A stretch of 64,000 nt of DNA from positions 192,001 to 256,000 of the forward strand of contig JAWAKK010000002.1 in the NCBI GenBank assembly GCA_038887515.1, given 5' to 3'. Source of the stretch: Candidatus Nezhaarchaeales archaeon. Its GTDB lineage: Archaea; Thermoproteota; Methanomethylicia; Nezhaarchaeales; WYZ-LMO8. The notes below the pieces were generated by a model that searched no databases, had not been told where the DNA came from, and was given only the letters and a program-made list of their open reading frames with translations. This document shows, piece by piece, positions 1 through 64,000 of the stretch; within the stretch, counting starts at the first letter, position 1; the number at the start of each line of letters is the position of its first letter. The position numbers were made by a program, and so were the translations under genes.

Positions 1-520
1 CTATCACTTTATCGCCCGGCTTTAAGTTTGAGTCCTTCAAAATCCTACCCCTCTCTGCTAAACCTATGCCGGCTGTGCTTATGACTATCTTGTCTACCTT
101 GCCTTTAGGCATGACCTTAAAATCTCCATGTATTATGGCCGCACCCACTTCTTCGACCGTCTCGTTCATAGACTTTACGATTTTCTCTAGATCCCTTATA
201 GGGAAGCCTTCTTCAACTATTATCGAGTCCATTAAGGCTAGGGGTCTCGCACCCATGACTGCTAAGTCGTTTATTGTGCCCGCGGCAGCCAGCTTCCCTA
301 TGTCTCCTCCTGGGAAAAATATGGGGTCGACCGTGTGCCCATCCATCGTCAAAACGATCTCGTAAGTTCCAAGAGGCACCGTGGCTCCGTCATCCATATC
401 GTCTAGGCCGATACCGTCAAAAACACTTCTCCGCCTTATATTGTTTAAGATCACGCTCTTAATGAGCTCGACCATTATCGTCCCGCCTGCACCATGAGCT
501 AAGAGGATTTCGCCGTTCAT
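1..520 (-). CDS. hypE: Hydrogenase maturation protein HypE (5' part; runs off window start)
   Basis: Manual reverse translation: MNGEILLAHGAGG...DDGA...TMDGHTVDPIFFPGGDIGKLAAAGTINDLAVMGARP (HypE/AIR-synthase family motifs). Not in the ORF track. Confidence 0.9.
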   Translation of the reverse strand, partial: MNGEILLAHGAGGTIMVELIKSVILNNIRRRSVFDGIGLDDMDDGATVPLGTYEIVLTMDGHTVDPIFFPGGDIGKLAAAGTINDLAVMGARPLALMDSIIVEEGFPIRDLEKIVKSMNETVEEVGAAIIHGDFKVMPKGKVDKIVISTAGIGLAERGRILKDSNLKPGDKVI

Positions 521-610
521 GCTGTCCTCCCTCATTTGCATAAAGCTTATAACCTCTCGTTTTTGAATTTTCTTCGCAATACGTTTTAACGGTTCGGAGT
601 GGTCGATCGA

Positions 611-994
611 ATGCCCCAATACCACGGCAGGGATCTGAGGAAACCGACTGGAGGCAAGATAAGACCTCACAGGAAGAAGAGGAAGTACGAGATGGGAAGG
701 GATCCTATTGAGACTCTGCCAGCTAGTCAGGAGAGTAGAATCAAGAAGAGGGTAAAGGGAGGGAACGTGAAGGTCAGCCTTAAATATGCTACGTACGCCA
801 ACGTACTAGACCCGGAAAGTAATAAGGTCTACAAACTCAAAATATTGGGGGTGAAGGAGAACCCTGCAAGCATCGACTACTCGCGTAGAGGCGTAATAAC
901 GAAGGGGGCAGTAATAGAAACGGAGAAGGGTTTAGCAAAAGTTACTTCGAGACCTGGACAAGATGGCGTCATCAATGCAGTGTTGTTAAAATAA
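611..994 (+). CDS. rps8e: 30S ribosomal protein S8e
   Basis: MPQYHGRDLRKPTGG...KRKYEMGR...VTSRPGQDGVINAVL. Confidence 0.96.
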   Translation: MPQYHGRDLRKPTGGKIRPHRKKRKYEMGRDPIETLPASQESRIKKRVKGGNVKVSLKYATYANVLDPESNKVYKLKILGVKENPASIDYSRRGVITKGAVIETEKGLAKVTSRPGQDGVINAVLLK

Positions 995-1009
995 AAAGAT
1001 GGTAAGAAG

Positions 1010-1318
1010 GTGAAGGCGATACTCGGCGATAGAAGTAGGATAATAATTTATCCCTGCTATCTAGATTGCACTAGGAGCGAGACTCAAGGAAGGAAGATCC
1101 CCAAGAAGGTAGCCGTGCCATCACCAAAAATCGACGAAATACTCCGAGCAGCTCAAGAGCTGAATCTCGATCCTTTAATTGAAAAGAAGCCACATCCATC
1201 TTGGTGGTACGAGGAATCTTCTAGGGTTTCGGTTAAAAAAATTGCATCTAAGAGAAAGGTACTAATAATGCTAGCTAAGAAGATTGCGGAGAATAGGAAA
1301 GAGAAGTCAAAGAAGTAA
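1010..1318 (+). CDS. srp19: Signal recognition particle 19 kDa protein
   Basis: IIYPCYLD...GRKIPK..AVPSP motif. Confidence 0.92.
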   Translation: MKAILGDRSRIIIYPCYLDCTRSETQGRKIPKKVAVPSPKIDEILRAAQELNLDPLIEKKPHPSWWYEESSRVSVKKIASKRKVLIMLAKKIAENRKEKSKK

Positions 1319-1330
1319 AGTTGGGCCGCA

Positions 1331-1352
1331 TTTTTTTTTCTTAAGTTCTTTT
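1331..1352 (+). terminator. Oligo-T terminator-like tract after srp19
   Basis: TTTTTTTTTC...TTCTTTTT directly downstream of the stop codon. Confidence 0.5.
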
Positions 1353-1428
1353 TAAGCCGAACCTAGCAGCCCACATAAATACCTCAAGAAACCTTTATAT
1401 TATATTCTTGAGAATAATTCTCCCCGTC

Positions 1429-1698
1429 ATGAGGGGCTCTCTAACCCTTCTAGGCTCTGTGCTTCACACATCAAAGAGCAATAAGCTCGTAGTCAAGTGT
1501 TTTTCTAAGGTTGTTCCAAAAGTTGGCTCCCTAGTTTACGATAACAAAAGTAGGCTTATAGGATCAGTATTCGATGTAATAGGCCCTGTCTCGTCACCCT
1601 ACATATTAATTAAGTTATCAGAGGAGATAGGCCCCGATGAATTAAGGCAAGTCAAGAAAGTTTACGTTAATTCTTCTATGAAAAAAACTGGGAGATGA
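1429..1698 (+). CDS. gar1: H/ACA RNP protein Gar1/Naf1
   Basis: LGSVLH...PKVGSLVYD...IGSVFDVIGPVSSPY; conserved position before tfb. Confidence 0.85.
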   Translation: MRGSLTLLGSVLHTSKSNKLVVKCFSKVVPKVGSLVYDNKSRLIGSVFDVIGPVSSPYILIKLSEEIGPDELRQVKKVYVNSSMKKTGR

Positions 1699-1705
1699 AT
1701 ATGGG

Positions 1706-2635
1706 ATGAAGAGTCAACTTGTCGATGAACATGAGTTTAAGTGTCCTGAATGTGGAGGTACGGAGTTCTTCAGAGATTATGATCGTGCTGAAATGGCTTG
1801 CGCCAGATGCGGGCTTGTTATAAGCGAGCGTCTTATAGACCAAGGTCCTGAGTGGAGGGCCTTCGATTCTGAGCAGCAAGATAAGAGAGCTAGGGCAGGG
1901 GCCCCATTAACACTTACTATACATGATAAAGGTCTTTCAACAGTAATAGACTGGCACAGAAACGGTAGGTCCACGAAGAACATGAGTCCAGCGAAGAGGA
2001 TGCAAATATATAAGTTGAAGAAGTGGCAACAAAGATCGAGGGTCTCGAACGCCTTTGAAAGAAACTTGACACTTGCTTTATCTGAGTTAGATAGAATATC
2101 GTCCCAGCTTGGCCTTCCAAGAAATGTAAGGGAGAGCGCGGCCATCCTTTATAGGAGGATGGTGGAAGCGAAGATTATAAGAGGTAGATCCATCGAGAGT
2201 ATGGTCGCCGCCGCAATCTATGCTGCGTGTAGGCAAAACAAGATACCTAGAACACTTGACGAAGTAGCTCAAGCTTCTAACATAAAGAAGCGGGAGATAG
2301 GGAGGAGCTATAGGATTCTCCTGAAGACCCTTTTAGCAAAGATCACACCTATGGCCTCCGTGAACTTCATACCCCGACTCATCAATAAATTGAACTTGTC
2401 ACACGACGTCCAAAGACTTGCTATAACAATTCTCGAAAAGGCTAGGGGTATGGGGTTGACCTCGGGTAGGGGCCCTATGGGTATTGCCGCCGCCTCAATA
2501 TACATAGCTTGCGTACTTCAGCAAGTCAAGTGTACTCAGAGGGATATAGCGTCTTCAGCTAACGTAACGGAAGTTACAATAAGAAATAGGTACCAAGAAC
2601 TTATGCGAAAGCTTGAATTTATAGTTGCAGTATAA
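1706..2635 (+). CDS. tfb: Transcription initiation factor IIB
   Basis: Zn ribbon CPECG...CARCG, GPEWRAF, two cyclin repeats, VTEVTIRNRY. Confidence 0.97.
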   Translation: MKSQLVDEHEFKCPECGGTEFFRDYDRAEMACARCGLVISERLIDQGPEWRAFDSEQQDKRARAGAPLTLTIHDKGLSTVIDWHRNGRSTKNMSPAKRMQIYKLKKWQQRSRVSNAFERNLTLALSELDRISSQLGLPRNVRESAAILYRRMVEAKIIRGRSIESMVAAAIYAACRQNKIPRTLDEVAQASNIKKREIGRSYRILLKTLLAKITPMASVNFIPRLINKLNLSHDVQRLAITILEKARGMGLTSGRGPMGIAAASIYIACVLQQVKCTQRDIASSANVTEVTIRNRYQELMRKLEFIVAV

Positions 2636-2643
2636 CTTCTCCC

Positions 2644-3006
2644 GTGGAGCGTAGTCGAAAGGCGCACAACGAAATATACGTGAAAGCCCTCGAAATAATA
2701 AGGAAAGCAGGCCCTCAAGGGGTTTGGCAGCGGGATCTATGGAAAACGTTAAAAGTTAGTAGCCGCGAGGGATCGCGCATAGCTCTAACATTAGAGAAGA
2801 AAGGTTTAATTATAAGGGAACCAGTCATTCAGGGTCGTTTAAAGACCTTCAGACTTATAGCGGTTTCTAACGACCTCAAGGTAAGCTTAGAGGCTATAGA
2901 GGGGTGTCCATGTTTTTCATGTATGAACTTATCGCGTTGCGGCGCTGGGCAACCAATAAGCCCCGAGAACTGTGAGGATCTGACGAACTGGCTATCAAAA
3001 ATGTAG
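2644..3006 (+). CDS. Winged-helix protein with C-terminal Cys cluster (archaeal Rpc34-like)
   Basis: wHTH (GVWQRDLWK...SREGSRI) plus CPCFSC...C...SPENC..L..W; adjacent to tfb. Confidence 0.7.
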   Translation: MERSRKAHNEIYVKALEIIRKAGPQGVWQRDLWKTLKVSSREGSRIALTLEKKGLIIREPVIQGRLKTFRLIAVSNDLKVSLEAIEGCPCFSCMNLSRCGAGQPISPENCEDLTNWLSKM

Positions 3007-3021
3007 GTTTAAGGGTACGCT

Positions 3022-3648
3022 ATGTCTAAGAGATGGCGAATGGAGAGGTCAAAGGACCCTTACCACAGGATGGCTAAAGACTTCGGGTTTAGGTCTCGCG
3101 CTGCCTTTAAATTGATTGAGATTAATAGGAAGTTCTGCGTAATCAGGAAGGGAGACGTAGTTTTAGATGTAGGGGCCTATCCTGGAGGGTGGCTACAGGT
3201 AGCATCTAAAGTAGTAGGTCCCAGAGGCTTTATAATAGGTGTAGACATAAAACCCATAAGGGAACTGGGTCTCCCGAATGTCAAGACGATTATAGGCGAT
3301 ATCTGCGATGAAAGGCTTCGTGAGGAACTTGCATGTATAGTGCCCCGCAAAGTCGACGTGATATTGTCCGATGCCTCTCCAAAGCTGACGGGCGTATGGT
3401 CAACAGATATGGCTAGGCATATCCACATAACCTGTTGCGTCATTAAGCTTGCCAATAAACTGCTGAAGGAAGGAGGCGTAGCTGTTATAAAGGCTTTTCA
3501 GGGAAGCGAACTCAAGGACCTTATATCGAATTTACAGCTTGTCTTCAATAAGGTACGAGTATTCAAACCCATGGCATCGCGGCAAAAAAGCAGGGAAGTA
3601 TATTTAATATGTAAGGGTTTCCGCGGAAATAACGACATAAGCACGTAA
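3022..3648 (+). CDS. rlmE: 23S rRNA Um2552 2'-O-methyltransferase RlmE/FtsJ
   Basis: DPYHRMAK..GFRSRAAFKL, DVGAYPGGW, KPMASR..SRE. Confidence 0.95.
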   Translation: MSKRWRMERSKDPYHRMAKDFGFRSRAAFKLIEINRKFCVIRKGDVVLDVGAYPGGWLQVASKVVGPRGFIIGVDIKPIRELGLPNVKTIIGDICDERLREELACIVPRKVDVILSDASPKLTGVWSTDMARHIHITCCVIKLANKLLKEGGVAVIKAFQGSELKDLISNLQLVFNKVRVFKPMASRQKSREVYLICKGFRGNNDIST

Positions 3649-3669
3649 AGCTCAATGGGTTAACCAGTT

Positions 3670-4839
3670 ATGCACATAAAAGTACCTCTTAAGCTAGTAA
3701 ACGAAGGCCAAGTCAAGATATTATTGCCTGATGAAGAGGTTTTGGGAAAGGACGAGGCTAGGAAAATAGTATTCTATAACGAGGTCATGTCATTTTCGCG
3801 GGACTTCTCCATATGTGTACTTAAGGCCTACGCAAACCTAAGCGGCAGAAAGGACCTACGAGTTATTGAGCCGTTAACAGCTAGTGGGGTTAGGGGGATC
3901 AGGTATGCTAAGGAAGTTGAAGAAGTAAGCAAGGTAGTGATCTCGGACGTTAACCCCATAGCTGTAAATATAGCAAGAATTAACGCAGTACTAAATAAAG
4001 TAAAAGAAAAAATCGTAGTAAGACTTTCTAACGCTAACTCCCTATTGTCTAGGTACGCTGTTAAAGGGAAGAGGCTCGACGCCGTCGATATAGATCCTTT
4101 CGGCTCGCCCGCCCCCTTTGTGGACTCAGCCATTAGAGCAACCTCGATAGGTGGCATCATAGCTCTAACGGCCACGGACATGCCTCCTCTTTGTGGTGTC
4201 TACCCTCAAGTCGCATTTAGGAGATATGGAGGTCTATCGTTAAGGACGGAGTACTGCCACGAACTTGCTGTGAGACTCGTCCTGGGCCTTCTTTATAGAG
4301 AAGCCGGTAAACACAAGCTGTCGATAAAGCCTTTGATATCTCACAGCACGAGACATTACATAAGAGTCTTCGTTCAATTGACAGGGCTTAGGGATCGCAT
4401 GAATAGCATGGGCTTTATATACCATTGTTTCAAGTGCTTAAGCAGGAAAGTCGTAAGCATTGAGGACGTACCTTTAACTAGAGCCAAGTGCGAAAAGTGC
4501 GGCAATCAAATGGATGCCGCAGGCCCCCTCTGGATAGATCCCATATTCGATAGGTCCTTCTGTGAAGAAGTTGCAAAAGTCGCCTCTTCTCTGGACTTGC
4601 CAAATAAAAAGGAACTTAAGAAAACATTAGAGTTGATACTAGCAGAAGCGGATGGTCCTCCAACTTTTTATACCCTAGACGCTATCTCCCATAAGTATAA
4701 GTTGAGACAACCCAAGATACGAGAGTTAATAGAAAAGATGCGTTCTCAAGGTTTTCGGGTATCTCCAACACACTTTAACCCTAAAGGGCTTAGATTCGAT
4801 GGAGAAGTATCAGAGCTTGTTAAGATATTAACTCATTGA
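3670..4839 (+). CDS. trm1: tRNA (guanine26-N2,N2)-dimethyltransferase
   Basis: VFYN..M...RD, ASGVRGIRY, DIDPFGSP, TATD, AGPLW. Confidence 0.95.
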   Translation: MHIKVPLKLVNEGQVKILLPDEEVLGKDEARKIVFYNEVMSFSRDFSICVLKAYANLSGRKDLRVIEPLTASGVRGIRYAKEVEEVSKVVISDVNPIAVNIARINAVLNKVKEKIVVRLSNANSLLSRYAVKGKRLDAVDIDPFGSPAPFVDSAIRATSIGGIIALTATDMPPLCGVYPQVAFRRYGGLSLRTEYCHELAVRLVLGLLYREAGKHKLSIKPLISHSTRHYIRVFVQLTGLRDRMNSMGFIYHCFKCLSRKVVSIEDVPLTRAKCEKCGNQMDAAGPLWIDPIFDRSFCEEVAKVASSLDLPNKKELKKTLELILAEADGPPTFYTLDAISHKYKLRQPKIRELIEKMRSQGFRVSPTHFNPKGLRFDGEVSELVKILTH

Positions 4840-5796
4840 TGATACCTCTATTAGCTCTTCTGGACTGCTGATGTCCTCGAGTTTTTTAGCATTTATGACC
4901 CCATCCTCTTTGCGGAGGGTCTTTCGTGCTACAACGAGTCTCCTAACCTTAGCGACCTCGGCTACCCCTTTCAATACTTCTACCCCCTTTCTCGACCTGT
5001 CACTTAGGGTTTCAACAGTCAATATCAGAATAGTTTTACCTCCCTCGCCGTTTTTCTTGGCTATGATATTAAAGGGAGCATCTTTAAACTTAAAAATTGA
5101 GAAACCAAGCCTCGACAACTTCAAAGCAACCTCTTCTTGTAACCTTTGTCTTCCAGCCCCGCCAAGACTCTCCTCCTTCTTAAAGTCCTCAACCGTAACA
5201 TCGCTCAAAATATTTATGGGTTTAAAGGCCTGTATGACCTCCTCTTCGTCTACATACCTTTTAAGAACTTCATAAAGCCTAAAAGCTACGTCGACAGTTG
5301 CATCCATCTCACCCTTTTCGTACTCGTAAACCGCTTTCCTCGTAACTCCAAGCAAATTGGCTAGGCCACCTAACGATAGACCAATTCTTTCCCGTATTTC
5401 TCGTAGCTTCTTTCCATCGATCTTTACGTAGAACCTCCCACCTTTGTAGTAAACGTACTGCTTCCCTCCTTCAAAGTACTCCAGTAGAGCATCTGGGTGA
5501 ACAGCATAGATACCTTGCTTTTCGTAGGCAGCCCCTCTGTCTATCTCGTTATCTGCCTCCTTTTCGCTGACGACTATGGGGTGCGCCCTTAAAGCGTAAC
5601 TTGCCTTCTTTATTTCTAAGGCGCACTGGCTCCTCAAGTTTAAGAGATCTTCAAGCACCTTAATTAAGAATAACTTGCTTCCGCTTCTAGCCACTATGTT
5701 TATGGCGCTTCTTTCATTGATGTAAGGTCTCGAGGTCTCGAACCCCTTATCCTGCAGAACTTCTAAGGTTCTAGCGATAACTTTCTCTATGGACAC
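4828..5796 (-). CDS. HTH (Cro/XRE) transcriptional regulator, COG1395-like
   Basis: Central HTH LREIRERIGLSLGGLA...VYEYE flanked by nuclease-like domains. Confidence 0.8.
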   Translation of the reverse strand: MSIEKVIARTLEVLQDKGFETSRPYINERSAINIVARSGSKLFLIKVLEDLLNLRSQCALEIKKASYALRAHPIVVSEKEADNEIDRGAAYEKQGIYAVHPDALLEYFEGGKQYVYYKGGRFYVKIDGKKLREIRERIGLSLGGLANLLGVTRKAVYEYEKGEMDATVDVAFRLYEVLKRYVDEEEVIQAFKPINILSDVTVEDFKKEESLGGAGRQRLQEEVALKLSRLGFSIFKFKDAPFNIIAKKNGEGGKTILILTVETLSDRSRKGVEVLKGVAEVAKVRRLVVARKTLRKEDGVINAKKLEDISSPEELIEVSSMS

Positions 5797-5808
5797 GGAG
5801 TCAATCCC

Positions 5809-6267
5809 TCACTCCATGCCGGAGACGAAGCCTACGACTGTCGTAGTTCTTAGCTTACTCCGAAGAATAGCTACGTAGGGCTTATATAATAAATTTTTAC
5901 CTTTCTCACAATATACAGCTTTATCGTACCCCAAGACCTTGGCTACCACATCTGCCTCTAAATCTCCTCCACATATCATGTAGACACCTTCCCCCATATC
6001 TATCATGCGTAAGATCACTATAGGTAGTCTTAGCTTGTCGTGGTATTGAGCTGGCACTATGTTAGCCAGAAATTCGAGCTCTCTCTTCTCCATTATTAGT
6101 TCTTCCCCCGACCTAGTCAAGACCTTAGGCTCCTCCATATTCAGTAATTCCTTCAAAGTCTTACTCTCCTTAGGCAGGTGATCATTTATTCTCTCTATTT
6201 CTCTTGCTAAAATTCGACTAATCCTATCTATGAAATTCTTCTCGAACCTAGAGAAGCCGTTGAACAA
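5809..6267 (-). CDS. DUF61 family protein
   Basis: INDHLPKESKTLKELL...LRLPI. Confidence 0.8.
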   Translation of the reverse strand: MFNGFSRFEKNFIDRISRILAREIERINDHLPKESKTLKELLNMEEPKVLTRSGEELIMEKRELEFLANIVPAQYHDKLRLPIVILRMIDMGEGVYMICGGDLEADVVAKVLGYDKAVYCEKGKNLLYKPYVAILRSKLRTTTVVGFVSGME

Positions 6268-6273
6268 TAAAGT

Positions 6274-6966
6274 TCACACTCTACGTGCCAATATCATTGC
6301 ATGGTCCACGTCGTATGGTTCTAGGTGTACCACGTTGACTATCTCGAAACCTCCACTTTTTAAGGTCTCCATCTCTCTCCTATATACTTCAGAAGGCTCT
6401 CTAGTGACGTCGATGCTCCTAGCCTTTATTGCTAGGAAGGCCCAGCCATTCTTCTTTAAGTAGAAGTCGGCGTTGTCTATTAGAATCTTGCTCTGATATG
6501 GCTGTGCAACGTCTTGATATATTACGTCGACTTCTTCGACTATGTATGTGTACTCGGCTGGTAGGCGCGCGTCCGCTAATATCGGTACGACGTTCCTTCT
6601 ATATTTGGCTACCCTCTCTAAGAACTCTCTCATAACTCTCGGAGAGAACTCAACGCCATATACTCGTCCTCTATCGCCTACAATATCAGATATATGAGAA
6701 CAAGTAGTTCCCGAAGCAACTCCTAGATACAGCACCTTAATTCCCTCAGTTATAGGAGACGTTTTCAAGCCCTTCATAAAGGCTGCTGCAAGCTTAGACC
6801 TATAAGAATCCCAAAGTCTGAGTTCCATATTCTCGTACTTGAGAAGCGCTTCACCGTAAACTTTGACTCCAGGAACCAAGTTACGGGTTGCTAGTCTAGT
6901 ACTGCCATCATCCATTTCTACAACATATACTCCTTTTATACTCTCATGAGGTTTAATATCCAACAA
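6274..6966 (-). CDS. flpA: Fibrillarin (box C/D 2'-O-methyltransferase)
   Basis: VYGE, RSKLAAA, VLYLGVASGTTCSH, KARSID. Confidence 0.97.
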   Translation of the reverse strand: MLDIKPHESIKGVYVVEMDDGSTRLATRNLVPGVKVYGEALLKYENMELRLWDSYRSKLAAAFMKGLKTSPITEGIKVLYLGVASGTTCSHISDIVGDRGRVYGVEFSPRVMREFLERVAKYRRNVVPILADARLPAEYTYIVEEVDVIYQDVAQPYQSKILIDNADFYLKKNGWAFLAIKARSIDVTREPSEVYRREMETLKSGGFEIVNVVHLEPYDVDHAMILARRV

Positions 6967-6969
6967 CTC

Positions 6970-8178
6970 TCACCCTTTTCCTCTCTTCGTCCTCTTAGGA
7001 GGTTTCTTCTCGACAATCTTCTTGGGTGGAGTTTTATACGTCTCTTTTATTTCCCTAATCCTATTCTTTAAGTCCTCTTTTAATTCGTCAGCTACGTACT
7101 CGCCAGTGAAAAAGTCTACTCTAGCGGCTATCGCTATTTTTCCGGCTAAAGCCCTAGCTATCTTCCCTCTCTGCCACCTAGGCGATTTGTGTATTTCAGG
7201 GTATTGGAATATTATACCATGTTTAGGAGGCTTACCTCCAGTCTTCAGGGCTCTAAATAGCGCTTTTTCAGCGCCTAAGAGCTGAATTGTGCTTGCAGGC
7301 ATTTTTGCTAGTCTCTCTAGCCCACCTGCAAGAGCTATTAAGCGGGCTCCTAGGACCGGTCCCACAAGCTCTTTTATGTTGGGAGCAACCTCACCCATAA
7401 CTTCGTCAACATATCTTTTTAACTTCTCGTTTAACTCATAGAGCTTAAGGGTTACAGAAGCCACATCCCTTATCACTTCTACATCCTTTTGAAGGACGTT
7501 AGCCCCGAGCGATGCACCATGCCCTAAGAATTTAGTTATCTTGTCCTTAATTTGATCTAGTTTTTCTAAAACGTCCTGCCTCTTTAGGTTATCTCTATGC
7601 CCTATTATTAATAAGGATTTAACGAAATCCTCGTGATCCTTTATGGCGCTTCCAAGCTCGGGAAAATGTATTCCATACCATTCTCTCAGTCTAGATGCTA
7701 AGATGTTGAGCATCTTCTCTACTTCGTCTATACAAGAAACGGCTTGAGCTACTAGCAAGTCTCTCTTCTCGACCGCTTCAACTATTCTCTTTGCGCTTAG
7801 ATTAAGGGCCACTTTGTGAAGAGATAATGCTGCCTCCTCCTCGCTTTTTGCATAACCAATTTTAACTGCAAGGCTTAACAAGTTGGCTCTCACACTTTTC
7901 GCAATGCTGCTTGGAGCCTCCACCTTAACTTCTTGAAATCCTGAGCTAACGAGTGCTTGCGCAATTTTAGGGTCTTCAACTATAAGTTCGGTGACGCCAA
8001 GCTTTCGAGCTTTTTCGCAAAGCTCCTTTATCTCGTCAAAGCTCTCTCCTTTATTCAACGAGTAAAGCTTTTCTGCTTGGACTTCAAAGTCCTTTGGGAA
8101 CATAACCTTTTCAAGTACTTCTCCTCTATCATCGCATAACAGGAGGCCTATGAAGCTGCCTACGACATAACCTTTCAT
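6970..8178 (-). CDS. nop5: Box C/D RNP protein Nop5/Nop56
   Basis: RLREWYGIHFPEL, PASTIQLLGAEKALF, PKHGIIFQ. Confidence 0.96.
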   Translation of the reverse strand: MKGYVVGSFIGLLLCDDRGEVLEKVMFPKDFEVQAEKLYSLNKGESFDEIKELCEKARKLGVTELIVEDPKIAQALVSSGFQEVKVEAPSSIAKSVRANLLSLAVKIGYAKSEEEAALSLHKVALNLSAKRIVEAVEKRDLLVAQAVSCIDEVEKMLNILASRLREWYGIHFPELGSAIKDHEDFVKSLLIIGHRDNLKRQDVLEKLDQIKDKITKFLGHGASLGANVLQKDVEVIRDVASVTLKLYELNEKLKRYVDEVMGEVAPNIKELVGPVLGARLIALAGGLERLAKMPASTIQLLGAEKALFRALKTGGKPPKHGIIFQYPEIHKSPRWQRGKIARALAGKIAIAARVDFFTGEYVADELKEDLKNRIREIKETYKTPPKKIVEKKPPKRTKRGKG

Positions 8179-8280
8179 AACCTTATGCTCCTCACTTTCG
8201 ATCTTCTTCTAGTTTTCAGGTTTAAGTTACTAATTAAATGGTTACCATGATAATATATAACTGTTTTCTGTTTAACTATT

Positions 8281-9195
8281 ATGGTAATCATGAAACTGGA
8301 TGTAAGGATAGCGTCGCTAACCCTGAAGAATCCCATAATGTTGGCGTCGGGCATAGTCGGTACGACTCCGTCCATGCTTACTAGAGCTTACAGAGCTGGC
8401 GCCTCTGCTGTAGTTACTAAGTCTATAACGGTGAACCCTAGAGAGGGCTACCCTAACCCTGTAATAGTGGAATTGCGCTACGGTCTCCTAAACGCTATAG
8501 GTCTCGCTAATCCCGGAGTTGAAAACTACCTCTCTGAGTGTATTGAGAATAGGAGGACTCTAGCGAAAATTCCCCTGATCTTCAGCATAGCTGGCTCTAA
8601 AGTAGAGGACTACGTAAATGTCGCTAAACTAATCTCTGAGGGGAGCGTGGGCAAAGCTCTAGAACTAAACTTATCGTGTCCTCACGTGCGTGAAACCAAG
8701 CTGTTTTCCGAAGACCCTAGATTGACAGCTCAAGTAGTTAAGGCCGTCTGTGACGTCAGCTTGCTACCAGTCTTCGTGAAGATAGGGCTAACGACGAACT
8801 TTATTGAGGTAGCCGAGGCAGCGATAAAGCACGGAGCTTCGGCTATAACGGCTATAAACTCCATAAAAGCTATGGCAATAGACATAAGCGCCAAGAGACC
8901 AGTGCTTTCGTCGATTTATGGAGGTCTCTCGGGACCAGCCATTAAGCCCATAGCTTTAAGGGTGGTCTACGAGCTCTATGAAAACTTTGATATCCCGATA
9001 ATAGGCGTAGGCGGAATAACGGTATGGCAAGACGTTGTCGAGTTTATGATGGCTGGAGCTACAGCCGCCCAAGTAGGTACAGCACTATACAAGCGAGGCT
9101 TTAAGGTATTTAGGGAGCTCGTGAAAGGATTGAGAAGTTACATGGAGAAAGAAGGTTTAAAGGACGTTAAAGATTTGATAGGTATCGCTCATTGA
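8281..9195 (+). CDS. pyrD: Dihydroorotate dehydrogenase B, catalytic subunit
   Basis: NPIMLASG, NAIGLANPG, ELNLSCPH, GGLSGPAIKPIA. Confidence 0.95.
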   Translation: MVIMKLDVRIASLTLKNPIMLASGIVGTTPSMLTRAYRAGASAVVTKSITVNPREGYPNPVIVELRYGLLNAIGLANPGVENYLSECIENRRTLAKIPLIFSIAGSKVEDYVNVAKLISEGSVGKALELNLSCPHVRETKLFSEDPRLTAQVVKAVCDVSLLPVFVKIGLTTNFIEVAEAAIKHGASAITAINSIKAMAIDISAKRPVLSSIYGGLSGPAIKPIALRVVYELYENFDIPIIGVGGITVWQDVVEFMMAGATAAQVGTALYKRGFKVFRELVKGLRSYMEKEGLKDVKDLIGIAH

Positions 9196-9205
9196 GGTAA
9201 CGGCC

Positions 9206-10033
9206 ATGTACTACGTCAAGTGCATTTTGAAGGAGAAGAAGGAGGAGGCTAAGCACATTTTCTCTCATACGGTCTACTTCAACGACAAAAGAATTGTCAC
9301 GAAGCTAAAACCAGGACGTTTTGTAATGGTATGGCTTCCAGGGATAGATGAATTCCCCATTTCTCCATCAGGCTATAGTCTAGAACCTCTAACTATGAAG
9401 CTCACGTTTAAGGTTAGGGGTCCTGGGACCGAGGCTCTAGCATCATTAAGACCGGGGGACGTCTTTTTCTTAAGGGGACCTTATGGCAACGGATTTACAG
9501 TACCCAATGAAGTGACTCTAAAGACCAGCAATACCGTACTTATAGTTGGTGGAGGGGTTGGCTTAGCACCACTAATGCCATTGATTGAAAGCCTAATTAG
9601 TAGCTCTCTGAAAATACACGTTGTCTGCGGGTTCAAGAACTCTGGCGAGGCTTTCTTTATTAAAGAGCTATCGAGTCTCTTGGGAGAGGATCTAACTATA
9701 GCGACCGACGATGGAAGCATCGGCTTAAAGGGGACTGCCGTAGATGCCGTTAAGGAACTGCTCAAGTTGAAGCACTTCTCTTACGCTTTCGCCTGTGGTC
9801 CTGAAGCGATGCTTTTTAAGCTTCACTCCATGCTCTTAAGCAATGGGATACCGCATCAGATGCTCATTGAGAGGTACGTTAAATGTGCTTTAGGCGTATG
9901 TGGCTCGTGCGCCGTGGACGGGATACTATTGTGTAAAGAAGGGCCCGTCTTCAACGATGTTGTTTTGAAAAGCTTAAAAGAATTCGGCCAATTCAAGCGC
10001 CTCGCTTCAGGCGTTAGAGAACCAGTAGCTTAG
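9206..10033 (+). CDS. pyrK: Dihydroorotate dehydrogenase electron transfer subunit
   Basis: RGPYGNGF, GGGVGLAPL, CGPEAM, CALGVCGSC...LCKEGPVF. Confidence 0.93.
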   Translation: MYYVKCILKEKKEEAKHIFSHTVYFNDKRIVTKLKPGRFVMVWLPGIDEFPISPSGYSLEPLTMKLTFKVRGPGTEALASLRPGDVFFLRGPYGNGFTVPNEVTLKTSNTVLIVGGGVGLAPLMPLIESLISSSLKIHVVCGFKNSGEAFFIKELSSLLGEDLTIATDDGSIGLKGTAVDAVKELLKLKHFSYAFACGPEAMLFKLHSMLLSNGIPHQMLIERYVKCALGVCGSCAVDGILLCKEGPVFNDVVLKSLKEFGQFKRLASGVREPVA

Positions 10034-10098
10034 CTTTTTAACCAGTACGTTTATATTGAAGGTTATCTCTATCATCTAGTAAAAAATGGTGATTAAAA

Positions 10099-10263
10099 AT
10101 GCCCTCGCACGGTTCATTAACAAAAGCCGGGAAGGTAAGGTCTCAAACCCCTAAGATCCCTCCCAAGCCTAAGAGGAACCCAGTCCCTCGCGTTAGAAAT
10201 CATAAAGAATACGTGAGAAGGTTTTTAGCTGCACCAAAACAGAAGACTCCATCCACTCAGTAG
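10099..10263 (+). CDS. rps30e: 30S ribosomal protein S30e
   Basis: Manual translation [34 protein letters not shown]... (54 aa, below ORF-track cutoff); upstream GGTGA. Confidence 0.95.
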
Positions 10264-10369
10264 ACCTTTAGTTTTTATTATGCGTTCTCTCACATTAAAT
10301 CGTTAAGAGTAAGAGCTTTTACCGAAAGTAGTTATTTAGACTTATTATCCTCTAGCAACTTGTCTTCTT

Positions 10370-11713
10370 ATGACAGCTAGGAGAAAACGATTGGTGATGT
10401 TGTTGTCGGAAGGAGCGCTTGACGTTCCTCGACCTTTAAAGTCACTAAATGTAGAACCTTATGATAGGGTTCGAATAATTAGGGGACACGTAACGTATGA
10501 AGGGCTACTGATGCCCAAGATAGAGGTGCTAGGCGACGATTACGTAATAATAAAGATGGACAACGGCTACAACATAGGCTTTAAGCTTTCCGACGTAAAG
10601 GTCGAAGTTGTATCGAAAAGGCACAACCTTCGAGCTGAAGGTAAAGCATCTTTAGCTTTAAAAGCAGGGTTGCCAATGGTTACAGTCATAGGCACCGGAG
10701 GTACCATTGCATGCAAGGTGGAGTATAAAACTGGTGCGGTGTACCCATCGCTCTCGGCCGAGGATCTCTATGAGGCTATACCCGAACTAAGCGAAATAGC
10801 TGCGATTTCAACACGTACTATCCTAAACATCTTCAGCGAGGATATGAGACCTGAGTACTGGTCCATGATAGCTAGAGCTGTGGCTGAAGAAGTGACGAAA
10901 GATCATGTAAAGGGTATTGTGGTAGCCCACGGCACCGACACCATGGGGTACACAGCGGCTGCGCTTAGCTTTGCAATTCAACAAGCGCCTCTACCCATAG
11001 TCCTTGTAGGTGCTCAAAGATCGTCGGATAGGCCGTCAAGCGATGCGGCCTTAAACATGCTAGGCGCCACACTGATAGCAGCTTATGCACCTTTCGCCGA
11101 AGTGGTTGTGGTCATGCATGAAAGCATAAGTGATGACAGCTTAATAGCTATAAGAGGTACGAAAGCCAGGAAATGCCATACAAGCCGTAGGGATGCATTT
11201 AAGCCGGTTAATGATACACCTATTGCTAGGATAACAAGTGATAGGAAGATCATAATCCTAGCCAAGGACTTGAGACCTCGTAGCGAGGACAGGAGCAGCG
11301 TCAAGGTCTATCCAGACTTTGACGATAGGGTTGCTCTGATAAAGGTTTACCCAGGAATACCTCCAGAAGCGTTAGAGTGGCCTCTTCACGTTGGTTATAG
11401 AGGGGTCGTGATAGAAGGTACCGGGTTAGGGCATGCGCCAAGCTACGTCTTCTCGTCGATTAAGAAGCTGATAGATAACGGTGTAGTAGTTGCTATGACT
11501 TCGCAGTGTTTATGGGGGAGGGTCAACATGAACGTCTATAGGACAGGCGTCGAGCTCTTAAGGATTGGAGTAATACCTTGCGAAGACATGTTGCCGGAGA
11601 CCGCCCTTGTAAAGTTGATGTGGTGTTTGGCTAACGCTAGAGATGAGGACGAAGTCAAGGAGTTGATGTTAACTAACATAGCCGGAGAGATGAAGTCAAG
11701 AACCGAGCGCTGA
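10370..11713 (+). CDS. gatD: Glu-tRNA(Gln) amidotransferase subunit D
   Basis: KMDNGYNIG, GTGGTIA, HGTDTM, GAQRSSDRPSSD; true start may be ~10397. Confidence 0.96.
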   Translation: MTARRKRLVMLLSEGALDVPRPLKSLNVEPYDRVRIIRGHVTYEGLLMPKIEVLGDDYVIIKMDNGYNIGFKLSDVKVEVVSKRHNLRAEGKASLALKAGLPMVTVIGTGGTIACKVEYKTGAVYPSLSAEDLYEAIPELSEIAAISTRTILNIFSEDMRPEYWSMIARAVAEEVTKDHVKGIVVAHGTDTMGYTAAALSFAIQQAPLPIVLVGAQRSSDRPSSDAALNMLGATLIAAYAPFAEVVVVMHESISDDSLIAIRGTKARKCHTSRRDAFKPVNDTPIARITSDRKIIILAKDLRPRSEDRSSVKVYPDFDDRVALIKVYPGIPPEALEWPLHVGYRGVVIEGTGLGHAPSYVFSSIKKLIDNGVVVAMTSQCLWGRVNMNVYRTGVELLRIGVIPCEDMLPETALVKLMWCLANARDEDEVKELMLTNIAGEMKSRTER

Positions 11714-11730
11714 GGCGATCTACGTTGGGC

Positions 11731-13647
11731 ATGTATGAAGAACTGGGCTTGAAGGTCGGCCTCGAGTTGCATCAACAACTCAACACTAAGTCAAAGCTTT
11801 TCTGTTCTTGTCCCACCATCCTTAGGGAGGATGAACCAGACATCGTCTTTGTCAGGTACCTTCGTCCAGCTCGTAGTGAGCTCGGAACCATCGATGAAGC
11901 AGCCCTCCTAGAATTCGAGAAGGGTAAGTTGTACGTGTATCAGGCCTACTCAGACACTACTTGTCTCGTTGAAATGGATGAAGAGCCTCCTCATGCGTTG
12001 AACGACGAAGCTTTAGACATAGCCTTGCAGATAGCTCTCATGCTTAAAGCGCAGATACCCGACGTCATCCAAGTTATGAGGAAGGTTGTAATCGACGGCT
12101 CCAATACCACGGGTTTTCAGAGAACGGCTATAATAGCCATCGGTAGTCCTGAGAGTATCATAGAAGACCTCGAAGGCCCGGTCCACATACAAACGATATG
12201 CCTAGAAGAAGATGCAGCGCGCAAGATTTCTGAAAGCGAGGACAAGGTAGTCTTTAGACTTGATAGGTTAGGTATACCCCTCATAGAGGTATCGACGGCC
12301 CCCGAGATAAGGACGCCAGAACAGGCTCAAAGAGTAGCCTTGAAGATAGGCCAGCTCTTCCGGATACTTGGAAAAGTGAAGCGAGGGCTAGGGACCATTA
12401 GACAAGATGTAAACGTTTCGCTGGAAAAGGGAGGGAAAGTCGAGATCAAAGGAGTTCAAGACTTAGAGCTTATATCAAAGGTCGTTGAACTAGAAGTTCA
12501 AAGGCAACTTAAACTTCTAGAGATAAGAGATGAGCTTAGAAGACGAGGCGTAATGGAAGTAAATGGCGAGGTAATTGATGTGACTGACGTATTTCAGCAC
12601 ACTCAGAGCAAGATAATCTTGGAAGGAATTCGAAAGGGTCATAGGGTCATGGCCATAAAGCTCGAAGGCTTTTCGGGCCTACTGCGGCAAGAGCTTCAGC
12701 CTGGCAGGAGGTTTGGGACGGAGCTAAAGGACTACGCTGTCGTGTGGGGAGGCGTTAAGGGCATCTTCCATACAGATGAAATGCCGGCTTATGGGTTTAC
12801 TGATGCGGAGGTCGGAGAGCTCAAGAAGAAGCTTAATTGTGGTCCGAGCGACGCAATAGTCTTCGTTGTCGATGAAGAAGAGAAGGCTCTGAAAGCCCTT
12901 CAAGCAGTCATGAGACGATGTAGAGAAGCGTTGAAAGGAGTTCCCGACGAGACTAGGGCCGCTAACCCTGATGGAACTACGCGCTACATGAGGCCAAGAC
13001 CCGGGGCTTCTAGGATGTACCCTGAGACCGACGTTAGGCCAGTCGTAGTGACTAAGGATAGACTCGATAGACTTTCGAAGCTATTGCCGGAGATGCCCGA
13101 GCAAAAGCTCAAGAGGTTTATTGAAGAGTACGGGTTAAGTAAGGACTTGGCCCTCTTAATGATAAACTCGTACCGCTTAGACGTTTTCGAAAAGATTGTT
13201 TCGACCGTGCCTGAAGTCAGTCCAACCATAGTTGCCACGACACTCGAATATACTTGGAAGAGCTTAAAGAGGGAAGGTATCCCCTTGGATAGGGTTGACG
13301 AGCATAAACTTGTAGAGATGTTTAAAGCCGTTGGGCAGGGAGTTATAGCTAAAGAAGCGATACCGGAGATACTTAAACGCATGGCCGAAAACCCTGACTT
13401 ACCGCTTACAAAGTTGATAGAACAATTAGGCCTTAAGATTGCTTCGCTAAGTGAAATCCGTAGTCTCGTGGATCGCATAATAGAAGAGAACATTGAGCTT
13501 ATCGAGAGCAAGGGCGAAAAGTCCTTTAGCGTTATAATGGGTAGAGCTATGTCCGTCCTTAGGGGAAGAGCCGATGGAAAGCTTGTGAGCGATATAGTCA
13601 AAGAAAGGATAACTCACTTCATGAGATCGAGAGCTGGTGGAAAGTGA
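11731..13647 (+). CDS. gatE: Glu-tRNA(Gln) amidotransferase subunit E
   Basis: GLKVGLELHQQL, DGSNTTGFQRT, RLDRLGIPLIE, RMYPETD. Confidence 0.97.
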   Translation: MYEELGLKVGLELHQQLNTKSKLFCSCPTILREDEPDIVFVRYLRPARSELGTIDEAALLEFEKGKLYVYQAYSDTTCLVEMDEEPPHALNDEALDIALQIALMLKAQIPDVIQVMRKVVIDGSNTTGFQRTAIIAIGSPESIIEDLEGPVHIQTICLEEDAARKISESEDKVVFRLDRLGIPLIEVSTAPEIRTPEQAQRVALKIGQLFRILGKVKRGLGTIRQDVNVSLEKGGKVEIKGVQDLELISKVVELEVQRQLKLLEIRDELRRRGVMEVNGEVIDVTDVFQHTQSKIILEGIRKGHRVMAIKLEGFSGLLRQELQPGRRFGTELKDYAVVWGGVKGIFHTDEMPAYGFTDAEVGELKKKLNCGPSDAIVFVVDEEEKALKALQAVMRRCREALKGVPDETRAANPDGTTRYMRPRPGASRMYPETDVRPVVVTKDRLDRLSKLLPEMPEQKLKRFIEEYGLSKDLALLMINSYRLDVFEKIVSTVPEVSPTIVATTLEYTWKSLKREGIPLDRVDEHKLVEMFKAVGQGVIAKEAIPEILKRMAENPDLPLTKLIEQLGLKIASLSEIRSLVDRIIEENIELIESKGEKSFSVIMGRAMSVLRGRADGKLVSDIVKERITHFMRSRAGGK

Positions 13648-14324
13648 AGGTAGCTTGCTTGTGGAGTGGAGGCAAGGACAGTGCGTACGCATGCTACCTA
13701 GCTTCTAAAATGGGCTTTAAAGTAGAGAGGATTGTTACCTTTCACCCTCAAGACCCCGAATCAATGCTTTTCCACGTACCGAACGTTGAGTGGACGACAT
13801 TGCAGGCCAAGTCAATTAATATACCTCAAGACCTTGTGCATGTTCCGAAGGGTCTTGAACTCGAGGTTCTAAGTCAAACACTTCTACAGTTAAAGGAGGA
13901 GCATGGAGTTGAAGGCCTGGTCGCGGGCGTAATAGCTAGCAATTATCAGAGAAAAACGCTTGAAGAGGCTTGCAATAAGGCTAAGCTACAGCTCGTAACT
14001 CCATTGTGGGGGCACGATCCTTTTGAGATAGTTTACCGCACAATCCATGAAAATTTCCATTCAATAATAGTTGGGGTCTATGCTGAAGGCTTAACGCGAC
14101 AGTGGCTTGGCAAAGAGATAGATCATGATTTTTTGGATTATATAAGAAAGATCTCGCATCTTTGGAAAGTCCATCCATGCGGAGAGGGGGGTGAGTACGA
14201 AACATTTGTGGTCGATGCTCCCTTCTTCACCAAGAGGATAAGGGTAGTGGAAGGTAAGATTACTTGGCATAGGAATTGGGGGGAATTAATAATCTTAAGG
14301 GCTGAGCTCGTCGAGAAATGGTGA
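13644..14324 (+). CDS. Diphthine--ammonia ligase (Dph6-like)
   Basis: SGGKDS PP-loop, GEGGEYETFV. Confidence 0.88.
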   Translation: MKVACLWSGGKDSAYACYLASKMGFKVERIVTFHPQDPESMLFHVPNVEWTTLQAKSINIPQDLVHVPKGLELEVLSQTLLQLKEEHGVEGLVAGVIASNYQRKTLEEACNKAKLQLVTPLWGHDPFEIVYRTIHENFHSIIVGVYAEGLTRQWLGKEIDHDFLDYIRKISHLWKVHPCGEGGEYETFVVDAPFFTKRIRVVEGKITWHRNWGELIILRAELVEKW

Positions 14325-14330
14325 GAACCA

Positions 14331-15203
14331 ATGGCAGTCGTAGCTTCACTCATGAAGGCACTAAAACCACATGATTATAGGATCCTACAGACGATGGAGA
14401 GACTCCATCTTAGGTACGAATACATTCCCGTCGACATTTTAGCAAGACAATTAAGGAGACCAATAGACTCCCTTTTAGAGGACCTTAGCAGGCTTCACGG
14501 GCTTGGCTTCCTGGGTCGAAGAAAGCAAGATTATTTAGGGTACTCATTAAGGCAGTATGGACGCGATGCGCTAGCTCTTAAGTATTTTGTGGACAGAGGG
14601 GTCCTCGATGCTGTAGGCATAAAGCTCGGCGTTGGTAAGGAAGCTGACGTTTACGATGGTTTATCGCCCTCTGGGTATAGGGTGGCCATAAAGTTTCATA
14701 GGGTTGGGAGATCGAGCTTCAAGCAAACCAAGAGACTTAGGGCTTACGGTGACTCCTCTTCGTGGTATAGGCAGTCTTGTACTGCTGCGAAGAGAGAGTA
14801 CGAGGCCCTCGAAACGCTTTATTCTCTAAATGTTAAGGTACCTAAGCCAATAGCTTACAATAGGCACGCAATCGTGATGGATATAATAATTGGAGACCCA
14901 CTATACGTAGTCACTGACTTACCAGATCCTCAGCAAGTATTCTCGGAGATAATTGAAAATGTAAAGAAGGCCTACCAAGAAGCGTCAATAATACACGCCG
15001 ACTTAAGCGAATTTAACGTAGTTGTGAAGCCAGACTTCGACGTCCTCTTAATAGATTGGCCGCAGTGGATCCCTAGGAATCACCCTAGGGGTTTCGAGTA
15101 CTTAAAGCGCGATGTGACCAACCTGTCGCGCTTCTTTAGTAGGAGGTTCGGCCTAAGTATAGACGTCGATGAAGTGCTAAAGGATATTAGGGGACTCTCT
15201 TAA
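14331..15203 (+). CDS. rio2: RIO2-type serine/threonine kinase
   Basis: N-terminal wHTH, GVGKEADVY, HADLSEFN, IDWPQ. Confidence 0.92.
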   Translation: MAVVASLMKALKPHDYRILQTMERLHLRYEYIPVDILARQLRRPIDSLLEDLSRLHGLGFLGRRKQDYLGYSLRQYGRDALALKYFVDRGVLDAVGIKLGVGKEADVYDGLSPSGYRVAIKFHRVGRSSFKQTKRLRAYGDSSSWYRQSCTAAKREYEALETLYSLNVKVPKPIAYNRHAIVMDIIIGDPLYVVTDLPDPQQVFSEIIENVKKAYQEASIIHADLSEFNVVVKPDFDVLLIDWPQWIPRNHPRGFEYLKRDVTNLSRFFSRRFGLSIDVDEVLKDIRGLS

Positions 15204-15263
15204 TTTTATCCTGCTGTAGCTGGGCACTAAGCATTAACCACTTATTATGAGGTAGAGCCCTTC

Positions 15264-17342
15264 TTGGCCCTTAAAGGGACGCAAGACAGGCAACGCACGA
15301 TAATGGGCTTAGACCTAGTTCCATCGCCGCATCACATGCAAGAATATGCTCTGGTCGTAATAAACGAGAGAGGCGCAGTAATAGATCGTAGGGAGAACGT
15401 AGACTGGGACTCTATCTACCGCCTCCTCAGGAAGTATCGAGTAGATACTTTGGCTATAGATAACGTTTACGAAATAGGCGAGACCATAAACGACGTCAAA
15501 AAGCGTCTAGGTAAGGTTATAGATAAGGTAAGGCTTGTAGAAGTAACCAAGGTCGGTGAACAGCACGTAAAGCTGACGGAACTAGCATTTAAAGAAGGGC
15601 TACTTAGCGAGAAGGTATCCCACCTGTCACCTCTACAGGCAGCTGAAGTATCGGCCCTCCTGGCTTTAAGAGGCGTAGGGACGACAATTATTGAGCCTTC
15701 AAACCTCAGAACTGTTGTGCTCATCTCCAGAGGGAGAAGTCCGGGCTCTGGAGGTATGAGCCAAGGTAGGTATGGTCGATCACAACGTTCGGCTATTAGG
15801 CAAGTGACCAACCTAATCCTCGACGAATTGAGGAAGCGCGTTGACGTCAATGATATAGATTGTTACGTTCAAAAGTCCAAATACGGCCTCGAAAGGAGCG
15901 TTTTCGTTGTTAGCTTGCCTCCATCGAAGGTTAAAAGGCTGTTAAAGCCTTTTAGGGAACTAATAAAGAAAAGCGGCGTCAACTTAAGGATAGTAACGAA
16001 GATCTCAACTTTCGACGAAAGATGTATAGAGGATAAACACTACGAAGAGAGACCCCTAATTGTTGGGCTGGATCCTGGAATAGTTGCAGGGATAGCAGTA
16101 ATGGATCTAAACGGCAACCTATTATTCGTAGATAGCGGCTTGGCGCTCGATAGGATGTCTATAGTAAGGATGGCAACAAGGTTTGGAAACCCCGTCGTCG
16201 TTGCCTCAGATGTGAGGTGCGCACCAATGATCGTAGAGAAGGTTGCCTCGATACTAGGTTGCCTCGTCTTTACACCGCCAAGAGACCTTAGCGTCGAGGA
16301 AAAGAGGCGCATGATACAGGAGCACATAGCCAACTTCAAAGAAATCATCAAGAACTCACATCAAAGAGATGCTGTAGCAGCAGCTTTAAAAGCGTACTTT
16401 AACTTCAAGAACAAGTTTATGCAACTTGAAGCTAAGGCGAGAGAGCTAAACCTATCTCGCCTTCAAATAGAGAGGGCGAAGGCCCTCGTCATAAGGGGTT
16501 TGACGATAAAGGAAGTCATAGAAAAGGCCTCGTCGGACCATAAGATTGAGAAGAGCCACCCTGCCTTTCACGTAGACCCTGAAGTTCAGAAACTAAAGCA
16601 AGAACTTTCAAGGCTTAGAGATAAAGTCGAAGAACAGAATAGAGTGATAAGAGAGCTTGAAGAATCTCGTCTAAGGCTACTTCAACAGTTAAAGGAGAAG
16701 GAGACGAAGATAGCAGAGCTTGAAGAATCGCTTATGAAAGCTTCGGTCAAGGCGCAACCGACGTCACAAGAAGATAGTGCTCTAATGAGGAGGCTCGAAA
16801 TGTCCATGAAGACTATAAGCGAGCTGAAAACTAAAGTGGAGAGCTTAGAGTTGTCTATTGAAAGGCTAAAGAACTTTTTAATGGAAGCTGTAAGAGGGGA
16901 CGTCCTGATAATTAAAGAGGTCCGCTCTCTAACTAAGAGGTCTATAGAGGAAGCCGTGAGATACGGGGCGTTGGGTAAGGAGGAGGTGATACTGGTAAAC
17001 GATCCGAGCTCTTCGAACGCTGAAGGCCTTCTCCATCTATTGAAGGTTAAGCCGAAGGCAATAATAACGTCTGTAGAAAAGGTGCCTGAGGAAGTTCGCC
17101 TTCTATTGAAGGAGAACTGTATCCCTTTAGTAGATGTAGAGGAAGTTAAAGTAGAAAGGATATTAGACTTCCTCTACGTACCTTCATCGGTCAAAGAATT
17201 GATAGAGAGTAAGAAGAAAGTCTTAATGATAGAAAGGGATAAGAACTTGAGAGAGAAACTTAAGGAGATATTGCAGAAGTACCGAGAAGAGAGAGTTAGA
17301 GAGCTTGAGGGAAGAACCGCTGGGTCAACGTCAAAGATCTAA
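15264..17342 (+). CDS. DUF460 domain protein (RNase H-like domains, coiled coil)
   Basis: IMGLD, GGMSQGRY, IVGLDPG, HQRDAVAAA, long coiled coil. Confidence 0.85.
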   Translation: MALKGTQDRQRTIMGLDLVPSPHHMQEYALVVINERGAVIDRRENVDWDSIYRLLRKYRVDTLAIDNVYEIGETINDVKKRLGKVIDKVRLVEVTKVGEQHVKLTELAFKEGLLSEKVSHLSPLQAAEVSALLALRGVGTTIIEPSNLRTVVLISRGRSPGSGGMSQGRYGRSQRSAIRQVTNLILDELRKRVDVNDIDCYVQKSKYGLERSVFVVSLPPSKVKRLLKPFRELIKKSGVNLRIVTKISTFDERCIEDKHYEERPLIVGLDPGIVAGIAVMDLNGNLLFVDSGLALDRMSIVRMATRFGNPVVVASDVRCAPMIVEKVASILGCLVFTPPRDLSVEEKRRMIQEHIANFKEIIKNSHQRDAVAAALKAYFNFKNKFMQLEAKARELNLSRLQIERAKALVIRGLTIKEVIEKASSDHKIEKSHPAFHVDPEVQKLKQELSRLRDKVEEQNRVIRELEESRLRLLQQLKEKETKIAELEESLMKASVKAQPTSQEDSALMRRLEMSMKTISELKTKVESLELSIERLKNFLMEAVRGDVLIIKEVRSLTKRSIEEAVRYGALGKEEVILVNDPSSSNAEGLLHLLKVKPKAIITSVEKVPEEVRLLLKENCIPLVDVEEVKVERILDFLYVPSSVKELIESKKKVLMIERDKNLREKLKEILQKYREERVRELEGRTAGSTSKI

Positions 17343-18554
17343 TGGCGCTTTTAATAGCCAGTCCCGTACATTAACTATGTTATTAAGCTCTGCTTCAACT
17401 ATACTCTCGACTTCGTACTTTATGGACTCTACTCGCAGTCCCTCCTGGGGTATGACCTTAACGTTTACTATTAGAGGCTTATCGATCGGATACCCTATAC
17501 GGCTCAACATGTAGACGTAGACTTCCTTGATTCTCTGCGTCTCTTCGTAAATCCTCTTCGCTATATTAGTAGAAACTACGTTGTATATCTTGCCGACGTG
17601 GCTGACGGGGTTCTTGCCTGCAACTGCTTCTAGGGACATGTACCTGTTCGGGGTTATGAGACCATTAGCCCTATTCCCCCTACCAGTATTACCGTCATCT
17701 CCGGCTTCTGCTGACGTCCCTGTAACGGTCAGGTACACTAGCCCCACTTCAGGTTTATCTGCGGTGTTCACTTTCACATCCACTTCAACGTCGTACTTAG
17801 ACGCTATCTTCAATACATCCTCCCTAACCTCTTCTTTGATATTCAAGTACTCGTCGAGTGAGTTTATGTAGGAACTTACCATTGCGCAGGCTATAGTTAA
17901 GTAGACTTTTTTACCTCTTCTCAACGCTAGGACCTTTATGTCTTCTCCTACGGCAGGGTTCTTCCTTTTATACTCTTGAGAGTTCAACGTTCTCTCAACT
18001 TCTAATACGAGCCTTTCAGTTTCGCTAAACGGGGCATATCCAACTCCGAAGGAGGTATCGTTTGCTAGGGGCACTTCTTTGCCCAACTCGAAGACCTTAA
18101 CGAGATCGACGGATCCTTGCTTAATCTTGTAATCAAAGATCACGTGGTTATCTGGATCTAAGTGCCTAAACGTTTGCTTAATACAGTCTCTCATGGCTTT
18201 TAGCGCTAGCGAACCTATTGGTACCATGTCCATGGAGCTCTCCCTCATTACGTGGGTCACTGCGCGACCAGCAACTATGACGTATATAGGTTCGCAGAGC
18301 ATTCCACCACCAAATTTTGGAACGGCCCTGCCACCTACGATCAAAGCTTTGTCGACATTGTGATGCAGTATCGTACCATAATTTTCCAAGTAGTATTTGC
18401 ATAGCTCTCGACAGACAGCTTCGGAAATGTTATCTGCTAAGGTGTCTGGGTGCCCTTTACCCTTTCTCTCCACCATTTCTACTTCTTGTTCGTATACAGC
18501 CTTTTGGGCAAGCTCTTCTATGGATATGAAACTCTTACAATACAAGACTACCAC
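17331..18554 (-). CDS. mat: Archaeal S-adenosylmethionine synthetase
   Basis: [42 protein letters not shown]. Confidence 0.96.
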
Positions 18555-18587
18555 TCGTCCTTTGCTTTAATATCAAACATGCTGCGC

Positions 18588-18818
18588 TTACTCTTTTAGC
18601 TTTACGAATAAGATATTGCTTCCTCTAATTAGCACTTTGCCGTATTTAGCGATGGGCCCCTTCTCTTCGTTTATTTCTTCGGCATCGTTTAGCAGAAGGT
18701 TCATACACTGATCGCACTTCTCAAGAATGCCACGGCAGCTTCTTCCGTCTTTAAGTCTCACTACGATCTCTTCGTTAATTGCCTTCATTAATAACTTCAA
18801 GGGATCGCTTTTAACCAT
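18588..18818 (-). CDS. Sm-like (LSm/SmAP) protein
   Basis: VRLKDG...G.L...D..MNLLL.DAEE...GKVLIRGSNI. Confidence 0.9.
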   Translation of the reverse strand: MVKSDPLKLLMKAINEEIVVRLKDGRSCRGILEKCDQCMNLLLNDAEEINEEKGPIAKYGKVLIRGSNILFVKLKE

Positions 18819-18909
18819 GCCGTCTCACTTCTCCATCATACACTTTACCCGTTTGTGACGTTTACTAAAAAATTTTATTGCTGATAACTCATTATGAGAA
18901 AGATTTTAG

Positions 18910-20271
18910 TTGCAAAATTCTTCTTCTATCGCAGGTGTAACTTGTTTGGTTACAACGGTTGAAGCGGCTAGGAGAGGAGTTATAGTAGAAGAGTTTAAAG
19001 CTGTTGCATTGAAGGAAGACATCGACGTATCTATAGTTGTGAGGGGAGTAGCTAACGGTAGAATCGTGATACCGAGGAACGTAGCTAGGGAAAACGTTGA
19101 TCCGATAGGTATAGGTGAAGGCCTTAGGGCCAAGGTAAACGCTAACATAGGCTCCTCCGTAGATCTATCGAACATAGACATGGAAGTCGAGAAGGCACTG
19201 CTGGCGGTCAGGTATGGGGCGGATACCGTAATGGATCTCTCGACTTCAGATCAAATGGATGAAATACGCAGAGCTATCATAAAAAGCGTTACGGTTCCCG
19301 TAGGCTCGGTCCCGATATATGAAGCTGCACATAGTGCCCTAAAGAAGTATGGCTCCATAGTACACATGACTGTCGACGACGTATTGAAGGCTATAGAGTT
19401 ACACGCAAAGGACGGTGTAGACTTCATGACTATTCACGCGGGCGTTACTAGGGAATCTGTTGAACTATTAAGGAAGCATACGCGAATAGCCGGAATAGTA
19501 AGTAGGGGAGGGGCTATCATAGCTGCCTGGATACTGCACAATGAACGTGAAAACCCTCTACTTGAGTACTACGACTCTGTGCTAGACATGGCTCGAGAGT
19601 ACGACTTCGCAATAAGCCTAGGCGACGGTCTCAGGCCTGGCTGTCAAGCTGATGCTAACGACGTAGCGCAGATGAGCGAGCTACTTACGGTAAGCAAATT
19701 AGTGAAGGAGACGAGGGCGAGAGGCGTACAAGTCATAGTTGAAGGGCCGGGTCACATGCCTTTAAACCAAATAGAGCACCACGTCAAACAAGCAAAAATA
19801 CTAACGAACCACGCACCTCTGTATACTCTAGGCCCCATAGTGACTGACGTGGCTCCGGGCTACGACCACATAACATTAGCTATAGGGGGAGCCTTGGCAG
19901 TAGCTGCAGGAGTAGACTACCTATGTGCAGTCTACCCCTCTGAACACCTCGGAATTCCGTTGCCGGAAGACATAAAACATGGAGTTATAGCGGCCAGAAT
20001 AGCTGCACATGCAGGAGACATAGTTAGGCTAGGAGAGAAAGCCCTTAAGTGGGACCTTGAGATCTCGAAGGCGAGAGCAAGTCTCGATTGGGAAGCTCAG
20101 TTTAAGTTGTCGCTAGACCCCGAGACGGCTATGAAGATTCATAGAAGGGTGCCTTCTAAAAGCCAAGCTTGCTCTGTTTGTGGCGAATACTGTGTGTACC
20201 TCATCCTTTCTAAATTTCTAGGTCGAGAGGCGAAGCAAGTAAGCGATAAGAAACCATGTTGCTATGAGTGA
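18910..20271 (+). CDS. thiC: Phosphomethylpyrimidine synthase ThiC family (radical SAM)
   Basis: KVNANIG, GADTVMDLS, SRGG, SLGDGLRPG, EGPGH, C-terminal CSVCGEYC. Confidence 0.9.
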   Translation: MQNSSSIAGVTCLVTTVEAARRGVIVEEFKAVALKEDIDVSIVVRGVANGRIVIPRNVARENVDPIGIGEGLRAKVNANIGSSVDLSNIDMEVEKALLAVRYGADTVMDLSTSDQMDEIRRAIIKSVTVPVGSVPIYEAAHSALKKYGSIVHMTVDDVLKAIELHAKDGVDFMTIHAGVTRESVELLRKHTRIAGIVSRGGAIIAAWILHNERENPLLEYYDSVLDMAREYDFAISLGDGLRPGCQADANDVAQMSELLTVSKLVKETRARGVQVIVEGPGHMPLNQIEHHVKQAKILTNHAPLYTLGPIVTDVAPGYDHITLAIGGALAVAAGVDYLCAVYPSEHLGIPLPEDIKHGVIAARIAAHAGDIVRLGEKALKWDLEISKARASLDWEAQFKLSLDPETAMKIHRRVPSKSQACSVCGEYCVYLILSKFLGREAKQVSDKKPCCYE

Positions 20272-20273
20272 CG

Positions 20274-20810
20274 TTAGCGGTTTACCATCATTTCTGCGTA
20301 GCTCTTAAGTATTATCTCCTTCTCGGAAATTCCTAGAACCGAGAGGATCTTCGAGATTTCATTACGCGCTCTCTCGACCTCGCTTTCATCTGTTAATATC
20401 TCAATTTCAACGAATGAACCTAGACCTTCTACGTCATCTACATTAATTGTATAGTGGTCGAAGCAAAAGCTTAACCTCCTCTTTCTAATCACTAAGCTCT
20501 CTTTAAATCCTAGGAGGTTCAGGAGCTGTACGAGATTACCAGTGTCTTTCTCTTTAACTTCTACTTCGATCTCTAAGTTCTCCTTGAAGCCGTCGCCAGC
20601 CCTCTTAGTCTTGAAGATAAGCTTAGTTCTACCATTGCTCTTCCGGAGTTTAAGGGTCTTATTGTTTCCGAATGAAGGATCGTTAATGCTAATGAAGAAC
20701 AGGTCCTCTTCCTCATAAGCCTTTTCCATTGAGTTAATCCTTCTAAGCTTCTCCAATATAAGTTGCTTCTCACGCTCGCTGACAGGTACCTTAGCTTCAA
20801 CCTCAATCAA
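20274..20810 (-). CDS. CYTH/class IV adenylate cyclase family
   Basis: IEVEAK...LKLR...EIE...KRR...DDVEGLGSFVEIE...SYAEM. Confidence 0.88.
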   Translation of the reverse strand: MIEVEAKVPVSEREKQLILEKLRRINSMEKAYEEEDLFFISINDPSFGNNKTLKLRKSNGRTKLIFKTKRAGDGFKENLEIEVEVKEKDTGNLVQLLNLLGFKESLVIRKRRLSFCFDHYTINVDDVEGLGSFVEIEILTDESEVERARNEISKILSVLGISEKEIILKSYAEMMVNR

Positions 20811-21067
20811 TCTAAGTTCTCCTCTACTTGATGTAGTAAAGACCATAGGGCCCCTATTTCCCTTCTACTTCTCAACACCTTAGAGAGCCTTTTGGCTTCA
20901 TCCGTTCTTCCCGACCTTTTGAGCATCTTTATTATCCTAACCAAAGCCTTAACGCCATCAGAGTTAAGTTCACCTCGGCTACTTAGGGCGTCAAGCTTGC
21001 TTAGGACATCCCTTACCGACCTCTTGACTTCAACAATGTACTTAGCGTTCTCCTTCATGTCAACCAT
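20807..21067 (-). CDS. Hypothetical helical protein
   Basis: 86-aa ORF whose stop overlaps the start of the CYTH gene. Confidence 0.6.
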   Translation of the reverse strand: MVDMKENAKYIVEVKRSVRDVLSKLDALSSRGELNSDGVKALVRIIKMLKRSGRTDEAKRLSKVLRSRREIGALWSLLHQVEENLD

Positions 21068-21151
21068 AAAGTTCTTCCCTTACTTGTTAGTTAAAGCTAT
21101 TTACTTCCATATAAACAATATAGACAGTTGAGAGCGTAGCGGTGGATCTAG

Positions 21152-22969
21152 TTGTGCGGGATTTTTGGTTGTACTTCGCTTAAAGAGGGCGTCTCAAAGT
21201 TAATTTACGTTTCTCTGAAAAAGCTAGAGTATAGAGGGTACGATTCTGTAGGCTTGGCAACCACGTATGGCGGGTATATATTTTTAAAGAAGGATCAAGG
21301 AAAGATAGAAGAAGTGGACAACAAGCTCCGTCTCGATACGTTGCCGGGAAGGTGCGGAATAGGACATACTCGATGGGCTACTCACGGTGCGCCTTCGAAG
21401 GAAAACGCTCATCCGCTAACGGATTGCGAAGGTAAAATAGCAGTAGCTCATAACGGAATCATAGAGAACTGTCTAGAGTTACGTAAAAAGCTAGAGCTTG
21501 AAGGTCACAAGCTCCGCTCTAGAACCGATAGTGAAATTATAGCCCATCTGGTAGAGGAACTAATTGGTAAAGGGTTTACATTAAAAGAAGCTGTTAGGCA
21601 GGCGGCGCTAAGCCTAAGGGGCTCCTCGGCCTTCGTAATCATCTCTGCGCTATTGGAGGATACTATTGTCTGTGTCAGGATGGGAAGTCCCTTGGTTATA
21701 GGTCTCTCGCACGACTTCGTGTGTTGTTCATCCGACGTGCAGGCTCTCCCTCAAGAAGTGGAAGGTATCATAATAATGAATGAAGGGGAACTTGCAGTAC
21801 TTACGCCGAAGGCGGTAATTATCGAGGATCTTGAGTCTGGACGCTCACTACCGCTCAGGACCTTGACTAAAGAAAGCATAGTTTATTCAGCTGATAGAGG
21901 AAGCTTTGCCCACTACATGATTAAAGAAATACATGAAGAGCCTCAAGTTGCGTTAAACATCATTAATGCACCCCATCAATTTGTACAGAACCTAGCTAGC
22001 GAACTCCTAAAGTCTGATAGAGTGTACTTAATTGGCTGTGGAACATCATACCACGCTTGCATCTTCGGCTCTTACGTACTGCGCTTTATGGCCGACATCG
22101 ACGCCTACCCTATAGTGGCGTCGGAGTTTAATGGTAATTACATAAATTTAAGAGGCAAAACGGCCGTGCTAGCCATATCTCAGTCCGGAGAAACGGCCGA
22201 CGTATTGCAAGTCTTGAGGTTACTTCAAGGAAAAGACGTCAAGTTGCTAGCCTTAACTAATGTTATGGGGTCTTCGATAACAAGGCTTGTTTCATCATAT
22301 GTAGGGCTCTATGCAGGCCCCGAAATGGGAGTAGCCGCTACTAAGACCTTTCTAGCTCAACTATTAATGCTCACGAGGATAAGCTTAGAGGCCGCAAAGA
22401 TCAAGGGTCTAAATAATGACATCGTTTTAGGCGCTGAACGATTCTTGATTTCCTCGCCAAGGCTTATAGGGCGAGCCGTCAAGGTCAATGAACCAATAGC
22501 GATGAGCATATCAGCGAACCTATCTTTAAAGGATAGTGCCTTCTTCTTAGCAAGAGGCGTGAACATAGTCACAGCCCTTGAAGGAGCCTTAAAACTTAAA
22601 GAGATAAGCTATGTTCATGCTGAGGGCTATCCTGCCGGAGAGTCTAAGCATGGTCCAATAGCTCTCGTAGACAAGGGCTTTCCATGCATTTTCATTTGCC
22701 CCCGCGACGAGACTTACGGTAAGATTGTAGGCAATATAATGGAGATGAAAGCTAGGGGCGCCTTCACAATTTCATGCGTAGAAGAAGGTGATAAGGAGGT
22801 TAAGGAGATTTCAGATAAAATTTTCGTACTTCCCGAGGTAGACGTTAAAATATTAACACCCATACTTCACGTAATACCACTCCAACTTCTAGCTTATTAC
22901 GTTGCCGTTGCAAGAGGATATGATCCCGATAAGCCTCGAAACCTCGCTAAATCTGTTACAGTCCCTTAA
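21152..22969 (+). CDS. glmS: Glucosamine--fructose-6-phosphate aminotransferase
   Basis: MCGIFG, LEYRGYDS, GHTRWATHG, SQSGET, PRNLAKSVT. Confidence 0.97.
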   Translation: MCGIFGCTSLKEGVSKLIYVSLKKLEYRGYDSVGLATTYGGYIFLKKDQGKIEEVDNKLRLDTLPGRCGIGHTRWATHGAPSKENAHPLTDCEGKIAVAHNGIIENCLELRKKLELEGHKLRSRTDSEIIAHLVEELIGKGFTLKEAVRQAALSLRGSSAFVIISALLEDTIVCVRMGSPLVIGLSHDFVCCSSDVQALPQEVEGIIIMNEGELAVLTPKAVIIEDLESGRSLPLRTLTKESIVYSADRGSFAHYMIKEIHEEPQVALNIINAPHQFVQNLASELLKSDRVYLIGCGTSYHACIFGSYVLRFMADIDAYPIVASEFNGNYINLRGKTAVLAISQSGETADVLQVLRLLQGKDVKLLALTNVMGSSITRLVSSYVGLYAGPEMGVAATKTFLAQLLMLTRISLEAAKIKGLNNDIVLGAERFLISSPRLIGRAVKVNEPIAMSISANLSLKDSAFFLARGVNIVTALEGALKLKEISYVHAEGYPAGESKHGPIALVDKGFPCIFICPRDETYGKIVGNIMEMKARGAFTISCVEEGDKEVKEISDKIFVLPEVDVKILTPILHVIPLQLLAYYVAVARGYDPDKPRNLAKSVTVP

Positions 22970-23983
22970 GCCTTCTTAGATCTATTGTATCGAAGACCTC
23001 TGGACCGGTGCTGATTATTGTTATTGGAATCTTTAGTTCTTCTTCAACGTTCTCTATCCATTCCTTAGCTTCACGTGGTAGCTTATCGTATTCTCTAACT
23101 CGTGAAGCTCCGGGGAAGAGCGTGTCTATCCTGGTTATGGCTATTTGGGTTGCGCTGTTAGCCATGACAGCCCTTTTGGCTAATTCAAAGTTAAATGGTG
23201 CAACCCTCCTCTTCCTCCCAGTCACGGTTGCAACTTCTATGAGCCCTAGCCTTTGAGCCTCTTCTTCTGAAAGTTCGCCGGGTAGTGGTCCGCTTCCAAC
23301 CCTAGTCACATAAGATTTAAAGACTACAATAACCTCGTCGACCATCTTAGGACCTATACCCACCTCACTGCAGACGGCTGAAGCAGTTGTATCGCGACTT
23401 GTGACATAAGGATAAGTCCCGTGGTAAAGAGATAGATAGTACCCCTGGGTCCCCTCAAGGAGCACGTTATGACCTTGATCAAGTGCCCTCCATACTAGTG
23501 TAGGCACATCATCAAGATAATCCCTTAGTTCTCCTACATCGCGAGCGAGCCTAGCCACCCTCCTGACTCTATCAACTATTGCGGCTCCAACGCCTTGGCC
23601 CGTCGATCCTATCTTGGACATTAAGTGTTCATCTTCCCGCTCCCTCTTTACATGTTCTTCTTCGATTATGGAGGCTTGTGGGTCTATCTTCAACCTGTCT
23701 TTAGCTTTAGTGAGTTCAAGCTCCCTCATTAAAACGTCGATTCTCAAATTGGCTCCAGCCGCTATGCATAATTCGGCTCGAGGGTTTACAAACCCGCAAG
23801 GTATAATCCTCAACTTGTATTCCTTGTTATTGTACATTACAGTGTGGCCTGCGTTAACCGACCCTGTTCTAACAGCTACTCTGACGTCATCTTTAAGTGC
23901 CAAGTAGGCACATACTTTTCCTTCTAGGGGGCTAAAGCCTTTCCCTCGTCCCCGAAAAAGCCTCCTACAACTACCGTCAGCAA
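22956..23983 (-). CDS. purA: Adenylosuccinate synthetase, intron-containing (exons 23983-23941 and 23923-22956; 336 aa spliced)
   Basis: Exon 1 gives MLTVVVGGFFGDEG; removing a 17-nt BHB intron gives KGKVCAYLALKD..., joining the 315-aa ORF (NAGHT, GSTGQG, EGTQG, YPYVTS, TGRKRR). Confidence 0.93.
23924..23940 (-). other. 17-nt BHB-type intron in purA mRNA
   Basis: mRNA AGGG AA^A GGC UUUA GCC CCCU AG^A; removal restores GDEGKGK. Confidence 0.88.
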
Positions 23984-25074
23984 GCCTCTAACCCCCAGAA
24001 TGGTCCTAAAACCTTATCGTAAACTTCTTTTATAACTCTTAGACCGCTTTTCTTCACACTCTCCGACGAGGTTGTGCTGCCTTCTTCAATTATAGGCAAG
24101 TCTATAAGGTACGCAATTATATCGTACACTCCTCTTGCAAGGCCCGGGCCATATCCTCCTTCAAGCACGAACATTATCTTTTTCGTCACACATTCATCCA
24201 TCATTTTCTTGACGAACTTGGCTACCTTTAGGAAGGAGTTTAATGAAAGGTTCATCGATGTTATCGGGTCATCCTTGTGGGCATCAAATCCGGCTGATAA
24301 CAATAACACTTCCGGTCTATACTCTCTAACGACCCTTTCTACAACTTTATCTAGCGCTACTTCGTAGAGGTCGTCACCTGTAAAAGGAGGTAGCGGAACA
24401 TTAATGTTAAAACCTTTCCCCTCTCCTTCACCGACTTCATCAACAAACCCTGTACCGGGATATGCTGTCCTTCCATCTTGATGCGTACTTATATAGAGAA
24501 CGTTATTGTAGCTGTAGAAAATCTCTTGAGTACCATTTCCGTGGTGACAATCAAAGTCGAAGATTGCTACCTTCTTAAACCCGTACTTGTCGAGTAAATG
24601 CGTTGCTGCTATAGCGATATTGTTAAATATGCAAAAACCTAATGTCGGAGCCCCTAAAGCTGCCCCACTCCTACCGGCGTGGTGTCCTGGAGGCCTCTCT
24701 AAGGTGAAGCAGAAGTCGAAGCCTTCTTCTATCAGTTTCTTGCATCCTAATACTGCTGAACCAGCAGCATAAAGTGCGACTTCAAAACTATCCTTTGATA
24801 CGGGCGTATCCGGATCAAGGTACCTCTTGCCATCTGTAATGGTTCTATCTACCCACTTAATGTAATCAATGTCGTGAACTGCAGCTACTTCTTCTATCGA
24901 TGCCTTAATTGCTCTTTCAACCTTAACTTTAGATAGTACCCCTCTCCCCTTTAGCTCATTAATGACTTCAATGAGCCTTTGCGGCCTCTCAGGATGATGA
25001 GGACCCGTGTCATGCCTCAAAAACACATCATCATATATTATGCAGAGTTTAGAAGTCATTAGTCGAAACACCAC
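23977..25074 (-). CDS. Histone deacetylase family protein
   Basis: HPERPQR, RPPGHHA, GFCIFNN, DFDCHHGNGTQ, SAGFDAH, LEGGY. Confidence 0.95.
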   Translation of the reverse strand: MVFRLMTSKLCIIYDDVFLRHDTGPHHPERPQRLIEVINELKGRGVLSKVKVERAIKASIEEVAAVHDIDYIKWVDRTITDGKRYLDPDTPVSKDSFEVALYAAGSAVLGCKKLIEEGFDFCFTLERPPGHHAGRSGAALGAPTLGFCIFNNIAIAATHLLDKYGFKKVAIFDFDCHHGNGTQEIFYSYNNVLYISTHQDGRTAYPGTGFVDEVGEGEGKGFNINVPLPPFTGDDLYEVALDKVVERVVREYRPEVLLLSAGFDAHKDDPITSMNLSLNSFLKVAKFVKKMMDECVTKKIMFVLEGGYGPGLARGVYDIIAYLIDLPIIEEGSTTSSESVKKSGLRVIKEVYDKVLGPFWGLEAC

Positions 25075-25137
25075 TCGTTTTTAAGCTTTAAACTTTAAAT
25101 AATCTTTTCACATCATTGAGAAGTTGGTGCAAATGAG

Positions 25138-25770
25138 TTGAGCTCTAGAGTTGAACTAAAACCTACGCGAATGGAGCTAATAAATTTAAGGCGTAGAAAG
25201 AGACTCGCCGAAAGAGGTCTTACTCTTCTTAAAGAGAAGCGCGACGCCCTAGTTATGGAGCTGTTGTCATTGGCCAAGGAATACCAGAATGTCATGCTCG
25301 AAGTAAGGGAGAAAATGGAGAAGGCATTAAGCTACCTTGCGCTGGCTAGGGCTGATGTAGGCGTATTTAAACTTAACGAGATAATAGCTACTTTGCGGTC
25401 TCAAGTAGCCATAGAAATTAGGACGAGAAGCATAATGGGGGTCACGACGCCTATGTTTAAAGTTGTACAGAAGGTGGAGACAGACGTTCCGCCATATAGT
25501 CTTCCAAGCACCACTACCTACATAGATGAAGCCGCTAAAGCCTTCAGGGAGTTATTTGTAACGATAATAAGGCTTGCAGAGATTCAAGCAGTAGCCAAAA
25601 GAATAGCTGAAGAGGTCGAAAAAGCCAAGAGGAGGGTCAATGCCCTTGAGCACGTTGTTATACCTATGATCGAGAAAAATATCAAGTTCATAGAACTCTA
25701 TCTAGATGAGCGGGCTCGCGAAGATATTTTTAGGTTAAGGCTTCTCAAGAAGAAGCGTGTAAAGAAGTAG
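25138..25770 (+). CDS. atpD: A/V-type ATP synthase subunit D
   Basis: PTRMELI.L, LLKEKRDAL, RRVNALEHVVIP. Confidence 0.95.
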   Translation: MSSRVELKPTRMELINLRRRKRLAERGLTLLKEKRDALVMELLSLAKEYQNVMLEVREKMEKALSYLALARADVGVFKLNEIIATLRSQVAIEIRTRSIMGVTTPMFKVVQKVETDVPPYSLPSTTTYIDEAAKAFRELFVTIIRLAEIQAVAKRIAEEVEKAKRRVNALEHVVIPMIEKNIKFIELYLDERAREDIFRLRLLKKKRVKK

Positions 25771-25776
25771 TTTTTC

Positions 25777-26139
25777 CTACTTGCTCCTCAGGTACAATAT
25801 TGCTCGTGCTAGATCGCCCTTGGTCGCTTTCAATGCCTTTCTAGCCTCTTCAAGACTTACGCCAGCTTGAGATGCAACTAATTGAACGTCCTCCTCTTGT
25901 ATATTCGGCTCCTCTTCAAGTACTAGAGCTCTTTCTTCAACTTCGCCCGTCACTTGGAAAACCGTTTGATCCCCCACCTTCATGCTAGTAACCTGAGGTT
26001 TCCTTACGACCAGCTCTCTATCTCGAAATTTAAATACGACGCTCTCAACGCCTTCGAGCTGTTCAACTGATATTCCAGCCTTCTTAACTGCTTGCAACAT
26101 CCTCTGTAGCTCTCTCGGGCTTATCCCCCTCACCTTCAA
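25777..26139 (-). CDS. nac: Nascent polypeptide-associated complex protein
   Basis: NAC domain plus UBA: EEDVQLVASQAGVSLEEARKAL...GDLARAI. Confidence 0.93.
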   Translation of the reverse strand: MKVRGISPRELQRMLQAVKKAGISVEQLEGVESVVFKFRDRELVVRKPQVTSMKVGDQTVFQVTGEVEERALVLEEEPNIQEEDVQLVASQAGVSLEEARKALKATKGDLARAILYLRSK

Positions 26140-26611
26140 TCCCCCTCCTAATTTTCACTGCCACGCCTAAATTAAATGCTAGCATTTCGTAACCAGATAG
26201 TATGGCTCGGCCAACAGCCAACAGATCGTCTCTTTCGTCAACTACGAGGACCTCGTCGCCACATCGAATTTCTGGGTCAACTCTAATTACATGCTTCGCA
26301 AAAACGCTCTTCCCTTTTTTTATGAAATCTTTCACTTCCTCTTTAACGACTACCCTAAGCTTGGGTGGAGGGAAGTGCTTCAATAGGAGCTTAGCCCCCT
26401 CAATCGTTAGTGCCAAGAACCCGTCATTCCATCTAACTGTTGCTAGGAGCCTTCCTTCAGAGTCGTATACGTATCGTGGTTTTCCAGTCCTCTTTGAGAC
26501 CTCCACTCTAAGTCCTCTTGAAGCCAGCGCTTCGCCAGCTCCAGCTCCGAACTGGTAATCGGCACGCATCTTCACCGATTCCACTAAAATTTTCTCGCTT
26601 AAGCAGGCCAC
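26084..26611 (-). CDS. PUA-domain protein (TGT C-terminal-like)
   Basis: ADYQFG, GKSVFAKHV..DPEIR.GDEVLVV, GVAVKIR. Confidence 0.88.
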   Translation of the reverse strand: MACLSEKILVESVKMRADYQFGAGAGEALASRGLRVEVSKRTGKPRYVYDSEGRLLATVRWNDGFLALTIEGAKLLLKHFPPPKLRVVVKEEVKDFIKKGKSVFAKHVIRVDPEIRCGDEVLVVDERDDLLAVGRAILSGYEMLAFNLGVAVKIRRGIEGEGDKPERATEDVASS

Positions 26612-26666
26612 AATACATTTTAGCTTAAAGTTGTAGATTAATATCTAGCGTTGCGAGGTTTAGAAA

Positions 26667-27134
26667 ATGTTGTGCGAGCTTTGTGGCAAACCAGTAATGG
26701 GGAAACCAGTTAAAGTTTGGATTGAAGGGGCGCAATTAACGGTTTGTCAACGATGTTCCCGCTATGGTTCTATCGTGAAAACCGGGACCGCAACTACTGT
26801 CCGTCCACAGGTTCAATTGAAGCGTAGAGGGGTAAAACTAGGCGTCGAGAACCTAGTTTTGGTTAATAATTACAGTGCCCTCATCCGTCAAGCGAGGGAG
26901 AGCATGGGCTTAACGCAAGCCGATTTAGCGCGTTTGATAGGCGAGAAAGAGTCCATAATACGTAGACTTGAGGGTGGTCGTATGGCTCCTACACTGGAGC
27001 TTGCTAGAAAGCTCGAGAAGCAATTGAAGATAAGGCTATACGAAGAGGTACACGAAACCCAAGAAGTGCCTAGGCCTCAGAGCTTTCAGCTAACTTTAGG
27101 TGATGTAGCAGTAATAAAGGAACGGAACGAGTAA
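26667..27134 (+). CDS. mbf1: Multiprotein bridging factor aMBF1
   Basis: CELCG...VC..C Zn ribbon, HTH, TLGD motif. Confidence 0.93.
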   Translation: MLCELCGKPVMGKPVKVWIEGAQLTVCQRCSRYGSIVKTGTATTVRPQVQLKRRGVKLGVENLVLVNNYSALIRQARESMGLTQADLARLIGEKESIIRRLEGGRMAPTLELARKLEKQLKIRLYEEVHETQEVPRPQSFQLTLGDVAVIKERNE

Positions 27135-27152
27135 ACCCCCTTTATCTGCCAA

Positions 27153-28262
27153 CTAGAATTGTTGTTCAACAATTTCAACTTTCTCGATTATTTTTTTAAG
27201 AAGGAAGCTTACGTTGACGCCCTTCCTAGCGCTGATGGGCACGATGTCGCATTGAGGTGCCAAGTCCTTTATTAATTTTAACGATTTTTCAAGTCGTGAA
27301 TCTCCTATTAAGTCTATCTTGTTGGCAGCTATTATTACGGGCTTGTTGTCGCCTGCTATCTCAGAGATTATCGACAGCGAAGTCGTAAGCTTCCTCTCAA
27401 TTTTTGAGGCAGTCTCGGAAGAATCTATCAACAACGTTACTACGTCAGAGAGCCTTAACTCTACAAGCGTTGCGTGGAACGCATCAAGTATTAAGTGCGG
27501 CATTTCATCGATGAATCCGAGAGAATCTACAACTATGAAGTCCTTACCTTGTGCATTAACTCTCCTAGCGCAAGTCTCGAGTGTTGTGAAGGGCCCGAGA
27601 CCCGTCACCTTGCCCTCCTTAGTTAGGAGGTTAAATAAGGTGGTCTTACCCGACTGAGTGTAACCCGTTAATGTAACTATCGGTAAACTTATCTCCTTAC
27701 GTTGAAAGACTAATTTTTCCTGCCTCTTCTTCAATTCTTCCAGCTTATCTTCTATAAGTTTGATTCTCCTTCGGGCAAAGGAAAGGTAAGCCTTATAAGG
27801 ATAGCCTCCAAGCGACCCGAAACCCATTTTCTCGCTACCAAAGCCCTTTAACCTGACGAGCTCTCGAGCCCAAGGCAATGTATACCTTAGCCTAGCGAGC
27901 TCTATCTGAAGCTTTGCCTCCGAAGTAGAAGCCCTCTTATCGAAGATGTCCAGGATCAACAGTACCCTATCCAAGATGTTCACATCGAGGCCTAACTCCT
28001 TTTGTAGCCTAAAGTATTGTCCGGGCTTTAATTCGTTAGCGAAAACTACGGTCTTTACGCCATACCTTTTTAGCCTTTCCTTTAGTTCCTGAAGCTTTCC
28101 CGGTCCTATTAGGAACCCAGCGTGAGGCCTTTCCCTTATCTGGATTACCTTGTCGACAACTATGAAGCCTCTGTTCCTCGCTAGCTCCTCGACTTCCTGA
28201 AGCCTGAAGTCATCATTTCTCTGGAAAACTCCAATGATTATAGTCTTCTCCAAGTCCGTCAC
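27153..28262 (-). CDS. hflX: GTPase HflX
   Basis: LILDIF..RA...EAKLQIELA, GYTQSGKTTLFN, NKID, ISA. Confidence 0.92.
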   Translation of the reverse strand: MTDLEKTIIIGVFQRNDDFRLQEVEELARNRGFIVVDKVIQIRERPHAGFLIGPGKLQELKERLKRYGVKTVVFANELKPGQYFRLQKELGLDVNILDRVLLILDIFDKRASTSEAKLQIELARLRYTLPWARELVRLKGFGSEKMGFGSLGGYPYKAYLSFARRRIKLIEDKLEELKKRQEKLVFQRKEISLPIVTLTGYTQSGKTTLFNLLTKEGKVTGLGPFTTLETCARRVNAQGKDFIVVDSLGFIDEMPHLILDAFHATLVELRLSDVVTLLIDSSETASKIERKLTTSLSIISEIAGDNKPVIIAANKIDLIGDSRLEKSLKLIKDLAPQCDIVPISARKGVNVSFLLKKIIEKVEIVEQQF

Positions 28263-28792
28263 CTTAAGATCTTGACCTTTTTGCCTCTAGGGCTGGGTTC
28301 GATTTCAATCCTTCCACCCTCAAACTTGAAGTTAAATTCTACTCCATTGTAGAACCAGTCGAGAAACACGGCTACAGCTGCTACTTCGCTATGTGGTTGA
28401 TTTGTTACGGAAACGTTAAAGTCTGCTACTTCGTAGAAGTATTTAGGGACTTTAGGCCCTCCAACAAGCACCATTAGCCTTTCCTTACGTCTAATCTCCT
28501 CTATGATTTGGGGGAGGGGGATGCCGTACATGGTTAAATGTACTATGCAGAAGCCCTCTTCCTTCGCCCCCTTTATGACTTTGTTAATATCGATCCCGGT
28601 CTTCACTACAAATTCTCCGCCGAACATTCTATTTACTTGAATAACCTTCTGCTCCAACTTTTCATCTTTCCCATCAAACCATATCTCGCGGGCCCCAAAA
28701 GCTCTAGCGACAAGCGCCAAGTGCGTACTAACTCTTTTATCTCGAAGGGGTCTATGACCATACCTTACTATCACTATTTTTGGTCGGCACAT
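28259..28792 (-). CDS. trm56: tRNA (cytidine56-2'-O)-methyltransferase
   Basis: GHRPLRDKRVSTH, VHLTMYG, NQPHSEVAA. Confidence 0.95.
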   Translation of the reverse strand: MCRPKIVIVRYGHRPLRDKRVSTHLALVARAFGAREIWFDGKDEKLEQKVIQVNRMFGGEFVVKTGIDINKVIKGAKEEGFCIVHLTMYGIPLPQIIEEIRRKERLMVLVGGPKVPKYFYEVADFNVSVTNQPHSEVAAVAVFLDWFYNGVEFNFKFEGGRIEIEPSPRGKKVKILR

Positions 28793-28860
28793 CGGTTATT
28801 AATTTAATAAGCATTTTTTTAAACTTGCTAGGGGCATTATACCTGGGTGGCAGAGAATTC

Positions 28861-29388
28861 ATGGTTTCGGAGCCCTCAGAGCAATACGATAAAGAGTTGA
28901 CAAACGTACTATTGAAGCTGATTGCAGTACTTTGTGGCAAAGACGCCATCGAAGTAGTCAAAGTGTTACTTAACGAGAAGGAGATGAGTGACGAGATACT
29001 AGCCGAGAAAACGGGTATGAGACTTAACCAAGTTCGACGAATCCTCTACGACCTTCTGGACAAGCACGTCGTGACTTACCAGAGAGGGATAGATGAAGAA
29101 AGGGGTTATTACGTGTACACTTGGTCTCTGAATAGGGACGGCCTAAAGGAGATAGTGAAGGAGAGAAAGAGGCTAGTCTTAGAGAGACTGCGCGAGAGAA
29201 TTCGATACGAGGAGCAGAACATGTTCTTCGTTTGTCCCAACAGTTGTACTGGTAGGATGCCCTTTGATAAGGCTTTGGATCAACAGTTTAAATGCTTGCG
29301 TTGTGGCGCAGTACTGCAAAGCTTCGATAACACCAAGATGATTGAGAAGTTAAGGGCAAAAATAGAGGCGTTAGAGAAGGATCCTTAA
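28861..29388 (+). CDS. tfe: Transcription factor E (alpha)
   Basis: wHTH (DEILAEKTG...VRRILY.L), YVYTW, C..C...FKCLRCG. Confidence 0.92.
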   Translation: MVSEPSEQYDKELTNVLLKLIAVLCGKDAIEVVKVLLNEKEMSDEILAEKTGMRLNQVRRILYDLLDKHVVTYQRGIDEERGYYVYTWSLNRDGLKEIVKERKRLVLERLRERIRYEEQNMFFVCPNSCTGRMPFDKALDQQFKCLRCGAVLQSFDNTKMIEKLRAKIEALEKDP

Positions 29389-29486
29389 GCGTAGTTACGA
29401 TGTAGAGTTACCTCCTAGAGAGCTTAAAGGACAAGATACGTAAGTTTTATCTTACCTTAGGGGTAGAACCAATCCTTGTGGGTTTT

Positions 29487-31176
29487 ATGAAATACATTTT
29501 CATTACAGGAGGTGTTTTATCAAGCGTAGGTAAGGGGGCCGTGACTGCTTCGATAGGCAAGATGCTCCAGGTTAGAGGCTTTTCTGTAACGGCAATAAAG
29601 ATAGACCCATAGGCCTTAGGGGCCGGGTAAACATAAACGTTGATGCTGGAACAATGAACCCATAGGCTCTGAGCTGGAGGCTTAGAGCCGGGTATATATG
29701 CATGGCGAGGTCTTCGTGACGGAGGATGGCGGCGAGGTAGACCTAGATCTCGGTCACTATGAGCGTTTTCTCGATATAGACCTATCAAAGGACAACAACA
29801 TTACGACTGGACAAGTGTACATGGTGGTCATAGAGGCCGAGAGGAGGGGGAAGTACCTCGGCAAGTGCGTACAAATAATACCTCACATAACCGACGAGGT
29901 GAAGAGGAGGATAAGGTTAGTAGCTCAGAAGAGCAACGTGGACGTGACGCTCGTAGAATGTGGAGGCACAACGGGGGACATAGAGGGACTCCCCTTCCTT
30001 GAGGCTATAAGGCAAATGAGACTTGAAGAGGGCTTTTCGAACACGCTCTTTGTTCATGTAGCCTTAGTTCCAATATTGGAAGTAACTGGAGAATTTAAGA
30101 CGAAACCTCTACAACACAGCGTCCAAGAGCTTAGACGCATAGGTATACAGCCCGACATCGTAGTGGCAAGGTGTAAGCAGCCGCTAGACGATGAAGCCAA
30201 GAAGAAAATAGCGCTTTACAGCAACGTCCCTGAAGAGGCGGTGTTCACGTCTTACGATGTGGACTGCATATACGAGCTTCCAATAATACTTGATGGACAG
30301 GGAATGGGCGCTTACATATGTAAGCGGCTTACGCTAGATGGATGTAAAGCCGACTGGTCTTCGTGGAGGGAGATAGTTGAGAGGTATAGAAGTTTTAAGT
30401 ACGAAGTCGAAGTATGCATGTGCGGTAAGTACACGAAGCTAAAGGACTCTTACATAAGCATAATAGAGGCCTTAAAGCATGCGGGCGCAGCCCTTGAAAC
30501 TAAGGTTAACATGACATGGCTCGAGGCAACAACGTTCGAACAAGGAGAGGGCATACCTCGAGAGTTTCAGGATATTTTGAGTTCCTGTGATGGCATAATA
30601 GTACTGCCGGGCTTTGGGGCCCGTGGGGCAGAAGGTAAGATTAAGGTCATCAGATACGCAAGGGAAAACAAGGTACCGTTCCTGGGCATATGCTTTGGAA
30701 TGCAACTGGCAATTGTAGAGTTTGCACGAAACGTTGTAGGTCTCAAAGAAGCAAACACAACAGAACTTGATCCGTCAACGTACCACCCGGTTGTTGACCT
30801 CCTACCGGAACAGCACTACGTTAAGGAAGTAGGTGGTACTATGAGACTCGGGGCTCAGGCAACCGTGCTTGAACCCGGAACGAAAGTCTACGAGCTTTAT
30901 GGAAGGCCGATAATATTTGAAAGGCATAGGCATAGGTACGAGGTCAACCCGACCTACTGGTCTGTACTTCAAAGCCACGGTTTGGTCTTCTCCGGATATA
31001 GCATTGATAAACGGAGGGTGGAGTTCATAGAGCTCAGGGACCACCCATTCTTTGTTGCAACTCAATCGCACCCAGAGTTCAAGTCGAGGCCCAATAGACC
31101 CTCACCCATATATTACGGCTTCGTGAAGGCCTGCCTCGAGCATAGGCTTAAGAGATTATCAGCTCCGAAATGCTGA
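29487..31176 (+). CDS. pyrG: CTP synthase with two introns (exons 29487-29610, 29631-29663, 29696-31176; 545 aa spliced)
   Basis: Exon 1 [17 protein letters not shown]...KIDP; exon 2 [11 protein letters not shown]; exon 3 [12 protein letters not shown]...GICFGMQ...HPEF. Confidence 0.95.
29611..29630 (+). other. 20-nt BHB-type intron 1 in pyrG mRNA
   Basis: ACCC AU^A GGCC UUAGG GGCC GGGU AA^A; removal gives GAC CCA UAC AUA AAC (DPYIN). Confidence 0.9.
29664..29695 (+). other. 32-nt BHB-type intron 2 in pyrG mRNA
   Basis: ACCC AU^A GGCUCUGAGC UGGAG GCUUAGAGCC GGGU AU^A; removal gives AAC CCA UAU AUG CAU (NPYMH). Confidence 0.9.
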
Positions 31177-31186
31177 TGGTCAAAGG

Positions 31187-33688
31187 CTATGAACGCTTGA
31201 ACGAAGCATAAGCTTCTCGCATCGCTTCTACGAACCTCCTCGTAGCCTCTTCGGGGTTTGAAGACCTTGTTATCGCTGAGCCTACAATTATTATCTTGCA
31301 ACCACTTTTGACCAATTCTCTTATGTGCTCAAGCCTAACTCCGCCGGCTACAGCGACGGGTACCTTCACGGAATTGACTACTTCCTCAACGAGCTTTATC
31401 TTCCTAGTTACGTCCCTCTCCCTCATTTGCGTACTTATGCCCATATGCACGCATATTATATCGCATCCCAACTTCTCAACCTCCTTTGCCCTGGCGAGTG
31501 GATCCTGTACATTTATCAGGTCACACATTATCTTGACGTTGTACTTCCTAGCAGCACCTACAGCATCTTTAATAGTGTAGTCGTCGGTAGCGCCCAACAC
31601 CGTAACTACATCAGCCCCAGCTTCGGCTGCAAGCTCCACTTCGAGCCAACCCGTGTCAAAGGTTTTGAGGTCGGCTACTATAGTAGCATAAGGGAACCTC
31701 CTTCTAAACTCCTTCACTGCTTCTAGGCCAGCGGACTTTATGAGTGGGGTCCCAACCTCGATGATCTCGGCTCCTCCTCTATAGCAGGCCTCGGCTATGC
31801 TTAGCCCATCTTTCATATACCTTTCATCTATTGCTACCTGTAGCTTGGGCCCCGTGTAGAGGGGCTCGAGACCTAACTGCTGGAGCTTCTTGTCTGTGGG
31901 TACTCCGTGATAGTTCCAGCCTCTAATAGCATAATAAGAATCGATTAATCTCGTTAGGTCGACAACTTCTCCCTTGGATGCCCCCTCTCTCAACTTTTCA
32001 TTTAAGAAGCGTAGCGGCAGAGCGTCGTGGCTTCTATCGAAACCCTCTCTGGCGTTGAAGAGCCTTTCCAAGTTGTATATCCTCTCTCCTATCTTGTAGA
32101 ACTCCTCTTCGTCAACGTAGAAACCAGTTGCTGTTGTTAGTAGCCTCGCGTAATGGGTTGGCTCGTAAGCCAGCGTCGAGAATAAGGCTAGCATTGTAAA
32201 TTTGCACATTATCAACGAGTCTATTACGGCCGAGACGTCCTGCATCCTCTTGACGAGCTCTGCCTTACCCTCATAGGACAGAGGATCTATGTACTTGGGG
32301 ACGCCAAGGATCTCGCTGATCACGACGTAGGCCCTTAAGTGGCACCCTCCTCTATTAGAAGTTGCGTAAGCTAACGCCATCCCTTTAGCTCCTCGAGGAT
32401 CGTAAGCTGGTAGCTCTAGACCCTTTACGTGGGCTGCTATGTCTTCGGCGTTAAGCATCTTTGATATTCGGCTAACGCCTTCGCCCACGATTTTACCTAG
32501 ACCTCTCCTATACGCTGTATCGACTATAACCTTTAGTAAGGAGTCCGAATTGCCAAAATTGAGTTTTATGTTCACTTCGCTAAGCTTCTCTAATAGTCCC
32601 TTCTCATAACACTCCATTAAGAAGCCTACGGTGTTCCCCAGCGAAATCGTATCAAGACCCAATTTATTGCATAAGTCGTTTGCTCGAGCTATGACGTTAA
32701 TATCCGATATACCGCAATTCGGCCCTAAAGCCCATACACTTTCGTATTCTGGGCCCGAGGATATGACTTCCTTCCCATCAACAGTGTACTTCACTAAGCG
32801 GCCGCACGCTATTGGACATCCGTAACATGCCGTCCTCTTCACGAGCATTACTTCAGTTATCTTCTCTCCGCAGACTTCTTCTGCTTTATCGTAGAAGCCT
32901 CGCGTAAAGTTGTAGGAAGGAAAGACGCCTGCCCTATTCATCAGGTGCACTAGGAATGCCGTGCCGTAGCGCCCTAAGCTATCTCCGGTAATCGGATTCC
33001 CCCTTAACACGTCGAGCGTCTTCCTAACTTCTTCATTGAAAGCCTTTGGATTAGCTACTTTAACTTCGCCGGTCCCCTTAACTGCTATAGCCTTTAAATT
33101 CTTGGATCCCATGACTGCGCCTAGGCCACCCCTACCCGCGGCCCTGTGTTTATCGCTTATGATGCAAGCAATCTTTACGAGGTTTTCGCCAGCTGGACCA
33201 ATACAGCAAACCTTAACGTCCTCCAGCTTTAAATCTCTCTTTATTTCCTCTTCCGTAGCATCTGTTTCAAGACCCCAAATCTTACTTGCATCTCGTAGCT
33301 CGACTTTTCCGTCAGCAACGAATAGGTATACGGGGCTAACGCTCTTTCCTCTAACTATTATTCCATCGAAGCCAGCTTTCTTCAGCTCAGGTCCCCATGA
33401 CCCTCCGCACTGAGAGTCAAAGATTGTGCCGGTCAAAGGTGACTTCGAGGATACAGCAAATCGACCTGATGTAGGCGCCCTTGTCCCAGTCAAGGGCCCA
33501 GTCATAAACACTAGGATGTTTTCCTCATCTAGAGGGTTAGTACCTGGCCTTAACGAGTCGAAGAGGAACTTCGCCGAGTATCCTCGGCCGCCCACGTACT
33601 TCATAGCTATATCCCAGTTGAGATCTACGATGGTCACGTCGCCACTAGACAAATCTGCATCTAGTATTTTGCCTGTATAGCCGCTCAA
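31187..33688 (-). CDS. Tungsten aldehyde:ferredoxin oxidoreductase fused to C-terminal 3-hexulose-6-phosphate synthase domain
   Basis: AOR motifs KSPLTG, GRGGLGAVMGSKNLKAI, CYGCPIAC, GPEYE, RGGCH; the last ~220 aa have LQVAID, EVGTPLIK, ADLKTFDTG, VAGG. Confidence 0.9.
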   Translation of the reverse strand: MSGYTGKILDADLSSGDVTIVDLNWDIAMKYVGGRGYSAKFLFDSLRPGTNPLDEENILVFMTGPLTGTRAPTSGRFAVSSKSPLTGTIFDSQCGGSWGPELKKAGFDGIIVRGKSVSPVYLFVADGKVELRDASKIWGLETDATEEEIKRDLKLEDVKVCCIGPAGENLVKIACIISDKHRAAGRGGLGAVMGSKNLKAIAVKGTGEVKVANPKAFNEEVRKTLDVLRGNPITGDSLGRYGTAFLVHLMNRAGVFPSYNFTRGFYDKAEEVCGEKITEVMLVKRTACYGCPIACGRLVKYTVDGKEVISSGPEYESVWALGPNCGISDINVIARANDLCNKLGLDTISLGNTVGFLMECYEKGLLEKLSEVNIKLNFGNSDSLLKVIVDTAYRRGLGKIVGEGVSRISKMLNAEDIAAHVKGLELPAYDPRGAKGMALAYATSNRGGCHLRAYVVISEILGVPKYIDPLSYEGKAELVKRMQDVSAVIDSLIMCKFTMLALFSTLAYEPTHYARLLTTATGFYVDEEEFYKIGERIYNLERLFNAREGFDRSHDALPLRFLNEKLREGASKGEVVDLTRLIDSYYAIRGWNYHGVPTDKKLQQLGLEPLYTGPKLQVAIDERYMKDGLSIAEACYRGGAEIIEVGTPLIKSAGLEAVKEFRRRFPYATIVADLKTFDTGWLEVELAAEAGADVVTVLGATDDYTIKDAVGAARKYNVKIMCDLINVQDPLARAKEVEKLGCDIICVHMGISTQMRERDVTRKIKLVEEVVNSVKVPVAVAGGVRLEHIRELVKSGCKIIIVGSAITRSSNPEEATRRFVEAMREAYASFKRS

Positions 33689-33733
33689 CCTTGATCCCTA
33701 ACGATTCTCTTCACTTCTTATTAAAAAATATAG

Positions 33734-34045
33734 TTGAGTGCTTGCGGTATTTTCGTTGTGAAAGTTAAAGTTGAGGTCTTTGGGTCCTTGAGGGAAGTTA
33801 TGGGCTGGAAGAGCATTGAAGTAGAGTTAAGTGAAGACTCGACGTTAGGGCAACTCCTTGAGCTTCTCGTAGAACAAAAGCCCGAGGTGCGGGAGCTTAT
33901 ATTTGAAGGTGGCGAGTTGAAGGATTACTTAAAGGTACTAGTGGACGGGAGGGACTGTAGGCTCCTAGGAGGCTTAAAGGCTAAGCTTAACGACCTTTCT
34001 ATAGTATCGATATTTCCTCCAGCCGGAGGGGGCATGGAAGCCTAG
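33734..34045 (+). CDS. MoaD/ThiS ubiquitin-like sulfur carrier
   Basis: KVEVFGSLRE...VLVDG...FPPAGGG; divergent from the AOR gene. Confidence 0.88.
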   Translation: MSACGIFVVKVKVEVFGSLREVMGWKSIEVELSEDSTLGQLLELLVEQKPEVRELIFEGGELKDYLKVLVDGRDCRLLGGLKAKLNDLSIVSIFPPAGGGMEA

Positions 34046-34047
34046 CT

Positions 34048-34209
34048 TTATGTCTCCTTCTCCCTCTTCCTTAAGCTTAGGCACTGGGGATCAGGTTTTT
34101 CGCAATGTCTTTTTGCATCGCTTAAGCCGACGAATATCGCCCCACAATACTTGCACTTAAACACCCTCCCCACGTTCTCCATTCGAGTTAAGGTTATCTC
34201 CTTAGGCAA
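34048..34209 (-). CDS. Small zinc-finger protein (53 aa)
   Basis: Manual translation MPKEITLTRMENVGRVFKCKYCGAIFVGLSDAKRHCEKPDPQC...; fills the gap after tiaS. Confidence 0.6.
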   Translation of the reverse strand: MPKEITLTRMENVGRVFKCKYCGAIFVGLSDAKRHCEKPDPQCLSLRKREKET

Positions 34210-34213
34210 TCCC

Positions 34214-35554
34214 TCATCGCTCAATGGTTAGAACCCTCCTCAAACTTATTTCCTCCAACAAGTAAAACCCTTTCTTCTCAAGGCCGTATCTTCTAAACGG
34301 TTTAGCTAGGTGCCTCATTGACCTCGGTGGAGGCAGATACATTCCTTCGACGTCTCTTCGAGGAAGCTTTAAGGACGTCTTGAAACCTTCAATAGTCTTA
34401 AAACCACACTTGCTACACTTATAGCCTCCTCTCCTTCCTAAGCTCTTTAAGCTTTTTCGACACTTTGGGCATGAAGGGTTCTTCTCGACAACTTTTTCTA
34501 TAGCTCTCAGGACCACGAGCTTCTCAAGGTTTATAGATAACAGGTCCGTACTCGGAAGTCTCCTAACCCCACCGTAGACCTCTACTTCATCGCCTACTAC
34601 GAGCTTCTCGGCCGCTCGCTTTATATCGCCCGACTGCTTGTAAGCAGCGCAATAAAATTCGTCCCCTCCATCAGATACCGTAAATATAACGTGCCCCCCA
34701 CTTATGACTTTTGGTTTGGAAGCTACTTCCCCCTTTATACATATCGAGTAGTAGGGCTCTACGTCCCTTATCCTTTTAACTTTTAGGTAGTGGCAGTCAG
34801 TCCCTTGATTGCTCCTAAATAGCAGAGAGCCTACGGGCACGCTATTGATCTTCAAGATCCTCGAAGCCTCAAATAATATTTGAGGATTTTCCCCTCTAAT
34901 GCCGTAAAGGACTGGGTCGGGCCCACGCGGTGTTATTAGAATTCTACCCGTTTCTGGATCTACATTGTTGAACGTGTAGGGCCACGTCTCGAGCTCCATA
35001 GTCCAAACACTGTTGTAATCTACTAACCTACCGGCCCCCTCATCTCTATAGGTCAGGAGCTCGTACGTATGATCGCCCTTCATTAGGGAGCCTATAGCAG
35101 CTAAGGAGCCTATGAGACCTAAACCACTTCTAGTCTTAATGACTTTAACGTCGTGCTTCTGCGCTAGATCGACCGCTTCGCGCCAAGGTACTACGCGGTT
35201 TAAAGCGATTTCGTAGAAGTCCAAGAAGTCTTCATGAACCTCTCCATGTAGTATCGCTACTACAGGGTCGCAGTCGTAAAACCTTTCAGTGTAGCTCTTT
35301 AGCTTTGATTGGAGTAGCTTCATGAAGTCTAGGATTTCACTGCTTAGAATTTTCATCCTTAAACATACAGCGCCGTTACCTCTAGTTTTCCAAGGTATGT
35401 TGGGGTTTAGCCTTGCTAAGATAGGATAATCCAGTAGCTTAACTTCAAACCGCTTAGCGACTTCTCTAAGAACCTCGAAGGCGAAGTGCGTCGTACACCC
35501 ACCATTCCAAGAATCTACGCTATCAATACCTACGTGGAGGACGTCGTAGGACAC
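34214..35554 (-). CDS. tiaS: tRNA(Ile2) agmatidine synthetase
   Basis: GGCTT, RLNPNIPWKTRGNGA, PDPVLYGIRG, NQGTD, Zn ribbon, RHLAKP. Confidence 0.95.
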   Translation of the reverse strand: MSYDVLHVGIDSVDSWNGGCTTHFAFEVLREVAKRFEVKLLDYPILARLNPNIPWKTRGNGAVCLRMKILSSEILDFMKLLQSKLKSYTERFYDCDPVVAILHGEVHEDFLDFYEIALNRVVPWREAVDLAQKHDVKVIKTRSGLGLIGSLAAIGSLMKGDHTYELLTYRDEGAGRLVDYNSVWTMELETWPYTFNNVDPETGRILITPRGPDPVLYGIRGENPQILFEASRILKINSVPVGSLLFRSNQGTDCHYLKVKRIRDVEPYYSICIKGEVASKPKVISGGHVIFTVSDGGDEFYCAAYKQSGDIKRAAEKLVVGDEVEVYGGVRRLPSTDLLSINLEKLVVLRAIEKVVEKNPSCPKCRKSLKSLGRRGGYKCSKCGFKTIEGFKTSLKLPRRDVEGMYLPPPRSMRHLAKPFRRYGLEKKGFYLLEEISLRRVLTIER

Positions 35555-35628
35555 ACTTTAGCCTCCAATCTCCTAGAGGATGTACGTCTTACTAAGCTTA
35601 AATATCTGAAGTCCCCAGCTTCTACACG

Positions 35629-35931
35629 GGTGCCGGGAGAGGTCGGGCAGCCTTCGGGCGCTCCGTGCGCCTGAGGAAAGTCCCCCTCCGTCGGGGAGCG
35701 CGGCGCCGTAAGGCGCCAGCCGAGAGGCTGGGGGTTAAGCCAAAGAAACGACACGCCTACCAACTTATGGCCATGATGGGCCCAAAACCTTGAGGACGTT
35801 GGTAGAAGCGTTGAAACGTGGCGACCCCCGCGCGGAATAAGGTGTGCCACGATGAGCCCCCGATGAGTGGCGTACCGCATTAGTCGGATGCTGCTTAAAC
35901 AGAAGGGGGATTACGAACCTCACCCGGCACC
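35629..35931 (+). ncRNA. rnpB: RNase P RNA
   Basis: GAGGAAAGTCCCCC and AAACAGAAGGGGGATT (P4 halves); terminal helix GGTGCCGGG/CCCGGCACC; upstream TTAAATA. Confidence 0.93.
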
Positions 35932-36000
35932 TCATCAACTGCAAGCAAAACCTCTACGAGACCTCCTATTCGAGGCGCACCTACCTCTATGTGACGTAAA

Positions 36001-36010
36001 CAATATATAG
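36001..36010 (+). promoter_or_regulatory. Putative TATA box of rRNA operon
   Basis: AAACAATATATAG ~25 nt before the GC-rich structured leader. Confidence 0.5.
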
Positions 36011-36235
36011 GTTGCAATCACTATTCCTTATGCACCACGGTGGCGGTGTCGAACGGACTGTGAGGGGCTTCTTCTGGCCCCTAGAATGAAAGTTCGACCT
36101 CCAGCCGTGGGATACTAGTGGGGATCCAAACAAACCGAGCCCATTGAAAGCTCGGATGTTTGGGTCCGACGTGGGGTTGGCGGAGCCCGGTTATCTAGGA
36201 TGACCCCGCTAGGGGTCTTGCGGCCGCTCTTCCGA

Positions 36236-37737
<1,502 letters not shown>

Positions 37738-37868
37738 TAACATCGGGGCGGGCTCCGCCGCCCCACCTCAAAGTACCTTCTTCATCAATAAGATCGTTAA
37801 TGCAGCCCAAGAAGGGCCCCTTCTTGGGTGAAGGGCGGAGCGAGTCTCGATGAGCTGTGACCGCCGTG

Positions 37869-37905
37869 CATAGGTCTATGTCCTGCCCGTAGCCCGTGGG
37901 CTCAA
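37869..37905 (+). other. 5' strand of 23S pre-rRNA processing stem with canonical BHB (pairs with 41043-41079)
   Basis: GUCCU GCCC GUA GCCCGUGGGCUCAA / UUGAGCCCGCGGGC GGGU AAA AGGAC. Confidence 0.88.
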
Positions 37906-37909
37906 TGGT

Positions 37910-41040
<3,131 letters not shown>

Positions 41041-41141
41041 TTTTGAGCCCGCGGGCGGGTAAAAGGACGTAGACCTATGCGCGGCGGACCCTTTCTTACA
41101 TTGGCAAAATTTTTAGTGTCCTTTCTATAGTCTCTCATTTT

Positions 41142-41232
41142 GGGCTCGTAGCTCAGCATGGTCAGAGCGCTCGGCTGATAAGATGTCTCAGACACCGAGA
41201 GGTCGGGGGTTCAAGTCCCCCCGAGCCCACCA
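41142..41232 (+). tRNA. tRNA-Ile(GAT) with 13-nt intron at 37/38 (41181-41193); CCA encoded
   Basis: GGGCTCG acceptor stem; CTCGG-CT GAT A[AGATGTCTCAGAC]A-CCGAG; BHB CUGA UA^A...UCAG AC^A. Confidence 0.93.
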
Positions 41233-41242
41233 CCCTTCGAGA

Positions 41243-41316
41243 GGGCCGGTAGATCAGCCTGGTGGATCGCCCGCTTCGCAAGCGGGAGGTCGCGGGTTCA
41301 AGTCCCGCCCGGTCCA
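41243..41316 (+). tRNA. tRNA-Ala(CGC)
   Basis: Cloverleaf, CCCGC TT CGC AA GCGGG anticodon arm, G3:U70 pair. Confidence 0.94.
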
Positions 41317-41467
41317 CCTTCTTTTAGCTATGCTAGTGCGGGATCGAGCAAAAACGGGAGGCTAAGCGCGGTAAGTTACCGCAATCTTCATGGTACAGCC
41401 CTAGCCGAGAGCGATAAAGTTAATAGAAGAACCATCTAAAAACTACTATAAAACGCTGGTGATATTC

Positions 41468-41626
41468 TTGAGTGAAAAGGAGGAGAAGAAAGGGAAAGTC
41501 GAGGATGTAGTCGAGAAGACTGGAGAGGTTATAGGTAAGGGCGTAAAGAAAGGGTTTGAAACAGTAAAAGCCCTTGGAAAGGGTATCGCAAAAGGAGTTA
41601 AAGGTGAGAAGAAAGAAGAAAGCTGA
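41468..41626 (+). CDS. Small Lys/Glu/Gly-rich protein (52 aa)
   Basis: MSEKEEKKGKVEDVVEKTGEVIGKGVKKGFETVKALGKGIAKGVKGEKKEES; GGTGA RBS upstream. Confidence 0.7.
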   Translation: MSEKEEKKGKVEDVVEKTGEVIGKGVKKGFETVKALGKGIAKGVKGEKKEES

Positions 41627-41819
41627 AGGCCTAGAAGCTATCGAGAGTATAAATGAAATTTTCATTACACCTTAAAACGCCACGTATTATAGCATAAGGC
41701 GGTAAAGGTCAGCTTAAAGGTGCCTCTACCAACAAGTTATTACGGCTAGCTTTAAGTTAAGAGCTAAATAGGCTTATTAGCAACTTAGCCTCGGCTCTCC
41801 GATTAGACGGTGCGAAGCC

Positions 41820-44261
41820 ATGAAGGATCTAGGGAAGTTTAGCCCTAAGAGTTATGAGCCGAAGTGGATGGAGTATTGGGAGGAAAAAGGGGTTTACCGT
41901 TTTGATAGGTCGCTAATTGGAGTTAAGCCTGTCTACGTTATCGACACCCCTCCACCCTACCCTAGTGGGGAGTTTCACGTTGGCAACTCGTTAAATTGGT
42001 GCTATATGGATTTCGTAGCGAGATACAAGCGGATGCAAGGATATAACGTCTTCTTCCCGCAAGGTTGGGACTGCCATGGTCTTCCAACTGAAGTTAGGGC
42101 TGAACGCGCGTTAGGAATTAGGAAGAGGGATGTCGACCCGAAGAGGTTTAAAGAGATATGTGCAAAGCTAACGGATGACTGGATAAAGCCCATGAGAGAG
42201 GCCATTAGGCGTTTAGGCTACTCCGTTGACTGGAGCTTGGAGTACAAGACTATGGATCCGAGCTACTGGAGAAAGACTCAACTATCCTTCGTTCTACTGT
42301 ACGAGAAGGGATTGATATACAGAGGAGAGCACCCTGTTAACTGGTGTCCTCGCTGCGAGACGGCTATAGCTGAAGCGGAGATAGAGTACGTCGAAAGGAG
42401 CACTACGCTAAACTACATAGCCTTTGAAGTTGAAGGAAGCGATCCAATAGTCATAGCTACAACTAGACCCGAGCTCCTATCTTCATGTGTCGCAGTTTTC
42501 GTTAACCCCGCAGACGTCAGGTACAAGGGCTATGTAGGTCTCAAGGCTAGGGTGCCACTATTCAATAGGCTCGTGCCAATAATGGTTGACGACGCAGTCG
42601 ATATGACTTTTGGATCTGGCGCCGTTATGGTTTGCACTTATGGAGACAAGACCGACGTAAAGTGGCAAAAGCGCTACAACCTCCCAGTGATAACGTCAAT
42701 AACTGACGATGGGAGGATGAACGAAAACGCTGGGCCCTATATTGGGCTAAGCGTAGAGGAAGCGCGAAGAAGGATAATTAAGGATCTAGCCGATAAGGGT
42801 CTTATAATTAAGCAAGAGCAGGTCGCACAGCACGTAGGAACCTGTTGGCGTTGCCATACTCCAATAGAAATTCTACCGCGTTTCCAATGGTTCATGAAAA
42901 CTTCTTCTTTAAAAGAAGTAGTTATAGAAAAAGCTAACGAGATAAAGTGGATACCCCAATACGCGAAGCAGAGGCTCATAGATTGGGTCGAATCAACCGA
43001 GTGGGATTGGGTTATATCGAGGCAAAGGATCTTTGCAACGCCCATACCGGCTTGGTACTGCAAGAAGTGCGGTCACATCATAGTATCGAAGCCTGAATGG
43101 CTTCCAGTGGATCCTAGAGAACAACAACCTCCACTGGATGGTTGTCCTAAGTGTGGTTCGCGCGAATTCGTAGGCGAGAGCGACGTAATGGATACTTGGA
43201 TGGATTCTTCGATAACGTGCGCTGTCATTGCAGGTTGGCCAGACGATATGGAATTGTTCAGCAAGCTATACCCTAACGATCTCCAGCCGAACGGTTACGA
43301 CATAATAAGGACATGGGACTACTACTTATTGGTCAGGCATTTAGCCTTGTTTGGTGAAGTTCCGTACAAGGTAGCCTTAATCAACGGCATGGTTCGTGGA
43401 ACCGATGGAAGGATGATGCATAAGTCCTATGGCAACTACATAGAAGTCAAAGAGGTGATCGAGAAGTACTGTGCAGATGCTCTAAGGCAGTGGGCTGCCA
43501 GTGGTTCCACGGGTTACGACATAAGGTTCAGGTGGGAGGACGTCGACTATGCATGGCGTTTTCTAATAAAGTTGTGGAATGCTTCGCGCTTCATAATTAC
43601 AAATACGGCTGACTACGACTATTCTAAGCCAAGCGAGCTAAAGCTCCTAGACATTTGGCTCTTAACTAAACTTAGAAAAACCGTAGAGCAAGTCACGAAG
43701 GCTATGGAGGAGATGTGCTTCAACGAGGCCCTCGATGCAATTAGAAACTTCGTTTGGCACATCTTCTGCGATCACTACATAGAGGCCGTCAAGTACAGGC
43801 TTTACGGGCAAAGTACGCTTGAAAGCAAGATATCGGCCCAATATACCCTCACAAAATCCCTATACGTAACGTTGAGGCTTCTAGCACCCTTCTGTCCATT
43901 CATAACCGAGGAGTTGTATCACGCCGCCTTTAAGGATAAGGTGGGGGTTGATAGCATCCACTTGACCCCATGGCCTTCAAGTTCGGAGTGCGAGTTCGAT
44001 GAGGGGCTTGAGGCTAAAGGAGACGTCGTAGTAGCCACTATAGCAGCCGTCAGGAGACTTAAGATAAAGAACAGGCTATCCCCAGGCCACCCCCTAAAGA
44101 CTTTATGGATAGCTCCTTCCTCTAGGAGCGAAGCGATAAAGCTAGGGGTTGAGGACATAGGGGGTACATGCCGAGCGCAGGAACTCTTGATGGCTGATAA
44201 CTTAGAAGACGGCGTTCCAGTAGACGAGTATCCGGAGGTAAGGTTCAAGTTTGAAGTTTAG
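41820..44261 (+). CDS. valS: Valine--tRNA ligase
   Basis: DTPPPYPSG.FHVGN, GWDCHGLPTE, WVISRQR, MMHKSYGN. Confidence 0.95.
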   Translation: MKDLGKFSPKSYEPKWMEYWEEKGVYRFDRSLIGVKPVYVIDTPPPYPSGEFHVGNSLNWCYMDFVARYKRMQGYNVFFPQGWDCHGLPTEVRAERALGIRKRDVDPKRFKEICAKLTDDWIKPMREAIRRLGYSVDWSLEYKTMDPSYWRKTQLSFVLLYEKGLIYRGEHPVNWCPRCETAIAEAEIEYVERSTTLNYIAFEVEGSDPIVIATTRPELLSSCVAVFVNPADVRYKGYVGLKARVPLFNRLVPIMVDDAVDMTFGSGAVMVCTYGDKTDVKWQKRYNLPVITSITDDGRMNENAGPYIGLSVEEARRRIIKDLADKGLIIKQEQVAQHVGTCWRCHTPIEILPRFQWFMKTSSLKEVVIEKANEIKWIPQYAKQRLIDWVESTEWDWVISRQRIFATPIPAWYCKKCGHIIVSKPEWLPVDPREQQPPLDGCPKCGSREFVGESDVMDTWMDSSITCAVIAGWPDDMELFSKLYPNDLQPNGYDIIRTWDYYLLVRHLALFGEVPYKVALINGMVRGTDGRMMHKSYGNYIEVKEVIEKYCADALRQWAASGSTGYDIRFRWEDVDYAWRFLIKLWNASRFIITNTADYDYSKPSELKLLDIWLLTKLRKTVEQVTKAMEEMCFNEALDAIRNFVWHIFCDHYIEAVKYRLYGQSTLESKISAQYTLTKSLYVTLRLLAPFCPFITEELYHAAFKDKVGVDSIHLTPWPSSSECEFDEGLEAKGDVVVATIAAVRRLKIKNRLSPGHPLKTLWIAPSSRSEAIKLGVEDIGGTCRAQELLMADNLEDGVPVDEYPEVRFKFEV

Positions 44262-44266
44262 GGAAG

Positions 44267-45505
44267 GTGGTATCGATAAGTATAGACAAGGTGAGGCTGG
44301 AGCGGCTAGTCAAGGAGTTGAAGTCCAAAAAGGGTAGGGGGACGGAGCTAATATCACTGTATATACCCGCAGGTAGACCACTTGGAGAAGTAACCTCGGC
44401 ACTAAGAGAGGAGCTATCGACGGCCGCTAACATAAAAGATAGGACTACAAGGCACCACGTACTCGACGCTCTCACAGTAACCCTTCAGAGACTTAAGATG
44501 TTTACTTCAACTCCGAAGAACGGTTTAGTTATCTTCGCAGGTTACATCCCTAAAGGCGCTCCGGGAAGCGAGAAGATGGAGGTCTACGTTTTAGAGCCTC
44601 CAGAGCCCATAAACACGTACCTTTACAGATGCGACTCACGCTTTCACACGGAGATCCTAGAAGAGATGCTGGAAGAGAAGGGTAGCTACGGCATCATAGT
44701 AATCGATAGGAGTAGCGCAACCTTCGCCTTACTTACCGGAAAGAGATTAAAGATACTCGACGAGATAACTTCAGGCGTACCTGGGAAGCATAGCGCTGGA
44801 GGCCAGTCGGCTAGGAGGTTTGAGAGGGTAATAGAGATTATGGCCCACGAGTTCTATAAGAGGGCTGGAGAGTACGCTCAGAAGCTGTTCTCTGAAGTCA
44901 AAGACCTCAAAGGAATTATCTTAGGAGGGCCGGGCCCTACGAAGAACGACTTCTACGATGGCGACTACCTGCCTTACGACATAAAAAGGATGGTCGTAGG
45001 GATAGTCGATGTCGGATACACGGGGGAAGAGGGGGTCTATGAGGTCATAGAAAGAGCTCAGAGTCTTCTCGAGGGGGTAAGGTACGTCCACGAGAAACAA
45101 GTCATCCAGAAATTCCTAGAATACTTGGCTAAGAGGAGCGACCTCGTCGCTTACGGCTATAGAGAAGTATACAGGTTCTTAAGGCAAGGCATCGTCGACA
45201 CCCTAATAATATCCGAGGAAGCCCCCCTTACGTATTTAAAGGCCCAGTGTAGCAATTGCGGATGGGCTAGGGAGGAACTCGCTAGGGAGGAGGACCTAGA
45301 GGCATTTAAGTTGGAGAATGCTAAGTGCCCCGTATGCGGTCAACAGACGAGCGTAGAGCAGGGAGACGCTATAGAACACCTAGTGGAGGTCTCCAAGACC
45401 TTCAACACCAAGTGCGAAATAATTTCTACTGGAACCGAGGAGGGAAAAGGTTTCTTAGAGTCCTTTAAGGGTATAGCGGCTATACTTAGGTACGTCCCCC
45501 AATAG
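44267..45505 (+). CDS. prf1: Peptide chain release factor aRF1
   Basis: GRGTELISLYIP, NIKD, YRCDSRF, GGQS. Confidence 0.97.
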   Translation: MVSISIDKVRLERLVKELKSKKGRGTELISLYIPAGRPLGEVTSALREELSTAANIKDRTTRHHVLDALTVTLQRLKMFTSTPKNGLVIFAGYIPKGAPGSEKMEVYVLEPPEPINTYLYRCDSRFHTEILEEMLEEKGSYGIIVIDRSSATFALLTGKRLKILDEITSGVPGKHSAGGQSARRFERVIEIMAHEFYKRAGEYAQKLFSEVKDLKGIILGGPGPTKNDFYDGDYLPYDIKRMVVGIVDVGYTGEEGVYEVIERAQSLLEGVRYVHEKQVIQKFLEYLAKRSDLVAYGYREVYRFLRQGIVDTLIISEEAPLTYLKAQCSNCGWAREELAREEDLEAFKLENAKCPVCGQQTSVEQGDAIEHLVEVSKTFNTKCEIISTGTEEGKGFLESFKGIAAILRYVPQ

Positions 45506-45560
45506 CTTACTCCCTTACGTTCGAAAGCTTATTTTAAAGCAACTTCCCTTACCTTTAGTT

Positions 45561-46253
45561 ATGGGGTCTCGCGAGAACTACGTAGTGAAGCTTGGAGGGC
45601 ACGTCTTAATAGATGAATGTGGCCTACCAAGAAGCGAGGTTTTGTCGAAGTTCATAGGCATCGTTGAAAGCCTTTGGGTCGAAGGCGTACGGGTACATAC
45701 CGTCGTTGGAGGAGGGAAGACGGCTAGGCTATACATAGAAGCGCTCGCCGCCCTAGGCGCACCAAAGACTTTTCGTGACATGGTGGGGATAGAGGTAGCG
45801 AAGCTAAACGCTAAGCTTCTCACCTATGCCTTGGGGAGCAGGGGGGTAAAGGCCCTCTTCATAGATTCCCTCTCTTTGGTCAGCAAAGGTGAAGAACATC
45901 TATACGTACTAGGGGGTATAAGCCCAGCGCAATCAACTACGGCCGTAGCAGCGCTACTGGCAGAAGCCTTATGCGCTTCAAAACTCGTGGTGGCAACGGA
46001 TGTTAACGGTCTCTACACTGATGATCCGAAGAGGAACCCAGAAGCCATACTTCTAAAGAAGGTTAAGCTTAAGGACGCTATAGGCTTTCTTAAACCGGCT
46101 TCGGAGCCCGGAAGCTACGAACTCCTCGACTCCGTAGCCCTTCAAGTGATAGAGAGGTCGAAGATACCTACGCAAATAGTCAACGGTTTAGACCCTCGAA
46201 ACATAGAAAAAGCCATTAAAGGGGAAGAGGTAGGTACACTAATTGTTCCTTAG
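45561..46253 (+). CDS. pyrH: Uridylate kinase
   Basis: VVKLGG, VGGGKTARLYI, QSTTAVAALLAE, TDVNGLYTDDP. Confidence 0.92.
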   Translation: MGSRENYVVKLGGHVLIDECGLPRSEVLSKFIGIVESLWVEGVRVHTVVGGGKTARLYIEALAALGAPKTFRDMVGIEVAKLNAKLLTYALGSRGVKALFIDSLSLVSKGEEHLYVLGGISPAQSTTAVAALLAEALCASKLVVATDVNGLYTDDPKRNPEAILLKKVKLKDAIGFLKPASEPGSYELLDSVALQVIERSKIPTQIVNGLDPRNIEKAIKGEEVGTLIVP

Positions 46254-46593
46254 GCCCTCAATAACTAAGTTAGGCGACAGTCGAAAGTAACGATACCCAA
46301 TAAACGAGGGTCCCCACAAAAGCTCTTCAAGGCTTAGTTTACTATAACGCCTTTTCGTTTATCAACGAGCCTAAGACAACACTTCAAACTAAAAGAGGCT
46401 GTAGAAAGATTCTTTCGATTTAAACATGCATAAAAATGTAGTTTTACTTAAAAAATTTGGAAATCTAAGTTTTATAAGTGAAAAAGTGGATTTTTTGACG
46501 AAATAGATTTTGAAAAACTACGAAATTGTCGAAAAACTCTTGAACACAAACTTGGTTTCTCTAACACCTTAACTTCAACATCATAGAATAACA

Positions 46594-46600
46594 TTTATAA
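46594..46600 (+). promoter_or_regulatory. TATA box upstream of Cren7-like gene
   Basis: TTTATAA ~36 nt before ATG; GGTGA RBS at ~46624. Confidence 0.55.
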
Positions 46601-46635
46601 CTAATATCATCCATCATAATGATGGTGAAGAGGAT

Positions 46636-46776
46636 ATGCCCAAGTGCCCGAAGTGTGGAGCTGAAGTTGCTACTCCAACGAAGACTTGGACCCTAGCACC
46701 AAAAGGAAGGAAGCCCGTAACTATAGGCCTATTTAAGTGCCCCAACGGCCACTTCTTCAGGGCAGGCGTCAAATAA
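46636..46776 (+). CDS. Cren7-family chromatin protein, Zn-ribbon variant (46 aa)
   Basis: Manual translation [46 protein letters not shown]; W.LAPKGRK.V.IGLFK is the Cren7 signature. Confidence 0.88.
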
Positions 46777-46796
46777 GACGGCCTTTGAGACCCTCC

Positions 46797-46816
46797 CTTT
46801 ATTTTTTGCCTTTTCA
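46797..46816 (+). terminator. Oligo-T terminator-like tract after Cren7-like gene
   Basis: CTTTATTTTTTGCCTTTTC. Confidence 0.5.
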
Positions 46817-46958
46817 AGTTTAAGCGCCTTTTCTTCGGAACCCTCTTTGAATCATAGAAGTCAGTTCCTTCTCCGGCGGAACTCATATAAGAAATTGCGG
46901 TAAGAACACACCCCAAACCTCCAGACGTCAAATTACGGAGGCGGCAAGGGATTAGGCT

Positions 46959-48809
46959 ATGGAGGGCAGTAGAGAAGAAGTTGTATTGATGTTGGGGAAC
47001 GAGGCAATAGCTAGAGGAGCTATTGAGGGAGACGTCAAGGTGGCTACGGCATACCCAGGTACTCCTTCGACGGAGATAGTTGAGACCCTTGCCTCCCTAG
47101 CTAAGAGCTACGACCTATACGTAGAGTGGAGCGTTAACGAGAAGGTAGCGTTCGAGGTCGCATTAGCAGCTTCGTACTGCGGATTAAGGTCTCTTACAGC
47201 CATGAAGCACGTAGGCTTAAACGTGGCCTCCGATGCACTTTTCTCCTCGGCCTATACGGGTGTCAGGGGCGGCTTCGTTATAGTATCGGCCGACGACCCG
47301 AGCTGCCATAGCTCTCAAAACGAACAGGACAACAGGATCTACGGAGTCCACGCTTACTTGCCTGTAGTCGAGCCAAGTTCCCCCCAAGAAGCAAAGGACA
47401 TGACTATATACGCCCTTGAGGTGTCTGAGAGGTATGGAGCCCCCATTATCTTAAGGACTACAACGAGACTAAGCCACGCGAGGGGTCCGGTGAAGCTAGG
47501 TCCTGTAAATAGGTCGAAGAAGACTGGCTCATTCGAAAAGAACCCTGAAAAGTACGTCTGCCTTCCAGCTAACGCTAGACGTATGAGGCTAGAGGCCATA
47601 AAAAGACTGAAGGATATCGAGGAGGAATTCAATAGGTCTAAGTTCAACGTCACAGAAGGGAACTCAAAATTAGGGATAATAGCTTGTGGTCTAGCTTACG
47701 CTCACGTACTTGAAGCCCTCGATAACTTAAACTTAAGCTGTAGGCCCTCAATCCTGAAGCTCTCTACAATACATCCGCTCCCCAAAGCTCTCATCAAAGC
47801 CTTCTTAGACGGCAAGGAGAAGGTCCTCGTAGTCGAAGAACTTGAACCCCTAGTGGAGCTACAAGTCAAGGCCCTGTGCCACGACTTGAAGCTGAACGTT
47901 GAAGTTCATGGAAAAGACTTCATCCCACTTGCTGGAGAGTTAACGCCTTCAAGGGTCCTGAAGGGAGTAGCATCTTTCCTAGGCCTGGACTTCGAGTTGC
48001 TGGACTTCAAGCCAAAGCTTCAGCCGCCGCCAAGGCCTCCAATACTCTGCGCTGGCTGTCCCCATAGGAACACCTTCTACGCCATAAAGATAGCAGCTAA
48101 GAGGGCGGGGGTCGAGGCAGTGTACCCAAGCGACATCGGTTGCTACACGTTGGGCTACTACCCGCCCTTCGAGCTTGTAGACACGACGATCTGTATGGGA
48201 GCCGGCGTGGGCTTATCATGCGGCTTCGCAAAATTCGCTGGTAAGGTTGTGATAGCGACCGTAGGTGAATCGACTTTCTACCACGCTTGCATACCAGCCC
48301 TTATAAACGCGGTACACAACCCTTCAAGCTTCGTGCTGGTAGTCCTCGATAACAACCTTACTGCAATGACCGGCGGCCAACCTAGCCCGGCTACGGGCGT
48401 AAACGCAATGGGCCGGCAAGTAAAGTTGGTACGTCCAGAGGATTTAGCTAGGGCTTGTGGAGTCGAGTTCTGTAAGACCGTGGATCCGTACGACGTCGAC
48501 TCGACGATATCCAGCATAGTTGAAGCCATAGAGTACGTTAAGAAGGGCCTAGGACCGGCAGTGGTGGTCGCTAGGAGGATGTGCTCCCTAGCCCTCCTTA
48601 GGGAGCATAGGCTTGGGAAGGTAAGGCTGGAGAAGAGGGCGGTAGACCAAGACAAGTGTAGGGGCTGCTACGCCTGCATAAAACTTGTAGGTTGCCCAGC
48701 CTTGGTCCCAAGGGACTGGAAGGTCGTAATAGACGATGCCACCTGTACCGGGTGCGGGCTATGCGAACGCGCTTGTCCATATAGAGCTATTGTGGCGGTG
48801 AAACAGTGA
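46959..48809 (+). CDS. iorA: Indolepyruvate:ferredoxin oxidoreductase alpha
   Basis: GNEAIARG, YPGTPSTE, MKHVGLNVA, SSQNEQD, CAGCPHR, two ferredoxin motifs. Confidence 0.95.
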   Translation: MEGSREEVVLMLGNEAIARGAIEGDVKVATAYPGTPSTEIVETLASLAKSYDLYVEWSVNEKVAFEVALAASYCGLRSLTAMKHVGLNVASDALFSSAYTGVRGGFVIVSADDPSCHSSQNEQDNRIYGVHAYLPVVEPSSPQEAKDMTIYALEVSERYGAPIILRTTTRLSHARGPVKLGPVNRSKKTGSFEKNPEKYVCLPANARRMRLEAIKRLKDIEEEFNRSKFNVTEGNSKLGIIACGLAYAHVLEALDNLNLSCRPSILKLSTIHPLPKALIKAFLDGKEKVLVVEELEPLVELQVKALCHDLKLNVEVHGKDFIPLAGELTPSRVLKGVASFLGLDFELLDFKPKLQPPPRPPILCAGCPHRNTFYAIKIAAKRAGVEAVYPSDIGCYTLGYYPPFELVDTTICMGAGVGLSCGFAKFAGKVVIATVGESTFYHACIPALINAVHNPSSFVLVVLDNNLTAMTGGQPSPATGVNAMGRQVKLVRPEDLARACGVEFCKTVDPYDVDSTISSIVEAIEYVKKGLGPAVVVARRMCSLALLREHRLGKVRLEKRAVDQDKCRGCYACIKLVGCPALVPRDWKVVIDDATCTGCGLCERACPYRAIVAVKQ

Positions 48810-49405
48810 AGCGGGTCGACGTGGTCATCTCGGGTATAGGAGGCCAGGGAGTTCTAACGTTGACGTCGCTACTTGGAAGAGCTGCCATACTCGAAGGATA
48901 TGACGTGAAGATCTCAGAGGTTCACGGTATGGCTCAGAGAGGTGGCGCAGTCGTGTGTCACGTGAAGATCGGGAAAATCGTGAACTCGCCACTAGTAATG
49001 GAAGGCTCAGCCGACGTACTGCTATCCCTCGAGCTGTCCGAGACGATTAGGGCTCTCAACTTCTTGAAGCCTAGGGGCGTTGTGGTTATGAGTAAGAGCG
49101 CTTTCCCACCACCTCTATCAACGATAATGGGCTATCGATACCCGAGCTTGGAGGAGGTAATCGAGGAACTTAGGGGGGTTGCAGGGGAGGTGTACGTGGT
49201 GGATGCCCATGAAATCGCTAGGAACATTGGCGCACCGCTATCAGCAAACATAGTGTTGTTGGGTGCTGCTTGGGCTACTGGCAGGTTAATGTTGAGCGGA
49301 TCCTCGATCTTGAAGGCAATAAACTCTGCGTTTAAGAAAGAGGTAGCGGAGATGAACGTAAAGACGTTCGAAGAAGGAGTGAGGATAGTTAGGAAGCTAC
49401 TCTAG
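48806..49405 (+). CDS. iorB: Indolepyruvate:ferredoxin oxidoreductase beta
   Basis: GIGGQG, SEVHGMAQRGG. Confidence 0.95.
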   Translation: MKRVDVVISGIGGQGVLTLTSLLGRAAILEGYDVKISEVHGMAQRGGAVVCHVKIGKIVNSPLVMEGSADVLLSLELSETIRALNFLKPRGVVVMSKSAFPPPLSTIMGYRYPSLEEVIEELRGVAGEVYVVDAHEIARNIGAPLSANIVLLGAAWATGRLMLSGSSILKAINSAFKKEVAEMNVKTFEEGVRIVRKLL

Positions 49406-50320
49406 GGCTATTGCGATGATTAAATCCCTCTCGGTTATAATACCCTTAAGCTCTCCACCTTCAACGACTAGTAGGCCCCCCCTACCGCTCTTCCTCATGA
49501 TGCTAGCCGCTTCCCCTATATCCTTGTCCGAAGTTATCGTATCGACCTCTTTAGCCATAATCTCTCCAACCTCGACGCTTAGGACGTCCCTTACGTCGCC
49601 CGACTTAACGTAGTCGAACGCTCTACCGGAGCCCAGGAACCTTACTACGTCCATAGCTACGAGGATCCCCTTCAATTCACTCCTTTCAACAACCGGTAGT
49701 CTCCTGAAGCCATTTGAGACCATGGTTCTTAGCGCGTCGTAGAGAGTAGCGCTGGGGCTTATGGTGACCACGTCGCAACTCATGACTTCTCCGATGGTCT
49801 TCCCAGCAATCTTGTCAGCTAGGTGGTTTACCACGTCCTTCTCGGTTATAATGCCATAGACTCTTTCGTCACCGGTCACTATCGGCACCGCGCCGACATT
49901 GTACTTAACCATCTTTAAGAGCACGTCCACGAAAGTCTCGTCGACGTAAGCCTTCACGACGTCAATCGTCATTATTGGCTCGAGCACTTCGTTGAATGCG
50001 CTGTAAAGATTGTAGCCGTGCCTATTTACAACAAGGTTAAACTTCTCTCCCCCGCCAAAGTAGTCCATGAAGTCCATGGACGTGACTATGCCCATGAGCT
50101 TACCGGTCGTTGAAGCTATCGGCAACCTCCTAAAGCCGCGGGCCGTCATGACCTTAAGGGCATCTATGACCTTCATCGTCGGGGTGGCAGTTACAACAGG
50201 CCTTCGAGCGATAGCTCCGACTTCTCCAGGTTTCTCGTAGACTCTAGATGAAAAGTTAGGGGTACCATCAATCCTAAGGAACCTAGGTTCTCTCCTTTTA
50301 GCTCTAACCTTAAAGTTCAT
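49397..50320 (-). CDS. Four-CBS-domain protein
   Basis: Repeated GFRRLP/GIITE.D CBS motifs. Confidence 0.9.
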   Translation of the reverse strand: MNFKVRAKRREPRFLRIDGTPNFSSRVYEKPGEVGAIARRPVVTATPTMKVIDALKVMTARGFRRLPIASTTGKLMGIVTSMDFMDYFGGGEKFNLVVNRHGYNLYSAFNEVLEPIMTIDVVKAYVDETFVDVLLKMVKYNVGAVPIVTGDERVYGIITEKDVVNHLADKIAGKTIGEVMSCDVVTISPSATLYDALRTMVSNGFRRLPVVERSELKGILVAMDVVRFLGSGRAFDYVKSGDVRDVLSVEVGEIMAKEVDTITSDKDIGEAASIMRKSGRGGLLVVEGGELKGIITERDLIIAIALE

Positions 50321-50425
50321 GTAAATAGTTAGGCTAACTCTACAAATAAATCTTGCATAAGCCTATTTTACAGCGTTCAAACGTTAGAAAAAATGAAGGT
50401 CGCGTGCCCATTTTAGCTTAGCACC

Positions 50426-51382
50426 CTACTCGTACTCTATGGTTGCAGGAGGCTTATCAGTAATGTCGTAGAGGACCCTTGTAACTTCAGGTATTTCCGT
50501 TAGTACCCTATCTCTGACCTTCTCAAGCTTACTCCAATCCAGCTTCACGTACTTGGCGGTAAGCGCATCCTTCGAATCGACGATCCTTAAAGCGATTATG
50601 TAACCGTACTTCCTCGCACCATTAGGCGTAACGCCAGTCGCTCTTCCTTCGAGTAGTACCGGGAAGGCTTGAAAGCACTCTACATCCTTAAACTCCTCGT
50701 CGACTATTGCGGTCGCTCTCTTAATTACTGCAAGCTTATCCTCAGTTACTTCGCCCAACACTCTTATCGAGAGGCCGGGCCCCGGGAACGGTTTGCGCCT
50801 AACTATCTCGTCGGGTAGCCCAAGAGCTTTAGCGACCAATCTAACCTGGTCCTTATAGAGATTTTTGATCGGTTCGAGGATTCTAAAGCCGTACCTCGTA
50901 AGGGGGTCTATGCCTATCTGTTCGAGGACGTTGTGCTGGGTCTTAACTCCAGCCATAGTTTCAACGACGTCGGCGGCTATGGTTCCCTGCAAGATTACTT
51001 TGACGTTGAGTTCCTTAGCGATCCTAGAGAAGGTCCTATAAAAGGTCTCTCGAAATCGCTTCCTCTTCTCCTCAGCGTCGCCAATACCCCTCAATGCATT
51101 GATGAACTCTTTAGAGACGTCGAAGACTTGGACTTCAAGCCCGAGCTCCCTGAAAACGCTCTTAACCCTATCCGCTTCGCCCAGCCTCATGAACCCGTCC
51201 TCTAAGAACACGGCCTTCAACCTATCGCCAATAGCTCTGAAGCCTAGAAGGGCGGTTACAGAACTATCTACGCCGCCTGAAAGGGCTACTACAGCTCTCT
51301 CTCCACCTATCTCCCTTCTGAGCCACTCAATCCTCTCCTTAATGAAGGACTCCGGGTTAAAGCTGCTCGACATATAAAACAC
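50426..51382 (-). CDS. guaA: GMP synthase subunit B (ATP pyrophosphatase)
   Basis: ALSGGVDSS, QGTIAAD, KTQHNV, PFPGPGL, KPPATIEYE. Confidence 0.95.
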   Translation of the reverse strand: MFYMSSSFNPESFIKERIEWLRREIGGERAVVALSGGVDSSVTALLGFRAIGDRLKAVFLEDGFMRLGEADRVKSVFRELGLEVQVFDVSKEFINALRGIGDAEEKRKRFRETFYRTFSRIAKELNVKVILQGTIAADVVETMAGVKTQHNVLEQIGIDPLTRYGFRILEPIKNLYKDQVRLVAKALGLPDEIVRRKPFPGPGLSIRVLGEVTEDKLAVIKRATAIVDEEFKDVECFQAFPVLLEGRATGVTPNGARKYGYIIALRIVDSKDALTAKYVKLDWSKLEKVRDRVLTEIPEVTRVLYDITDKPPATIEYE

Positions 51383-51587
51383 CTAGCATTGAATACTGAA
51401 AACAAGGATAACTATTCAAGGGGTATGCTAAAAACTTTACTAAATCCTAGGTCCTAGAACCTCCTCTGGAATTGTCGACCAGTAGGAGCCGTAAAGACTG
51501 AAAGTTCCGCGTCTATTAGGGTTCGATCTTTTAAGCTGAGCTACCTCTAAGATTTTTGAGGGACGAATTTTCCTGGAGGCGTGAGGC

Positions 51588-51998
51588 TTGAAGGTCTACT
51601 TCGAGGAGTTAAGCCTATCGACTTCAAAGAGGGTTGAGCTGGTCAACATAACCGAGATGGTTGAAGAAGTGGTGGAAAGAAGTGGAGTAAAGAATGGTCT
51701 ATGCTTAGTCTATGCTCCACACGCTACAGCAGCTGTAATGGCGAACGAGGATGAGCCTGGCTTGAAGCAGGACATAGTTAAATGGCTTGAACTAGAATTT
51801 CCTAGGGACGGAGGTTGGAGGCACAACGCTATAGACGATAACGCTTCAGCGCACTTAGCATCAGCCTTCTCGTCATCTTACAGGTTATTCCCGGTAAGGG
51901 ATGGAGAGCTAGTTAGAGGTACATGGCAGTCGATTTTCCTACTAGAGATGGATGGCCCCAGGAGACGTAAAGTCTTAGTCGAAGTGATGGGCGAGTAG
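51588..51998 (+). CDS. YjbQ/UPF0047 family protein
   Basis: HATAA..NE, DNASAHL, GTWQSIF..E.DGPR. Confidence 0.92.
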   Translation: MKVYFEELSLSTSKRVELVNITEMVEEVVERSGVKNGLCLVYAPHATAAVMANEDEPGLKQDIVKWLELEFPRDGGWRHNAIDDNASAHLASAFSSSYRLFPVRDGELVRGTWQSIFLLEMDGPRRRKVLVEVMGE

Positions 51999-52248
51999 AG
52001 CCAGTAGAACCTCTAAACTTTCTAAGAGGCGCGGCTGAAGCTCAGGAGCTTTTCAATAGCCGTTGAAAGGGCAACGTAGAAGCTGGAAAACAAAGAATGG
52101 AGAGGTTCTCGAGCAAAAACGGAACATCGAGGCTTTATGCTGATAGAGAGTTCTAAAAAATCGAGCATTAGTTTAAGTTCAGAACGCTTAAAACCTTCCA
52201 CTCTAGAACCCTAGATTCAGCAACCTAGGTTTAACGTTAGGTGATAGT

Positions 52249-55200
52249 ATGAACGTAAATAGAAGTAGGTTAATAGCTACCGTAACCCTACTATCAATGG
52301 CCTTAATAATCGTAATGGCTATGGCGCCGGTAAGCGTAAGCGCGCAAGCGCAGGAAGCGAAGACCTTGATACTAAGACTGCAGTACCGGAACGGCACCGA
52401 ATCAAAACTATTAGACTTATCGAATGAAAGGGTAACGATACAGTTTAATGACACGGTGTCGTTTAAAAACTTAGTAACTAACGGCGAAGGATCTGTAGTA
52501 CTAAACCTCCCAGCCGGCTGGAAGACCGATTACGTGGTGTACATGAAGGTCTGGTGGAATACTTCTTGGGGCGTATCCTACTTAGTCAACATAACGGGAT
52601 CCTCCACTAATCTTAAACAATTAAGCCATCTCAATGGGACGAATGTTAACTGTTCGATATACAACGTAAGGCTGAAGGCCGTGGGTAGCGATGAGGAGTC
52701 TCTACCCTACGCTAGGATAGCGATTTACGATGTGAATGCCGGCAAGATAGTGCGCGACGAGACTACGACCAAAGAAGGGTTGACGGGCCTCCTTAAGCTT
52801 CCAGCTACAATAAATGAGAATAAGGACTTTGAAAATTACGAGTTTAGGGTTACCGTATATTGGACTCCAACAACTCCCGTAGCTAAGATACCAGTGTACA
52901 ACGTAACGTGGACCCCCAACGACATAAGATCCGCAAGCATAGATACAGCAACAAATGACTTCAATAAAACTAAATGCTCGGTTTATACTATAACTCTTGA
53001 AGGACAAAATATAGTTACGAAAAATAATGTGCCTCTATCCTCGCAGGGAGACCTATTCATATATGCTTACGTGTGCTCGAACGGCACCTTAATGTCCGAG
53101 CAAGTCAGGGTAGATAGCAGAACAACTAAATTTAGGGTGGCAACGGTAGCGTTTGACGATCAACCTGGAGCTGGTAGGCTATCTTCATACGAATTCAGGG
53201 TCTACTGGAGATGGGAGAGAGCATCGATAGAGTACATCGTGTACGCTAAGTCTAATCCCTTTGGAACGATTACTGAAGACGTTACCCATCCTGGATCACT
53301 AGAAACTGAGACTGTCGCTATGGCTATAGGGATGCTCGACAAGAGCGAAAATTTACTTACCCTATACGATGTAGCCATAACTTTCCCAATATATGGCTAT
53401 ACGCTTAGTACAAGTACTGGCACTAGTGGTGCGGGCACTGGCTTAGTAGACTTCTCAGCTATAGTTGGAACTAGTGGCGAGTATTATGGTCCAGATTGGC
53501 TCCCACTACCTATAAAGCACGGAGATACAGTCTTAACGTACAGGATTAAAGCCAACTTCGAAGGGATCCCGGTACTCGACGAGAGCTTCGACTTAACTGG
53601 CTGGAATACTTGGGAGATTTGGGAGAATGTTCCTTTGCTTAACTTCACTTGCAACGTTTACTGGGTGAGCTTTAGACTACTAGATGCCAGTGGCAAAGAA
53701 TTGGTGGGCCCTGCAAGCTTGAAGGTCACATACCCAGATTACGGTGCTACACTTTCATTCCAGATATTCAATGGCTCTGGCGGTAGGAGGATGTCTGGTG
53801 GCTCGGGCTTAACCGCCGTCATCGGCTACAAGGATGTCGACGGGCTTGCACCGCTCTCGCCAGCAAAATTCGACATAAACGATACCAGTACATCCATAGC
53901 CCTCAAGTTCCCGGTCTACAACCTAGTAGTCTACGTCTACGACTGGTACGGTGAAGCTAAGCTTGGAGGCTTAAACTGTACAATTACGTTCACTAAAGGA
54001 TTGTGGAACGGCCTTACCCAAGTTGGAGTTGAGAACGCTACAGCTAAATCCTACACTTTCGAGCAGTTGCCCGCAGGCGGGACGTACACCATAAACACGT
54101 ATACCAAGAAGGGAGCTCAAGCTACTCCAGGCTTTGAAGCCCCGAATGCTCAGGGCAAGCTTATAGGTAAAGCTACTGTTACCATGCCTAGCAGCGACTT
54201 GACTACCAGCATTAAGGCGCCACTATACAACCCGAAGTTCGTAATTAAAGCCGCCGACGGCTCGAGCATACCCCCTGAGCTAGCCGACTTAACTTACATA
54301 CTCGTATGCGCTAACACGAGCGCTAATCCAGCCCTGCTATTCAATAAGAGCGTCGAGATAACCTACGTAAGTAACCAGACCAAGAACATATGCTTCGTCG
54401 GCGGGTGGAATTACCCGGTTAGGGTCTACATTGGTGGAGTAGTAGTTTTCAACGAGCCCGTTAGGCTACCAGACCCAGCTGTAACCGAGGCAGTAACCTT
54501 AAACGTTAACCTATACAAGTCAGCTATTAAGGCGCTAACCTACGACGGGAGGACTCCGATACCGAACCTAGAAGTAAGGTATGGATGGACTGGGATCAAC
54601 GTCACCAAATTTGATGCAGGACAACTGTTCTCAGATGACTGGTCGAGCTACCTAAACTTATTCAAGGGAGTTGATGCTACTCACGATGGGTCTGTGATAG
54701 CGTACAATACCTCTAGGACTGTCACTGGAGCCGATGGCACGGCTTACCTATGGGTGCCCGTCTGGAGCATAAATGAAGCAGGGCTGAACTTTACGACCAT
54801 AGTATTGGGCGTATACACGGTTCCAGAACAGACAGGCGGCGTACCAGCGACTGCGCCTAAGAAGCTAGTGATCCATAGAGATTATTGTAAAGTCGGCATC
54901 GAGGGTATGCGAGCTAACGTTACTGCTGTCAAGCCTGACATCGGCAACCTGAAGACATATGCTTACAACTTCTACGTTAAAGTACTGGACTACTTGGATA
55001 GACCCCTCGCCAACTACGTGGTATTCGTGAACGGTTCGTACGTAGCTGGAGAATTCGAGGACGTAATAGCTACTCAGAGGACTAACAGCAGCGGAGTAGC
55101 TTCGTTCGTATCCGGTGTAGGAGGAGTATTCTTCTTCGCTAACTATAGCTACATCGCAAACGCCTTCGAGGACGTGACCGTGGACTACCCACAGGTAGCG

Positions 55201-56433
55201 TCCAGCTCCCTCGAAGCTAATAATTGGGCTCAGGGCTCTGTAATCACAGCGAAATTCCCAGGAGCGCTGATAATTAAAGCGTTAGATTGGAGCGGTAGCC
55301 CGCTAGTAGGTGCAACAGTCAAGCTGTTCTGGGCTAGCGGCTCTTGGGCTAGCGGCTTAACTGCCTTAGCTAGGACTGACGCCAACGGCATGGTAACCAT
55401 AAATATGGTCGATACGACTAAGATATACACGGTCGAAGTATGGTTTAGAGGTTCAGTGATCAACCAGAAGTACAGGCTTGAAGAGCAACTAGTCTTCCCA
55501 GACGGAGTCAACGTCTTCAGCTACACTGAAAGGATGCTGGTCTTCAGTCCGAAGTTCACATTGATAAGCGATACCGGTGTAGCTTTGCCTACCGGAATAA
55601 CCGTTAATGTTTCATGGCCTGATGGAGCTGTCGAGACCTACACTACTGACGCTACGGGCTCAGTAATGTTGAAGCAAGCCCCGATAGGCAAGTACAGAGT
55701 CGAAGCTGTATGGGAGAACGTTGTGATCTACATCTCAGACCTATGGATATCGTCAGATGCACCGGTAACCCTTAAGACGACGGTCTTCGAGGTCGGGTTA
55801 AGGATACTAACGCCCAAGGGGACGCCGCTGGCTGGAGCTGAGGTAAGCATAGTATATCCGAACGGTAAGGAAGTGACCGTCGTACTAGATTCTCAAGGTA
55901 AGGTCGTGCTACCGTTTGTGGCGGTCGATGAAGTCCGCAACGTACTGACCGTGAAGAGCGTCACTTGGAAGAATGCGGTGATAAGCTTAACTGGCAACAA
56001 AGCGACGATAAGGGCTTCGGATACAGTATCGTTCTACACCGCTAACGTCTACACGTTAACGGTCTCAGTTGTAGGGGCTCAAGGGCAACCTCTAAGTGGA
56101 GCGACCGTTACGGTCCTCAAGGACGGTAAGGTCGTAACTACTGCTAGAGCTGAAGGAGGCGTAGCAGTAATCGAGCTTCCAGCCGGAGCTTACAAGGTTG
56201 AAGCAACTTACCTAGGAAAGAAGGCTGAGGCTTCGGTCACGGTCTCAGCCGATACTACTGCTACCGTAACGTTGGACGTATACATGACAATTGGCGGGCA
56301 GGCCTTCAGCGTAGGCGAAATAGTTCTGTGGATAGTCGTGGCAATAATAATAGTCATAGTGTTGGCTGCCATAATAATAGCGCTAACGAGGATAACTAGG
56401 AGGAAAGCCCCTGCCACAGCTACTGGAACTTAA
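52249..56433 (+). CDS. Large membrane-anchored cell-surface glycoprotein (S-layer-like, repeated beta-sandwich domains)
   Basis: Signal peptide; many N-X-S/T sequons; repeats like D..G.PL.GA.V...TD..G; C-terminal TM helix and basic tail. Confidence 0.8.
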   Translation: MNVNRSRLIATVTLLSMALIIVMAMAPVSVSAQAQEAKTLILRLQYRNGTESKLLDLSNERVTIQFNDTVSFKNLVTNGEGSVVLNLPAGWKTDYVVYMKVWWNTSWGVSYLVNITGSSTNLKQLSHLNGTNVNCSIYNVRLKAVGSDEESLPYARIAIYDVNAGKIVRDETTTKEGLTGLLKLPATINENKDFENYEFRVTVYWTPTTPVAKIPVYNVTWTPNDIRSASIDTATNDFNKTKCSVYTITLEGQNIVTKNNVPLSSQGDLFIYAYVCSNGTLMSEQVRVDSRTTKFRVATVAFDDQPGAGRLSSYEFRVYWRWERASIEYIVYAKSNPFGTITEDVTHPGSLETETVAMAIGMLDKSENLLTLYDVAITFPIYGYTLSTSTGTSGAGTGLVDFSAIVGTSGEYYGPDWLPLPIKHGDTVLTYRIKANFEGIPVLDESFDLTGWNTWEIWENVPLLNFTCNVYWVSFRLLDASGKELVGPASLKVTYPDYGATLSFQIFNGSGGRRMSGGSGLTAVIGYKDVDGLAPLSPAKFDINDTSTSIALKFPVYNLVVYVYDWYGEAKLGGLNCTITFTKGLWNGLTQVGVENATAKSYTFEQLPAGGTYTINTYTKKGAQATPGFEAPNAQGKLIGKATVTMPSSDLTTSIKAPLYNPKFVIKAADGSSIPPELADLTYILVCANTSANPALLFNKSVEITYVSNQTKNICFVGGWNYPVRVYIGGVVVFNEPVRLPDPAVTEAVTLNVNLYKSAIKALTYDGRTPIPNLEVRYGWTGINVTKFDAGQLFSDDWSSYLNLFKGVDATHDGSVIAYNTSRTVTGADGTAYLWVPVWSINEAGLNFTTIVLGVYTVPEQTGGVPATAPKKLVIHRDYCKVGIEGMRANVTAVKPDIGNLKTYAYNFYVKVLDYLDRPLANYVVFVNGSYVAGEFEDVIATQRTNSSGVASFVSGVGGVFFFANYSYIANAFEDVTVDYPQVASSSLEANNWAQGSVITAKFPGALIIKALDWSGSPLVGATVKLFWASGSWASGLTALARTDANGMVTINMVDTTKIYTVEVWFRGSVINQKYRLEEQLVFPDGVNVFSYTERMLVFSPKFTLISDTGVALPTGITVNVSWPDGAVETYTTDATGSVMLKQAPIGKYRVEAVWENVVIYISDLWISSDAPVTLKTTVFEVGLRILTPKGTPLAGAEVSIVYPNGKEVTVVLDSQGKVVLPFVAVDEVRNVLTVKSVTWKNAVISLTGNKATIRASDTVSFYTANVYTLTVSVVGAQGQPLSGATVTVLKDGKVVTTARAEGGVAVIELPAGAYKVEATYLGKKAEASVTVSADTTATVTLDVYMTIGGQAFSVGEIVLWIVVAIIIVIVLAAIIIALTRITRRKAPATATGT

Positions 56434-56454
56434 TAAGCCCCCTAATCTTTACCT

Positions 56455-56468
56455 TCCCTCTTTTATTT
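56455..56468 (+). terminator. Pyrimidine/T-rich terminator-like tract
   Basis: TTCCCTCTTTTATTT after the stop codon. Confidence 0.45.
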
Positions 56469-56579
56469 AATGTTACTATACAAGCCTTAGCTACCCATAC
56501 TCTAAAGGTTATGTATACGTCTTCCTTGAGCTATTTAGGGTTTTATTAAACCTACAACCACTAGCTACATCGAGGGTCT

Positions 56580-56957
56580 GTGAGCTGGCGAACTATCTTA
56601 TTTATGGTAATGGCATTAGTTTTACTGCTTGTAGCAACCACGTTACCTTTAAGGGTGGTCCGAGCTGAAAACGACGTAGTAAATCAGACTATGAACTCGC
56701 TATACAATAGCTTCCTCGAAAACCTGAAATCGTCAATAGATAGACTGCTAATCGGAGTGAAGGAGACCTTCACATACATAGTCCGTAGAGGTCTTGAGGT
56801 CTTAATAGCGATTGCGCGGGCCTCATACGTAGCTATAGGTCTTCTAGGCTTAACTCTCTGGACTACCGGGATATCGCCTTATAGGGGGAGGCATTTAATA
56901 GTCGGTGCAATCATTCTTGCTATCGTATCTGAAGTAGCGTGCGGACTGATGAGCTAA
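56580..56957 (+). CDS. Hypothetical membrane protein
   Basis: N-terminal hydrophobic segment and C-terminal TM hairpin. Confidence 0.7.
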   Translation: MSWRTILFMVMALVLLLVATTLPLRVVRAENDVVNQTMNSLYNSFLENLKSSIDRLLIGVKETFTYIVRRGLEVLIAIARASYVAIGLLGLTLWTTGISPYRGRHLIVGAIILAIVSEVACGLMS

Positions 56958-57701
56958 ATGGTTGGAGAGGAGTCCCTAACTATCGGGGAACTAAGGGATG
57001 TGTGGAGCAGGGTTACGTACGTAGCTAGCGGATGCAAAGCCCTGGATAGACTCCTTGGAGGGGGCTTCCCCTCGTCGCACGTAACCTTAGTGTACGGCGA
57101 AAGGTCTTCCGGCAAGACTCAGCTCTGCCATCAAGTTGTTACGCACCACTTAATTAATAACCCGACGTCCTTCGCCGTGTACATCGATATAGATTCGACC
57201 TTCTCTCCATCGAGGGTAGCTAGCATAGCGTCTCGCAATGGCGTTTCAGACCCTAAGGACGTCTTATCGAGGATACTATACTATAAACCGACAACCTTCA
57301 ACGATCAAGATCGCATGCTGGACCTCTTAGACAACCTCTACGCGAGCATGCCCCACAAGCTCCTAGTCGTAGACTCTCTATCCTCGATAGTCAGGGGGGA
57401 ATACGGGATCGCTATAGTAGAAATGCAGAGGGCAATGTCGAGCTACATCAGGAGATTGCAGGAGTACGCTATGAAGAGGAATGTAGCTGTCATAGCTACC
57501 GATAACGTTCGCTTAGTGAAGATTCAGGATAGAGAGCTCCTAGTACCCGTATCCTTCCAAGCACTGGAGATATCAACAACGCGTCTGAGGCTTATAAGGG
57601 GACCTGGAAATAGAAGATTATGCCGATTAGAGGCATCACCAATACTGCCCGAGAGCGAAGCCCTATTCCTCATAGGAGAGGAGGGTTTAATGGATATATA
57701 A
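56958..57701 (+). CDS. RadA paralog (RadB/aRadC-like ATPase)
   Basis: SGCKALDRLLGGG, GERSSGKTQ, LLVVDS; lacks the RadA N-terminal domain. Confidence 0.88.
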   Translation: MVGEESLTIGELRDVWSRVTYVASGCKALDRLLGGGFPSSHVTLVYGERSSGKTQLCHQVVTHHLINNPTSFAVYIDIDSTFSPSRVASIASRNGVSDPKDVLSRILYYKPTTFNDQDRMLDLLDNLYASMPHKLLVVDSLSSIVRGEYGIAIVEMQRAMSSYIRRLQEYAMKRNVAVIATDNVRLVKIQDRELLVPVSFQALEISTTRLRLIRGPGNRRLCRLEASPILPESEALFLIGEEGLMDI

Positions 57702-57757
57702 CCTTCTCTACGATAATCTAATCCGTTTAGAGCTTAATTAATTCATGTCTCCCTACT

Positions 57758-58309
57758 TCAGTCGCTGGTCGAGAATTCGCTCCTACACTCTTCGCATAGG
57801 AAGTGGCCATTGACTTCTCTAAGATCCTCGCTCCACTCTCCACAGATCTCGCAGTAGCCTGCTTGGACTTCCCTTACGTATCGCTCCTCTATTTCCCTCT
57901 TAGAAGTTAATATTTCGATGAGTGCCGGTGCAACCCTTAAAACGTCTCTCTCAGTGATTATCCCTACAAGCCTCCCCTTATCGAGCACTACAAGCCTCCT
58001 AACCCTGTTTCTAGCCATCTTCGACATGGCTGCTATCAGGGGGACCTGAGGGTCGATGGTTATGAGGGGGGACGACATGACCTCCCTACACGTAATTTCA
58101 TCACCATTGAATCCCTTAGCCATAACTCTAGAGATCAAGTCTCTCTCGGTAACTATACCTATCGGCCTACCTTGATGGTCTGTTACAACGACGCATCCTA
58201 TCCCATACTTGTCCATAAGCATTGCGGCCCTCCTAGCCTTCTCACTTGCATCTACGGTTACAACGTCGCTCGTCATAACGTCCGCCACTTTAACGTTAGG
58301 CGCACTCAC
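57758..58309 (-). CDS. CBS-pair protein with C-terminal Zn finger
   Basis: GIVTERD/GIITERD; CEICG...LCEEC. Confidence 0.9.
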   Translation of the reverse strand: MSAPNVKVADVMTSDVVTVDASEKARRAAMLMDKYGIGCVVVTDHQGRPIGIVTERDLISRVMAKGFNGDEITCREVMSSPLITIDPQVPLIAAMSKMARNRVRRLVVLDKGRLVGIITERDVLRVAPALIEILTSKREIEERYVREVQAGYCEICGEWSEDLREVNGHFLCEECRSEFSTSD

Positions 58310-58396
58310 CCTAGCAATGCCTCCTTCCGCTTGAAAATTCTTTAAATCCCTTTAAAAAGGCTATCGCTCTTCTAGGCTTCTTTCAATCGTTCTTCT

Positions 58397-60370
58397 TCAT
58401 TGACGTCCCTTCCCTATCATCTTGACTGGACCGTGAGGCAATACCTTGAGTACATCTTCAACCGTTATCGTTTTCTCCGAAGCTGTAGACTTAAGCTCAT
58501 CATTAAAAATCTTAGCTATCCTAGTTGCTGCACGCCCCTTCTCCTCATCTCCTGGAACCAGTAACACGTAGGCTATAGCTTGTTTAGCTATTGCTGATGG
58601 AGGGCCCGACACCACAAGTACATCACCGTTGATAATCATTAGGCCGACGGCCAGCTTAAGCTCGACGCCCCTTAAATAGTTCCTTGTCCCCCTAATCATG
58701 AAGGAGCCCTTAGGCAAATACTCGCCGGAAGGAGGCGTCTTAGATACTTGCTCTCCATAAACCCAATAGACGTCTATAGATCCAAAGCCAGCCTTCCAAG
58801 CCTTTGAGTAACATGCAGCGTACTGAGCTGCTTCGACAATAGTGTTTAAGGGGACCTCTCGCCCTTCGCTCTTTACTATTACTGTGGCCGCTCCAACAAT
58901 ATCTGCGTGGAAGAACAGGTCCCTATCTTCAAGGTACTTCTTTACCAGCACTTCGTTTTGGGCTGCATCTTTACCGGCAACGACTAGAAAGCCTTCGCTC
59001 GACTTAAACCACAAGTACTTCTCGTACCAGTACTTCTGCTCCCTCCTCTTCCTTATCTTCTCTTCTGCTTCTTCTACGAGCTTCTTCTCCTCCTCTATCA
59101 GAGAGGTTAGCTTAGAATCCAACTCTACGAGGGCCTTCCTGCTCGACTCTAACTTCCTCTTAAGGCTCTTCAACTCGCCATACAAGCTAGATATGTTAGA
59201 CATTAAGCTCTCGCAAGGCTTTAACGTTAGTTCTACTCCTTCAATCCCAACCTTAACGGTTCGTGCCTTCCGATCTACTTCGAGAACGCTGAAGCCTTCA
59301 ATCTTAGGTTTACAAGCGGACTCTACACCGCGATCCATAGCCTCCTTAAGCTCGTCAAGAAAGCCTTGAAGGTCTTCGTAGTTCCTCTTTAGGAAGTCTA
59401 TTACCCTCCTTAACCCTTCGACCTTAGCCTCAAGTTCAGCTATCCTTAATTTGACTTCCCTAATAGAGGCCTCAACCTTAGCCCTCTCCCTTTCGACCTC
59501 CTTTCCTTTGAGAAGGCTCTCTTTAACCTCTTCATAGAAGAATTCAGCTACAGCTTCGTAGAATTGGCTGTACGACTTCTTCTCGCAGCCGCTGTAGATC
59601 ACGAAGTCCACGGGGACTACCGAGAACGGCTTGCCATCCACGTACACGATATTAGGGTTGGGGTTTTCTACTAAGTCCAGTAGTTTACGGGTAGCTTCAA
59701 CTATCCTTCCTACTTCTTCATCGGAGCTGACTTCGAAATCCGGACTTATAGAGCTCCTTGCTAAAACCTCGTAAGCCAGCTCGGGAGATCCTACTAATGC
59801 TAAAGCCGCGTAAAACGCTTTTTTCCTACCACACTTAATTGCTTCTAAGACTTTCTCTACATCTAAGTTGAGCACGGTGTTTGGCGGAAGCTGATACTTT
59901 AACCCCCTCCTTAAAGCCCTATCCTTGTACTCGACTTCTCTATAGGTAGCTATGATCGTTGCATCGGGACCGCATAAAACTAAGTTGCCTTCTCTTACGA
60001 GTTCGATTATTAGCTCGTAGGAGCAATCCTTACCTTCAACCTTTATATTAACTATCCTATCGAAGCCAACTTGGTCGACCGCCGTTATCCTCGTCCTCCT
60101 CAAATATTTCCTTAAAAGCCTACATAGGGTAGGAGGTTGCGCGGGCTTCTCTACATCATAACTAGAGATGCAGATCCAATTAGGAAGTTTAGTTGCTAGG
60201 ATCCTCGTAGCACCATCGTTACACCTTATCTTCAACATTACTATGTCGCCGATCATGTACACGTTGATTATTACGCCGCCTACTATCAGTTGCTTCATCT
60301 CCTTAATTAATGCCCTTAGGTCCAAGGCTGAGATGGATCTCTTAGCCCTTAACTTTGTCAATGCCGTCAT
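58397..60370 (-). CDS. rqcH: Ribosome quality control factor Rqc2/RqcH (NFACT/NEMF)
   Basis: GFDRIV, WYEKYLWF, GKDAAQNE, FHADIVGA, SGEYLPKGSFMIRG. Confidence 0.93.
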   Translation of the reverse strand: MTALTKLRAKRSISALDLRALIKEMKQLIVGGVIINVYMIGDIVMLKIRCNDGATRILATKLPNWICISSYDVEKPAQPPTLCRLLRKYLRRTRITAVDQVGFDRIVNIKVEGKDCSYELIIELVREGNLVLCGPDATIIATYREVEYKDRALRRGLKYQLPPNTVLNLDVEKVLEAIKCGRKKAFYAALALVGSPELAYEVLARSSISPDFEVSSDEEVGRIVEATRKLLDLVENPNPNIVYVDGKPFSVVPVDFVIYSGCEKKSYSQFYEAVAEFFYEEVKESLLKGKEVERERAKVEASIREVKLRIAELEAKVEGLRRVIDFLKRNYEDLQGFLDELKEAMDRGVESACKPKIEGFSVLEVDRKARTVKVGIEGVELTLKPCESLMSNISSLYGELKSLKRKLESSRKALVELDSKLTSLIEEEKKLVEEAEEKIRKRREQKYWYEKYLWFKSSEGFLVVAGKDAAQNEVLVKKYLEDRDLFFHADIVGAATVIVKSEGREVPLNTIVEAAQYAACYSKAWKAGFGSIDVYWVYGEQVSKTPPSGEYLPKGSFMIRGTRNYLRGVELKLAVGLMIINGDVLVVSGPPSAIAKQAIAYVLLVPGDEEKGRAATRIAKIFNDELKSTASEKTITVEDVLKVLPHGPVKMIGKGRQ

Positions 60371-60423
60371 CTTGCACTTAAGTTTTATTAGAAAGGGTAA
60401 AAATTAAAGATTCGCGAGACCAA

Positions 60424-60738
60424 ATGAGACCTGGAACGAAGGTTTACGTAGCTAGGATAGCCTTCGCAATCTTAGCTGGGCTCTTAAGCGCATTAATAAA
60501 TCCGCTATACCTTACGTTTCAATCTCATGGCGTTGCAGCATCGGTTTTACCGATCATAATCGCGATATTCTTATACGTTGCCTCCTACTATTTCGTGAAG
60601 AAAGTAATTAAGCTTCAACAATCAGGCTTCAACGAACCTTCCTACATCTATAGGGGAGGGCTATTCACATACATATTCATGTGGATAGTGACGTGGTCGT
60701 TAGTAGCTTCACTACTACATCCTTTCTTAATACAATGA
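60424..60738 (+). CDS. Three-TM membrane protein (EMC6-like, tentative)
   Basis: 3 hydrophobic helices; C-terminal GLFTYIFMWIVTW. Confidence 0.55.
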   Translation: MRPGTKVYVARIAFAILAGLLSALINPLYLTFQSHGVAASVLPIIIAIFLYVASYYFVKKVIKLQQSGFNEPSYIYRGGLFTYIFMWIVTWSLVASLLHPFLIQ

Positions 60739-60760
60739 CCGCTCTGTAAAGGTAAAGATC

Positions 60761-62092
60761 ATGAGGACCCTAATACACAATTGTAGAATTTACGCAGATG
60801 GTAGGGTAGTTGAGAATTGCTACTTGCTTGTAGATGCACCCTTCATATCCGACCTTGGAGTAGACGATGTAACTGTAAGCTCCTACGACGTCAAACTGAA
60901 CGCTCAAGGGAGGCTTCTGATCCCAGGGTTAATAGACGTTCACGTACACCTAAGGGATCAACAACTCTCGTACAAGGAGGACTTTAGGAGTGGAACTGCC
61001 AGTGCAGCACTTGGAGGTGTAACTTCGGTAATAGATATGCCCAACAACCTTCCACCCACCGACACACCATCAAGACTAATCGAGAGGATCAACTTAGCTA
61101 AAGAAAGGATCTTAGCGAACGTTGGATTCGCCTGCAAGCCATCACTAAACCACGAAGTCAACATAGAGTTAGCTAGGGCTGGGGCTATAGCCTTCAAGGT
61201 CTTTGTCTACGAATACATGAATTGTGGGACGATAGACCTCTATTCCATAGATAACGTAATGTCCTCTATCTCCAAGGTCAACAGGGTCTTAATGTTGCAC
61301 TGCAACGTAAAATCGTCGTTTCCGGAGGCCCTTGAGCTCGCGAAGAAGAAAAACATGGCTAAGCTCTGTAGAGTTGAAAAGAAGTTGACCGAAAATGTCT
61401 TGAGCATTGCGAAGGCACATGGAGTTAAGCTACACTTCTGTCACGTTAGCAGCCCAAAAGCTGCTGAGGTTATTAACTTACAGAGGGGCTCTATTCATGC
61501 AACATGTGAAGCAACAATACACCACTTATTCCTAGACTACACGGTTCTCGAGAAGTTTGGTTCGCTTGCTCACGTCGATCCACCACTCAAAAGTAAGTTT
61601 ACGGCTCGCCTGCTCTTCGACAAGCTCAGGAGAGGGGTAATAGATATGGTAGTCAGCGACCACGCTCCTCACGCACTCGCTGAAAAGTGTGGAGAAGACC
61701 CTAAGCCGGGATTTCCAAATCTACAGCTCATGATGCCGATGCTAATGACTCAAGTTAAGAGGGGTAGGTTGACCTTAGACTTCGTAGTGGAAAGGGGCTC
61801 TGCAAAGCCCGCCGAGATATTTGGAGTAGAGAAGAGGGGAGCTTTAAGGAAGGGGTACTATGCTGACTTAGTAGAGTTGGACTTAAAGAGGAGACTGAAG
61901 GTTAAGAGCGAGCTACTAGTTTCAAAGGCTAAGTATACGCCGTTCGAGGGTATGACTTTGGTAGGAGTACCAGTTAGAACTTACGTTAACGGCTTGTGCG
62001 TTAACGACGACTATACTATAGTTGGGAGAGGCGGAGAGGGAACAATACTCCTTCCTGGTGATGCGTGTGGCGTCGGAAAAGCTTCTGCTTGA
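60761..62092 (+). CDS. pyrC: Dihydroorotase
   Basis: PGLIDVHVHLRD, DMPNN.P, HFCHVS, SDHAPH, YTPFEG. Confidence 0.9.
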   Translation: MRTLIHNCRIYADGRVVENCYLLVDAPFISDLGVDDVTVSSYDVKLNAQGRLLIPGLIDVHVHLRDQQLSYKEDFRSGTASAALGGVTSVIDMPNNLPPTDTPSRLIERINLAKERILANVGFACKPSLNHEVNIELARAGAIAFKVFVYEYMNCGTIDLYSIDNVMSSISKVNRVLMLHCNVKSSFPEALELAKKKNMAKLCRVEKKLTENVLSIAKAHGVKLHFCHVSSPKAAEVINLQRGSIHATCEATIHHLFLDYTVLEKFGSLAHVDPPLKSKFTARLLFDKLRRGVIDMVVSDHAPHALAEKCGEDPKPGFPNLQLMMPMLMTQVKRGRLTLDFVVERGSAKPAEIFGVEKRGALRKGYYADLVELDLKRRLKVKSELLVSKAKYTPFEGMTLVGVPVRTYVNGLCVNDDYTIVGRGGEGTILLPGDACGVGKASA

Positions 62093-62555
62093 TAGCATGT
62101 GCGGGAAGCTAGCCCGCTGGCTCCGTTTCTTGGGCTTCGACGTCGAGTACATTAAAGAGGCTGACGACGAATCGCTCATTGCTGAAGCCGAAAGGTCCGG
62201 GAGGACCATAGTTACGAGGGATCAAGAACTCCACAATAGGTCTATCAGGAGGGGGATCAAGTCTATACTTCTTAAGTCCACGGACCACGTGGAAAATATG
62301 TGCGTACTACTTCGAGAACTGGGTGTTAAGATATCCCTTCCTCCAAAGGAAACTCGATGTCCCATATGCAACAACATACTCAAGGAGGTGAAGTCGAACT
62401 CTATAATACACTTGCTACCTTCAGAGGAACTTGCTCGTCGATACAAGAAGTTTTGGCTATGCGAAAGCTGCAATAAAGCCTATTGGGTAGGCTCTCACTG
62501 GCGAAACATTAAGAAGATATTAAGCCAAGTAGAGAAATGTATTGAGGAGGGCTAA
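62022..62555 (+). CDS. Mut7-C RNase (PIN-like, DUF82) family
   Basis: DSMCGKLARWLR.LGFD, TRD, RCPICN, C..C.KAYW.GSHW; true start likely ~62061. Confidence 0.9.
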   Translation: MGEAEREQYSFLVMRVASEKLLLDSMCGKLARWLRFLGFDVEYIKEADDESLIAEAERSGRTIVTRDQELHNRSIRRGIKSILLKSTDHVENMCVLLRELGVKISLPPKETRCPICNNILKEVKSNSIIHLLPSEELARRYKKFWLCESCNKAYWVGSHWRNIKKILSQVEKCIEEG

Positions 62556-62558
62556 GCT

Positions 62559-63170
62559 TTGGCGCCTCTATCCGAAGAAGAAGGAGCTTTCCTAGTAAGG
62601 CTTGCGAGGAAAGCTGTAAGCGAGTACTTCTCTTCTAAGAGGGTTATGAGTCCTCCATCCGATGCTCCTTATAAGCTCTACGAGAAGCGAGGCGTTTTCG
62701 TAACTATAGAGTCTTATCCTAGCCGTGAGCTACGGGGTTGTATAGGCTTCCCGGAGCCCGTATACCCTTTAGTAGAGGCAACTATAAGGGCATCTCTAGC
62801 ATCTGCATTTGAAGATCCAAGGTTCCCGCCTCTACGCGCCTCGGAACTTAAAGGTGTCGTCTTTGAAGTTAGCGTGTTAACGCCACCCCAATTAGTTAAA
62901 GCGTCAAAGCCAGCGGAGTATCCTTCCATGATAAAGGTTGGGGTGGATGGCTTGATCGTGGAGAGGGGCATCTTTAAGGGTCTCCTCCTACCCCAAGTAG
63001 CTGTTGAATACGGTTGGGACGAAGAAGAGTTCTTAACTCAATGTTGCTTGAAAGCTCTACTACCTCCTGATGCTTGGCTGGACCCTCGTACTAAGATATA
63101 TAAGTTCCAAGCTGAAATCTTCGAGGAGGAAGCTCCTGAAGGATCGATAAAGAGGAAGAAGCTAGGTTAA
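62559..63170 (+). CDS. AMMECR1/TIGR00296 family protein
   Basis: GVFVT, LRGCIG, DPRFPP, EVSVLT, GLLLPQV. Confidence 0.93.
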   Translation: MAPLSEEEGAFLVRLARKAVSEYFSSKRVMSPPSDAPYKLYEKRGVFVTIESYPSRELRGCIGFPEPVYPLVEATIRASLASAFEDPRFPPLRASELKGVVFEVSVLTPPQLVKASKPAEYPSMIKVGVDGLIVERGIFKGLLLPQVAVEYGWDEEEFLTQCCLKALLPPDAWLDPRTKIYKFQAEIFEEEAPEGSIKRKKLG

Positions 63171-63899
63171 GTCTCCGCACACGCAAAACGCTTCCAAAAT
63201 TAGGTCGTGGAGCTTATCTAGCCCAGCCTTCTTTAAGGCTGATATCACTACCGGTCTTGAAGCGCGCTCGTACTTGAAGACGAGGTCCACAAGCTCTAAA
63301 GCGAGGTCAGAAAGCAAATTACTTTTAAAGCCTAGCTCCCTCTTAATTTCGTCGGCCCTCAACGCCAACTTAGATGGATCTACGAGGTCTCCTTTATTGA
63401 TTACAGTAACCGTTGGGATGTCTAGCCTTAGCTCAATTATAAGCGAAAGCATCTTTATCACTAGGTACTCGCTGGCATCACGCATAGTCTCGGCATCGAC
63501 CATGTAGACGGCCACGGCTCTCCCAAGGTTCTTAACGGCCTTACTTAAAGATGGACCTAGCCCCCTAAAGACGAACAACTCCATTTGACCGGGAGTATCG
63601 ATCAATACGTAGTCGGCTTCCTTCAAAGCTATGCCCTTAACTATATCGTCAATCCTCTCCTCCATGAGCTGAGCGGCCATAACCATTGCTCCATTAGGTC
63701 CAAGGCCTAGTCCTTTCATTACATCGTCGATCCTCACGATCTCCCTTATGTCAAAGGTCGCATTATACGGAACTTGCTCTACTCCGGGGTCTAGATTTAT
63801 GTAGGAGACCTGAAAACCCAATTCCTCCAGCCACTCGCCGAAAGACTTGATTAAGGTAGTTTTTCCGCACCCTGCCGTTCCAACGAAGATGACGTACAA
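63162..63899 (-). CDS. GPN-loop GTPase
   Basis: GTAGCGKT, NLDPG, LGPNG, DTPGQ, NKGD. Confidence 0.93.
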   Translation of the reverse strand: MYVIFVGTAGCGKTTLIKSFGEWLEELGFQVSYINLDPGVEQVPYNATFDIREIVRIDDVMKGLGLGPNGAMVMAAQLMEERIDDIVKGIALKEADYVLIDTPGQMELFVFRGLGPSLSKAVKNLGRAVAVYMVDAETMRDASEYLVIKMLSLIIELRLDIPTVTVINKGDLVDPSKLALRADEIKRELGFKSNLLSDLALELVDLVFKYERASRPVVISALKKAGLDKLHDLILEAFCVCGDLT

Positions 63900-64000
63900 G
63901 AGTATCGTCCCTCATAAGACTTTTACAATGAAGGAGCTTAAAAGCTCAATGCATTAGGGACTGATGGTGAGAGCTTGAAGTTAACTTTAAGTAGTAAGAG

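Follow-up and report, generated by a model that had tools for sequence, protein, structure and literature searches.

The window, a stretch of 64,000 nucleotides from Candidatus Nezhaarchaeales archaeon, raises the question how two genes of nucleotide biosynthesis, pyrG (plus strand) and purA (minus strand), can be expressed when three small inserts of 20, 32 and 17 nt place an in-frame TAG into them. With a probability of about 90%, the inserts are introns of the bulge-helix-bulge (BHB) type in the relaxed HBh' form, which would be removed from the two mRNAs by EndA and RtcB. An earlier note on this DNA had proposed such introns in the mRNAs of several essential genes, and the proposal was supported by every comparative test run. 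The positions and lengths of the inserts, their helix/bulge/hairpin anatomy and the restoring cuts given in that note were correct to the base, as was seen by direct reading of the sequence (Table 1).

Table 1. Exons and predicted introns of pyrG and purA, and profile positions matched by the pieces of four further interrupted genes (H and H', exon and intron strand of the central helix).
Feature	Position	Strand	Description
pyrG exon 1	29487..29610	+	41 codons and first base of split Tyr codon (direct sequence reading)
pyrG intron 1	29611..29630	+	20 nt: A + hairpin GGCCTTAGGGGCC + GGGT + AA
pyrG intron 1 motif		+	H ACCC 29605-29608; bulge ATA 29609-29611; hairpin GGCCTTAGGGGCC 29612-29624; H' GGGT 29625-29628; bulge AAA 29629-29631
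pyrG exon 2 (micro-exon)	29631..29663	+	33 nt; completes Tyr, ends with first base of next Tyr codon
pyrG intron 2	29664..29695	+	32 nt: A + 25-nt hairpin GGCTCTGAGC-TGGAG-GCTTAGAGCC + GGGT + AT
pyrG intron 2 motif		+	H ACCC 29658-29661; bulge ATA; 25-nt hairpin 29665-29689; H' GGGT 29690-29693; bulge ATA
pyrG exon 3	29696..31176	+	remainder of split Tyr codon, then MHGEVF... to stop
purA exon 1	23941..23983	-	TTG start, LTVVVGGFFGDEG and first base of split Lys codon
purA intron	23924..23940	-	17 nt: A + hairpin GGCTTTAGCC + CCCT + AG; partner helix AGGG 23946-23943
purA exon 2	22956..23923	-	remainder of Lys codon, GKVCAYLALKDD... to stop
aIF2-gamma			profile 3-96 / 97-411
uS5			profile 4-66 / 67-208
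MtnA-like isomerase			profile 2-155 / 157-337
aIF5B			profile 5-44 / 45-591

When both inserts were excised, pyrG became a single open frame of 545 codons, and the excision of intron 1 rebuilt the motif DPYINVD. On the NCBIfam CTP synthase profile (534 positions) exon 1 matched positions 3-43 and exon 3 positions 57-530, and the 13 positions absent between them are explained by exon 2 and the split codons. Excision of the insert from purA yielded a single open frame of 336 codons, in which GDEGKGK (split as GDEG-K-GK) was rebuilt, and exon 2 matched positions 23-334 of the NCBIfam archaeal adenylosuccinate synthetase profile (337 positions). The pyrG start corresponds to an aligned ATG that is used in relatives, and translation could alternatively begin at an upstream in-frame GTG (29478), from which the frame is also open. 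The start of purA exon 1 overlaps the stop of an upstream deacetylase-like gene, and the aligned codon of relatives is ATG or TTG. One match each was found for pyrG and purA in the genome, with no second copy. The expectation that such genes would be mis-annotated as truncated was borne out for pyrG: public gene sets list an N-terminally truncated ORF of 492-504 aa, which is exon 3, alone as 'CTP synthase'.

This annotation, together with the in-frame ATG that opens pyrG exon 3, would be in accord with split genes, the pieces of which are made as separate polypeptides that assemble. However, the breaks lie inside codons, the exon 1 peptides of purA and pyrG would have only 14-41 residues with half a nucleotide-binding loop, and the micro-exon is under strict amino-acid selection although it lacks a start. 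Separate polypeptides are therefore scarcely credible.

In all three inserts a 4-bp helix between exon and intron is combined with a 3-nt bulge and a hairpin within the intron, and a further 3-nt stretch completes the motif. The central helix is ACCC:GGGT (pyrG, twice) or AGGG:CCCT (purA) with a true 3-nt bulge on the 5' strand, and the second 3-nt element is found directly 3' of the helix; in purA the order is AGGG AAA GGCTTTAGCC CCCT AGA. The other features that had been described in the earlier note, i.e., a start with AGGC, an internal TTAG, a hairpin closed with GCC, an in-frame UAG and a weak or absent outer helix, were likewise found in all three. The outer exon-exon helix h comprises 0-1 bp and the intron hairpin h' 3-10 bp. 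The minimum-energy folds computed with ViennaRNA contained the helix, the 3-nt bulge and the hairpin in all three cases and left the 3' side open. The fold of pyrG intron 2 had a z-score of -3.93, and the purA hairpin of 3 bp showed no extra stability in comparison with shuffled sequences at 37 °C (z = -0.01); the host is from a hot spring. The inserts fit the relaxed HBh' form, since of the two outer helices of the strict hBHBh' form only h' is present. As the second 3-nt element has no closing exon-exon helix, cutting of the 3' site would lean on the broad specificity that has been reported for two-subunit EndA, which a lineage-specific loop is said to widen.

A self-splicing group I or group II intron was rejected as a candidate. 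The ribozyme core of these introns comprises well over a hundred bases with conserved domains; the inserts have just 17-32 nt, and a search of positions 22900-31200 on both strands against Rfam yielded no match at E <= 1. A compact BHB-like pattern was present 18,877 times in the genome, compared to 18,639 times for a decoy with a reversed 3' helix strand. There was thus no excess, and the structure by itself is no proof. Its significance stems from the exact restoration of the frame and the invariant residues and from the conservation in relatives.

Presence and absence in related genomes, a check that had been suggested in the earlier note, was analyzed with a simple rule, which used the exon motif as a seed, picked the 3' end by structure only, and cut after base 2 of each bulge. 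The pyrG gene was interrupted in 21 of 40 sequences, and after rule-based removal of 31 introns of 19-33 nt all 21 broken genes were repaired, so that the frame was open in 40/40; the 19 uninterrupted genes were left untouched by the rule. Of 39 related genomes, 19 had a purA gene with an interruption at the site seen here; their introns measured 16-30 nt, and GDEGKGK was restored in each of the 19. Within the family, pyrG intron 1 was found in all ten genomes, and the pyrG and purA inserts were present in 10/10, each with its own substitutions and indels and with several differently named assemblies included; because these relatives are kin, these are not ten independent observations. Throughout the Nezhaarchaeales-like family the predicted introns are conserved, and in neighbouring families they occur at other sites.

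The lengths of the orthologous introns (19, 20, 21, 22 and 27 nt for pyrG intron 1, 30-33 nt for pyrG intron 2, and 16-18, 22, 28 and 30 nt for purA) occupy all three classes modulo 3. Translation that runs on through the insert is excluded by length differences not divisible by three. The statement of the earlier note that the introns are all of phase 1 and all 2 mod 3 in length is correct for these three; it does not hold as a regularity, since the relatives occupy all classes and the other introns of the genome are of phases 0, 1 and 2. The shared phase and length class are coincidences of this genome.

It would also be conceivable that the mRNA keeps the inserts and that ribosomes get past them by frameshifting, by reading through the stop codon or by hopping over the hairpin. 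The stop codon directly follows the last sense codon and is itself followed by a stable hairpin, a layout reminiscent of the take-off site in gene 60 of phage T4, and transcription and translation are coupled in archaea. In contrast, the conserved Tyr codons (pyrG, twice) and the Lys codon (purA) are split across the inserts and exist only once the RNA has been joined, and direct reading of the sequence revealed no matching take-off and landing codons. With insert lengths in all classes modulo 3, each species would need a different recoding event. In addition, the conserved element is the exon:intron helix with its 3-nt bulges, and this is the motif of the endonuclease. Recoding is therefore regarded as highly unlikely.

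The substitution patterns pointed in the same direction as the proposed splicing. Among 10 relatives all seven variable alignment columns of the micro-exon were third bases of codons in the spliced frame, and this was true for 39 of the 59 variable columns of pyrG exon 1, which shows that selection acts on the predicted spliced frame. The central helix was retained in 95-97.5% of the cells (10 relatives). Pairing was kept in 96.4% (pyrG intron 2) and 97.8% of the cells, compared to 15-60% when the partners were slid, and two double-change (compensatory) pairs were found in each intron examined. These patterns also bear on the possibility that pyrG and purA are decaying pseudogenes with small insertions in an organism that imports nucleotides or relies on different enzymes, which could be suspected because UAG breaks both unspliced genes and because the genome is small (1.29 Mb). 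However, the insertion sites were identical in 10/10 family genomes with almost exclusively synonymous changes in the flanking exons, indels within the inserts never upset the frame given by the structural rule, and inserts of the same kind are present in the genes for aIF2-gamma, aIF5B and uS5, which cannot be dispensable. Gene decay is thus extremely improbable.

Assembly or sequencing artefacts were also considered, because the genome is a metagenome bin, and the aberrant G+C contents of contigs C5-C9 (0.50-0.63 versus 0.44) show that this bin is not perfectly clean. Against this stand the inserts with their own substitutions and indels in nine other family genomes and in differently named records. 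Furthermore, a separate contig assembly of run X1 spanned all 8.3 kb without a break at a depth of about 20 with 0 differences, although this run may represent the same sample and would then be independent only as an assembly. The probability of an artefact is practically negligible.

The enzymes that would be needed for intron removal are encoded in the genome. Two matches to PF01974 (EndA) were above the cut-off: an ORF of 195 codons on contig C1 aligned to the C-terminal catalytic repeat of fused models, and an ORF of 189 codons on contig C3 aligned to the N-terminal repeat, with a weak alignment to 'subunit beta' models as well. RtcB had one match of 600.8 bits over the full profile length, in an open frame of 492 codons without stops. 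In the proposed mechanism, ACCC or AGGG at the end of the upstream exon would form base pairs with a tetranucleotide close to the 3' end of the intron, and this helix would stack on the G+C-rich intron hairpin across the 3-nt bulge, with the second 3-nt stretch following the helix. A two-subunit, crenarchaeal-type EndA would make its cuts between the second and the third base of each 3-nt element, and RtcB would join the exons, by which the split Tyr codon would be rebuilt twice in pyrG and the split Lys codon in purA. In unspliced RNA the ribosome would meet UAG at once, and no active enzyme would be formed. In the about 3% that was read of each of two metatranscriptome runs of the same study, no read lay on the stretch, so that these runs are no test of splicing. 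It is from the sequences that we infer cleavage and ligation themselves, as well as any function that the introns might have beyond being tolerated.

The genome-wide scan for interrupted conserved genes that had been suggested in the earlier note revealed four further cases, the genes for aIF2-gamma, aIF5B, uS5 and an MtnA-like isomerase, with left and right pieces at contiguous profile positions, and hypD is probably interrupted as well. The phrase "several essential genes" was thus an understatement. The stem of the aIF2-gamma intron changes from TTGCACG/CGTGCAA to TCGCATG/CATGCGA, and the exon-exon helix h, judged by eye from the flanks, measures about 6 bp in aIF5B, with 3 bp for uS5 and 3-4 bp for hypD. 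In cbf5 the structural rule placed a 21-nt intron of phase 1 at the codon of the catalytic Asp. As far as the available part of the source goes, this site equals the published boundary of experimentally spliced crenarchaeal cbf5 introns (PMC2738675), so that cbf5 served as a positive control. Taken together, at least eight, probably nine, such putative introns would reside in eight genes of the 1.29-Mb genome. That different genes share one site sequence and that the distribution is patchy is suggestive, and only suggestive, of a spread of related introns, as had been considered in the earlier note. The idea that splicing couples CTP and AMP synthesis to stable-RNA processing found no support: predicted introns are also present in the genes for translation factors, Cbf5 and a ribosomal protein and in a gene for hydrogenase maturation, so that pyrG and purA do not stand out. 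The best reading of the sequence comparisons is that mRNA splicing by EndA and RtcB is widespread in the Nezhaarchaeales/Methanomethylicia group.

Unconventional cytoplasmic mRNA splicing at small stem-loops is known from HAC1/XBP1 of eukaryotes, where the loss of a short intron shifts the reading frame. As proposed here, it is performed by protein enzymes, and ligation in animals is by RtcB, which in the consulted part of the source acts in XBP-1 splicing (PMC8718801). In contrast to the pyrG/purA case, which gives no sign of regulation, the HAC1/XBP1 system is stress-switched and regulatory, and its endonuclease is Ire1, not EndA. Another parallel is the HVO_1309 mRNA of Haloferax volcanii, also an archaeal mRNA that is processed at a BHB by EndA (PMC10485636, PMC7714728). 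In the available parts of these sources it is a single case from a euryarchaeon with a homodimeric EndA, whereas here a set of putative introns is found in conserved enzyme cores.

Archaeal pre-tRNAs also have introns, some of them at non-canonical positions and with relaxed HBh' motifs (PMC5829648, PMC3241643). Their helix-bulge-hairpin geometry is that of the inserts described here, and the enzymes presumed to remove them are the same. Of the 46 tRNA genes that ARAGORN found in this genome, 18 were reported with introns of 5-80 nt, and the 13 that were inspected (11-55 nt) share their size range with the pyrG and purA introns. Like the latter, pre-tRNA introns occur as sequence-related copies at several sites, and intron transposition has taken place among the tRNA genes of Thermoproteales. 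In contrast to pre-tRNAs, the exon strand of the central helix here consists of codons for conserved residues, and because the exons encode protein, the precision of splicing is checked by the reading frame.

A further similar system is the cbf5 pre-mRNA of Crenarchaeota (Desulfurococcales, Sulfolobales). In the accessible part of the report, its intron is likewise short (22, 23 and 31 nt in the Sulfolobales rows), lies in the coding sequence, has a relaxed BHB at its borders and disrupts the codon of an invariant residue, in lineages with a two-subunit EndA (PMC2738675). The differences are that here pyrG, with two putative introns 33 nt apart and a micro-exon between them, and purA are affected, in addition to four or five further genes, and that the lineage is Nezhaarchaeales/Methanomethylicia-like. 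In the available part of a 2023 review only two spliced mRNAs were counted for archaea, cbf5 and HVO_1309 (PMC10485636). The predicted scale of mRNA introns in one small genome would thus be far beyond the one or two archaeal cases known.

The genome G000 (1.29 Mb, nine contigs; the window lies on contig C2 at positions 192001-256000) yielded a single match to pyrG and a single match to purA in a genome search. On the NCBIfam profile of CTP synthase (534 positions), the first piece of pyrG covered positions 3-43 and the second piece positions 57-530. Between the two pieces the sequence ACCCATA was found twice (29605 and 29658), each time followed by a hairpin and then by GGGTAAA (29625) or GGGTATA (29690). 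When both inserts were taken out, a micro-exon of 33 nt and a single frame of 545 codons resulted, in which two Tyr codons are each put together across a junction. For purA, which is encoded on the minus strand, the match of the long open reading frame to the archaeal-type NCBIfam profile (337 positions) does not begin before position 23, and 5' of this frame TTG-LTVVVGGFFGDEG is present, as well as AGGG AAA GGCTTTAGCC CCCT AGA. The TTG start overlaps the TGA stop of an upstream deacetylase-like gene (TTGCTGA, window 23977-23983), and this arrangement suggests that the two genes are co-transcribed.

Gene pieces and predicted introns of G000 (window positions for pyrG and purA, contig:positions for all other genes; left and right denote the profile positions matched by the pieces on either side of the intron)
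Feature	Position	Strand	Length	Details
pyrG, first piece	29487-29609	+	41 codons	…AIKIDP, then TAG
pyrG, next long ORF	begins 29698	+		sequence reading
pyrG intron 1	29611-29630	+	20 nt	
pyrG intron 2	29664-29695	+	32 nt	
purA intron	23940-23924	-	17 nt	excision gives GDEG-K-GK and a 336-codon frame
aIF2-gamma intron	C2:24144-24175	+	32 nt	left 3-96, right 97-411 of 412
uS5 intron	C1:3238-3267	-	30 nt	left 4-66, right 67-208 of 213
MtnA-like isomerase intron	C1:10133-10162	-	30 nt	left 2-155, right 157-337 of 339
aIF5B intron	C2:21722-21750	+	29 nt	left 5-44, right 45-591 of 598
Cbf5 intron	C2:333915-333935	+	21 nt	left 4-66, right 68-320 of 323
hypD intron (probable)	C3:12273-12294	-	22 nt	junction HVCG|THEW; right from 43 of 372

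The three inserts in pyrG and purA have the same architecture: a helix of 4 bp joins exon and intron, a bulge of 3 nt separates it from the intron hairpin, and a second 3-nt stretch follows the helix; the cleavage position is 3' of base 2 in each of the two 3-nt elements. Minimum-energy folds of all three gave this arrangement, and as the exon-exon helix was absent, the motifs belong to the relaxed HBh' form of the bulge-helix-bulge (BHB) intron motif. The z-scores against shuffled sequences were -1.66 and -3.93 for the pyrG introns and -0.01 for the purA intron, which thus folded no better than its shuffles. An Rfam search of the pyrG-purA region gave no family match. The earlier note had described these inserts from the sequence alone, and direct sequence reading and the folds verified every one of its details for G000.

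The shape of the motif alone is not more than chance. As a control, a decoy was used that had the 3' strand of the helix reversed. Genome-wide, 18,877 compact BHB-like motifs were found versus 18,639 decoys (1366 versus 1454 that join open reading frames), loose BHB motifs combined with joining of reading frames numbered 7275 versus 7254, a scan for ANA bulges yielded 159 versus 116, a scan with a codon-usage score 65 versus 64 at a threshold of 0.2, and a scan for relaxed hairpins of up to 110 nt 2536 versus 2391. Because the decoy was as rich as the real motif, motif counts were not used as evidence, and the weight lies on the effect of intron removal and on the relatives.

A search of 41 genomes, i.e., G000 and 40 relatives, detected pyrG in 39. 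The 5' regions of all 39 genes and of one record titled Bathyarchaeia (together 40 sequences) were treated with a rule that uses only structure: starting from an exon-motif seed, the hairpin with the longest stem and a 3' flank pairing with the exon is chosen, and cuts are set after base 2 of each bulge. As they stand 21 of the 40 sequences are broken, and after application of the rule all 40 were open, the 19 uninterrupted ones being left unchanged. Both pyrG introns were present in all ten genomes of the family of closely related genomes that includes G000, with lengths of 19, 19, 19, 20, 20, 20, 20, 21, 22, and 27 nt for intron 1 and 30, 31, 31, 31, 32, 32, 32, 32, 33, and 33 nt for intron 2. 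In three other families (5/5, 4/4, and 1/1 genomes) pyrG is uninterrupted at these two sites, but a third site, within the G-K-G codons, is occupied (GGGG AAA hairpin CCCY ARA GGT, 21-28 nt; loci L012-L015, L020, and L051-L055, and in addition L086), and in four families of 1, 4, 12, and 2 genomes pyrG is devoid of any intron.

The closest named records, with 86-88% identity over exon 3, are metagenome-assembled genomes titled Candidatus Nezhaarchaeota, Nezhaarchaeales, Methanomethylicota or 'Nitrososphaerota', and all four contain both pyrG introns. Of 80 named pyrG loci 79 were examined (L157 was left out, its match starting at the edge of the locus): 62 passed a strict test for a contiguous N-terminus, nine more proved contiguous when inspected, a stop codon preceding their start codon, and the remainder consisted of two loci too short upstream, four Nezhaarchaeales-like loci, one Culexmicrobium and one Bathyarchaeia. 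The record titled Culexmicrobium has its intron at the G-K-G site. In the Bathyarchaeia-titled locus (L090:1390-1512) the DP|Y site is occupied by an intron of 21 nt (ACCC ATA GGCTGGAAACAGCC GGGG AAA), whose exon helix and bulge (ACCC ATA) match those of the pyrG of the window; the other Bathyarchaeia-titled loci with a readable 5' region showed no pyrG intron.

For purA, which was also found in 39 genomes, an intron was present at the same place in 19, namely in 10/10 genomes of the family of G000 and in 9 of the 11 examined genomes of another family, with lengths of 16, 17, 18, 22, 28, and 30 nt among the relatives; the 28-nt form occurred in five genomes belonging to a single genus of family f5. 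The structural rule restored GDEGKGK in all 19 interrupted genes, and the 'stops inside' the purA matches of four relatives turned out to be natural stop codons. From one species to another the inserts differ in length by 1-2 bases, yet the frame that the rule yields remains intact, and hence they cannot be translated sequence. The explanation that they are overcome by translational recoding is contradicted, because codons are split across the inserts, matching take-off and landing codons are absent, and the insert lengths fall into all classes modulo 3.

Selection on the spliced frame was visible in the micro-exon. Among the ten family genomes it has seven variable columns, and all seven are third codon positions of the spliced frame; for comparison, 39 of 59 variable columns of pyrG exon 1 are at third positions. 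The invariant third positions are those of the Tyr codon located at the 3' splice site of intron 1, of the single-codon amino acid Met, and of the Asn and Pro codons, which form the helix and the bulge of pyrG intron 2. That the interrupted genes are pseudogenes is contradicted by this exclusively synonymous change and by the fact that the other intron-bearing genes are essential. If the pieces were instead translated as separate polypeptides, selection on a 33-nt exon without a start codon would be left unexplained. The paired cells of the named structure amounted to 96.4% for intron 2 and 97.8% for intron 1 versus 15-60% when the partners were slid. Double-sided pair changes numbered two per pyrG intron, a modest covariation because the sequences are close kin, and therefore the frame test carries the weight instead.

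The remaining alternative, that the inserts are assembly errors, is contradicted by their occurrence in ten genomes and in several differently named records, and by an independent contig assembly, which showed 0 differences, had a depth of about 20 and possibly stems from the same sample. Contigs of other organisms in the DNA sequencing run X1 join the upstream pyrG codons directly to the MHGE codons (window 29698), and therefore intron-free relatives of this pyrG occur in the same habitat. In two metatranscriptome runs of the same study, of which about 3% each was read, 0 reads mapped to window 22900-31200. A metatranscriptome of a Methanonezhaarchaeia enrichment is described in PMC12700198, with more than 98% of its reads assigned to the cultured strain. 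On comparative grounds, we assign a probability of about 0.9 to the reading that the pyrG and purA inserts are archaeal mRNA introns of the cbf5 kind that would be spliced by the splicing endonuclease EndA and the RNA ligase RtcB, with cleavage and ligation being what we infer.

The enzymes that would be required are encoded in G000, which has two EndA paralogs and one RtcB. An EndA reading frame of 195 codons (C1:132415-132999) aligns with the catalytic repeat and has kept a His and a Lys-Lys context that are presumably catalytic, and one of 189 codons (C3:63667-64233) aligns with the N-terminal repeat and shows a weak match to beta-subunit models. The EndA of G000 is thus predicted to have the two-subunit arrangement, which PMC5829648 names as one of only two EndA types able to cleave non-canonical introns. 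ARAGORN predicted 46 tRNA genes with introns in 18, the borders it gives being unreliable; 13 of the 18 introns were inspected and were 11-55 nt long, some of them small G+C hairpins like those of pyrG and purA. It was also observed that tRNA-Gly and tRNA-Leu genes flank the MtnA-like gene and that a tRNA-Thr gene follows cbf5.

Further introns of G000 were sought by ranking compact motifs by hairpin quality and inspecting the junction peptides, followed by a homology test, in which the unjoined left and right pieces were sent separately to NCBIfam. Five genes proved to be split to the residue, their pieces lying on contiguous profile positions (see table). Cbf5 served as positive control, its junction being in phase 1 at the catalytic Asp of GTLDP, the position given for crenarchaeal cbf5 introns in PMC2738675, and a predicted classical cbf5 intron thus exists also in a Nezhaarchaeales-like lineage. 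The hypD intron is probable and not proven; its left piece of 49 residues had no family match in the profile search. The aIF2-gamma intron was found in all ten family genomes with 31-35 nt, compensatory stem changes and restoration of DCPGHE|MLMATML, and, judged by the length of the open frame, it was absent from the 30 other genomes with a full-length match. Read by eye, the outer helix has between 0 and about 6 bp, e.g., aIF5B has the flanks gttggg and cccaac. Since the scan demands perfect short hairpins, the 8-9 introns of G000 are a lower bound.

Several candidates were rejected. C2:44395-44424 lies between an ABC ATPase and a separate gene. Judged from the peptides, C2:157389-157448, C2:159654-159675, C1:228713-228731, C1:538511, C4:18162, and C2:17106 each mark the boundary between two adjacent genes, the right-hand side opening with a start codon or with an N-terminus that is known; window 48756-48832 and 62030-62132 are likewise neighbouring genes, and C1:3042-3064 is inside the already open uS5 frame. 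C2:5897-5917 belongs to a short-chain-dehydrogenase-like remnant of 44 codons (C2:5897-6042, …NTIAPGPTETPG…), which has stops on both sides and looks decayed. The five smallest contigs of G000 (C5-C9, 6.6-12 kb) have a G+C content of 0.50-0.63 versus 0.44-0.45 for the rest and may be mis-binned.

All nine introns (the probable hypD intron counted) are located within the first 46% of the genes or profiles, and they sit in codons of highly conserved motifs, i.e., P-loop, GTPase switch regions, catalytic Asp, THCN, and CGxHE. The same sites recur: GGGGAA|AGG, the G-K-G codons, is occupied in purA of the family of G000 and of part of another family as well as in pyrG of three further families, and ACCCAT|A is occupied twice in the pyrG of the window, 53 nt apart, by two introns that have helix, bulge and closing pairs in common, and once in the record titled Bathyarchaeia. 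Among sister families the occupancy is patchy. These patterns can be explained by repeated insertion at favoured sites or by ancient introns that were lost many times. It is conceivable, if somewhat doubtful, that the micro-introns are a mobile population and not static relics. In this view, short conserved RNA sites would be where they insert, or the only places where they persist, and the most conserved motif codons of core genes would have been colonised several times independently. If this were true, archaea would hold a spreading class of protein-enzyme-spliced introns in mRNAs, a present-day parallel to the early invasion of coding genes by introns. The recurrent identical sites make a tractable system for how protein-spliced introns enter coding genes.

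The host genes encode CTP synthase (twice), adenylosuccinate synthetase, two initiation factors, a ribosomal protein, Cbf5, an MtnA-like isomerase, and probably HypD. Because they are so varied, no support was obtained for a special coupling of splicing to CTP/AMP synthesis, which the earlier note had considered. No sign of a regulatory role was seen either. Its expectation that such genes would be annotated as truncated was borne out: public sets hold a 'CTP synthase' of 492-504 amino acids without the ATP-binding N-terminus, in a cluster of 38 members, of which most of the 15 listed have this length. Gene callers truncate or break intron-bearing genes, and hence pathway reconstructions and completeness estimates of such uncultured archaea are biased. 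In this lineage, genes of central metabolism and translation would need EndA and RtcB to act on their mRNAs in order to be expressed.

Splicing of archaeal mRNAs by the tRNA endonuclease has so far been treated as a curiosity. In the text available, a 2023 review (PMC10485636) counts two spliced archaeal mRNAs and regards it as likely that more will be found, the 2009 cbf5 paper (PMC2738675) reports no confirmed gene besides cbf5 and mentions predictions for Sulfolobus genomes and a Sulfolobus virus as unconfirmed, and a 2026 review of non-canonical splicing mentions archaea for tRNA only. The full-text literature searched, with subscription journals and supplements outside, contained no report of pyrG or purA introns or of mRNA introns of Nezhaarchaeota, Methanomethylicia or Culexarchaeia. 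Eight to nine predicted introns in one 1.29-Mb genome are new, with the pyrG, purA and aIF2-gamma introns in all ten genomes of the family and other sites occupied in neighbouring families, and this scale (two introns in a single gene, eight genes within one genome, and several families) is undescribed in the literature searched. The pyrG and purA introns would be of the same kind as the cbf5 mRNA intron, but the scale on which such introns occur here is larger.

What the first reader, a model, noticed from the sequence alone, without database searches (positions are those of the whole stretch)
23924..23940. purA intron (17 nt) in the GDEGKGK phosphate-binding loop
The ORF-track PurA lacks its essential N-terminal P-loop. 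The minus strand from TTG 23983 encodes MLTVVVGGFFGDEG, then reads AAG GCT TTA GCC CCC TAG. Fold: AGGG/CCCU helix, bulge AA^A, stem GGC-UUUA-GCC, second 3-nt segment AG^A, with no clear outer helix. Spliced: GAG GGA A|AA GGA AAA GUA UGU = E-G-K-G-K-V-C, giving a 336-aa protein. The central helix differs from pyrG (AGGG/CCCU versus ACCC/GGGU), so the intron 3' end covaries with its exon, which supports a structural requirement.
Basis: partly seen in the sequence, partly recalled or inferred. Interest (0 to 1): 0.9.

Follow-up and report, generated by a model that had tools for sequence, protein, structure and literature searches.

The report
Tiny spliced intron inside archaeal purA

Summary
On the minus strand a 43-nt first exon (23983-23941) ends inside the GDEG|KGK loop. 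A 17-nt insert (23940-23924) carries a stop, and removing it gives a 336-aa PurA that aligns without gaps to uninterrupted relatives.

The insert folds as a 4-bp helix (AGGG/CCCU), a bulge (AAA), a hairpin and a second bulge (AGA). This is a relaxed bulge-helix-bulge motif.

- **Conservation:** the same insert is in 10 of 10 genomes of the window's family and at least 21 of 32 of another family of the class Methanomethylicia.
- **Length:** it runs 16-30 nt in all three length classes modulo 3.
- **Excision:** cutting after the second base of each bulge restores GDEGKGK in 28 of 28 distinct sequences.
- **Pairing:** the pairs covary.
- **Selection:** exon 1 is under purifying selection.
- **Copy number:** purA is single-copy.
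- **Machinery:** a two-subunit EndA with the crenarchaeal specificity loop and RtcB are encoded.
- **Other introns:** the genome holds at least seven more such introns in six other genes.

No RNA reads could be laid, so splicing itself is not shown. The searched literature reports only cbf5 as an archaeal coding-region BHB intron.

The parts
23941..23983 (-). purA exon 1 (43 nt; TTG start, MLTVVVGGFFGDEG plus the first base of the Lys codon)
   Evidence: The frame is conserved in 10 family genomes, with 189 synonymous against 9 non-synonymous pairwise codon differences over codons 4-14. The start codon at the same place is TTG, ATG or GTG in 9 of the 10 family genomes; the tenth starts with ATG one codon upstream.
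23924..23940 (-). 17-nt BHB-type intron (third base of bulge 1, hairpin GGC-TTTA-GCC, H3' CCCT, first two bases of bulge 2)
   Evidence: It holds an in-frame TAG and its length is not a multiple of 3.
23943..23946 (-). H5' strand of the central 4-bp helix (AGGG, exonic: Glu and Gly codons)
   Evidence: It pairs with CCCT at 23929-23926. The outer pair is A-U in the window's family and G-C in the other family.
23940..23942 (-). bulge 1 (AAA); predicted 5' cut after its second base
   Evidence: Invariant AAA in 28/28 distinct sequences.
23930..23939 (-). inner hairpin h' (3 bp plus a 4-nt loop)
   Evidence: The third pair varies C-G, U-A, U-G and G-U across genomes. The hairpin grows to 9 bp in other genera.
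23926..23929 (-). H3' strand of the central helix (CCCT, intronic)
23923..23925 (-). bulge 2 (AGA); predicted 3' cut after its second base
   Evidence: A-N-A in 28/28 distinct sequences.
22956..23923 (-). purA exon 2 (rest of the Lys codon through the stop; contains the 315-aa listed ORF)
   Evidence: Pfam Adenylsucc_synt 2.4e-69. The spliced product is 60-65% identical to 11 uninterrupted homologues and has no gap at the junction.
29611..29630 (+). sister intron 1 in pyrG (20 nt; ACCC-ATA-hairpin-GGGT-AAA), same window
   Evidence: Present with hairpin covariation in 10/10 family genomes. The single-sequence MFE shows the helix-bulge-hairpin.
29664..29695 (+). sister intron 2 in pyrG (32 nt; ACCC-ATA-hairpin-GGGT-ATA)
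   Evidence: Fold z = -2.75. A contig of another organism in the DNA run lacks exactly this stretch.

Best explanation
The 17 nt are an archaeal bulge-helix-bulge (relaxed H-B-h' type) intron inside the purA coding region of a member of the class Methanomethylicia (Nezhaarchaeales-like lineage).

Proposed mechanism, with the status of each step:
1. In the transcript, exon bases AGGG pair with intron bases CCCU (shown in silico).
2. This helix is flanked by the 3-nt bulge AAA plus a small intron hairpin on one side and the 3-nt segment AGA on the other (shown in silico).
3. The splicing endonuclease EndA, here a two-subunit enzyme whose catalytic subunit carries the crenarchaeal specificity loop, cuts after the second base of each bulge (inferred).
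4. RtcB joins the exons (inferred).
5. The Lys codon of GDEG-K-GK is rebuilt and a normal 336-aa adenylosuccinate synthetase is translated (inferred).
6. Unspliced RNA can only give a 19-residue peptide (read from the sequence).

The structure, its conservation, the frame logic and the presence of the enzymes are shown in silico. Cleavage, ligation and translation of the spliced mRNA are inferred by analogy with the cbf5 pre-mRNA intron.
For: 1. **Anatomy and product.** Searches give the elements and the 336-aa product. The spliced product aligns without gaps across the junction to 11 uninterrupted homologues.
2. **The gene is needed as it stands.** It is the only purA in a 94%-complete genome, by protein search and by Pfam family search.
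3. **Distribution.** Of 30 purA loci from relatives, 13 carry an insert at this codon and 17 read GDEGKGK uninterrupted. All 10 genomes of the window's family carry it. The 5 genomes of the two sister families in the order do not. A class-wide pattern search gave 47 hits in 45 of 62 genomes against 6 hits for the reversed control pattern.
4. **Frame logic.** In 28 of 28 distinct sequences, cutting after the second base of each bulge yields GDEGKGK(V/I). Insert lengths are 16, 17, 18, 22, 28 and 30 nt, giving 7, 11 and 10 sequences in the three classes mod 3. All 10 whose length is a multiple of 3 hold an in-frame stop.
5. **Covariation.** 97.1% of cells are paired against 86.4 +/- 1.4 in shuffles (0 of 500 reach it). 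The covariation score is 0.240 against 0.091. Slid controls give 41-71%. RNAalifold finds the same helix and hairpin on its own.
6. **Exon 1 is translated in its frame.** There are 189 synonymous against 9 non-synonymous pairwise codon differences.
7. **Machinery.** Two tRNA_int_endo proteins are encoded. The 191-aa one aligns end to end with the A. pernix catalytic subunit (2.6e-48), with Lys at both positions matching K44 and R46 of its specificity loop (the loop's role is taken from passages of PMC3241643). RtcB is present. ARAGORN calls an intron in 18 of 46 tRNAs.
8. **Same architecture elsewhere in this genome.** pyrG has two such introns. Cbf5, aIF2-gamma, an IF-2B-family protein, uS5 and HypD have one each. 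Pfam matches sit on both sides of the insert in aIF2-gamma, the IF-2B-family protein and Cbf5 (consecutive profile ranges in the first two, different domains in Cbf5). For uS5 and HypD, only exon 2 matches, starting inside the profile.
Against: - No RNA evidence: two metatranscriptomes of the same study gave 0 reads on this stretch in the roughly 3% of each run that was read, so excision is not shown.
- Thermodynamics alone does not pick the motif in this genome. The MFE of the 61-nt region pairs other bases and is no better than shuffles (z = 0.19).
- The BHB-constrained fold is 1.3 kcal/mol worse than the MFE (-17.0 against -18.3). The MFE contains the central helix in 0 of 10 sequences of the window's family, and in 11 of 28 overall.
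- There is no canonical outer helix next to bulge 2, so the motif is a relaxed one.
- Three of the four central-helix pairs and two hairpin pairs never vary, so they say nothing either way.
- The related genomes are kin, so the shuffle control overstates significance.
- The window's own sequence also contains a -1 frameshift-like heptamer, G GGA AAG.
Confidence: 0.87

Rival explanations
1. Programmed -1 ribosomal frameshifting. The ribosome slips on G GGA AAG, reads through the 17 nt in the -1 frame and produces a PurA with six extra residues in the loop.
For: In the window's sequence the heptamer has the X XXY YYZ form in the right frame. The exon-2 frame is open back through the insert, so a single-shift path exists. 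A hairpin follows.
Against: - The product would change the invariant GDEGKGK loop, which is uninterrupted in 17 of 30 relatives' loci.
- Across 28 distinct sequences the insert length falls in all three classes mod 3. One lineage would need -1 shifts, others +1 shifts, and 10 sequences would need stop-codon read-through.
- The hairpin starts directly after the heptamer, without the usual spacer (read; the spacer rule is recalled knowledge).
- Insert sequence and length change freely while the pairing is kept, which fits RNA structure and not coding.
Confidence: 0.03
2. Decaying pseudogene or assembly error. The insert is a disabling lesion or artefact and PurA is not made from this locus.
For: The insert breaks the frame and carries a stop. 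Gene callers would see a truncated ORF. The genome is a 9-contig assembly that is 94% complete.
Against: - The same insert at the same codon is found in independent assemblies: 10/10 family genomes and at least 21 genomes of another family.
- Both exons are under purifying selection (74-86% protein identity within the family).
- No second purA was found.
- A DNA contig of a public run holds the stretch letter for letter, but it may be the source of the assembly and is not independent.
Confidence: 0.02
3. Translational bypass (ribosome hopping over the insert, as in phage T4 gene 60), or removal from the RNA by some machinery other than EndA and RtcB.
For: A short coding gap with a stop codon and a hairpin is also what bypass elements look like (recalled). 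No experiment ties EndA to this site.
Against: - For the conserved product, the landing triplet before the Gly codon in exon 2 is GAA. This does not match the Lys or Gly take-off codons (read).
- Landing on the matching GGA would delete two loop residues.
- The geometry is exactly that of EndA substrates: a 4-bp helix flanked by 3-nt bulges in 28/28 sequences.
- The same geometry is shared with the cbf5 intron of this genome, which sits between the first and second base of the catalytic Asp codon. That is the published position of the crenarchaeal cbf5 intron (passage of PMC2738675).
Confidence: 0.05

Closest known systems
cbf5 pre-mRNA intron of Crenarchaeota (Watanabe 2002, seen only in reference lists; Yokobori 2009, PMC2738675, passages read)
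   Same: [quoted passage not shown]
- It splits the codon of an essential active-site residue.
- It is tied to hetero-oligomeric EndA.
- Its distribution is patchy, with secondary losses.
- This genome also has a cbf5 intron at that published position.
   Different: - The host gene is different: purA, a metabolic enzyme.
- The lineage is different: Methanomethylicia, not Desulfurococcales or Sulfolobales.
- Here it is one of at least eight such introns in seven genes of one genome.
- cbf5 splicing was shown experimentally. purA splicing is not.
Non-canonical tRNA introns cut by (alpha-beta)2 EndA with the Crenarchaea-specific loop (PMC3241643, abstract and passages)
   Same: - Same recognition geometry: a 4-bp helix between 3-nt bulges, with a relaxed form tolerated.
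- Size lies within the 11-175 nt range quoted for tRNA introns in PMC2738675.
- The catalytic subunit here keeps the loop, with Lys at the K44-equivalent position.
   Different: - The substrate is an mRNA without any tRNA body.
- The exon half of the helix is made of Glu and Gly codons.
- The result must preserve a reading frame.
BHB intron in the 5' UTR of HVO_1309 mRNA, Haloferax volcanii (PMC7714728, passage)
   Same: An EndA substrate in an mRNA outside tRNA and rRNA.
   Different: It lies in an untranslated region, so no frame has to be restored. The host is a euryarchaeon with a different EndA type.
IRE1/RtcB unconventional splicing of HAC1/XBP1 mRNA in eukaryotes (named in PMC13149111, passage; details recalled)
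   Same: Spliceosome-independent removal of a short intron from a coding mRNA by an endonuclease, followed by tRNA-ligase-type joining. Splicing changes the reading frame.
   Different: A different endonuclease and different stem-loop signals. It serves a regulatory stress response. No regulatory role is shown here.

Membership tests
Archaeal bulge-helix-bulge (BHB) intron, substrate of EndA | Two 3-nt bulges on opposite strands separated by a 4-bp central helix | tested here: met
   The layout is AGGG / AAA ... CCCT / AGA in the window. The same layout holds in 28/28 distinct sequences. The helix is 99% paired, with A-U, G-C and G-U at its outer pair, and RNAalifold predicts it.
Archaeal bulge-helix-bulge (BHB) intron, substrate of EndA | Flanking helices h (outer) and h' (inner) closing both bulges (strict hBHBh' form) | tested here: inconclusive
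   The inner hairpin h' is present in all sequences and covaries. No helix lies directly next to bulge 2. An 8-bp pairing of the Phe-Phe codons with exon 2 appears in folds, but it is separated by a 7-nt/4-nt internal loop and was not tested for covariation. The motif is therefore the relaxed H-B-h' form.
Archaeal bulge-helix-bulge (BHB) intron, substrate of EndA | Cutting at the symmetric bulge positions and joining gives the functional product | tested here: met
   In silico, excision gives GDEGKGK in 28/28 distinct sequences. The product is a 336-aa PurA with no gap against 11 uninterrupted homologues.
Archaeal bulge-helix-bulge (BHB) intron, substrate of EndA | Host encodes a splicing endonuclease able to cut relaxed motifs, and an RtcB-type ligase | tested here: met
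   Two tRNA_int_endo proteins of 191 and 178 aa are encoded. The first matches crenarchaeal catalytic subunits and keeps the specificity-loop lysines. The second is divergent, with only weak matches to known structural subunits. RtcB is found at 5.2e-181. That the two proteins form an (alpha-beta)2 enzyme is inferred.
Archaeal bulge-helix-bulge (BHB) intron, substrate of EndA | The intron is actually removed from the RNA (spliced transcript, free or circular intron) | not testable with these tools
   Only two RNA runs were offered and both laid 0 reads on the stretch.
-1 programmed ribosomal frameshift site | The need for the same shift is conserved among relatives | tested here: not met
   Insert lengths fall in all three classes mod 3 (7, 11 and 10 of 28 sequences). 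The 10 whose length is a multiple of 3 carry in-frame stops.
Known Rfam RNA families | A match at or near the curated threshold over the site | tested here: not met
   There is no match over 23900-23990. The only hit in 23700-24200 is a sub-threshold snoRNA match elsewhere, at 17.4 bits against a cut-off of 48.

The most novel reading that the evidence does not exclude
purA is one host of a population of mobile BHB mini-introns that colonise the most conserved nucleotide-binding codons of housekeeping genes across Methanomethylicia. On this reading, mRNA splicing by the tRNA-splicing machinery is a routine step of gene expression in this class.

Evidence in hand:
- An insert with the same flanks (GGG-AAA-GG ... 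CC-CCCY-ANA) sits in the G-K-G codons of purA in two families. It sits in the G-K-G codons of pyrG in three other families, and never in both genes among the loci I read.
- The two pyrG introns of the window's family share their flanks (ACCC-AUA-GG ... CC-GGGU-A). The own genome's pair begins its hairpins with GGC, but two relatives differ in the third base.
- Intron-free and intron-bearing species occur within single genera.

A further speculation rests on no call. RtcB ligation consumes GTP (recalled), so splicing of purA, pyrG and aIF2-gamma mRNAs could couple their expression to GTP supply.
Probability: 0.3. Interest if true: 0.9.

Novelty: new member of a known kind. Interest (0 to 1): 0.8.

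Why it matters
**State of the literature.** In the papers I could search, the only BHB intron reported inside an archaeal coding region is the one in cbf5, found in 2002. A 2020 paper says so in words (PMC7714728, passage). A 2025 EndA structure paper cites only the cbf5 papers for mRNA introns (PMC12397907, reference list).

**What this adds.**
- If purA is spliced, archaeal protein-gene splicing is not a one-gene curiosity.
- One 1.29-Mb genome then has at least eight such introns in seven genes, placed in active-site or nucleotide-binding codons.
- The purA intron alone is shared by more than 30 species-level genomes.
- This gives a tractable system for asking how tRNA-type introns enter and leave protein genes, because cultured Methanosuratincola strains carry the same intron.
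- It also allows a test of whether the introns behave like selfish elements that hide in indispensable codons, as inteins do.

**Practical consequence.** Gene callers truncate these genes or call them broken. Metabolic reconstructions from such metagenome-assembled genomes will therefore wrongly score purA, pyrG, aIF2-gamma and others as defective.

Tried and rejected
**RNA evidence.** The look-up of sequencing runs listed no RNA holder for the stretch. It offered two metatranscriptomes of the same study. Read laying on window 22900-31200 put 0 reads from either run on the stretch (about 3% of each run was read), so this is no test.

**Genome-wide intron scans.**
- My first three scans were far too loose, giving 9,617, 5,464 and 2,182 ORF-joining candidates. 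They mostly returned ordinary gene boundaries such as adjacent genes.
- I rejected candidates whose downstream part begins with a normal start, for example C1:228713-228731 and C1:100303-100320.
- The list of eight introns comes from the stricter filters plus Pfam checks. It is a lower bound, not a census.

**Pattern searches.**
- My first class-wide pattern was mis-written and missed the window's own family (0/9 there). I corrected it.
- Of the 47 hits, 5 are not in purA or pyrG. Two of these (G012, G013) proved to be uninterrupted ORFs. One (G044) is unclear. Two (second hits in G019 and G032) were not examined. The G042 hit is assumed to be purA from its likeness to the G024 hit, and its context was not read.
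- Of the 41 stretches, 16 lack the purA context and are taken as chance.

**Other checks that led nowhere.**
- 'Stops inside' flagged for purA in four relatives lie beyond the C-terminus and are not introns.
- Single-sequence folding gave no support for the motif in this family.
- Rfam gave nothing at the site.

**Literature searches that found no report.**
- 'adenylosuccinate synth' + intron + archaea + bulge-helix-bulge: 0 papers.
- Methanosuratincola + intron: 0 papers.
- Searches with Verstraetearchaeota, Methanomethylicia or Nezhaarchaeota plus intron terms returned nothing on protein-gene introns.
- Subscription journals and supplements were not searchable, so a report could exist there.

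Full report
**What is there.** The window is G000:C2:192001-256000 of a 1.29-Mb, 9-contig genome that is 94% complete. On the minus strand a TTG at 23983 opens MLTVVVGGFFGDEG. The frame then runs K-A-L-A-P-stop through 17 nt (23940..23924). The long purA ORF (22956..23903, 315 aa, Pfam Adenylsucc_synt 2.4e-69) continues in another frame. Removing exactly those 17 nt in a script gives a 336-aa protein reading ...GGFFGDEGKGKVCAYLALKDD. This product aligns without any gap across the junction to 11 uninterrupted homologues at 60-65% identity. The gene is the only purA found, by protein search and by a Pfam search of the whole genome. In that search the family profile begins at position 13 in exon 2, so the loop is indeed missing from that frame.

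**Relatives.** A search with the exon-2 protein found purA in 39 of 41 related genomes. I read 30 loci.
- 13 loci carry an insert at this same Lys codon and 17 read GDEGKGK uninterrupted.
- All 10 genomes of the window's family (4 genera) have the insert. The 5 genomes of the two sister families in the same 15-genome order do not.
- A second family of the class also has it. A corrected pattern gave 47 hits in 45 of 62 class genomes, against 6 hits for the reversed control pattern. Ten hits are purA of the window's family. Twenty-two are purA-type hits in the second family, with context read for 21.
- Two species of the second family are intron-free although congeners have the insert. One has a variant second bulge, AUA.
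- A scan of named genome records returned the same inserts from MAGs titled Candidatus Nezhaarchaeota or Nezhaarchaeales, and Candidatus Methanomethylicia, Methanomethylicus or Methanosuratincola. Of 41 stretches, 25 lie in the purA context and the rest are chance hits, mostly in bacteria.
- The lineage is therefore the class Methanomethylicia.

**Why excision, and not something else.** Across 28 distinct sequences the insert is 16, 17, 18, 22, 28 or 30 nt long. That is 7, 11 and 10 sequences in the three length classes modulo 3. Every insert whose length is a multiple of 3 holds an in-frame stop. Yet cutting after the second base of each bulge gives GDEGKGK(V/I) in 28 of 28. No single recoding rule does that.
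- **Frameshift.** The window's own G GGA AAG heptamer would allow a -1 frameshift here. Other genomes would need a +1 shift or stop read-through, and the product would alter an invariant loop.
- **Hopping.** Hopping would need a non-cognate landing triplet, or would delete two loop residues (read).
- **Decay or artefact.** These are excluded by the many independent assemblies and by selection. Exon 1 shows 189 synonymous against 9 non-synonymous pairwise codon differences within the family.

**Structure.** On an alignment anchored at both ends, the named structure of 4 + 5 pairs is 97.1% paired, against 86.4 +/- 1.4 in column shuffles (0 of 500 reach it). The covariation score is 0.240 against 0.091. 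Structures slid by 1 to 3 columns reach only 41-71%. RNAalifold predicts the same helix and hairpin unaided. The outer pair of the central helix is A-U in the window's family and G-C or G-U in the other family. The third hairpin pair is C-G, U-A, U-G or G-U. The hairpin ranges from 3 to 9 bp.

Against this reading:
- Five of the nine pairs never vary.
- The genomes are kin.
- Thermodynamics alone does not find the motif in the short forms. The window's 61-nt fold has z = 0.19 and pairs other bases.
- The constrained BHB fold is 1.3 kcal/mol above the MFE. The MFE holds the central helix in 0 of 10 family sequences, and in 11 of 28 overall.
- There is no canonical outer helix. A possible 8-bp pairing of the Phe-Phe codons with exon 2 was seen but not tested.

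The motif is therefore the relaxed H-B-h' kind.

**Machinery.** The genome encodes two tRNA-intron-endonuclease proteins.
- The 191-aa one aligns end to end with the catalytic subunit of the A. pernix and P. aerophilum enzymes (2.6e-48). It has lysines at the positions matching K44 and R46 of the Crenarchaea-specific loop. According to PMC3241643 (abstract and passages), that loop confers broad substrate specificity.
- The 178-aa one is divergent and matches known structural subunits only weakly. That the two form an (alpha-beta)2 enzyme is inferred.
- RtcB is present.
- ARAGORN calls introns in 18 of 46 tRNA genes.

**Context.** The purA intron is not alone.
- **pyrG, in the same window.** It has two introns, at 29611-29630 and 29664-29695, both with flanks ACCC-AUA ... 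GGGU-A. They leave a 33-nt middle exon. Both are present with hairpin covariation in 10 of 10 family genomes.
- **Elsewhere in the genome.** My scans plus Pfam checks show the same architecture in Cbf5, aIF2-gamma (in DCPGHE|), an IF-2B-family protein, uS5 and HypD. Pfam matches fall on both sides of the insert in aIF2-gamma, the IF-2B-family protein and Cbf5. In uS5 and HypD only exon 2 matches, beginning inside the profile.
- **Cbf5.** Its intron lies between the first and second base of the catalytic Asp codon. That is the position published for Crenarchaeota (PMC2738675, passage).
- **pyrG in other families.** Three other families of the class carry an insert with the same flanks as the purA intron (GGGG-AAA-GG ... 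CC-CCCY-ARA). It sits in the S-V-G-K-G loop of pyrG, and their purA is uninterrupted.

Introns in this class thus sit in the most conserved nucleotide-binding or catalytic codons. The same intron type occupies the same codon string in two unrelated genes. This could reflect movement between sites, or a shared constraint, since the exon must supply half of the helix. I cannot tell which.

**What is known.** PMC7714728 (2020, passage) states that besides their 5'-UTR case only one further BHB intron, in crenarchaeal cbf5 mRNA, had been reported. PMC12397907 (2025, reference list) cites only the cbf5 papers. Searches combining purA terms or the lineage names with intron terms found nothing. Within that searchable library the purA intron, and the other new host genes, are unreported. 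The mechanism is the known one, so I file this as a new member of a known kind.

**Limits.** No transcript evidence could be obtained. The intron list for this genome is a lower bound.

Noticed in passing
window 29611-29630 and 29664-29695 (+): pyrG (CTP synthase) is split by two BHB-type introns of 20 and 32 nt. Both have the same flanks (ACCC-AUA-GGC ... GCC-GGGU-A), and they leave a 33-nt middle exon. Both are present in 10/10 family genomes, with compensatory hairpin changes there (where the third hairpin base can differ).
   Followed up: yes
loci L115-L118, L120, L123-L126, L130 (pyrG of three other families): A different pyrG intron sits in the S-V-G-K-G loop. Its flanks are the same as those of the purA intron (GGGG-AAA-GG ... 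CC-CCCY-ARA). In those genomes purA is uninterrupted. One intron type therefore occupies the G-K-G codons of either purA or pyrG, depending on the family.
   Followed up: partly
G000:C2:333915-333935 (+), locus L101: There is a 21-nt BHB intron in cbf5, between the first and second base of the catalytic Asp codon. This is the position published for Crenarchaeota. It extends the known cbf5 intron to Methanomethylicia.
   Followed up: partly
G000:C2:24144-24175 (+); C1:3238-3267 (-); C1:10133-10162 (-); C3:12273-12294 (-): Further BHB-type introns of 32, 30, 30 and 22 nt lie in aIF2-gamma (after DCPGHE), ribosomal protein uS5, an IF-2B-family protein (after THC) and HypD. Pfam matches fall in consecutive profile ranges on both sides of the insert for aIF2-gamma and the IF-2B-family protein. 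For uS5 and HypD only exon 2 matches, starting inside the profile. Conservation in relatives was not checked.
   Followed up: partly
loci L103 (G036) and L104 (G022): Two species have an uninterrupted purA loop although congeners carry the intron. In one of them the loop codons no longer match the helix sequence. This looks like recent precise intron loss.
   Followed up: partly
window 35635-35925, 36235-37737, 37902-41046, 41142-41229, 41243-41316 (+): An RNase P RNA, a 16S-23S rRNA operon and two tRNAs lie downstream. The first tRNA spans 88 nt against a 71-position model, and ARAGORN calls it tRNA-Ile with a 13-nt intron.
   Followed up: no
window 23977-23983 (-): The stop codon of the upstream 365-aa ORF (23977..25074, minus strand) overlaps the TTG start of purA. 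The two genes are therefore probably co-transcribed, and the intron lies only 43 nt into the purA reading frame.
   Followed up: no
G000 contigs C6-C9 (6.6-7.7 kb each): In my ORF scans, the small contigs C6-C9 gave noticeably G+C-rich, Arg/Pro-rich translations that differ from the main contigs. They may not belong to this organism.
   Followed up: no

Follow-up and report, generated by a model that had tools for sequence, protein, structure and literature searches.

The question raised by this locus is how a complete CTP synthase could be made from a pyrG gene whose N-terminal coding sequence is distributed over three reading frames. The gene occupies 29487–31176 on the + strand of the window (the whole stretch of 64,000 nucleotides that was analysed, to which the positions below refer) and belongs to a hot-spring archaeon of the order Nezhaarchaeales with a genome (G000) of 1.29 Mb. 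Judging from the anatomy of the locus, the conservation and covariation of its inserts, the selection on its exons and the enzyme genes of the organism, pyrG very probably yields a pre-mRNA with two BHB mini-introns, with cutting by the tRNA splicing endonuclease and joining by RtcB as the predicted steps. In the proposed mechanism, the pre-mRNA would be transcribed with both introns in place, and ACCC, formed by exon bases near each Pro-Tyr junction, would pair with GGGU at the 3′ end of the intron into a 4-bp central helix, with a 3-nt bulge on either strand exposing the splice sites and a hairpin internal to the intron acting as inner helix. The tRNA splicing endonuclease would cleave each bulge after its second nucleotide, and ligation of the exons by RtcB would rebuild two Tyr codons in a single frame of 545 aa. 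Splicing of pyrG is presumably constitutive and obligatory.

Gene layout and the predicted spliced product

Two open reading frames cover most of the gene. The upstream ORF runs from ATG 29487 (or GTG 29478) through KIDP to a TAG at 29610–29612, and 41 aa of it match positions 1–40 of Pfam CTP_synth_N (E 6.5e-15), while the downstream ORF of 492 aa (29698–31176) matches positions 54–265 (E 6e-91) and GATase. The sequence-only reading had proposed that the ORF track misses an N-terminus starting at 29487 and that its frame ends at this TAG, and both proposals agree with the ORF list and the Pfam match. Profile positions 41–53, which are absent from both ORFs, are encoded by 29631–29663 in the third frame (f0), so that the three stretches of the profile (1–40, the 13-position gap and 54–265) coincide exactly with exons 1, 2 and 3. 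Exon 1 (29487–29610) extends from Met1 to the first base of Tyr42 and includes the P-loop, exon 2 (29631–29663, 33 nt) from the last two bases of Tyr42 to the first base of Tyr53, and exon 3 (29696–31176) from the last two bases of Tyr53 through MHGEVFVT to the stop. Intron 1 (29611–29630, 20 nt), which is delimited by its fold, the frames, the restored product and the comparison within the family, interrupts the Tyr codon of K-I-D-P-Y-I-N, and intron 2 (29664–29695, 32 nt), delimited by its fold, covariation and length comparison, interrupts the Pro-Tyr that follows.

The predicted spliced gene is one frame of 545 aa from Met 29487 to the stop, a length as in the uninterrupted CTP synthases of relatives. 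It holds an N-terminal synthase domain with the P-loop and K-I-D-P-Y-I-N and a C-terminal class-I glutamine amidotransferase, and its translation aligns with uninterrupted relatives across the N-terminus without a gap. The proposal that a 20-nt intron splits the Tyr codon is thus in line with the product: the spliced D-P-Y-I-N agrees with the uninterrupted loci and is restored in all ten genomes of the family f1 (Nezhaarchaeales, four genera).

Structure of the two introns

Both introns have a common architecture, in which the exon ACCC pairs with the intron GGGU, one 3-nt bulge precedes the hairpin and another comes after it. In intron 1, ACCC at 29605–29608 pairs with GGGU at 29625–29628, which is found both in the fold and in an alignment of the ten f1 genomes (A1); the 5′ bulge AUA (29609–29611) stays single-stranded in both the MFE and the centroid structure and has its predicted cut between U29610 and A29611, the inner hairpin GGCC(U)/(G)GGCC spans 29612–29624 in the ViennaRNA fold, and the 3′ bulge AAA (29629–29631) has its predicted cut between A29630 and A29631. 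In the fold of intron 2, ACCC at 29658–29661 pairs with GGGU at 29690–29693, the bulges are AUA at 29662–29664 and AUA at 29694–29696, and a hairpin of 11 bp occupies 29665–29689. The splicing endonuclease cleaves BHB motifs after the second nucleotide of the bulge, and the cut positions in pyrG were set by this rule. Applied to both introns, it yields an intact frame with the conserved motif in all ten f1 genomes and at every intron length. The boundary of intron 1 has an ambiguity of one A (29611–29630 or 29612–29631), and the product is identical either way.

Each intron contains two 3-nt bulges on opposite strands with a 4-bp helix between them, as in a BHB motif, and an inner helix of 4–5 bp (intron 1) or 10–11 bp (intron 2). 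The outer helix of intron 1 is one pair, G29604–C29632, invariant in all ten genomes, and that of intron 2 is one A-U pair, present in only six of the ten, so that neither has the outer helix of at least 2 bp found in the strict hBHBh′ form. Because the outer helices are reduced to a single pair, the pyrG introns are of the relaxed BHB form and not the strict motif.

The fold that the sequence-only reading had drawn for intron 1 (ACCC/GGGU, two bulges, a hairpin and one G-C exon pair) is present, and the MFE and centroid structures of ViennaRNA recover its central helix and hairpin, differing only in a stem of 5 bp with a loop of 3 nt instead of 4 bp and 5 nt. The folding energy of intron 1 is −12.4 kcal/mol (z −1.7), equalled by 9 of 200 shuffles, so energy alone is weak evidence for this intron; intron 2 folds at −23.6 kcal/mol (z −3.9), which none of 200 shuffles equalled. 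A scan of the genome for motifs with a 4-bp central helix, 3-nt bulges and an inner helix ≥4 bp gave 40,809 motifs in about 2.76e8 position-length combinations, and the chance of meeting a BHB-like motif at a place and length fixed beforehand is accordingly about 1.5e-4; pyrG has two, in exact register and 33 nt apart. The two introns also share the exon target ACCCAU/A (slash, cut) and the ends AGGC...GCCGGGUA. A search of the whole genome for the shared ends CCATAGGC...GCCGGG gave two matches, both of them the pyrG introns. The introns and their surroundings match no Rfam family, even with E values of up to 10 allowed.

Distribution, conservation and covariation

Introns 1 and 2 occur at identical sites in all ten f1 genomes and in none of the five genomes of the other two families of the order. 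Of 80 archaeal pyrG loci examined, 72 are uninterrupted and carry the motif, and the remaining eight comprise four with both introns, one with an intron at site 1, one with a different insert and two cut by contig ends. Among the 150 matches listed out of 389 in a survey of the phylum, a short pyrG open frame (≤504 aa) was found only in the ten f1 entries. Across 28 loci, intron 1 takes 18 distinct forms with lengths of 19, 20, 21, 22, 27, 29 or 31 nt, inner stems of 3–9 bp and a mismatched first central-helix pair in three forms, and intron 2 measures 30–33 nt in ten genomes. The intron lengths span all classes modulo 3, so that excision alone yields one protein. The reading of the insert as an excised sequence, proposed from the window by itself, is therefore strengthened by the identical site in ten genomes, the 19–31 nt lengths in all modulo-3 classes and the compensating changes in the hairpin.

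In alignment A1, 95.8% of 240 cells pair, compared with 14–46% when the partners are slid, three pairs are altered on both sides, and none of 500 shuffles attains the observed covariation score, the compared sequences being kin and the structure being derived from one of them. Within the central helices 95–97.5% of cells pair across the ten genomes; in that of intron 1, three pairs never vary and nine of the ten genomes keep the A-U pair. Changes on both sides affect one of four inner-helix pairs in intron 1 and two of ten in intron 2, with pair 2 of the intron 1 hairpin being G-C in eight genomes and A-U in two.

Relative to G000, exons 1 and 2 (53 codons) have a dN of 0–0.039 and a dS of 0.5–2.2 in eight of nine comparisons, with dS not computable in the ninth, which points to strong purifying selection. 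The 11-codon exon 2 peptide is identical in all ten f1 genomes and agrees with uninterrupted relatives. All 20 sites in intron-bearing genomes read ACCCAUA, whereas the same codons are variable in relatives without introns.

Splicing machinery and RNA data

The genome encodes two tRNA_int_endo (EndA) genes of 191 and 178 aa, and one RtcB (600 bits). The best matches of the 191-aa paralog are PDB chains 3p1z_B, 3ajv_B and 2zyz_B (E 1e-46 to 1e-48), and the 178-aa paralog resembles the N-terminal, non-catalytic half of two-unit enzymes (structural-like). By similarity, the splicing endonuclease would combine a catalytic subunit with a different, structural one. According to one study, only (alpha-beta)2 and epsilon2 enzymes cleave non-canonical introns (PMC5829648); by similarity, this genome encodes an endonuclease of the type that accepts relaxed motifs, together with an RNA ligase. 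Homology thus suggests that the endonuclease of this organism might accept the relaxed motif of pyrG. Predicted introns of 5–80 nt are carried by 18 of the 46 predicted tRNAs. In the two metatranscriptome runs that accompany the source study, 0 reads fell on 28700–31400 at about 3% of each run, too small a share to bear on expression or splicing.

Alternative explanations

Could the ribosome, instead of RNA splicing, bridge the inserts? A frameshift, readthrough or hop at C-CCA-UAG, stimulated by the stop and the downstream hairpin, is very unlikely. The exon 2 frame (f0) is open through intron 1 in the window, so a −1 slip on CCC/CCA would reach exon 2. In the bypassing of phage T4 gene 60, a stop stands directly after the take-off codon and is combined with a hairpin. 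The pyrG locus resembles it in both respects and in its short untranslated gap, but a matching landing codon (CCA) is absent after either insert, the gap length varies freely among relatives, and the split Tyr codons can be rebuilt only at the RNA level. With intron 1 at 19, 20, 21, 22, 27, 29 or 31 nt, the required shift would have to vary among close relatives; where the length is a multiple of 3, the TAG stays in frame; recoding would leave out the conserved Tyr and place about seven extra residues inside a motif common to the 72 uninterrupted loci; and at intron 2 a stop lies within the insert in the exon 3 frame (f2). That the gene is instead a pseudogene, or decaying in this lineage with the inserts inactivating it, would fit the output of gene callers, a 44-aa fragment and a 492-aa ORF lacking the ATP-binding N-terminus, yet it is extremely improbable given the low dN against dS in exons 1 and 2, the protein identity of exon 2 in all ten genomes, inserts that retain a precise structure with compensating changes, and pyrG being single-copy in G000. 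Frameshift, readthrough, bypass and pseudogene readings were thus rejected on length variation, selection and compensating changes.

Removal of the insert from RNA by another nuclease and ligase pair or by self-cleavage, rather than by tRNA endonuclease and RtcB, has a slim chance, its appeal lying in an outer helix that is almost absent and in an enzyme role assigned to this lineage by homology. However, 20 nt is far too small for a group I or II ribozyme, the architecture is exactly of the BHB-substrate type, seen also at the cbf5 intron site and in the short tRNA introns of the genome, and Rfam gives no other RNA family at the site. As for an artefact of the assembly or of sequencing, or a DNA variant present only in a minority, the sole run that contains the window is probably its source and hence not independent, with a contig identical to the window. 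The insert site nevertheless recurs in nine other genomes, four public records (L001–L004) and 17 contigs from many metagenome records, which differ in sequence, and these occurrences led us to reject the artefact, the probability of which is next to nil. DNA reads lacking the 20 nt had been named as a possible refutation; the insert is present in the contig of the likely source run and in the 17 metagenome contigs.

Comparison with known systems

An intron in the cbf5 pre-mRNA of Crenarchaeota was reportedly described by Watanabe in 2002 and Yoshinari in 2006. In the animal form of IRE1/RtcB splicing of XBP1/HAC1, a 26-nt XBP1 intron defined by stem-loops is cut by a protein and sealed by RtcB, with a change of frame. 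The pyrG introns are like XBP1/HAC1 in being small and structure-defined, with predicted cutting by a protein endonuclease, predicted RtcB sealing and an effect on the frame, but XBP1/HAC1 uses the unrelated endonuclease IRE1 and is stress-regulated. With archaeal tRNA and rRNA BHB introns they have in common the 4-bp helix between two 3-nt bulges, EndA and RtcB as the predicted enzymes, and a length within the range of the predicted tRNA introns of this genome. Unlike those introns, they sit in an mRNA, outside any tRNA body, and have almost no outer helix; their central helix is built from coding exon bases, so that protein sequence and RNA structure constrain the same nucleotides.

The closest counterpart is the cbf5 intron, which, according to Yokobori 2009 (PMC2738675), splits the codon of an invariant catalytic motif (Asp), occurs in lineages with a two-subunit endonuclease, shows gain and loss by lineage and was found in two orders; Nezhaarchaeales lies outside these orders. 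Like it, the pyrG introns are short, of BHB type, within coding sequence and inserted in a codon of an invariant motif; unlike it, they interrupt pyrG, come as a pair 33 nt apart with near-identical boundaries and have a splicing predicted from sequence. A BHB intron in the 5′ UTR of HVO_1309 of Haloferax volcanii, whose mRNA is processed by the splicing endonuclease, is described in Schwarz 2020 (PMC7714728), which names the intron in the cbf5 mRNA as the sole other case on record. That intron lies in an untranslated leader on which no frame depends, whereas those of pyrG lie in coding sequence. In our literature search, with subscription journals and supplements outside its scope, no paper was found that joins Nezhaarchaeota with an intron, and among the papers listed none joins CTP synthase/pyrG with BHB or, by title, abstract or passages, describes BHB introns in archaeal coding sequences besides cbf5. 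The pyrG introns are a real case of a kind that is known but on record for very few genes, archaeal coding-sequence splicing by the tRNA endonuclease being represented in the searched literature by one gene, cbf5, and one 5′-UTR case (PMC7714728); here an essential metabolic gene would need two such splices.

Implications and possible spread of the introns

If this reading holds, gene callers would cut short or break up essential genes of these lineages, with distortion of the annotation of uncultured Thermoproteota, of estimates of their completeness and of reconstructions of their metabolism. Gene expression in some archaea would then regularly include the splicing of pre-mRNA, and this would offer a tractable system for the entry and persistence of protein-dependent introns in coding genes. 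At the splice sites, coding sequence and RNA structure would be co-constrained.

A Bathyarchaeia contig (L009), in which pyrG is only 66% identical, carries an intron of the same design exactly at site 1; in some metagenome lineages intron 1 is present and intron 2 is missing, and other families of the class have a third pyrG intron, located in the P-loop. Together with the shared target and ends, this pattern fits spread by reverse splicing, in which the 3′ tetranucleotide of an intron would act as guide by pairing with an exon tetranucleotide that matches it, and reverse transcription and recombination would follow. The distribution also fits persistence where imprecise loss is lethal. We regard it as doubtful, though worth considering, that BHB mini-introns are mobile, target-specific elements of archaeal protein genes and that mRNA splicing is routine in this lineage. 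The helix strands are the same in both introns, so cross-pairing between them could skip exon 2 in frame (33 nt), which would amount to a built-in alternative-splicing switch on CTP synthesis.

Other introns in the genome

Six further genes carry the same kind of intron, namely cbf5, uS5 (rps5), aIF2-gamma, aIF5B, an IF-2B-family protein and HypD, which together with the two in pyrG makes at least eight introns over seven genes, all within invariant motifs. The cbf5 insert (G-G-T-L/D-P) splits the codon of the catalytic Asp at the published site. Pfam coordinates continue across the junctions or, for rps5, hypD and cbf5, the interrupted domain starts part-way in the downstream piece. Since the pyrG intron ends are found nowhere else in the genome, the other introns are not copies of them.

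A structure-only BHB scan of the genome gave 286 matches against 224–241 in three mononucleotide shuffles, barely above the shuffles and not discriminating on its own. A scan that also required two open frames to be joined by splicing gave 2352 matches, 140 of them with compact hairpins, and most join neighbouring genes. Candidates were kept when the junction rebuilds a recognisable motif and the flanks are compatible in Pfam coordinates. Rejected candidates include C2:44395-44424 (an ABC ATPase and then a separate gene) and, by eye, C2:226032 (window 34032), where the upstream protein naturally ends in GG, and C1:743780 (two separate genes). A candidate BHB motif was also observed at C2:321601-321620, preceding the G-T-G-K-T motif of an Orc1/Cdc6-like protein.

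Interrupted Organization of pyrG and Predicted RNA Structures

A single CTP synthase gene was read on the + strand of the window. Piece 1 runs from an ATG at 29487 to a TAG at 29610-29612, ends in ...KIDP and matches CTP_synth_N positions 1-40 (Pfam, E 6.5e-15), while piece 3 is a 492-aa ORF from the ATG at 29698 (start MHGEVFVT, +), which carries CTP_synth_N positions 54-265 and the glutamine amidotransferase domain. The 13 missing positions are encoded by 29631-29663 (+) in the third frame, and pyrG therefore lies in three pieces. These are separated by intron 1 (29611-29630, +, 20 nt) and intron 2 (29664-29695, +, 32 nt), the latter lying 33 nt downstream of the former and containing an 11-bp hairpin. 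Both inserts start within Pro-Tyr, right behind position 1 of the Tyr codon, and their removal restores TAC and TAT in a single continuous frame. The sequence-only reading had proposed a hidden N-terminus from 29487 to this TAG, which the ORF and the Pfam match bear out, and a D-P-Y product on excision of 29611-29630, with which the rebuilt TAC agrees. The N-terminal 53 residues bear the P-loop and a conserved motif and are known to be indispensable to the enzyme.

The two inserts share a common build, in which exon ACCC pairs with GGGU, the last four intron bases before the 3′ bulge, and a 3-nt 5′ bulge (AUA) stands behind the exon strand, followed by a hairpin. The 3-nt 3′ bulge after GGGU is AAA in intron 1 and AUA in intron 2; the exon target ACCCAU/A (slash, junction) is common to both, as are the intron ends AGGC...GCCGGGUA. 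When each insert was folded alone with ViennaRNA, a bulge-helix-bulge (BHB) type structure was both the minimum-energy and the centroid fold, at -12.4 kcal/mol (z -1.7) for intron 1 and -23.6 kcal/mol (z -3.9) for intron 2. For intron 1, these folds reproduce the ACCC/GGGU helix, bulges and hairpin drawn from the sequence alone, except that the hairpin has a 5-bp stem and a 3-nt loop in place of 4 bp and 5 nt. The modeled layout is the BHB of archaeal tRNA introns, in which the 5′ strand carries first the central helix and then the predicted 5′ splice site; with an outer helix of a single base pair past the 3′ bulge, the motif is of the relaxed type. The splicing endonuclease cuts after nucleotide 2 of each bulge, which here would take out 29611-29630 and 29664-29695. 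In a 121-nt fold (29590-29710), the minimum-energy structure pairs the site-1 ACCC with the GGGU of intron 2, which would excise 29611-29695; in-frame skipping of the 33-nt exon 2, a candidate alternative product, is possible because both introns use ACCC/GGGU.

Distribution and Variation among Relatives

The closest public relatives are Nezhaarchaeota/Nezhaarchaeales genomes with 86-88% identity. Comparison with the PyrG of relatives, the check proposed with the sequence-only reading, covered 80 archaeal pyrG loci: the region is unbroken in 72, both inserts occur in four, all Nezhaarchaeales, and two are cut by contig ends. One of the remaining loci, a Bathyarchaeia contig (L009:1522-1566), carries a 21-nt insert exactly at site 1 with similar intron ends and without intron 2, its pyrG being only 66% identical, and another (L005) carries a different insert. 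Among species-representative genomes of the order, both inserts were found at the same sites in 10/10 genomes of the family holding this genome (four genera) and in 0/5 genomes of the two other families. The cut rule yields the identical in-frame motif in all ten, with lengths of 19-27 nt for intron 1 and 30-33 nt for intron 2.

A pattern scan of metagenome contigs returned 21 stretches, 17 of which are pyrG with a site-1 intron; the other four were rejected as chance matches. Intron 2 is absent from three of the 17 (L120, L122 and L124), where a 31-nt site-1 intron is followed by an unbroken site 2 (...N-P-I-V-H-G-E), so the two introns do not always occur together. The 28 loci compared yield 18 distinct forms of intron 1, with lengths of 19, 20, 21, 22, 27, 29 or 31 nt, all keeping ACCC, AUA, a 3-9 bp stem, GGG(U/C/G) and A(A/G)A, with the hairpin sequence freely replaced. 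In the 10-genome alignment, 95.8% of 240 cells are paired, against 14-46% with partners slid, double-sided changes occur at three pairs, and the covariation score was matched by 0/500 shuffles. These figures support the predicted BHB structure, yet they are not independent trials: the sequences are related to each other, and one of them supplied the structure. In the same metagenome (DNA run X1, record 2), another organism's pyrG contig is unbroken into the M-H-G-E junction (29698), so intron-less and intron-bearing pyrG coexist in the community.

Excision, Recoding, Decay and Chance

We infer that pyrG is spliced; in the RNA runs, read at shallow depth (about 3% of each run), 0 reads of the organism were found. 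Recoding is argued against by the intron lengths, which fall in all three modulo-3 classes among close relatives, so that no single frameshift or readthrough serves all, and in the window the frame of exon 3 has a stop inside intron 2. Decay of pyrG was also rejected, with exons 1 and 2 under strong purifying selection (dN 0-0.039 vs dS 0.5-2.2) and the gene single-copy. As to chance, the fold energy of intron 1 is unremarkable (z as stated), and a structure-only BHB scan of the genome gave 286 motifs, barely more than the 224-241 in shuffled sequence. At any one preset position and length, motifs of this type have a frequency of ~1.5e-4 (40,809 in ~2.76e8 combinations). The register is beyond chance: two motifs fall exactly at the breaks demanded by homology.

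The genome encodes two tRNA_int_endo (splicing endonuclease) genes and one RtcB ligase. The first endonuclease (191 aa) is closest to PDB chains 3p1z_B, 3ajv_B and 2zyz_B (E 1e-46 to 1e-48), presumably catalytic subunits of crenarchaeal heterotetramers, and the second (178 aa) resembles the non-catalytic N-terminal unit of two-unit enzymes, with weak matches to beta-subunit models as well. ARAGORN predicted 46 tRNAs, 18 of them intron-bearing (5-80 nt), and several of these introns are plain hairpins.

Other Predicted Coding-Sequence Introns and Precedent

Six further genes, all outside the window, have pieces rejoined by the same intron kind, each intron falling within a conserved motif, which gives at least eight predicted coding-sequence introns in this small genome. 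For three of the genes the flanks align in proper order to a single Pfam domain: an IF-2B-family protein (C1:10133-10162, -, 30 nt; junction ...T-H-C/N-A-G-A; profile 2-114 then 117-279), aIF5B (C2:21722-21750, +, 29 nt; GTP_EFTU 4-31 then 61-183; full 6-bp outer helix) and aIF2-gamma (C2:24144-24175, +, 32 nt; junction ...P-G-H-E/M-L-M; profile 4-80 then 85-187). The interrupted domain starts part-way, in the downstream piece, in uS5 (C1:3238-3267, -, 30 nt; S5 from position 17), HypD (C3:12273-12294, -, 22 nt; from position 29) and Cbf5 (C2:333915-333935, +, 21 nt; Asp codon of G-G-T-L-D split; TruB_N from position 17). An Orc1/Cdc6-like protein has a possible 20-nt intron immediately ahead of its G-T-G-K-T P-loop (C2:321601-321620, -). 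A third pyrG intron of BHB design (~21-27 nt, central helix GGGG/CCCC) was observed in six genomes (L099-L104) of two further families in the class and in L005, where it interrupts the P-loop after G-K-G and before V-V-A-A-S.

The nearest known parallel is the cbf5 intron, whose site in crenarchaea, as described in PMC2738675, is that of Cbf5 here. A 2020 study on Haloferax endonuclease substrates gives cbf5 as the sole mRNA BHB intron reported besides its own 5′-UTR case (PMC7714728), and a search of openly available main texts brought up no such introns for pyrG or Nezhaarchaeota and no account of several in coding sequences. The pyrG introns are thus a known intron kind in a further gene; unusual are two introns of near-identical boundaries in one gene, three pyrG intron positions across one class and the count of at least eight in one genome. 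The shared ACCCAU/A target and intron ends, with the same site occupied in a distant class, suggest that the introns may have undergone target-specific spread, their likeness being partly forced because the intron 3′ tetranucleotide must complement the exon.

Neighboring and Assembly Features

An 833-aa protein (31187-33688, -) combines a complete aldehyde:ferredoxin oxidoreductase (AFOR_N, AFOR_C) with a C-terminal OMPdecase/HUMPS-family barrel, a pairing that looked unusual. The stretch 35635-41316 holds RNase P RNA, the 16S-23S rRNA operon, tRNA-Ile(GAU) with a 13-nt intron and tRNA-Ala; with 3145 nt matched to a model of 2987 positions, the 23S may hold small insertions. Five short contigs (C5-C9, 6.6-12 kb) have a G+C content of 50-63%, against 44-45% for C1-C4, and may be foreign to the organism.

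Follow-up and report, generated by a model that had tools for sequence, protein, structure and literature searches.

A bulge-helix-bulge (BHB) intron in the pre-mRNA of the archaeal cbf5 gene was reportedly described by Watanabe in 2002. Introns of this type are cut after the second nucleotide of each bulge. Passages of Yokobori 2009 (PMC2738675) place the cbf5 intron in Desulfurococcales and Sulfolobales and give 11-175 nt as the size range of archaeal pre-tRNA BHB introns. As portrayed in these passages, the cbf5 intron is, like the insertions that we describe here, a short coding insertion whose motif is often relaxed and whose hosts possess a hetero-oligomeric endonuclease; it must be removed because it disrupts the codon for a conserved residue. 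The relevant portions of PMC7714728 and PMC2738675 state that up to 2020 cbf5 was the only archaeal protein-coding gene with a BHB intron, one case in a 5' UTR aside. The literature that we searched yielded no report after 2020 of further archaeal protein-coding BHB introns, and no report of a BHB intron in pyrG (CTP synthase) or of introns in Nezhaarchaeota.

The pyrG gene of a hot-spring Nezhaarchaeales archaeon is interrupted by two short hairpin insertions. Judging from sequence comparison, the probability that both are BHB introns of the pre-mRNA, spliced out by the EndA and RtcB proteins of the host, is close to nine in ten (0.88). The case would differ from that of cbf5 in the host gene, in the presence of two introns 33 nt apart at one repeated target, and in the lineage, Nezhaarchaeales.

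Comparison may also be drawn with Haloferax volcanii, whose splicing endonuclease is homodimeric, and with the IRE1-dependent splicing of HAC1/XBP1 mRNA, in which, independently of the spliceosome, an endonuclease acting on stem-loops and a ligation of the RtcB type remove a very short mRNA intron and change the frame. The likeness to pyrG lies in the short mRNA intron, the pairing of an endonuclease with RtcB-type ligation and the altered reading frame; the nuclease and the recognition motif are different, and the eukaryotic reaction is a regulated stress response. HAC1/XBP1 splicing is named in a part of PMC13149111. The BHB intron of HVO_1309 in H. volcanii shows, in the account given in parts of PMC7714728, that the splicing endonuclease can cleave an mRNA at its BHB sites; unlike those of pyrG, this intron lies in an untranslated leader, and its host is a euryarchaeon. 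Archaeal pre-tRNA BHB introns share motif geometry, size range and enzymes with those proposed for pyrG (sections of PMC4033280 and PMC3241643). These sources cover tRNA introns at non-canonical positions, a transposition proposed for Thermoproteales (Fujishima 2010, cited in PMC4033280) and a link between a Crenarchaea-specific loop of the endonuclease and relaxed or oddly placed introns. In pyrG the substrate would be an mRNA without a tRNA body, and the outcome a reading frame, not a folded RNA.

The layout of the locus is given in Table 1, with coordinates in the window, the 64,000-nt stretch of DNA that was analysed. The start of pyrG is placed at the ATG at 29487 because homologues begin MKY.., and a second ATG, at 29698, opens the 492-aa frame of exon 3. 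The stem of intron 2 is formed by GGCUCUGAGC (29665-74) with GCUUAGAGCC (29680-89) and comprises 10 bp, including one G-U pair, closed by the loop UGGAG. The 10-bp stem and its loop, together with the ACCC/GGGU helix and the AUA bulges, had been read from the sequence in the original prediction, and folding of the intron 2 region reproduces the same BHB structure. That intron 2 (32 nt) shares the ACCCAU^A target of intron 1, with a 33-nt micro-exon in between, can be read directly from the DNA, and both insertions are present in all ten genomes of the family.

Table 1. Features of the pyrG locus (positions in the window)
Feature	Position	Strand	Remarks
pyrG exon 1	29487..29610	+	Probable ATG start; 3' end ..GAC CCA U; frame from 29478 matches Pfam CTP_synth_N positions 1-40
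Exonic ACCC, putative central 4-bp helix of intron 1	29605..29608	+	Partner GGGU 29625-28; paired in 97.5% of cells, 10 genomes
Predicted pyrG intron 1, 20 nt	29611..29630	+	Stem GGCC/GGCC, GGGU, 3' bulge AAA; in 10/10 family genomes, 19-27 nt
pyrG micro-exon, 33 nt = 11 codons	29631..29663	+	(U)AC + 10 residues + U(AU); fills Pfam profile positions 41-53
Exonic ACCC, putative central helix of intron 2	29658..29661	+	Partner GGGU 29690-93
Intron 2 5' bulge AUA	29662..29664	+	Predicted cut after 29663
Predicted pyrG intron 2, 32 nt	29664..29695	+	In 10/10 family genomes, 30-33 nt
Intron 2 hairpin	29665..29689	+	Stem 29665-74 / 29680-89, loop 29675-79
Intronic GGGU, putative central helix of intron 2	29690..29693	+	U to C in 2/10 genomes, giving an A-C mismatch
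Intron 2 3' bulge AUA	29694..29696	+	Predicted cut after 29695; middle nucleotide U or G among relatives; no outer helix beyond
pyrG exon 3	29696..31176	+	AU + 492 codons + stop; Pfam CTP_synth_N positions 54-265 and GATase

In the proposed mechanism, exonic ACCC and intronic GGGU would form a 4-bp central helix with a 3-nt bulge on each side, while the intron body folds into a hairpin. The two-subunit (alpha-beta)2 splicing endonuclease of the host would cut after the second nucleotide of each bulge, and RtcB would then join the exons. Removal of both introns would yield a single open CTP synthase frame, with a Tyr codon re-created across each junction; the predicted spliced junctions read ..GACCCAU^ACAUAAAC.. 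for intron 1 and ..AACCCAU^AUAUGCAU.. for intron 2. We infer cleavage and ligation as well as the exact cut positions: cuts after the second bulge nucleotide restore the conserved Tyr codon, cuts after the second or the third give identical mRNAs, and a cut after the first would lose the Tyr in one relative (G007), where the 3' bulge of intron 2 is AGA. The second joint then becomes AAC CCA UAU AUG CAU GGC GAG, and the expectation that splicing leads to N-P-Y-M-H-G-E finds strong support in the comparison with orthologues. Of 110 pyrG loci examined, 81 lack introns (motif spacing 144 nt) and read ..DPY(I/L/V)N(V/Y/F)DAG(T/L)MNP(Y/F)(M/I)HGE..; the junction Tyr is conserved in nearly all 110, a few having Phe instead at the second site. 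The predicted product is colinear with the intronless orthologues and with the Pfam profile: CTP_synth_N matches at 1-40 and, after 13 residues, at 54-265. Profile positions 41-53 are absent from both frames flanking the micro-exon, and the 13 positions between the exon 1 and exon 3 matches correspond to Y, the 10 residues of the micro-exon, Y and M. Two metatranscriptome runs from the same study as the DNA run, of each of which about 3% was read, gave no reads on 29000-31300, and a search of sequencing runs listed no RNA data set that contains the stretch.

Both insertions occur at the same positions in 10/10 genomes of the same Nezhaarchaeales family, which represent four genera and form one clade with support of 100 (FastTree). 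The insertions differ in length between genomes, most of the lengths not being divisible by three, and TAG stands at both 5' junctions in every genome, as expected of insertions that are not translated. The micro-exon is under coding constraint, as all seven of its variable columns are third codon positions and its peptide is invariant in the ten genomes. These observations also bear on whether pyrG might be a pseudogene or the insertions assembly errors, as the plain reading, which breaks the frame twice, could suggest. This we regard as the least probable of the explanations: the gene is the sole pyrG found in a 94%-complete genome of 1.29 Mb, ten separately assembled genomes share both insertions, exon 3 is stop-free and 81-88% identical among them, and all changes in the micro-exon are synonymous. 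A 40.5-kb contig of a DNA run matches the stretch without a difference; it speaks against an assembly error to the extent that the run is not itself the source of this DNA, which it may be.

A different explanation would leave the RNA unspliced and have ribosomes bypass, or shift frame across, the hairpins. Against splicing stands that it would have to outrun coupled translation in an archaeon. Unspliced RNA would present a UAG right at each 5' junction, and a stop codon followed directly by a hairpin at the take-off site resembles phage T4 gene 60. In programmed bypass of that type, matching take-off and landing codons flank the gap. The take-off codon in pyrG would be CCA, and neither hairpin is followed by a CCA or CCN landing codon. 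Hopping would also require two hops 33 nt apart and would lose the conserved Tyr, which only the joining of U with AC and of U with AU re-creates; in addition, the same motif recurs in this genome where published work places the splice site of cbf5. We therefore consider translational hopping very improbable. Insertions of just 20 and 32 nt do not fit a group I or group II self-splicing intron, the catalytic RNA core of which spans hundreds of nucleotides, and Rfam gave no match at E <= 1 in 29400-29800.

The assignment to the BHB class rests on motif geometry, on its conservation and on the splicing machinery. In both putative introns a 4-bp helix lies between two 3-nt bulges on opposite strands (AUA/AUA in intron 2, AUA/AAA in intron 1), and an inner helix of 10 bp (intron 2) or 4-5 bp (intron 1) is present. 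The outer helix of the strict hBHBh' motif is absent at both, where at most 1 bp can form; the pyrG motifs are therefore of the relaxed kind. Across the ten genomes the helices are maintained by compensatory change while loop and length drift. Of 220 helix cells 97.3% are paired, as opposed to 16-50% after sliding of the partners. For the central helices the paired share is 95-97.5%, with an A-U to A-C mismatch in one of ten genomes for intron 1 and two of ten for intron 2. The 10-bp stem of intron 2 is paired in 97% of cells and has two pairs changed on both sides, its loop varying freely, and in intron 1 a G-C pair has become A-U in two genomes. Altogether three pairs are altered on both sides, in 4 cells, a small count because the ten genomes are close kin. 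The covariation score of 0.093 compares with 0.060 for shuffles, none of 500 of which reached the observed value, and with at most 0.033 for slid controls. A single sequence gives a modest thermodynamic signal, with z = -2.55 around intron 2 and an unremarkable z = -1.30 around intron 1, where the stem has only 4-5 bp and 20 of 200 shuffles fold as well.

The genome encodes enzymes suited to such motifs, namely one RtcB ligase and two EndA paralogues that together correspond to a crenarchaeal-type two-subunit splicing endonuclease; ARAGORN predicts introns in 18 of 46 tRNAs. The alignment of the alpha-like EndA (C1:132427-133002) with chain 3p1z_B runs ungapped across the Crenarchaea-specific loop, and the beta-like paralogue (C3:63665-64201) has neither this loop nor the catalytic His. 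We take 3p1z_B, in keeping with the chain lengths in PMC3241643, to be the A. pernix alpha chain. K46 and K48 of the alpha-like EndA align with K44 and R46 of PMC3241643, residues needed for relaxed substrates according to passages of that paper. Parts of PMC3241643 and PMC12397907 describe relaxed motifs as cut by (alpha-beta)2 enzymes that carry a specificity loop.

The pyrG introns are probably not alone. A genome scan with a custom script, in which each candidate needed a hairpin body and 3-nt bulges in addition to a 4-bp central helix, revealed six further candidate BHB introns, in the genes for aIF2-gamma, aIF5B, an IF-2B-family protein, uS5, HypD and cbf5, for a total of at least eight predicted mRNA introns in seven genes of one 1.3-Mb genome. 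In its loose form the scan returned 1466 frame-joining candidates, mostly boundaries of neighbouring genes, and was unusable; the genes reported come from a final version limited to compact hairpins and the rescue of a broken frame. The total is a lower bound, as the scan misses long introns, introns whose bodies are complex and helices with mismatches; pyrG intron 2 itself was lost to one filter, and pyrG intron 1 to a stem-length cut-off applied later. Four further candidates, namely F (C1:286040), G (C7:2138), H (C1:467531) and I (C2:272711), were discarded by eye because their upstream peptides look non-coding or because they join two separate genes. The cbf5 intron sits at the published (classical) codon position, and for aIF2-gamma the predicted splice product equals the intronless orthologue sequence at that junction. 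These candidates represent a known type of element in unexpected numbers.

The predicted introns differ in distribution. Of 25 relatives, 17 have the aIF5B intron; the aIF2-gamma intron, like the pyrG pair, is confined to the family, and sister families hold different intron sets. Three other, related families carry a different pyrG intron, in the P-loop. A distant genome, L041, which the FastTree tree does not place firmly, has an intron at the first pyrG site only; it starts with AGGC and ends with ..GCCGGGG-AA. In a survey of the phylum (401 genomes searched, 385 matched), the pyrG split of the family studied here was seen, among the matches listed, in that family only; 270 match rows lie outside the listing, and the P-loop type may occur elsewhere in the phylum. 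Weak or double pyrG matches in five survey genomes are genes cut by contig ends, not intron splits.

How pyrG came to hold twin introns is a separate question. Both follow the pattern AGGC...GCCGGGTAW, and a search of the 1.29-Mb genome for ACCCATAGGC..GCCGGGTAW gives exactly two matches, against none in a reversed control. The statement in the original prediction that an intron ending in GGGU needs an exonic ACCC is geometrically correct, since one strand of the central 4-bp helix is exonic and the other intronic. The proposed genome-wide check counted 158 ACCCATA sites on both strands; a hairpin and GGGYA follow only the two in pyrG, and the other 156, one of them also inside pyrG, are empty. 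The introns could be copies of one another, arising either by GGGU-guided reverse splicing and reverse transcription or by DNA microhomology copying between the ..A-CCC-AUA.. repeats, an origin that would add to the BHB-intron explanation rather than replace it. The 7-mer ACCCAUA is used twice within 53 nt, whereas the six other introns use six other contexts (CACG-AGA, GCCA-UGA, CUGC-AAA, ACGG-ACA, CCCU-AGA and CGGU-ACA), so that a general enzyme preference for ACCC-AUA is not supported. Both pyrG introns also open with the stem pairs GGC/GCC, found in none of the six others, the L041 intron has a similar start and end, and transposition has its proposed precedent in the tRNA introns mentioned above. 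Against this, the target itself dictates the GGGU half along with some of the bulge nucleotides, so that only about three base pairs of the likeness are free; intron 1 reads GAC/GUC in two genera. A blastn-short search of the genome with both introns revealed no donor or third copy (other matches E >= 0.3). Both introns are older than the divergence of the four genera; they therefore reveal nothing of the order of events, and no intermediate state was seen. Local copying or target-directed reverse splicing, as the original prediction had it, stays plausible, with no mechanism found, and we see the arguments for copying as evenly balanced.

Independent gain of the two introns is a weaker possibility, with the Asp/Asn-Pro-Tyr codons as a favourable, evolutionarily frozen exon half. 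All eight introns lie inside highly conserved motifs (DPY, NPY, DxPGHE, TQHIG, THCNAG, GTLDP and VCGxHE), which fits survival where the exonic half cannot drift, and the P-loop intron of the related families suggests that gain in pyrG is recurrent. Nevertheless, any 4-mer can serve as exon half, six or seven identical target letters would not be expected by chance, and the shared GGC/GCC stem start would be left to explain.

The original prediction had further suggested that pairing of the first ACCC with the second GGGU might allow the micro-exon to be skipped. The calculated energies permit this (-39.5 vs -40.4 kcal/mol); the idea gained no support, and skipping would delete 11 residues that are invariant in all ten genomes. 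A 36-nt 'skip' joint in the DNA run does not come from this gene but from the contig of a different organism, whose pyrG has no intron.

If the pyrG insertions are spliced as proposed, a central metabolic gene would carry two BHB introns and an 11-codon micro-exon, and archaeal mRNA splicing would turn from a single curiosity into a case of recurring, datable intron gain, offering a natural setting in which to study the spread of endonuclease-type introns. Standard gene callers truncate such genes, pyrG being called as a 492-aa fragment, and will mis-score such genomes as carriers of pseudogenes. More tentatively, and on balance doubtfully, BHB introns in this archaeal class may behave as small mobile elements that lodge in protein-coding genes, guided to a complementary exonic 4-mer by the intronic half of the central helix. 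If true, mobility would explain the twin introns at ACCCAU^A, the similar intron at the same site in the unrelated L041, and why seven essential genes of one 1.3-Mb genome together hold at least eight mRNA introns, all placed, as homing elements are, within the best conserved motifs. A prokaryote would then possess genes with several introns and micro-exons, and alternative, skipped products could arise through the equal helices of its two pyrG introns.

The gene for CTP synthase (pyrG) lies in three pieces on the forward strand of the window (29478-31176). The first frame runs to ..K-I-D-P at 29609 and then meets TAG, and the last piece is a 492-aa frame from the ATG at 29698. Positions 1-40 of the Pfam profile CTP_synth_N fall in the first piece and positions 54-265 in the last; the 13 absent positions are filled exactly by two joined Tyr codons (U29610 + AC29631-32 and U29663 + AU29696-97), the ten in-frame micro-exon codons ATA..CCA (29633-29662) and ATG 29698. 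This requires that 29611-29630 (intron 1, 20 nt) and 29664-29695 (intron 2, 32 nt) be removed. On re-reading, the coordinates, stem, loop, bulges and predicted peptide that the original prediction gave for intron 2 are all correct. The gene is single-copy in its genome (1.29 Mb, 9 contigs, completeness 94%), and a 40.5-kb contig from a DNA run, which may itself be the source of this DNA, holds the stretch unaltered. The insertions are a real observation. A third ACCCATA within pyrG (31104-31110) is in another codon phase and carries no insertion. Convergent with the 3' end of pyrG is a gene for an 833-aa fusion of aldehyde:ferredoxin oxidoreductase (AFOR_N + AFOR_C) and an OMPdecase/HUMPS-family barrel (31187-33688, reverse strand).

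Both insertions have the geometry of the archaeal bulge-helix-bulge (BHB) motif: exonic ACCC and intronic GGGU form a 4-bp helix, the 3-nt 5' bulge after ACCC is AUA, and the 3-nt bulge after GGGU is AUA in intron 2 and AAA in intron 1. A hairpin forms the body of each intron (10 bp in intron 2, 4-5 bp in intron 1), and a free-energy fold of 29590-29715 recovered both hairpins and both ACCC/GGGU helices. Both introns lack the outer helix that the strict motif has, and so represent relaxed motifs. On its own sequence the fold stands out only modestly (z = -2.55 for intron 2, -1.30 for intron 1), which leaves comparison between genomes to carry the case.

Within the window's own Nezhaarchaeales family (f1), both insertions occupy the same two positions in all ten genomes, this one included, from four genera. 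Intron 1 measures 20, 21, 20, 19, 20, 19, 20, 22, 19 and 27 nt and intron 2 32, 32, 32, 32, 31, 31, 31, 33, 33 and 30 nt; all ten genomes have TAG at each 5' junction. In the ten-genome alignment 97.3% of 220 cells are paired, versus 16-50% with slid partners; three pairs are altered on both sides, the covariation score was reached by 0 of 500 shuffles, and the loops vary freely. All seven variable columns of the micro-exon are third codon positions, and its peptide is identical in every genome, a pattern that makes sense only if these 33 nt are read by the ribosome in the same phase as exons 1 and 3. Judged from these comparisons, 29664-29695 is very probably a BHB intron, predicted to be removed from the RNA.

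A survey of the class (62 genomes searched, 60 with a pyrG match) found the two-intron pattern in f1 only. Ten genomes from three other families (f4, 5; f7, 4; f8, 1) have a different BHB intron of 21-28 nt in the P-loop (context GGGG-AAA..CCCY-ARA; codons ..GUG GGG AA^A..CCCY AR^A GGU..), whose stems show compensatory changes, e.g., GGGAGC/GCUCCC versus GGAGGA/UCCUCC. The other 40 have an uninterrupted gene. Of the 110 loci examined (some are duplicates), 81 hold intronless orthologues, in which the motifs are spaced 144 nt apart and with which the predicted spliced pyrG is colinear. A FastTree phylogeny of 104 exon-3 proteins groups the two-intron genomes in one clade (support 100) and those with the P-loop intron in another (support 97). 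A contig labelled Bathyarchaeia (L041:1243-1518), whose pyrG falls outside both clades at an unresolved position in this tree, carries an intron of 21 nt, and at the first site only (GACCCAU^AGGCUGGAAACAGCCGGGGAA^AC..); its target is that of the f1 introns, and its stem begins in a similar way.

That an intron ending in GGGU requires an exonic ACCC follows from the motif geometry. The further suggestion that the pyrG introns arose by local copying or reverse splicing draws on their identical target, and the other six mRNA introns of this genome sit at other targets, so that no general site preference is evident; a stem start of GGC/GCC is common only to the pyrG introns and that of L041. However, most of the similarity is constrained, neither a donor nor a third copy was found in the genome, and both introns are older than the f1 radiation. 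We give kinship by copying about an even chance. As for skipping of the micro-exon, a forced helix between the first ACCC and the second GGGU is cheap in the model (-39.5 versus -40.4 and -41.3 kcal/mol, a cost of ~1-2 kcal/mol), so that skipping is energetically possible; nothing supports it, and its product would be without eleven invariant residues.

A motif scan of our own, followed by a frame-rescue test, located mini-introns of the same kind in six more genes of this genome.

Features of pyrG and other mini-introns (C1-C3, contigs of the genome holding the window; L, individual loci; ^, junction)
Feature	Location	Strand	Detail
pyrG micro-exon	29631-29663 (window)	+	33 nt, between the two insertions
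aIF2-gamma intron	C2:24138-24176 = L113:4639-4677	+	32 nt; ..DCPGHE^MLMATML..
aIF5B intron	C2:21716-21751 = L113:2217-2252	+	29 nt, canonical hBHBh'; ..REVGAM^TQHIGAS..
IF-2B-family (MtnA / aIF2B-like) intron	C1:10132-10168 (L114)	-	30 nt; ..LLTHC^NAGALAT..
Ribosomal protein uS5 intron	C1:3237-3273 (L114)	-	30 nt; ..VQRQTD^AGESSRFK..
hypD intron	C3:12272-12300 (L156)	-	22 nt; ..MHVCG(T)HEW..
cbf5 intron	C2:333909-333936 (L155)	+	21 nt; cut in catalytic Asp codon, classical position
pyrG P-loop intron (ten genomes of f4, f7 and f8)	L014-L017, L022-L027		~130-170 nt upstream of HGEVF motif

Pfam matches flank the intron in aIF2-gamma (GTP_EFTU 4-80 before, 85-187 after), the IF-2B profile matches at 2-114 and then, across the intron, at 117-279, and uS5 and HypD are matched in the downstream piece only. 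The aIF2-gamma intron is present in 10/10 f1 genomes and absent from the 15 other relatives examined, whose sequence there is identical to the predicted splice product. The aIF5B intron, with a full outer helix (GUUGGG/CCCAAC) and many compensatory stem changes, occurs in 17 of 25 relatives from four families (f1 10/10, f2 1/1, f3 4/4, f5 2/4) and is absent from f4 (0/3), f6 (0/2) and f7 (0/1); it is older than the aIF2-gamma intron. The cbf5 intron is cut where PMC2738675 places the classical crenarchaeal cbf5 intron; its recovery is a positive control of the scan. All eight mRNA introns lie inside highly conserved peptide motifs of their proteins, five of the seven genes have translation roles, and in 7/7 listed contexts (pyrG counted once) the 5' bulge has A as its third nucleotide.

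The genome encodes two paralogues of the splicing endonuclease EndA and one RtcB ligase. The chains nearest to the 191-aa paralogue (3p1z_B, 3ajv_B and 2zyz_B, E ~1e-46 to 1e-48) are crenarchaeal catalytic subunits. The alignment of this paralogue is gapless through the Crenarchaea-specific loop, and its K46 and K48 lie opposite K44 and R46 of the A. pernix enzyme; according to the structure paper on that enzyme, the loop gives cleavage of relaxed and oddly placed introns, and the lysine is needed (PMC3241643). The 178-aa paralogue is without the loop, has Gly aligned at the catalytic His, and by its sequence would fit a structural beta subunit. With its intron mode on, ARAGORN called introns in 18 of the 46 tRNAs. 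An 88-nt tRNA (Rfam; 41142-41229) missed by the default tRNA scan is called by ARAGORN in that mode as tRNA-Ile with a 13-nt intron; it lies just before tRNA-Ala (41243-41316). The 23S rRNA gene (end at 41046) contains in its 3' part a very strong hairpin of BHB-like form (40896-40939, 13-bp stem), which may be either a helix native to the rRNA or a small intron.

According to two papers, cbf5 alone among archaeal coding sequences has been reported to carry a BHB intron, those in other genes being predictions only, plus one 5' UTR case (PMC2738675, 2009; PMC7714728, 2020). Searches of the full-text literature outside subscription journals found no report of BHB introns in pyrG, in Nezhaarchaeota or in the mRNAs of multiple genes. 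The pyrG intron would belong to a known kind of element, and the number of such introns around it in this genome is unexpectedly large.
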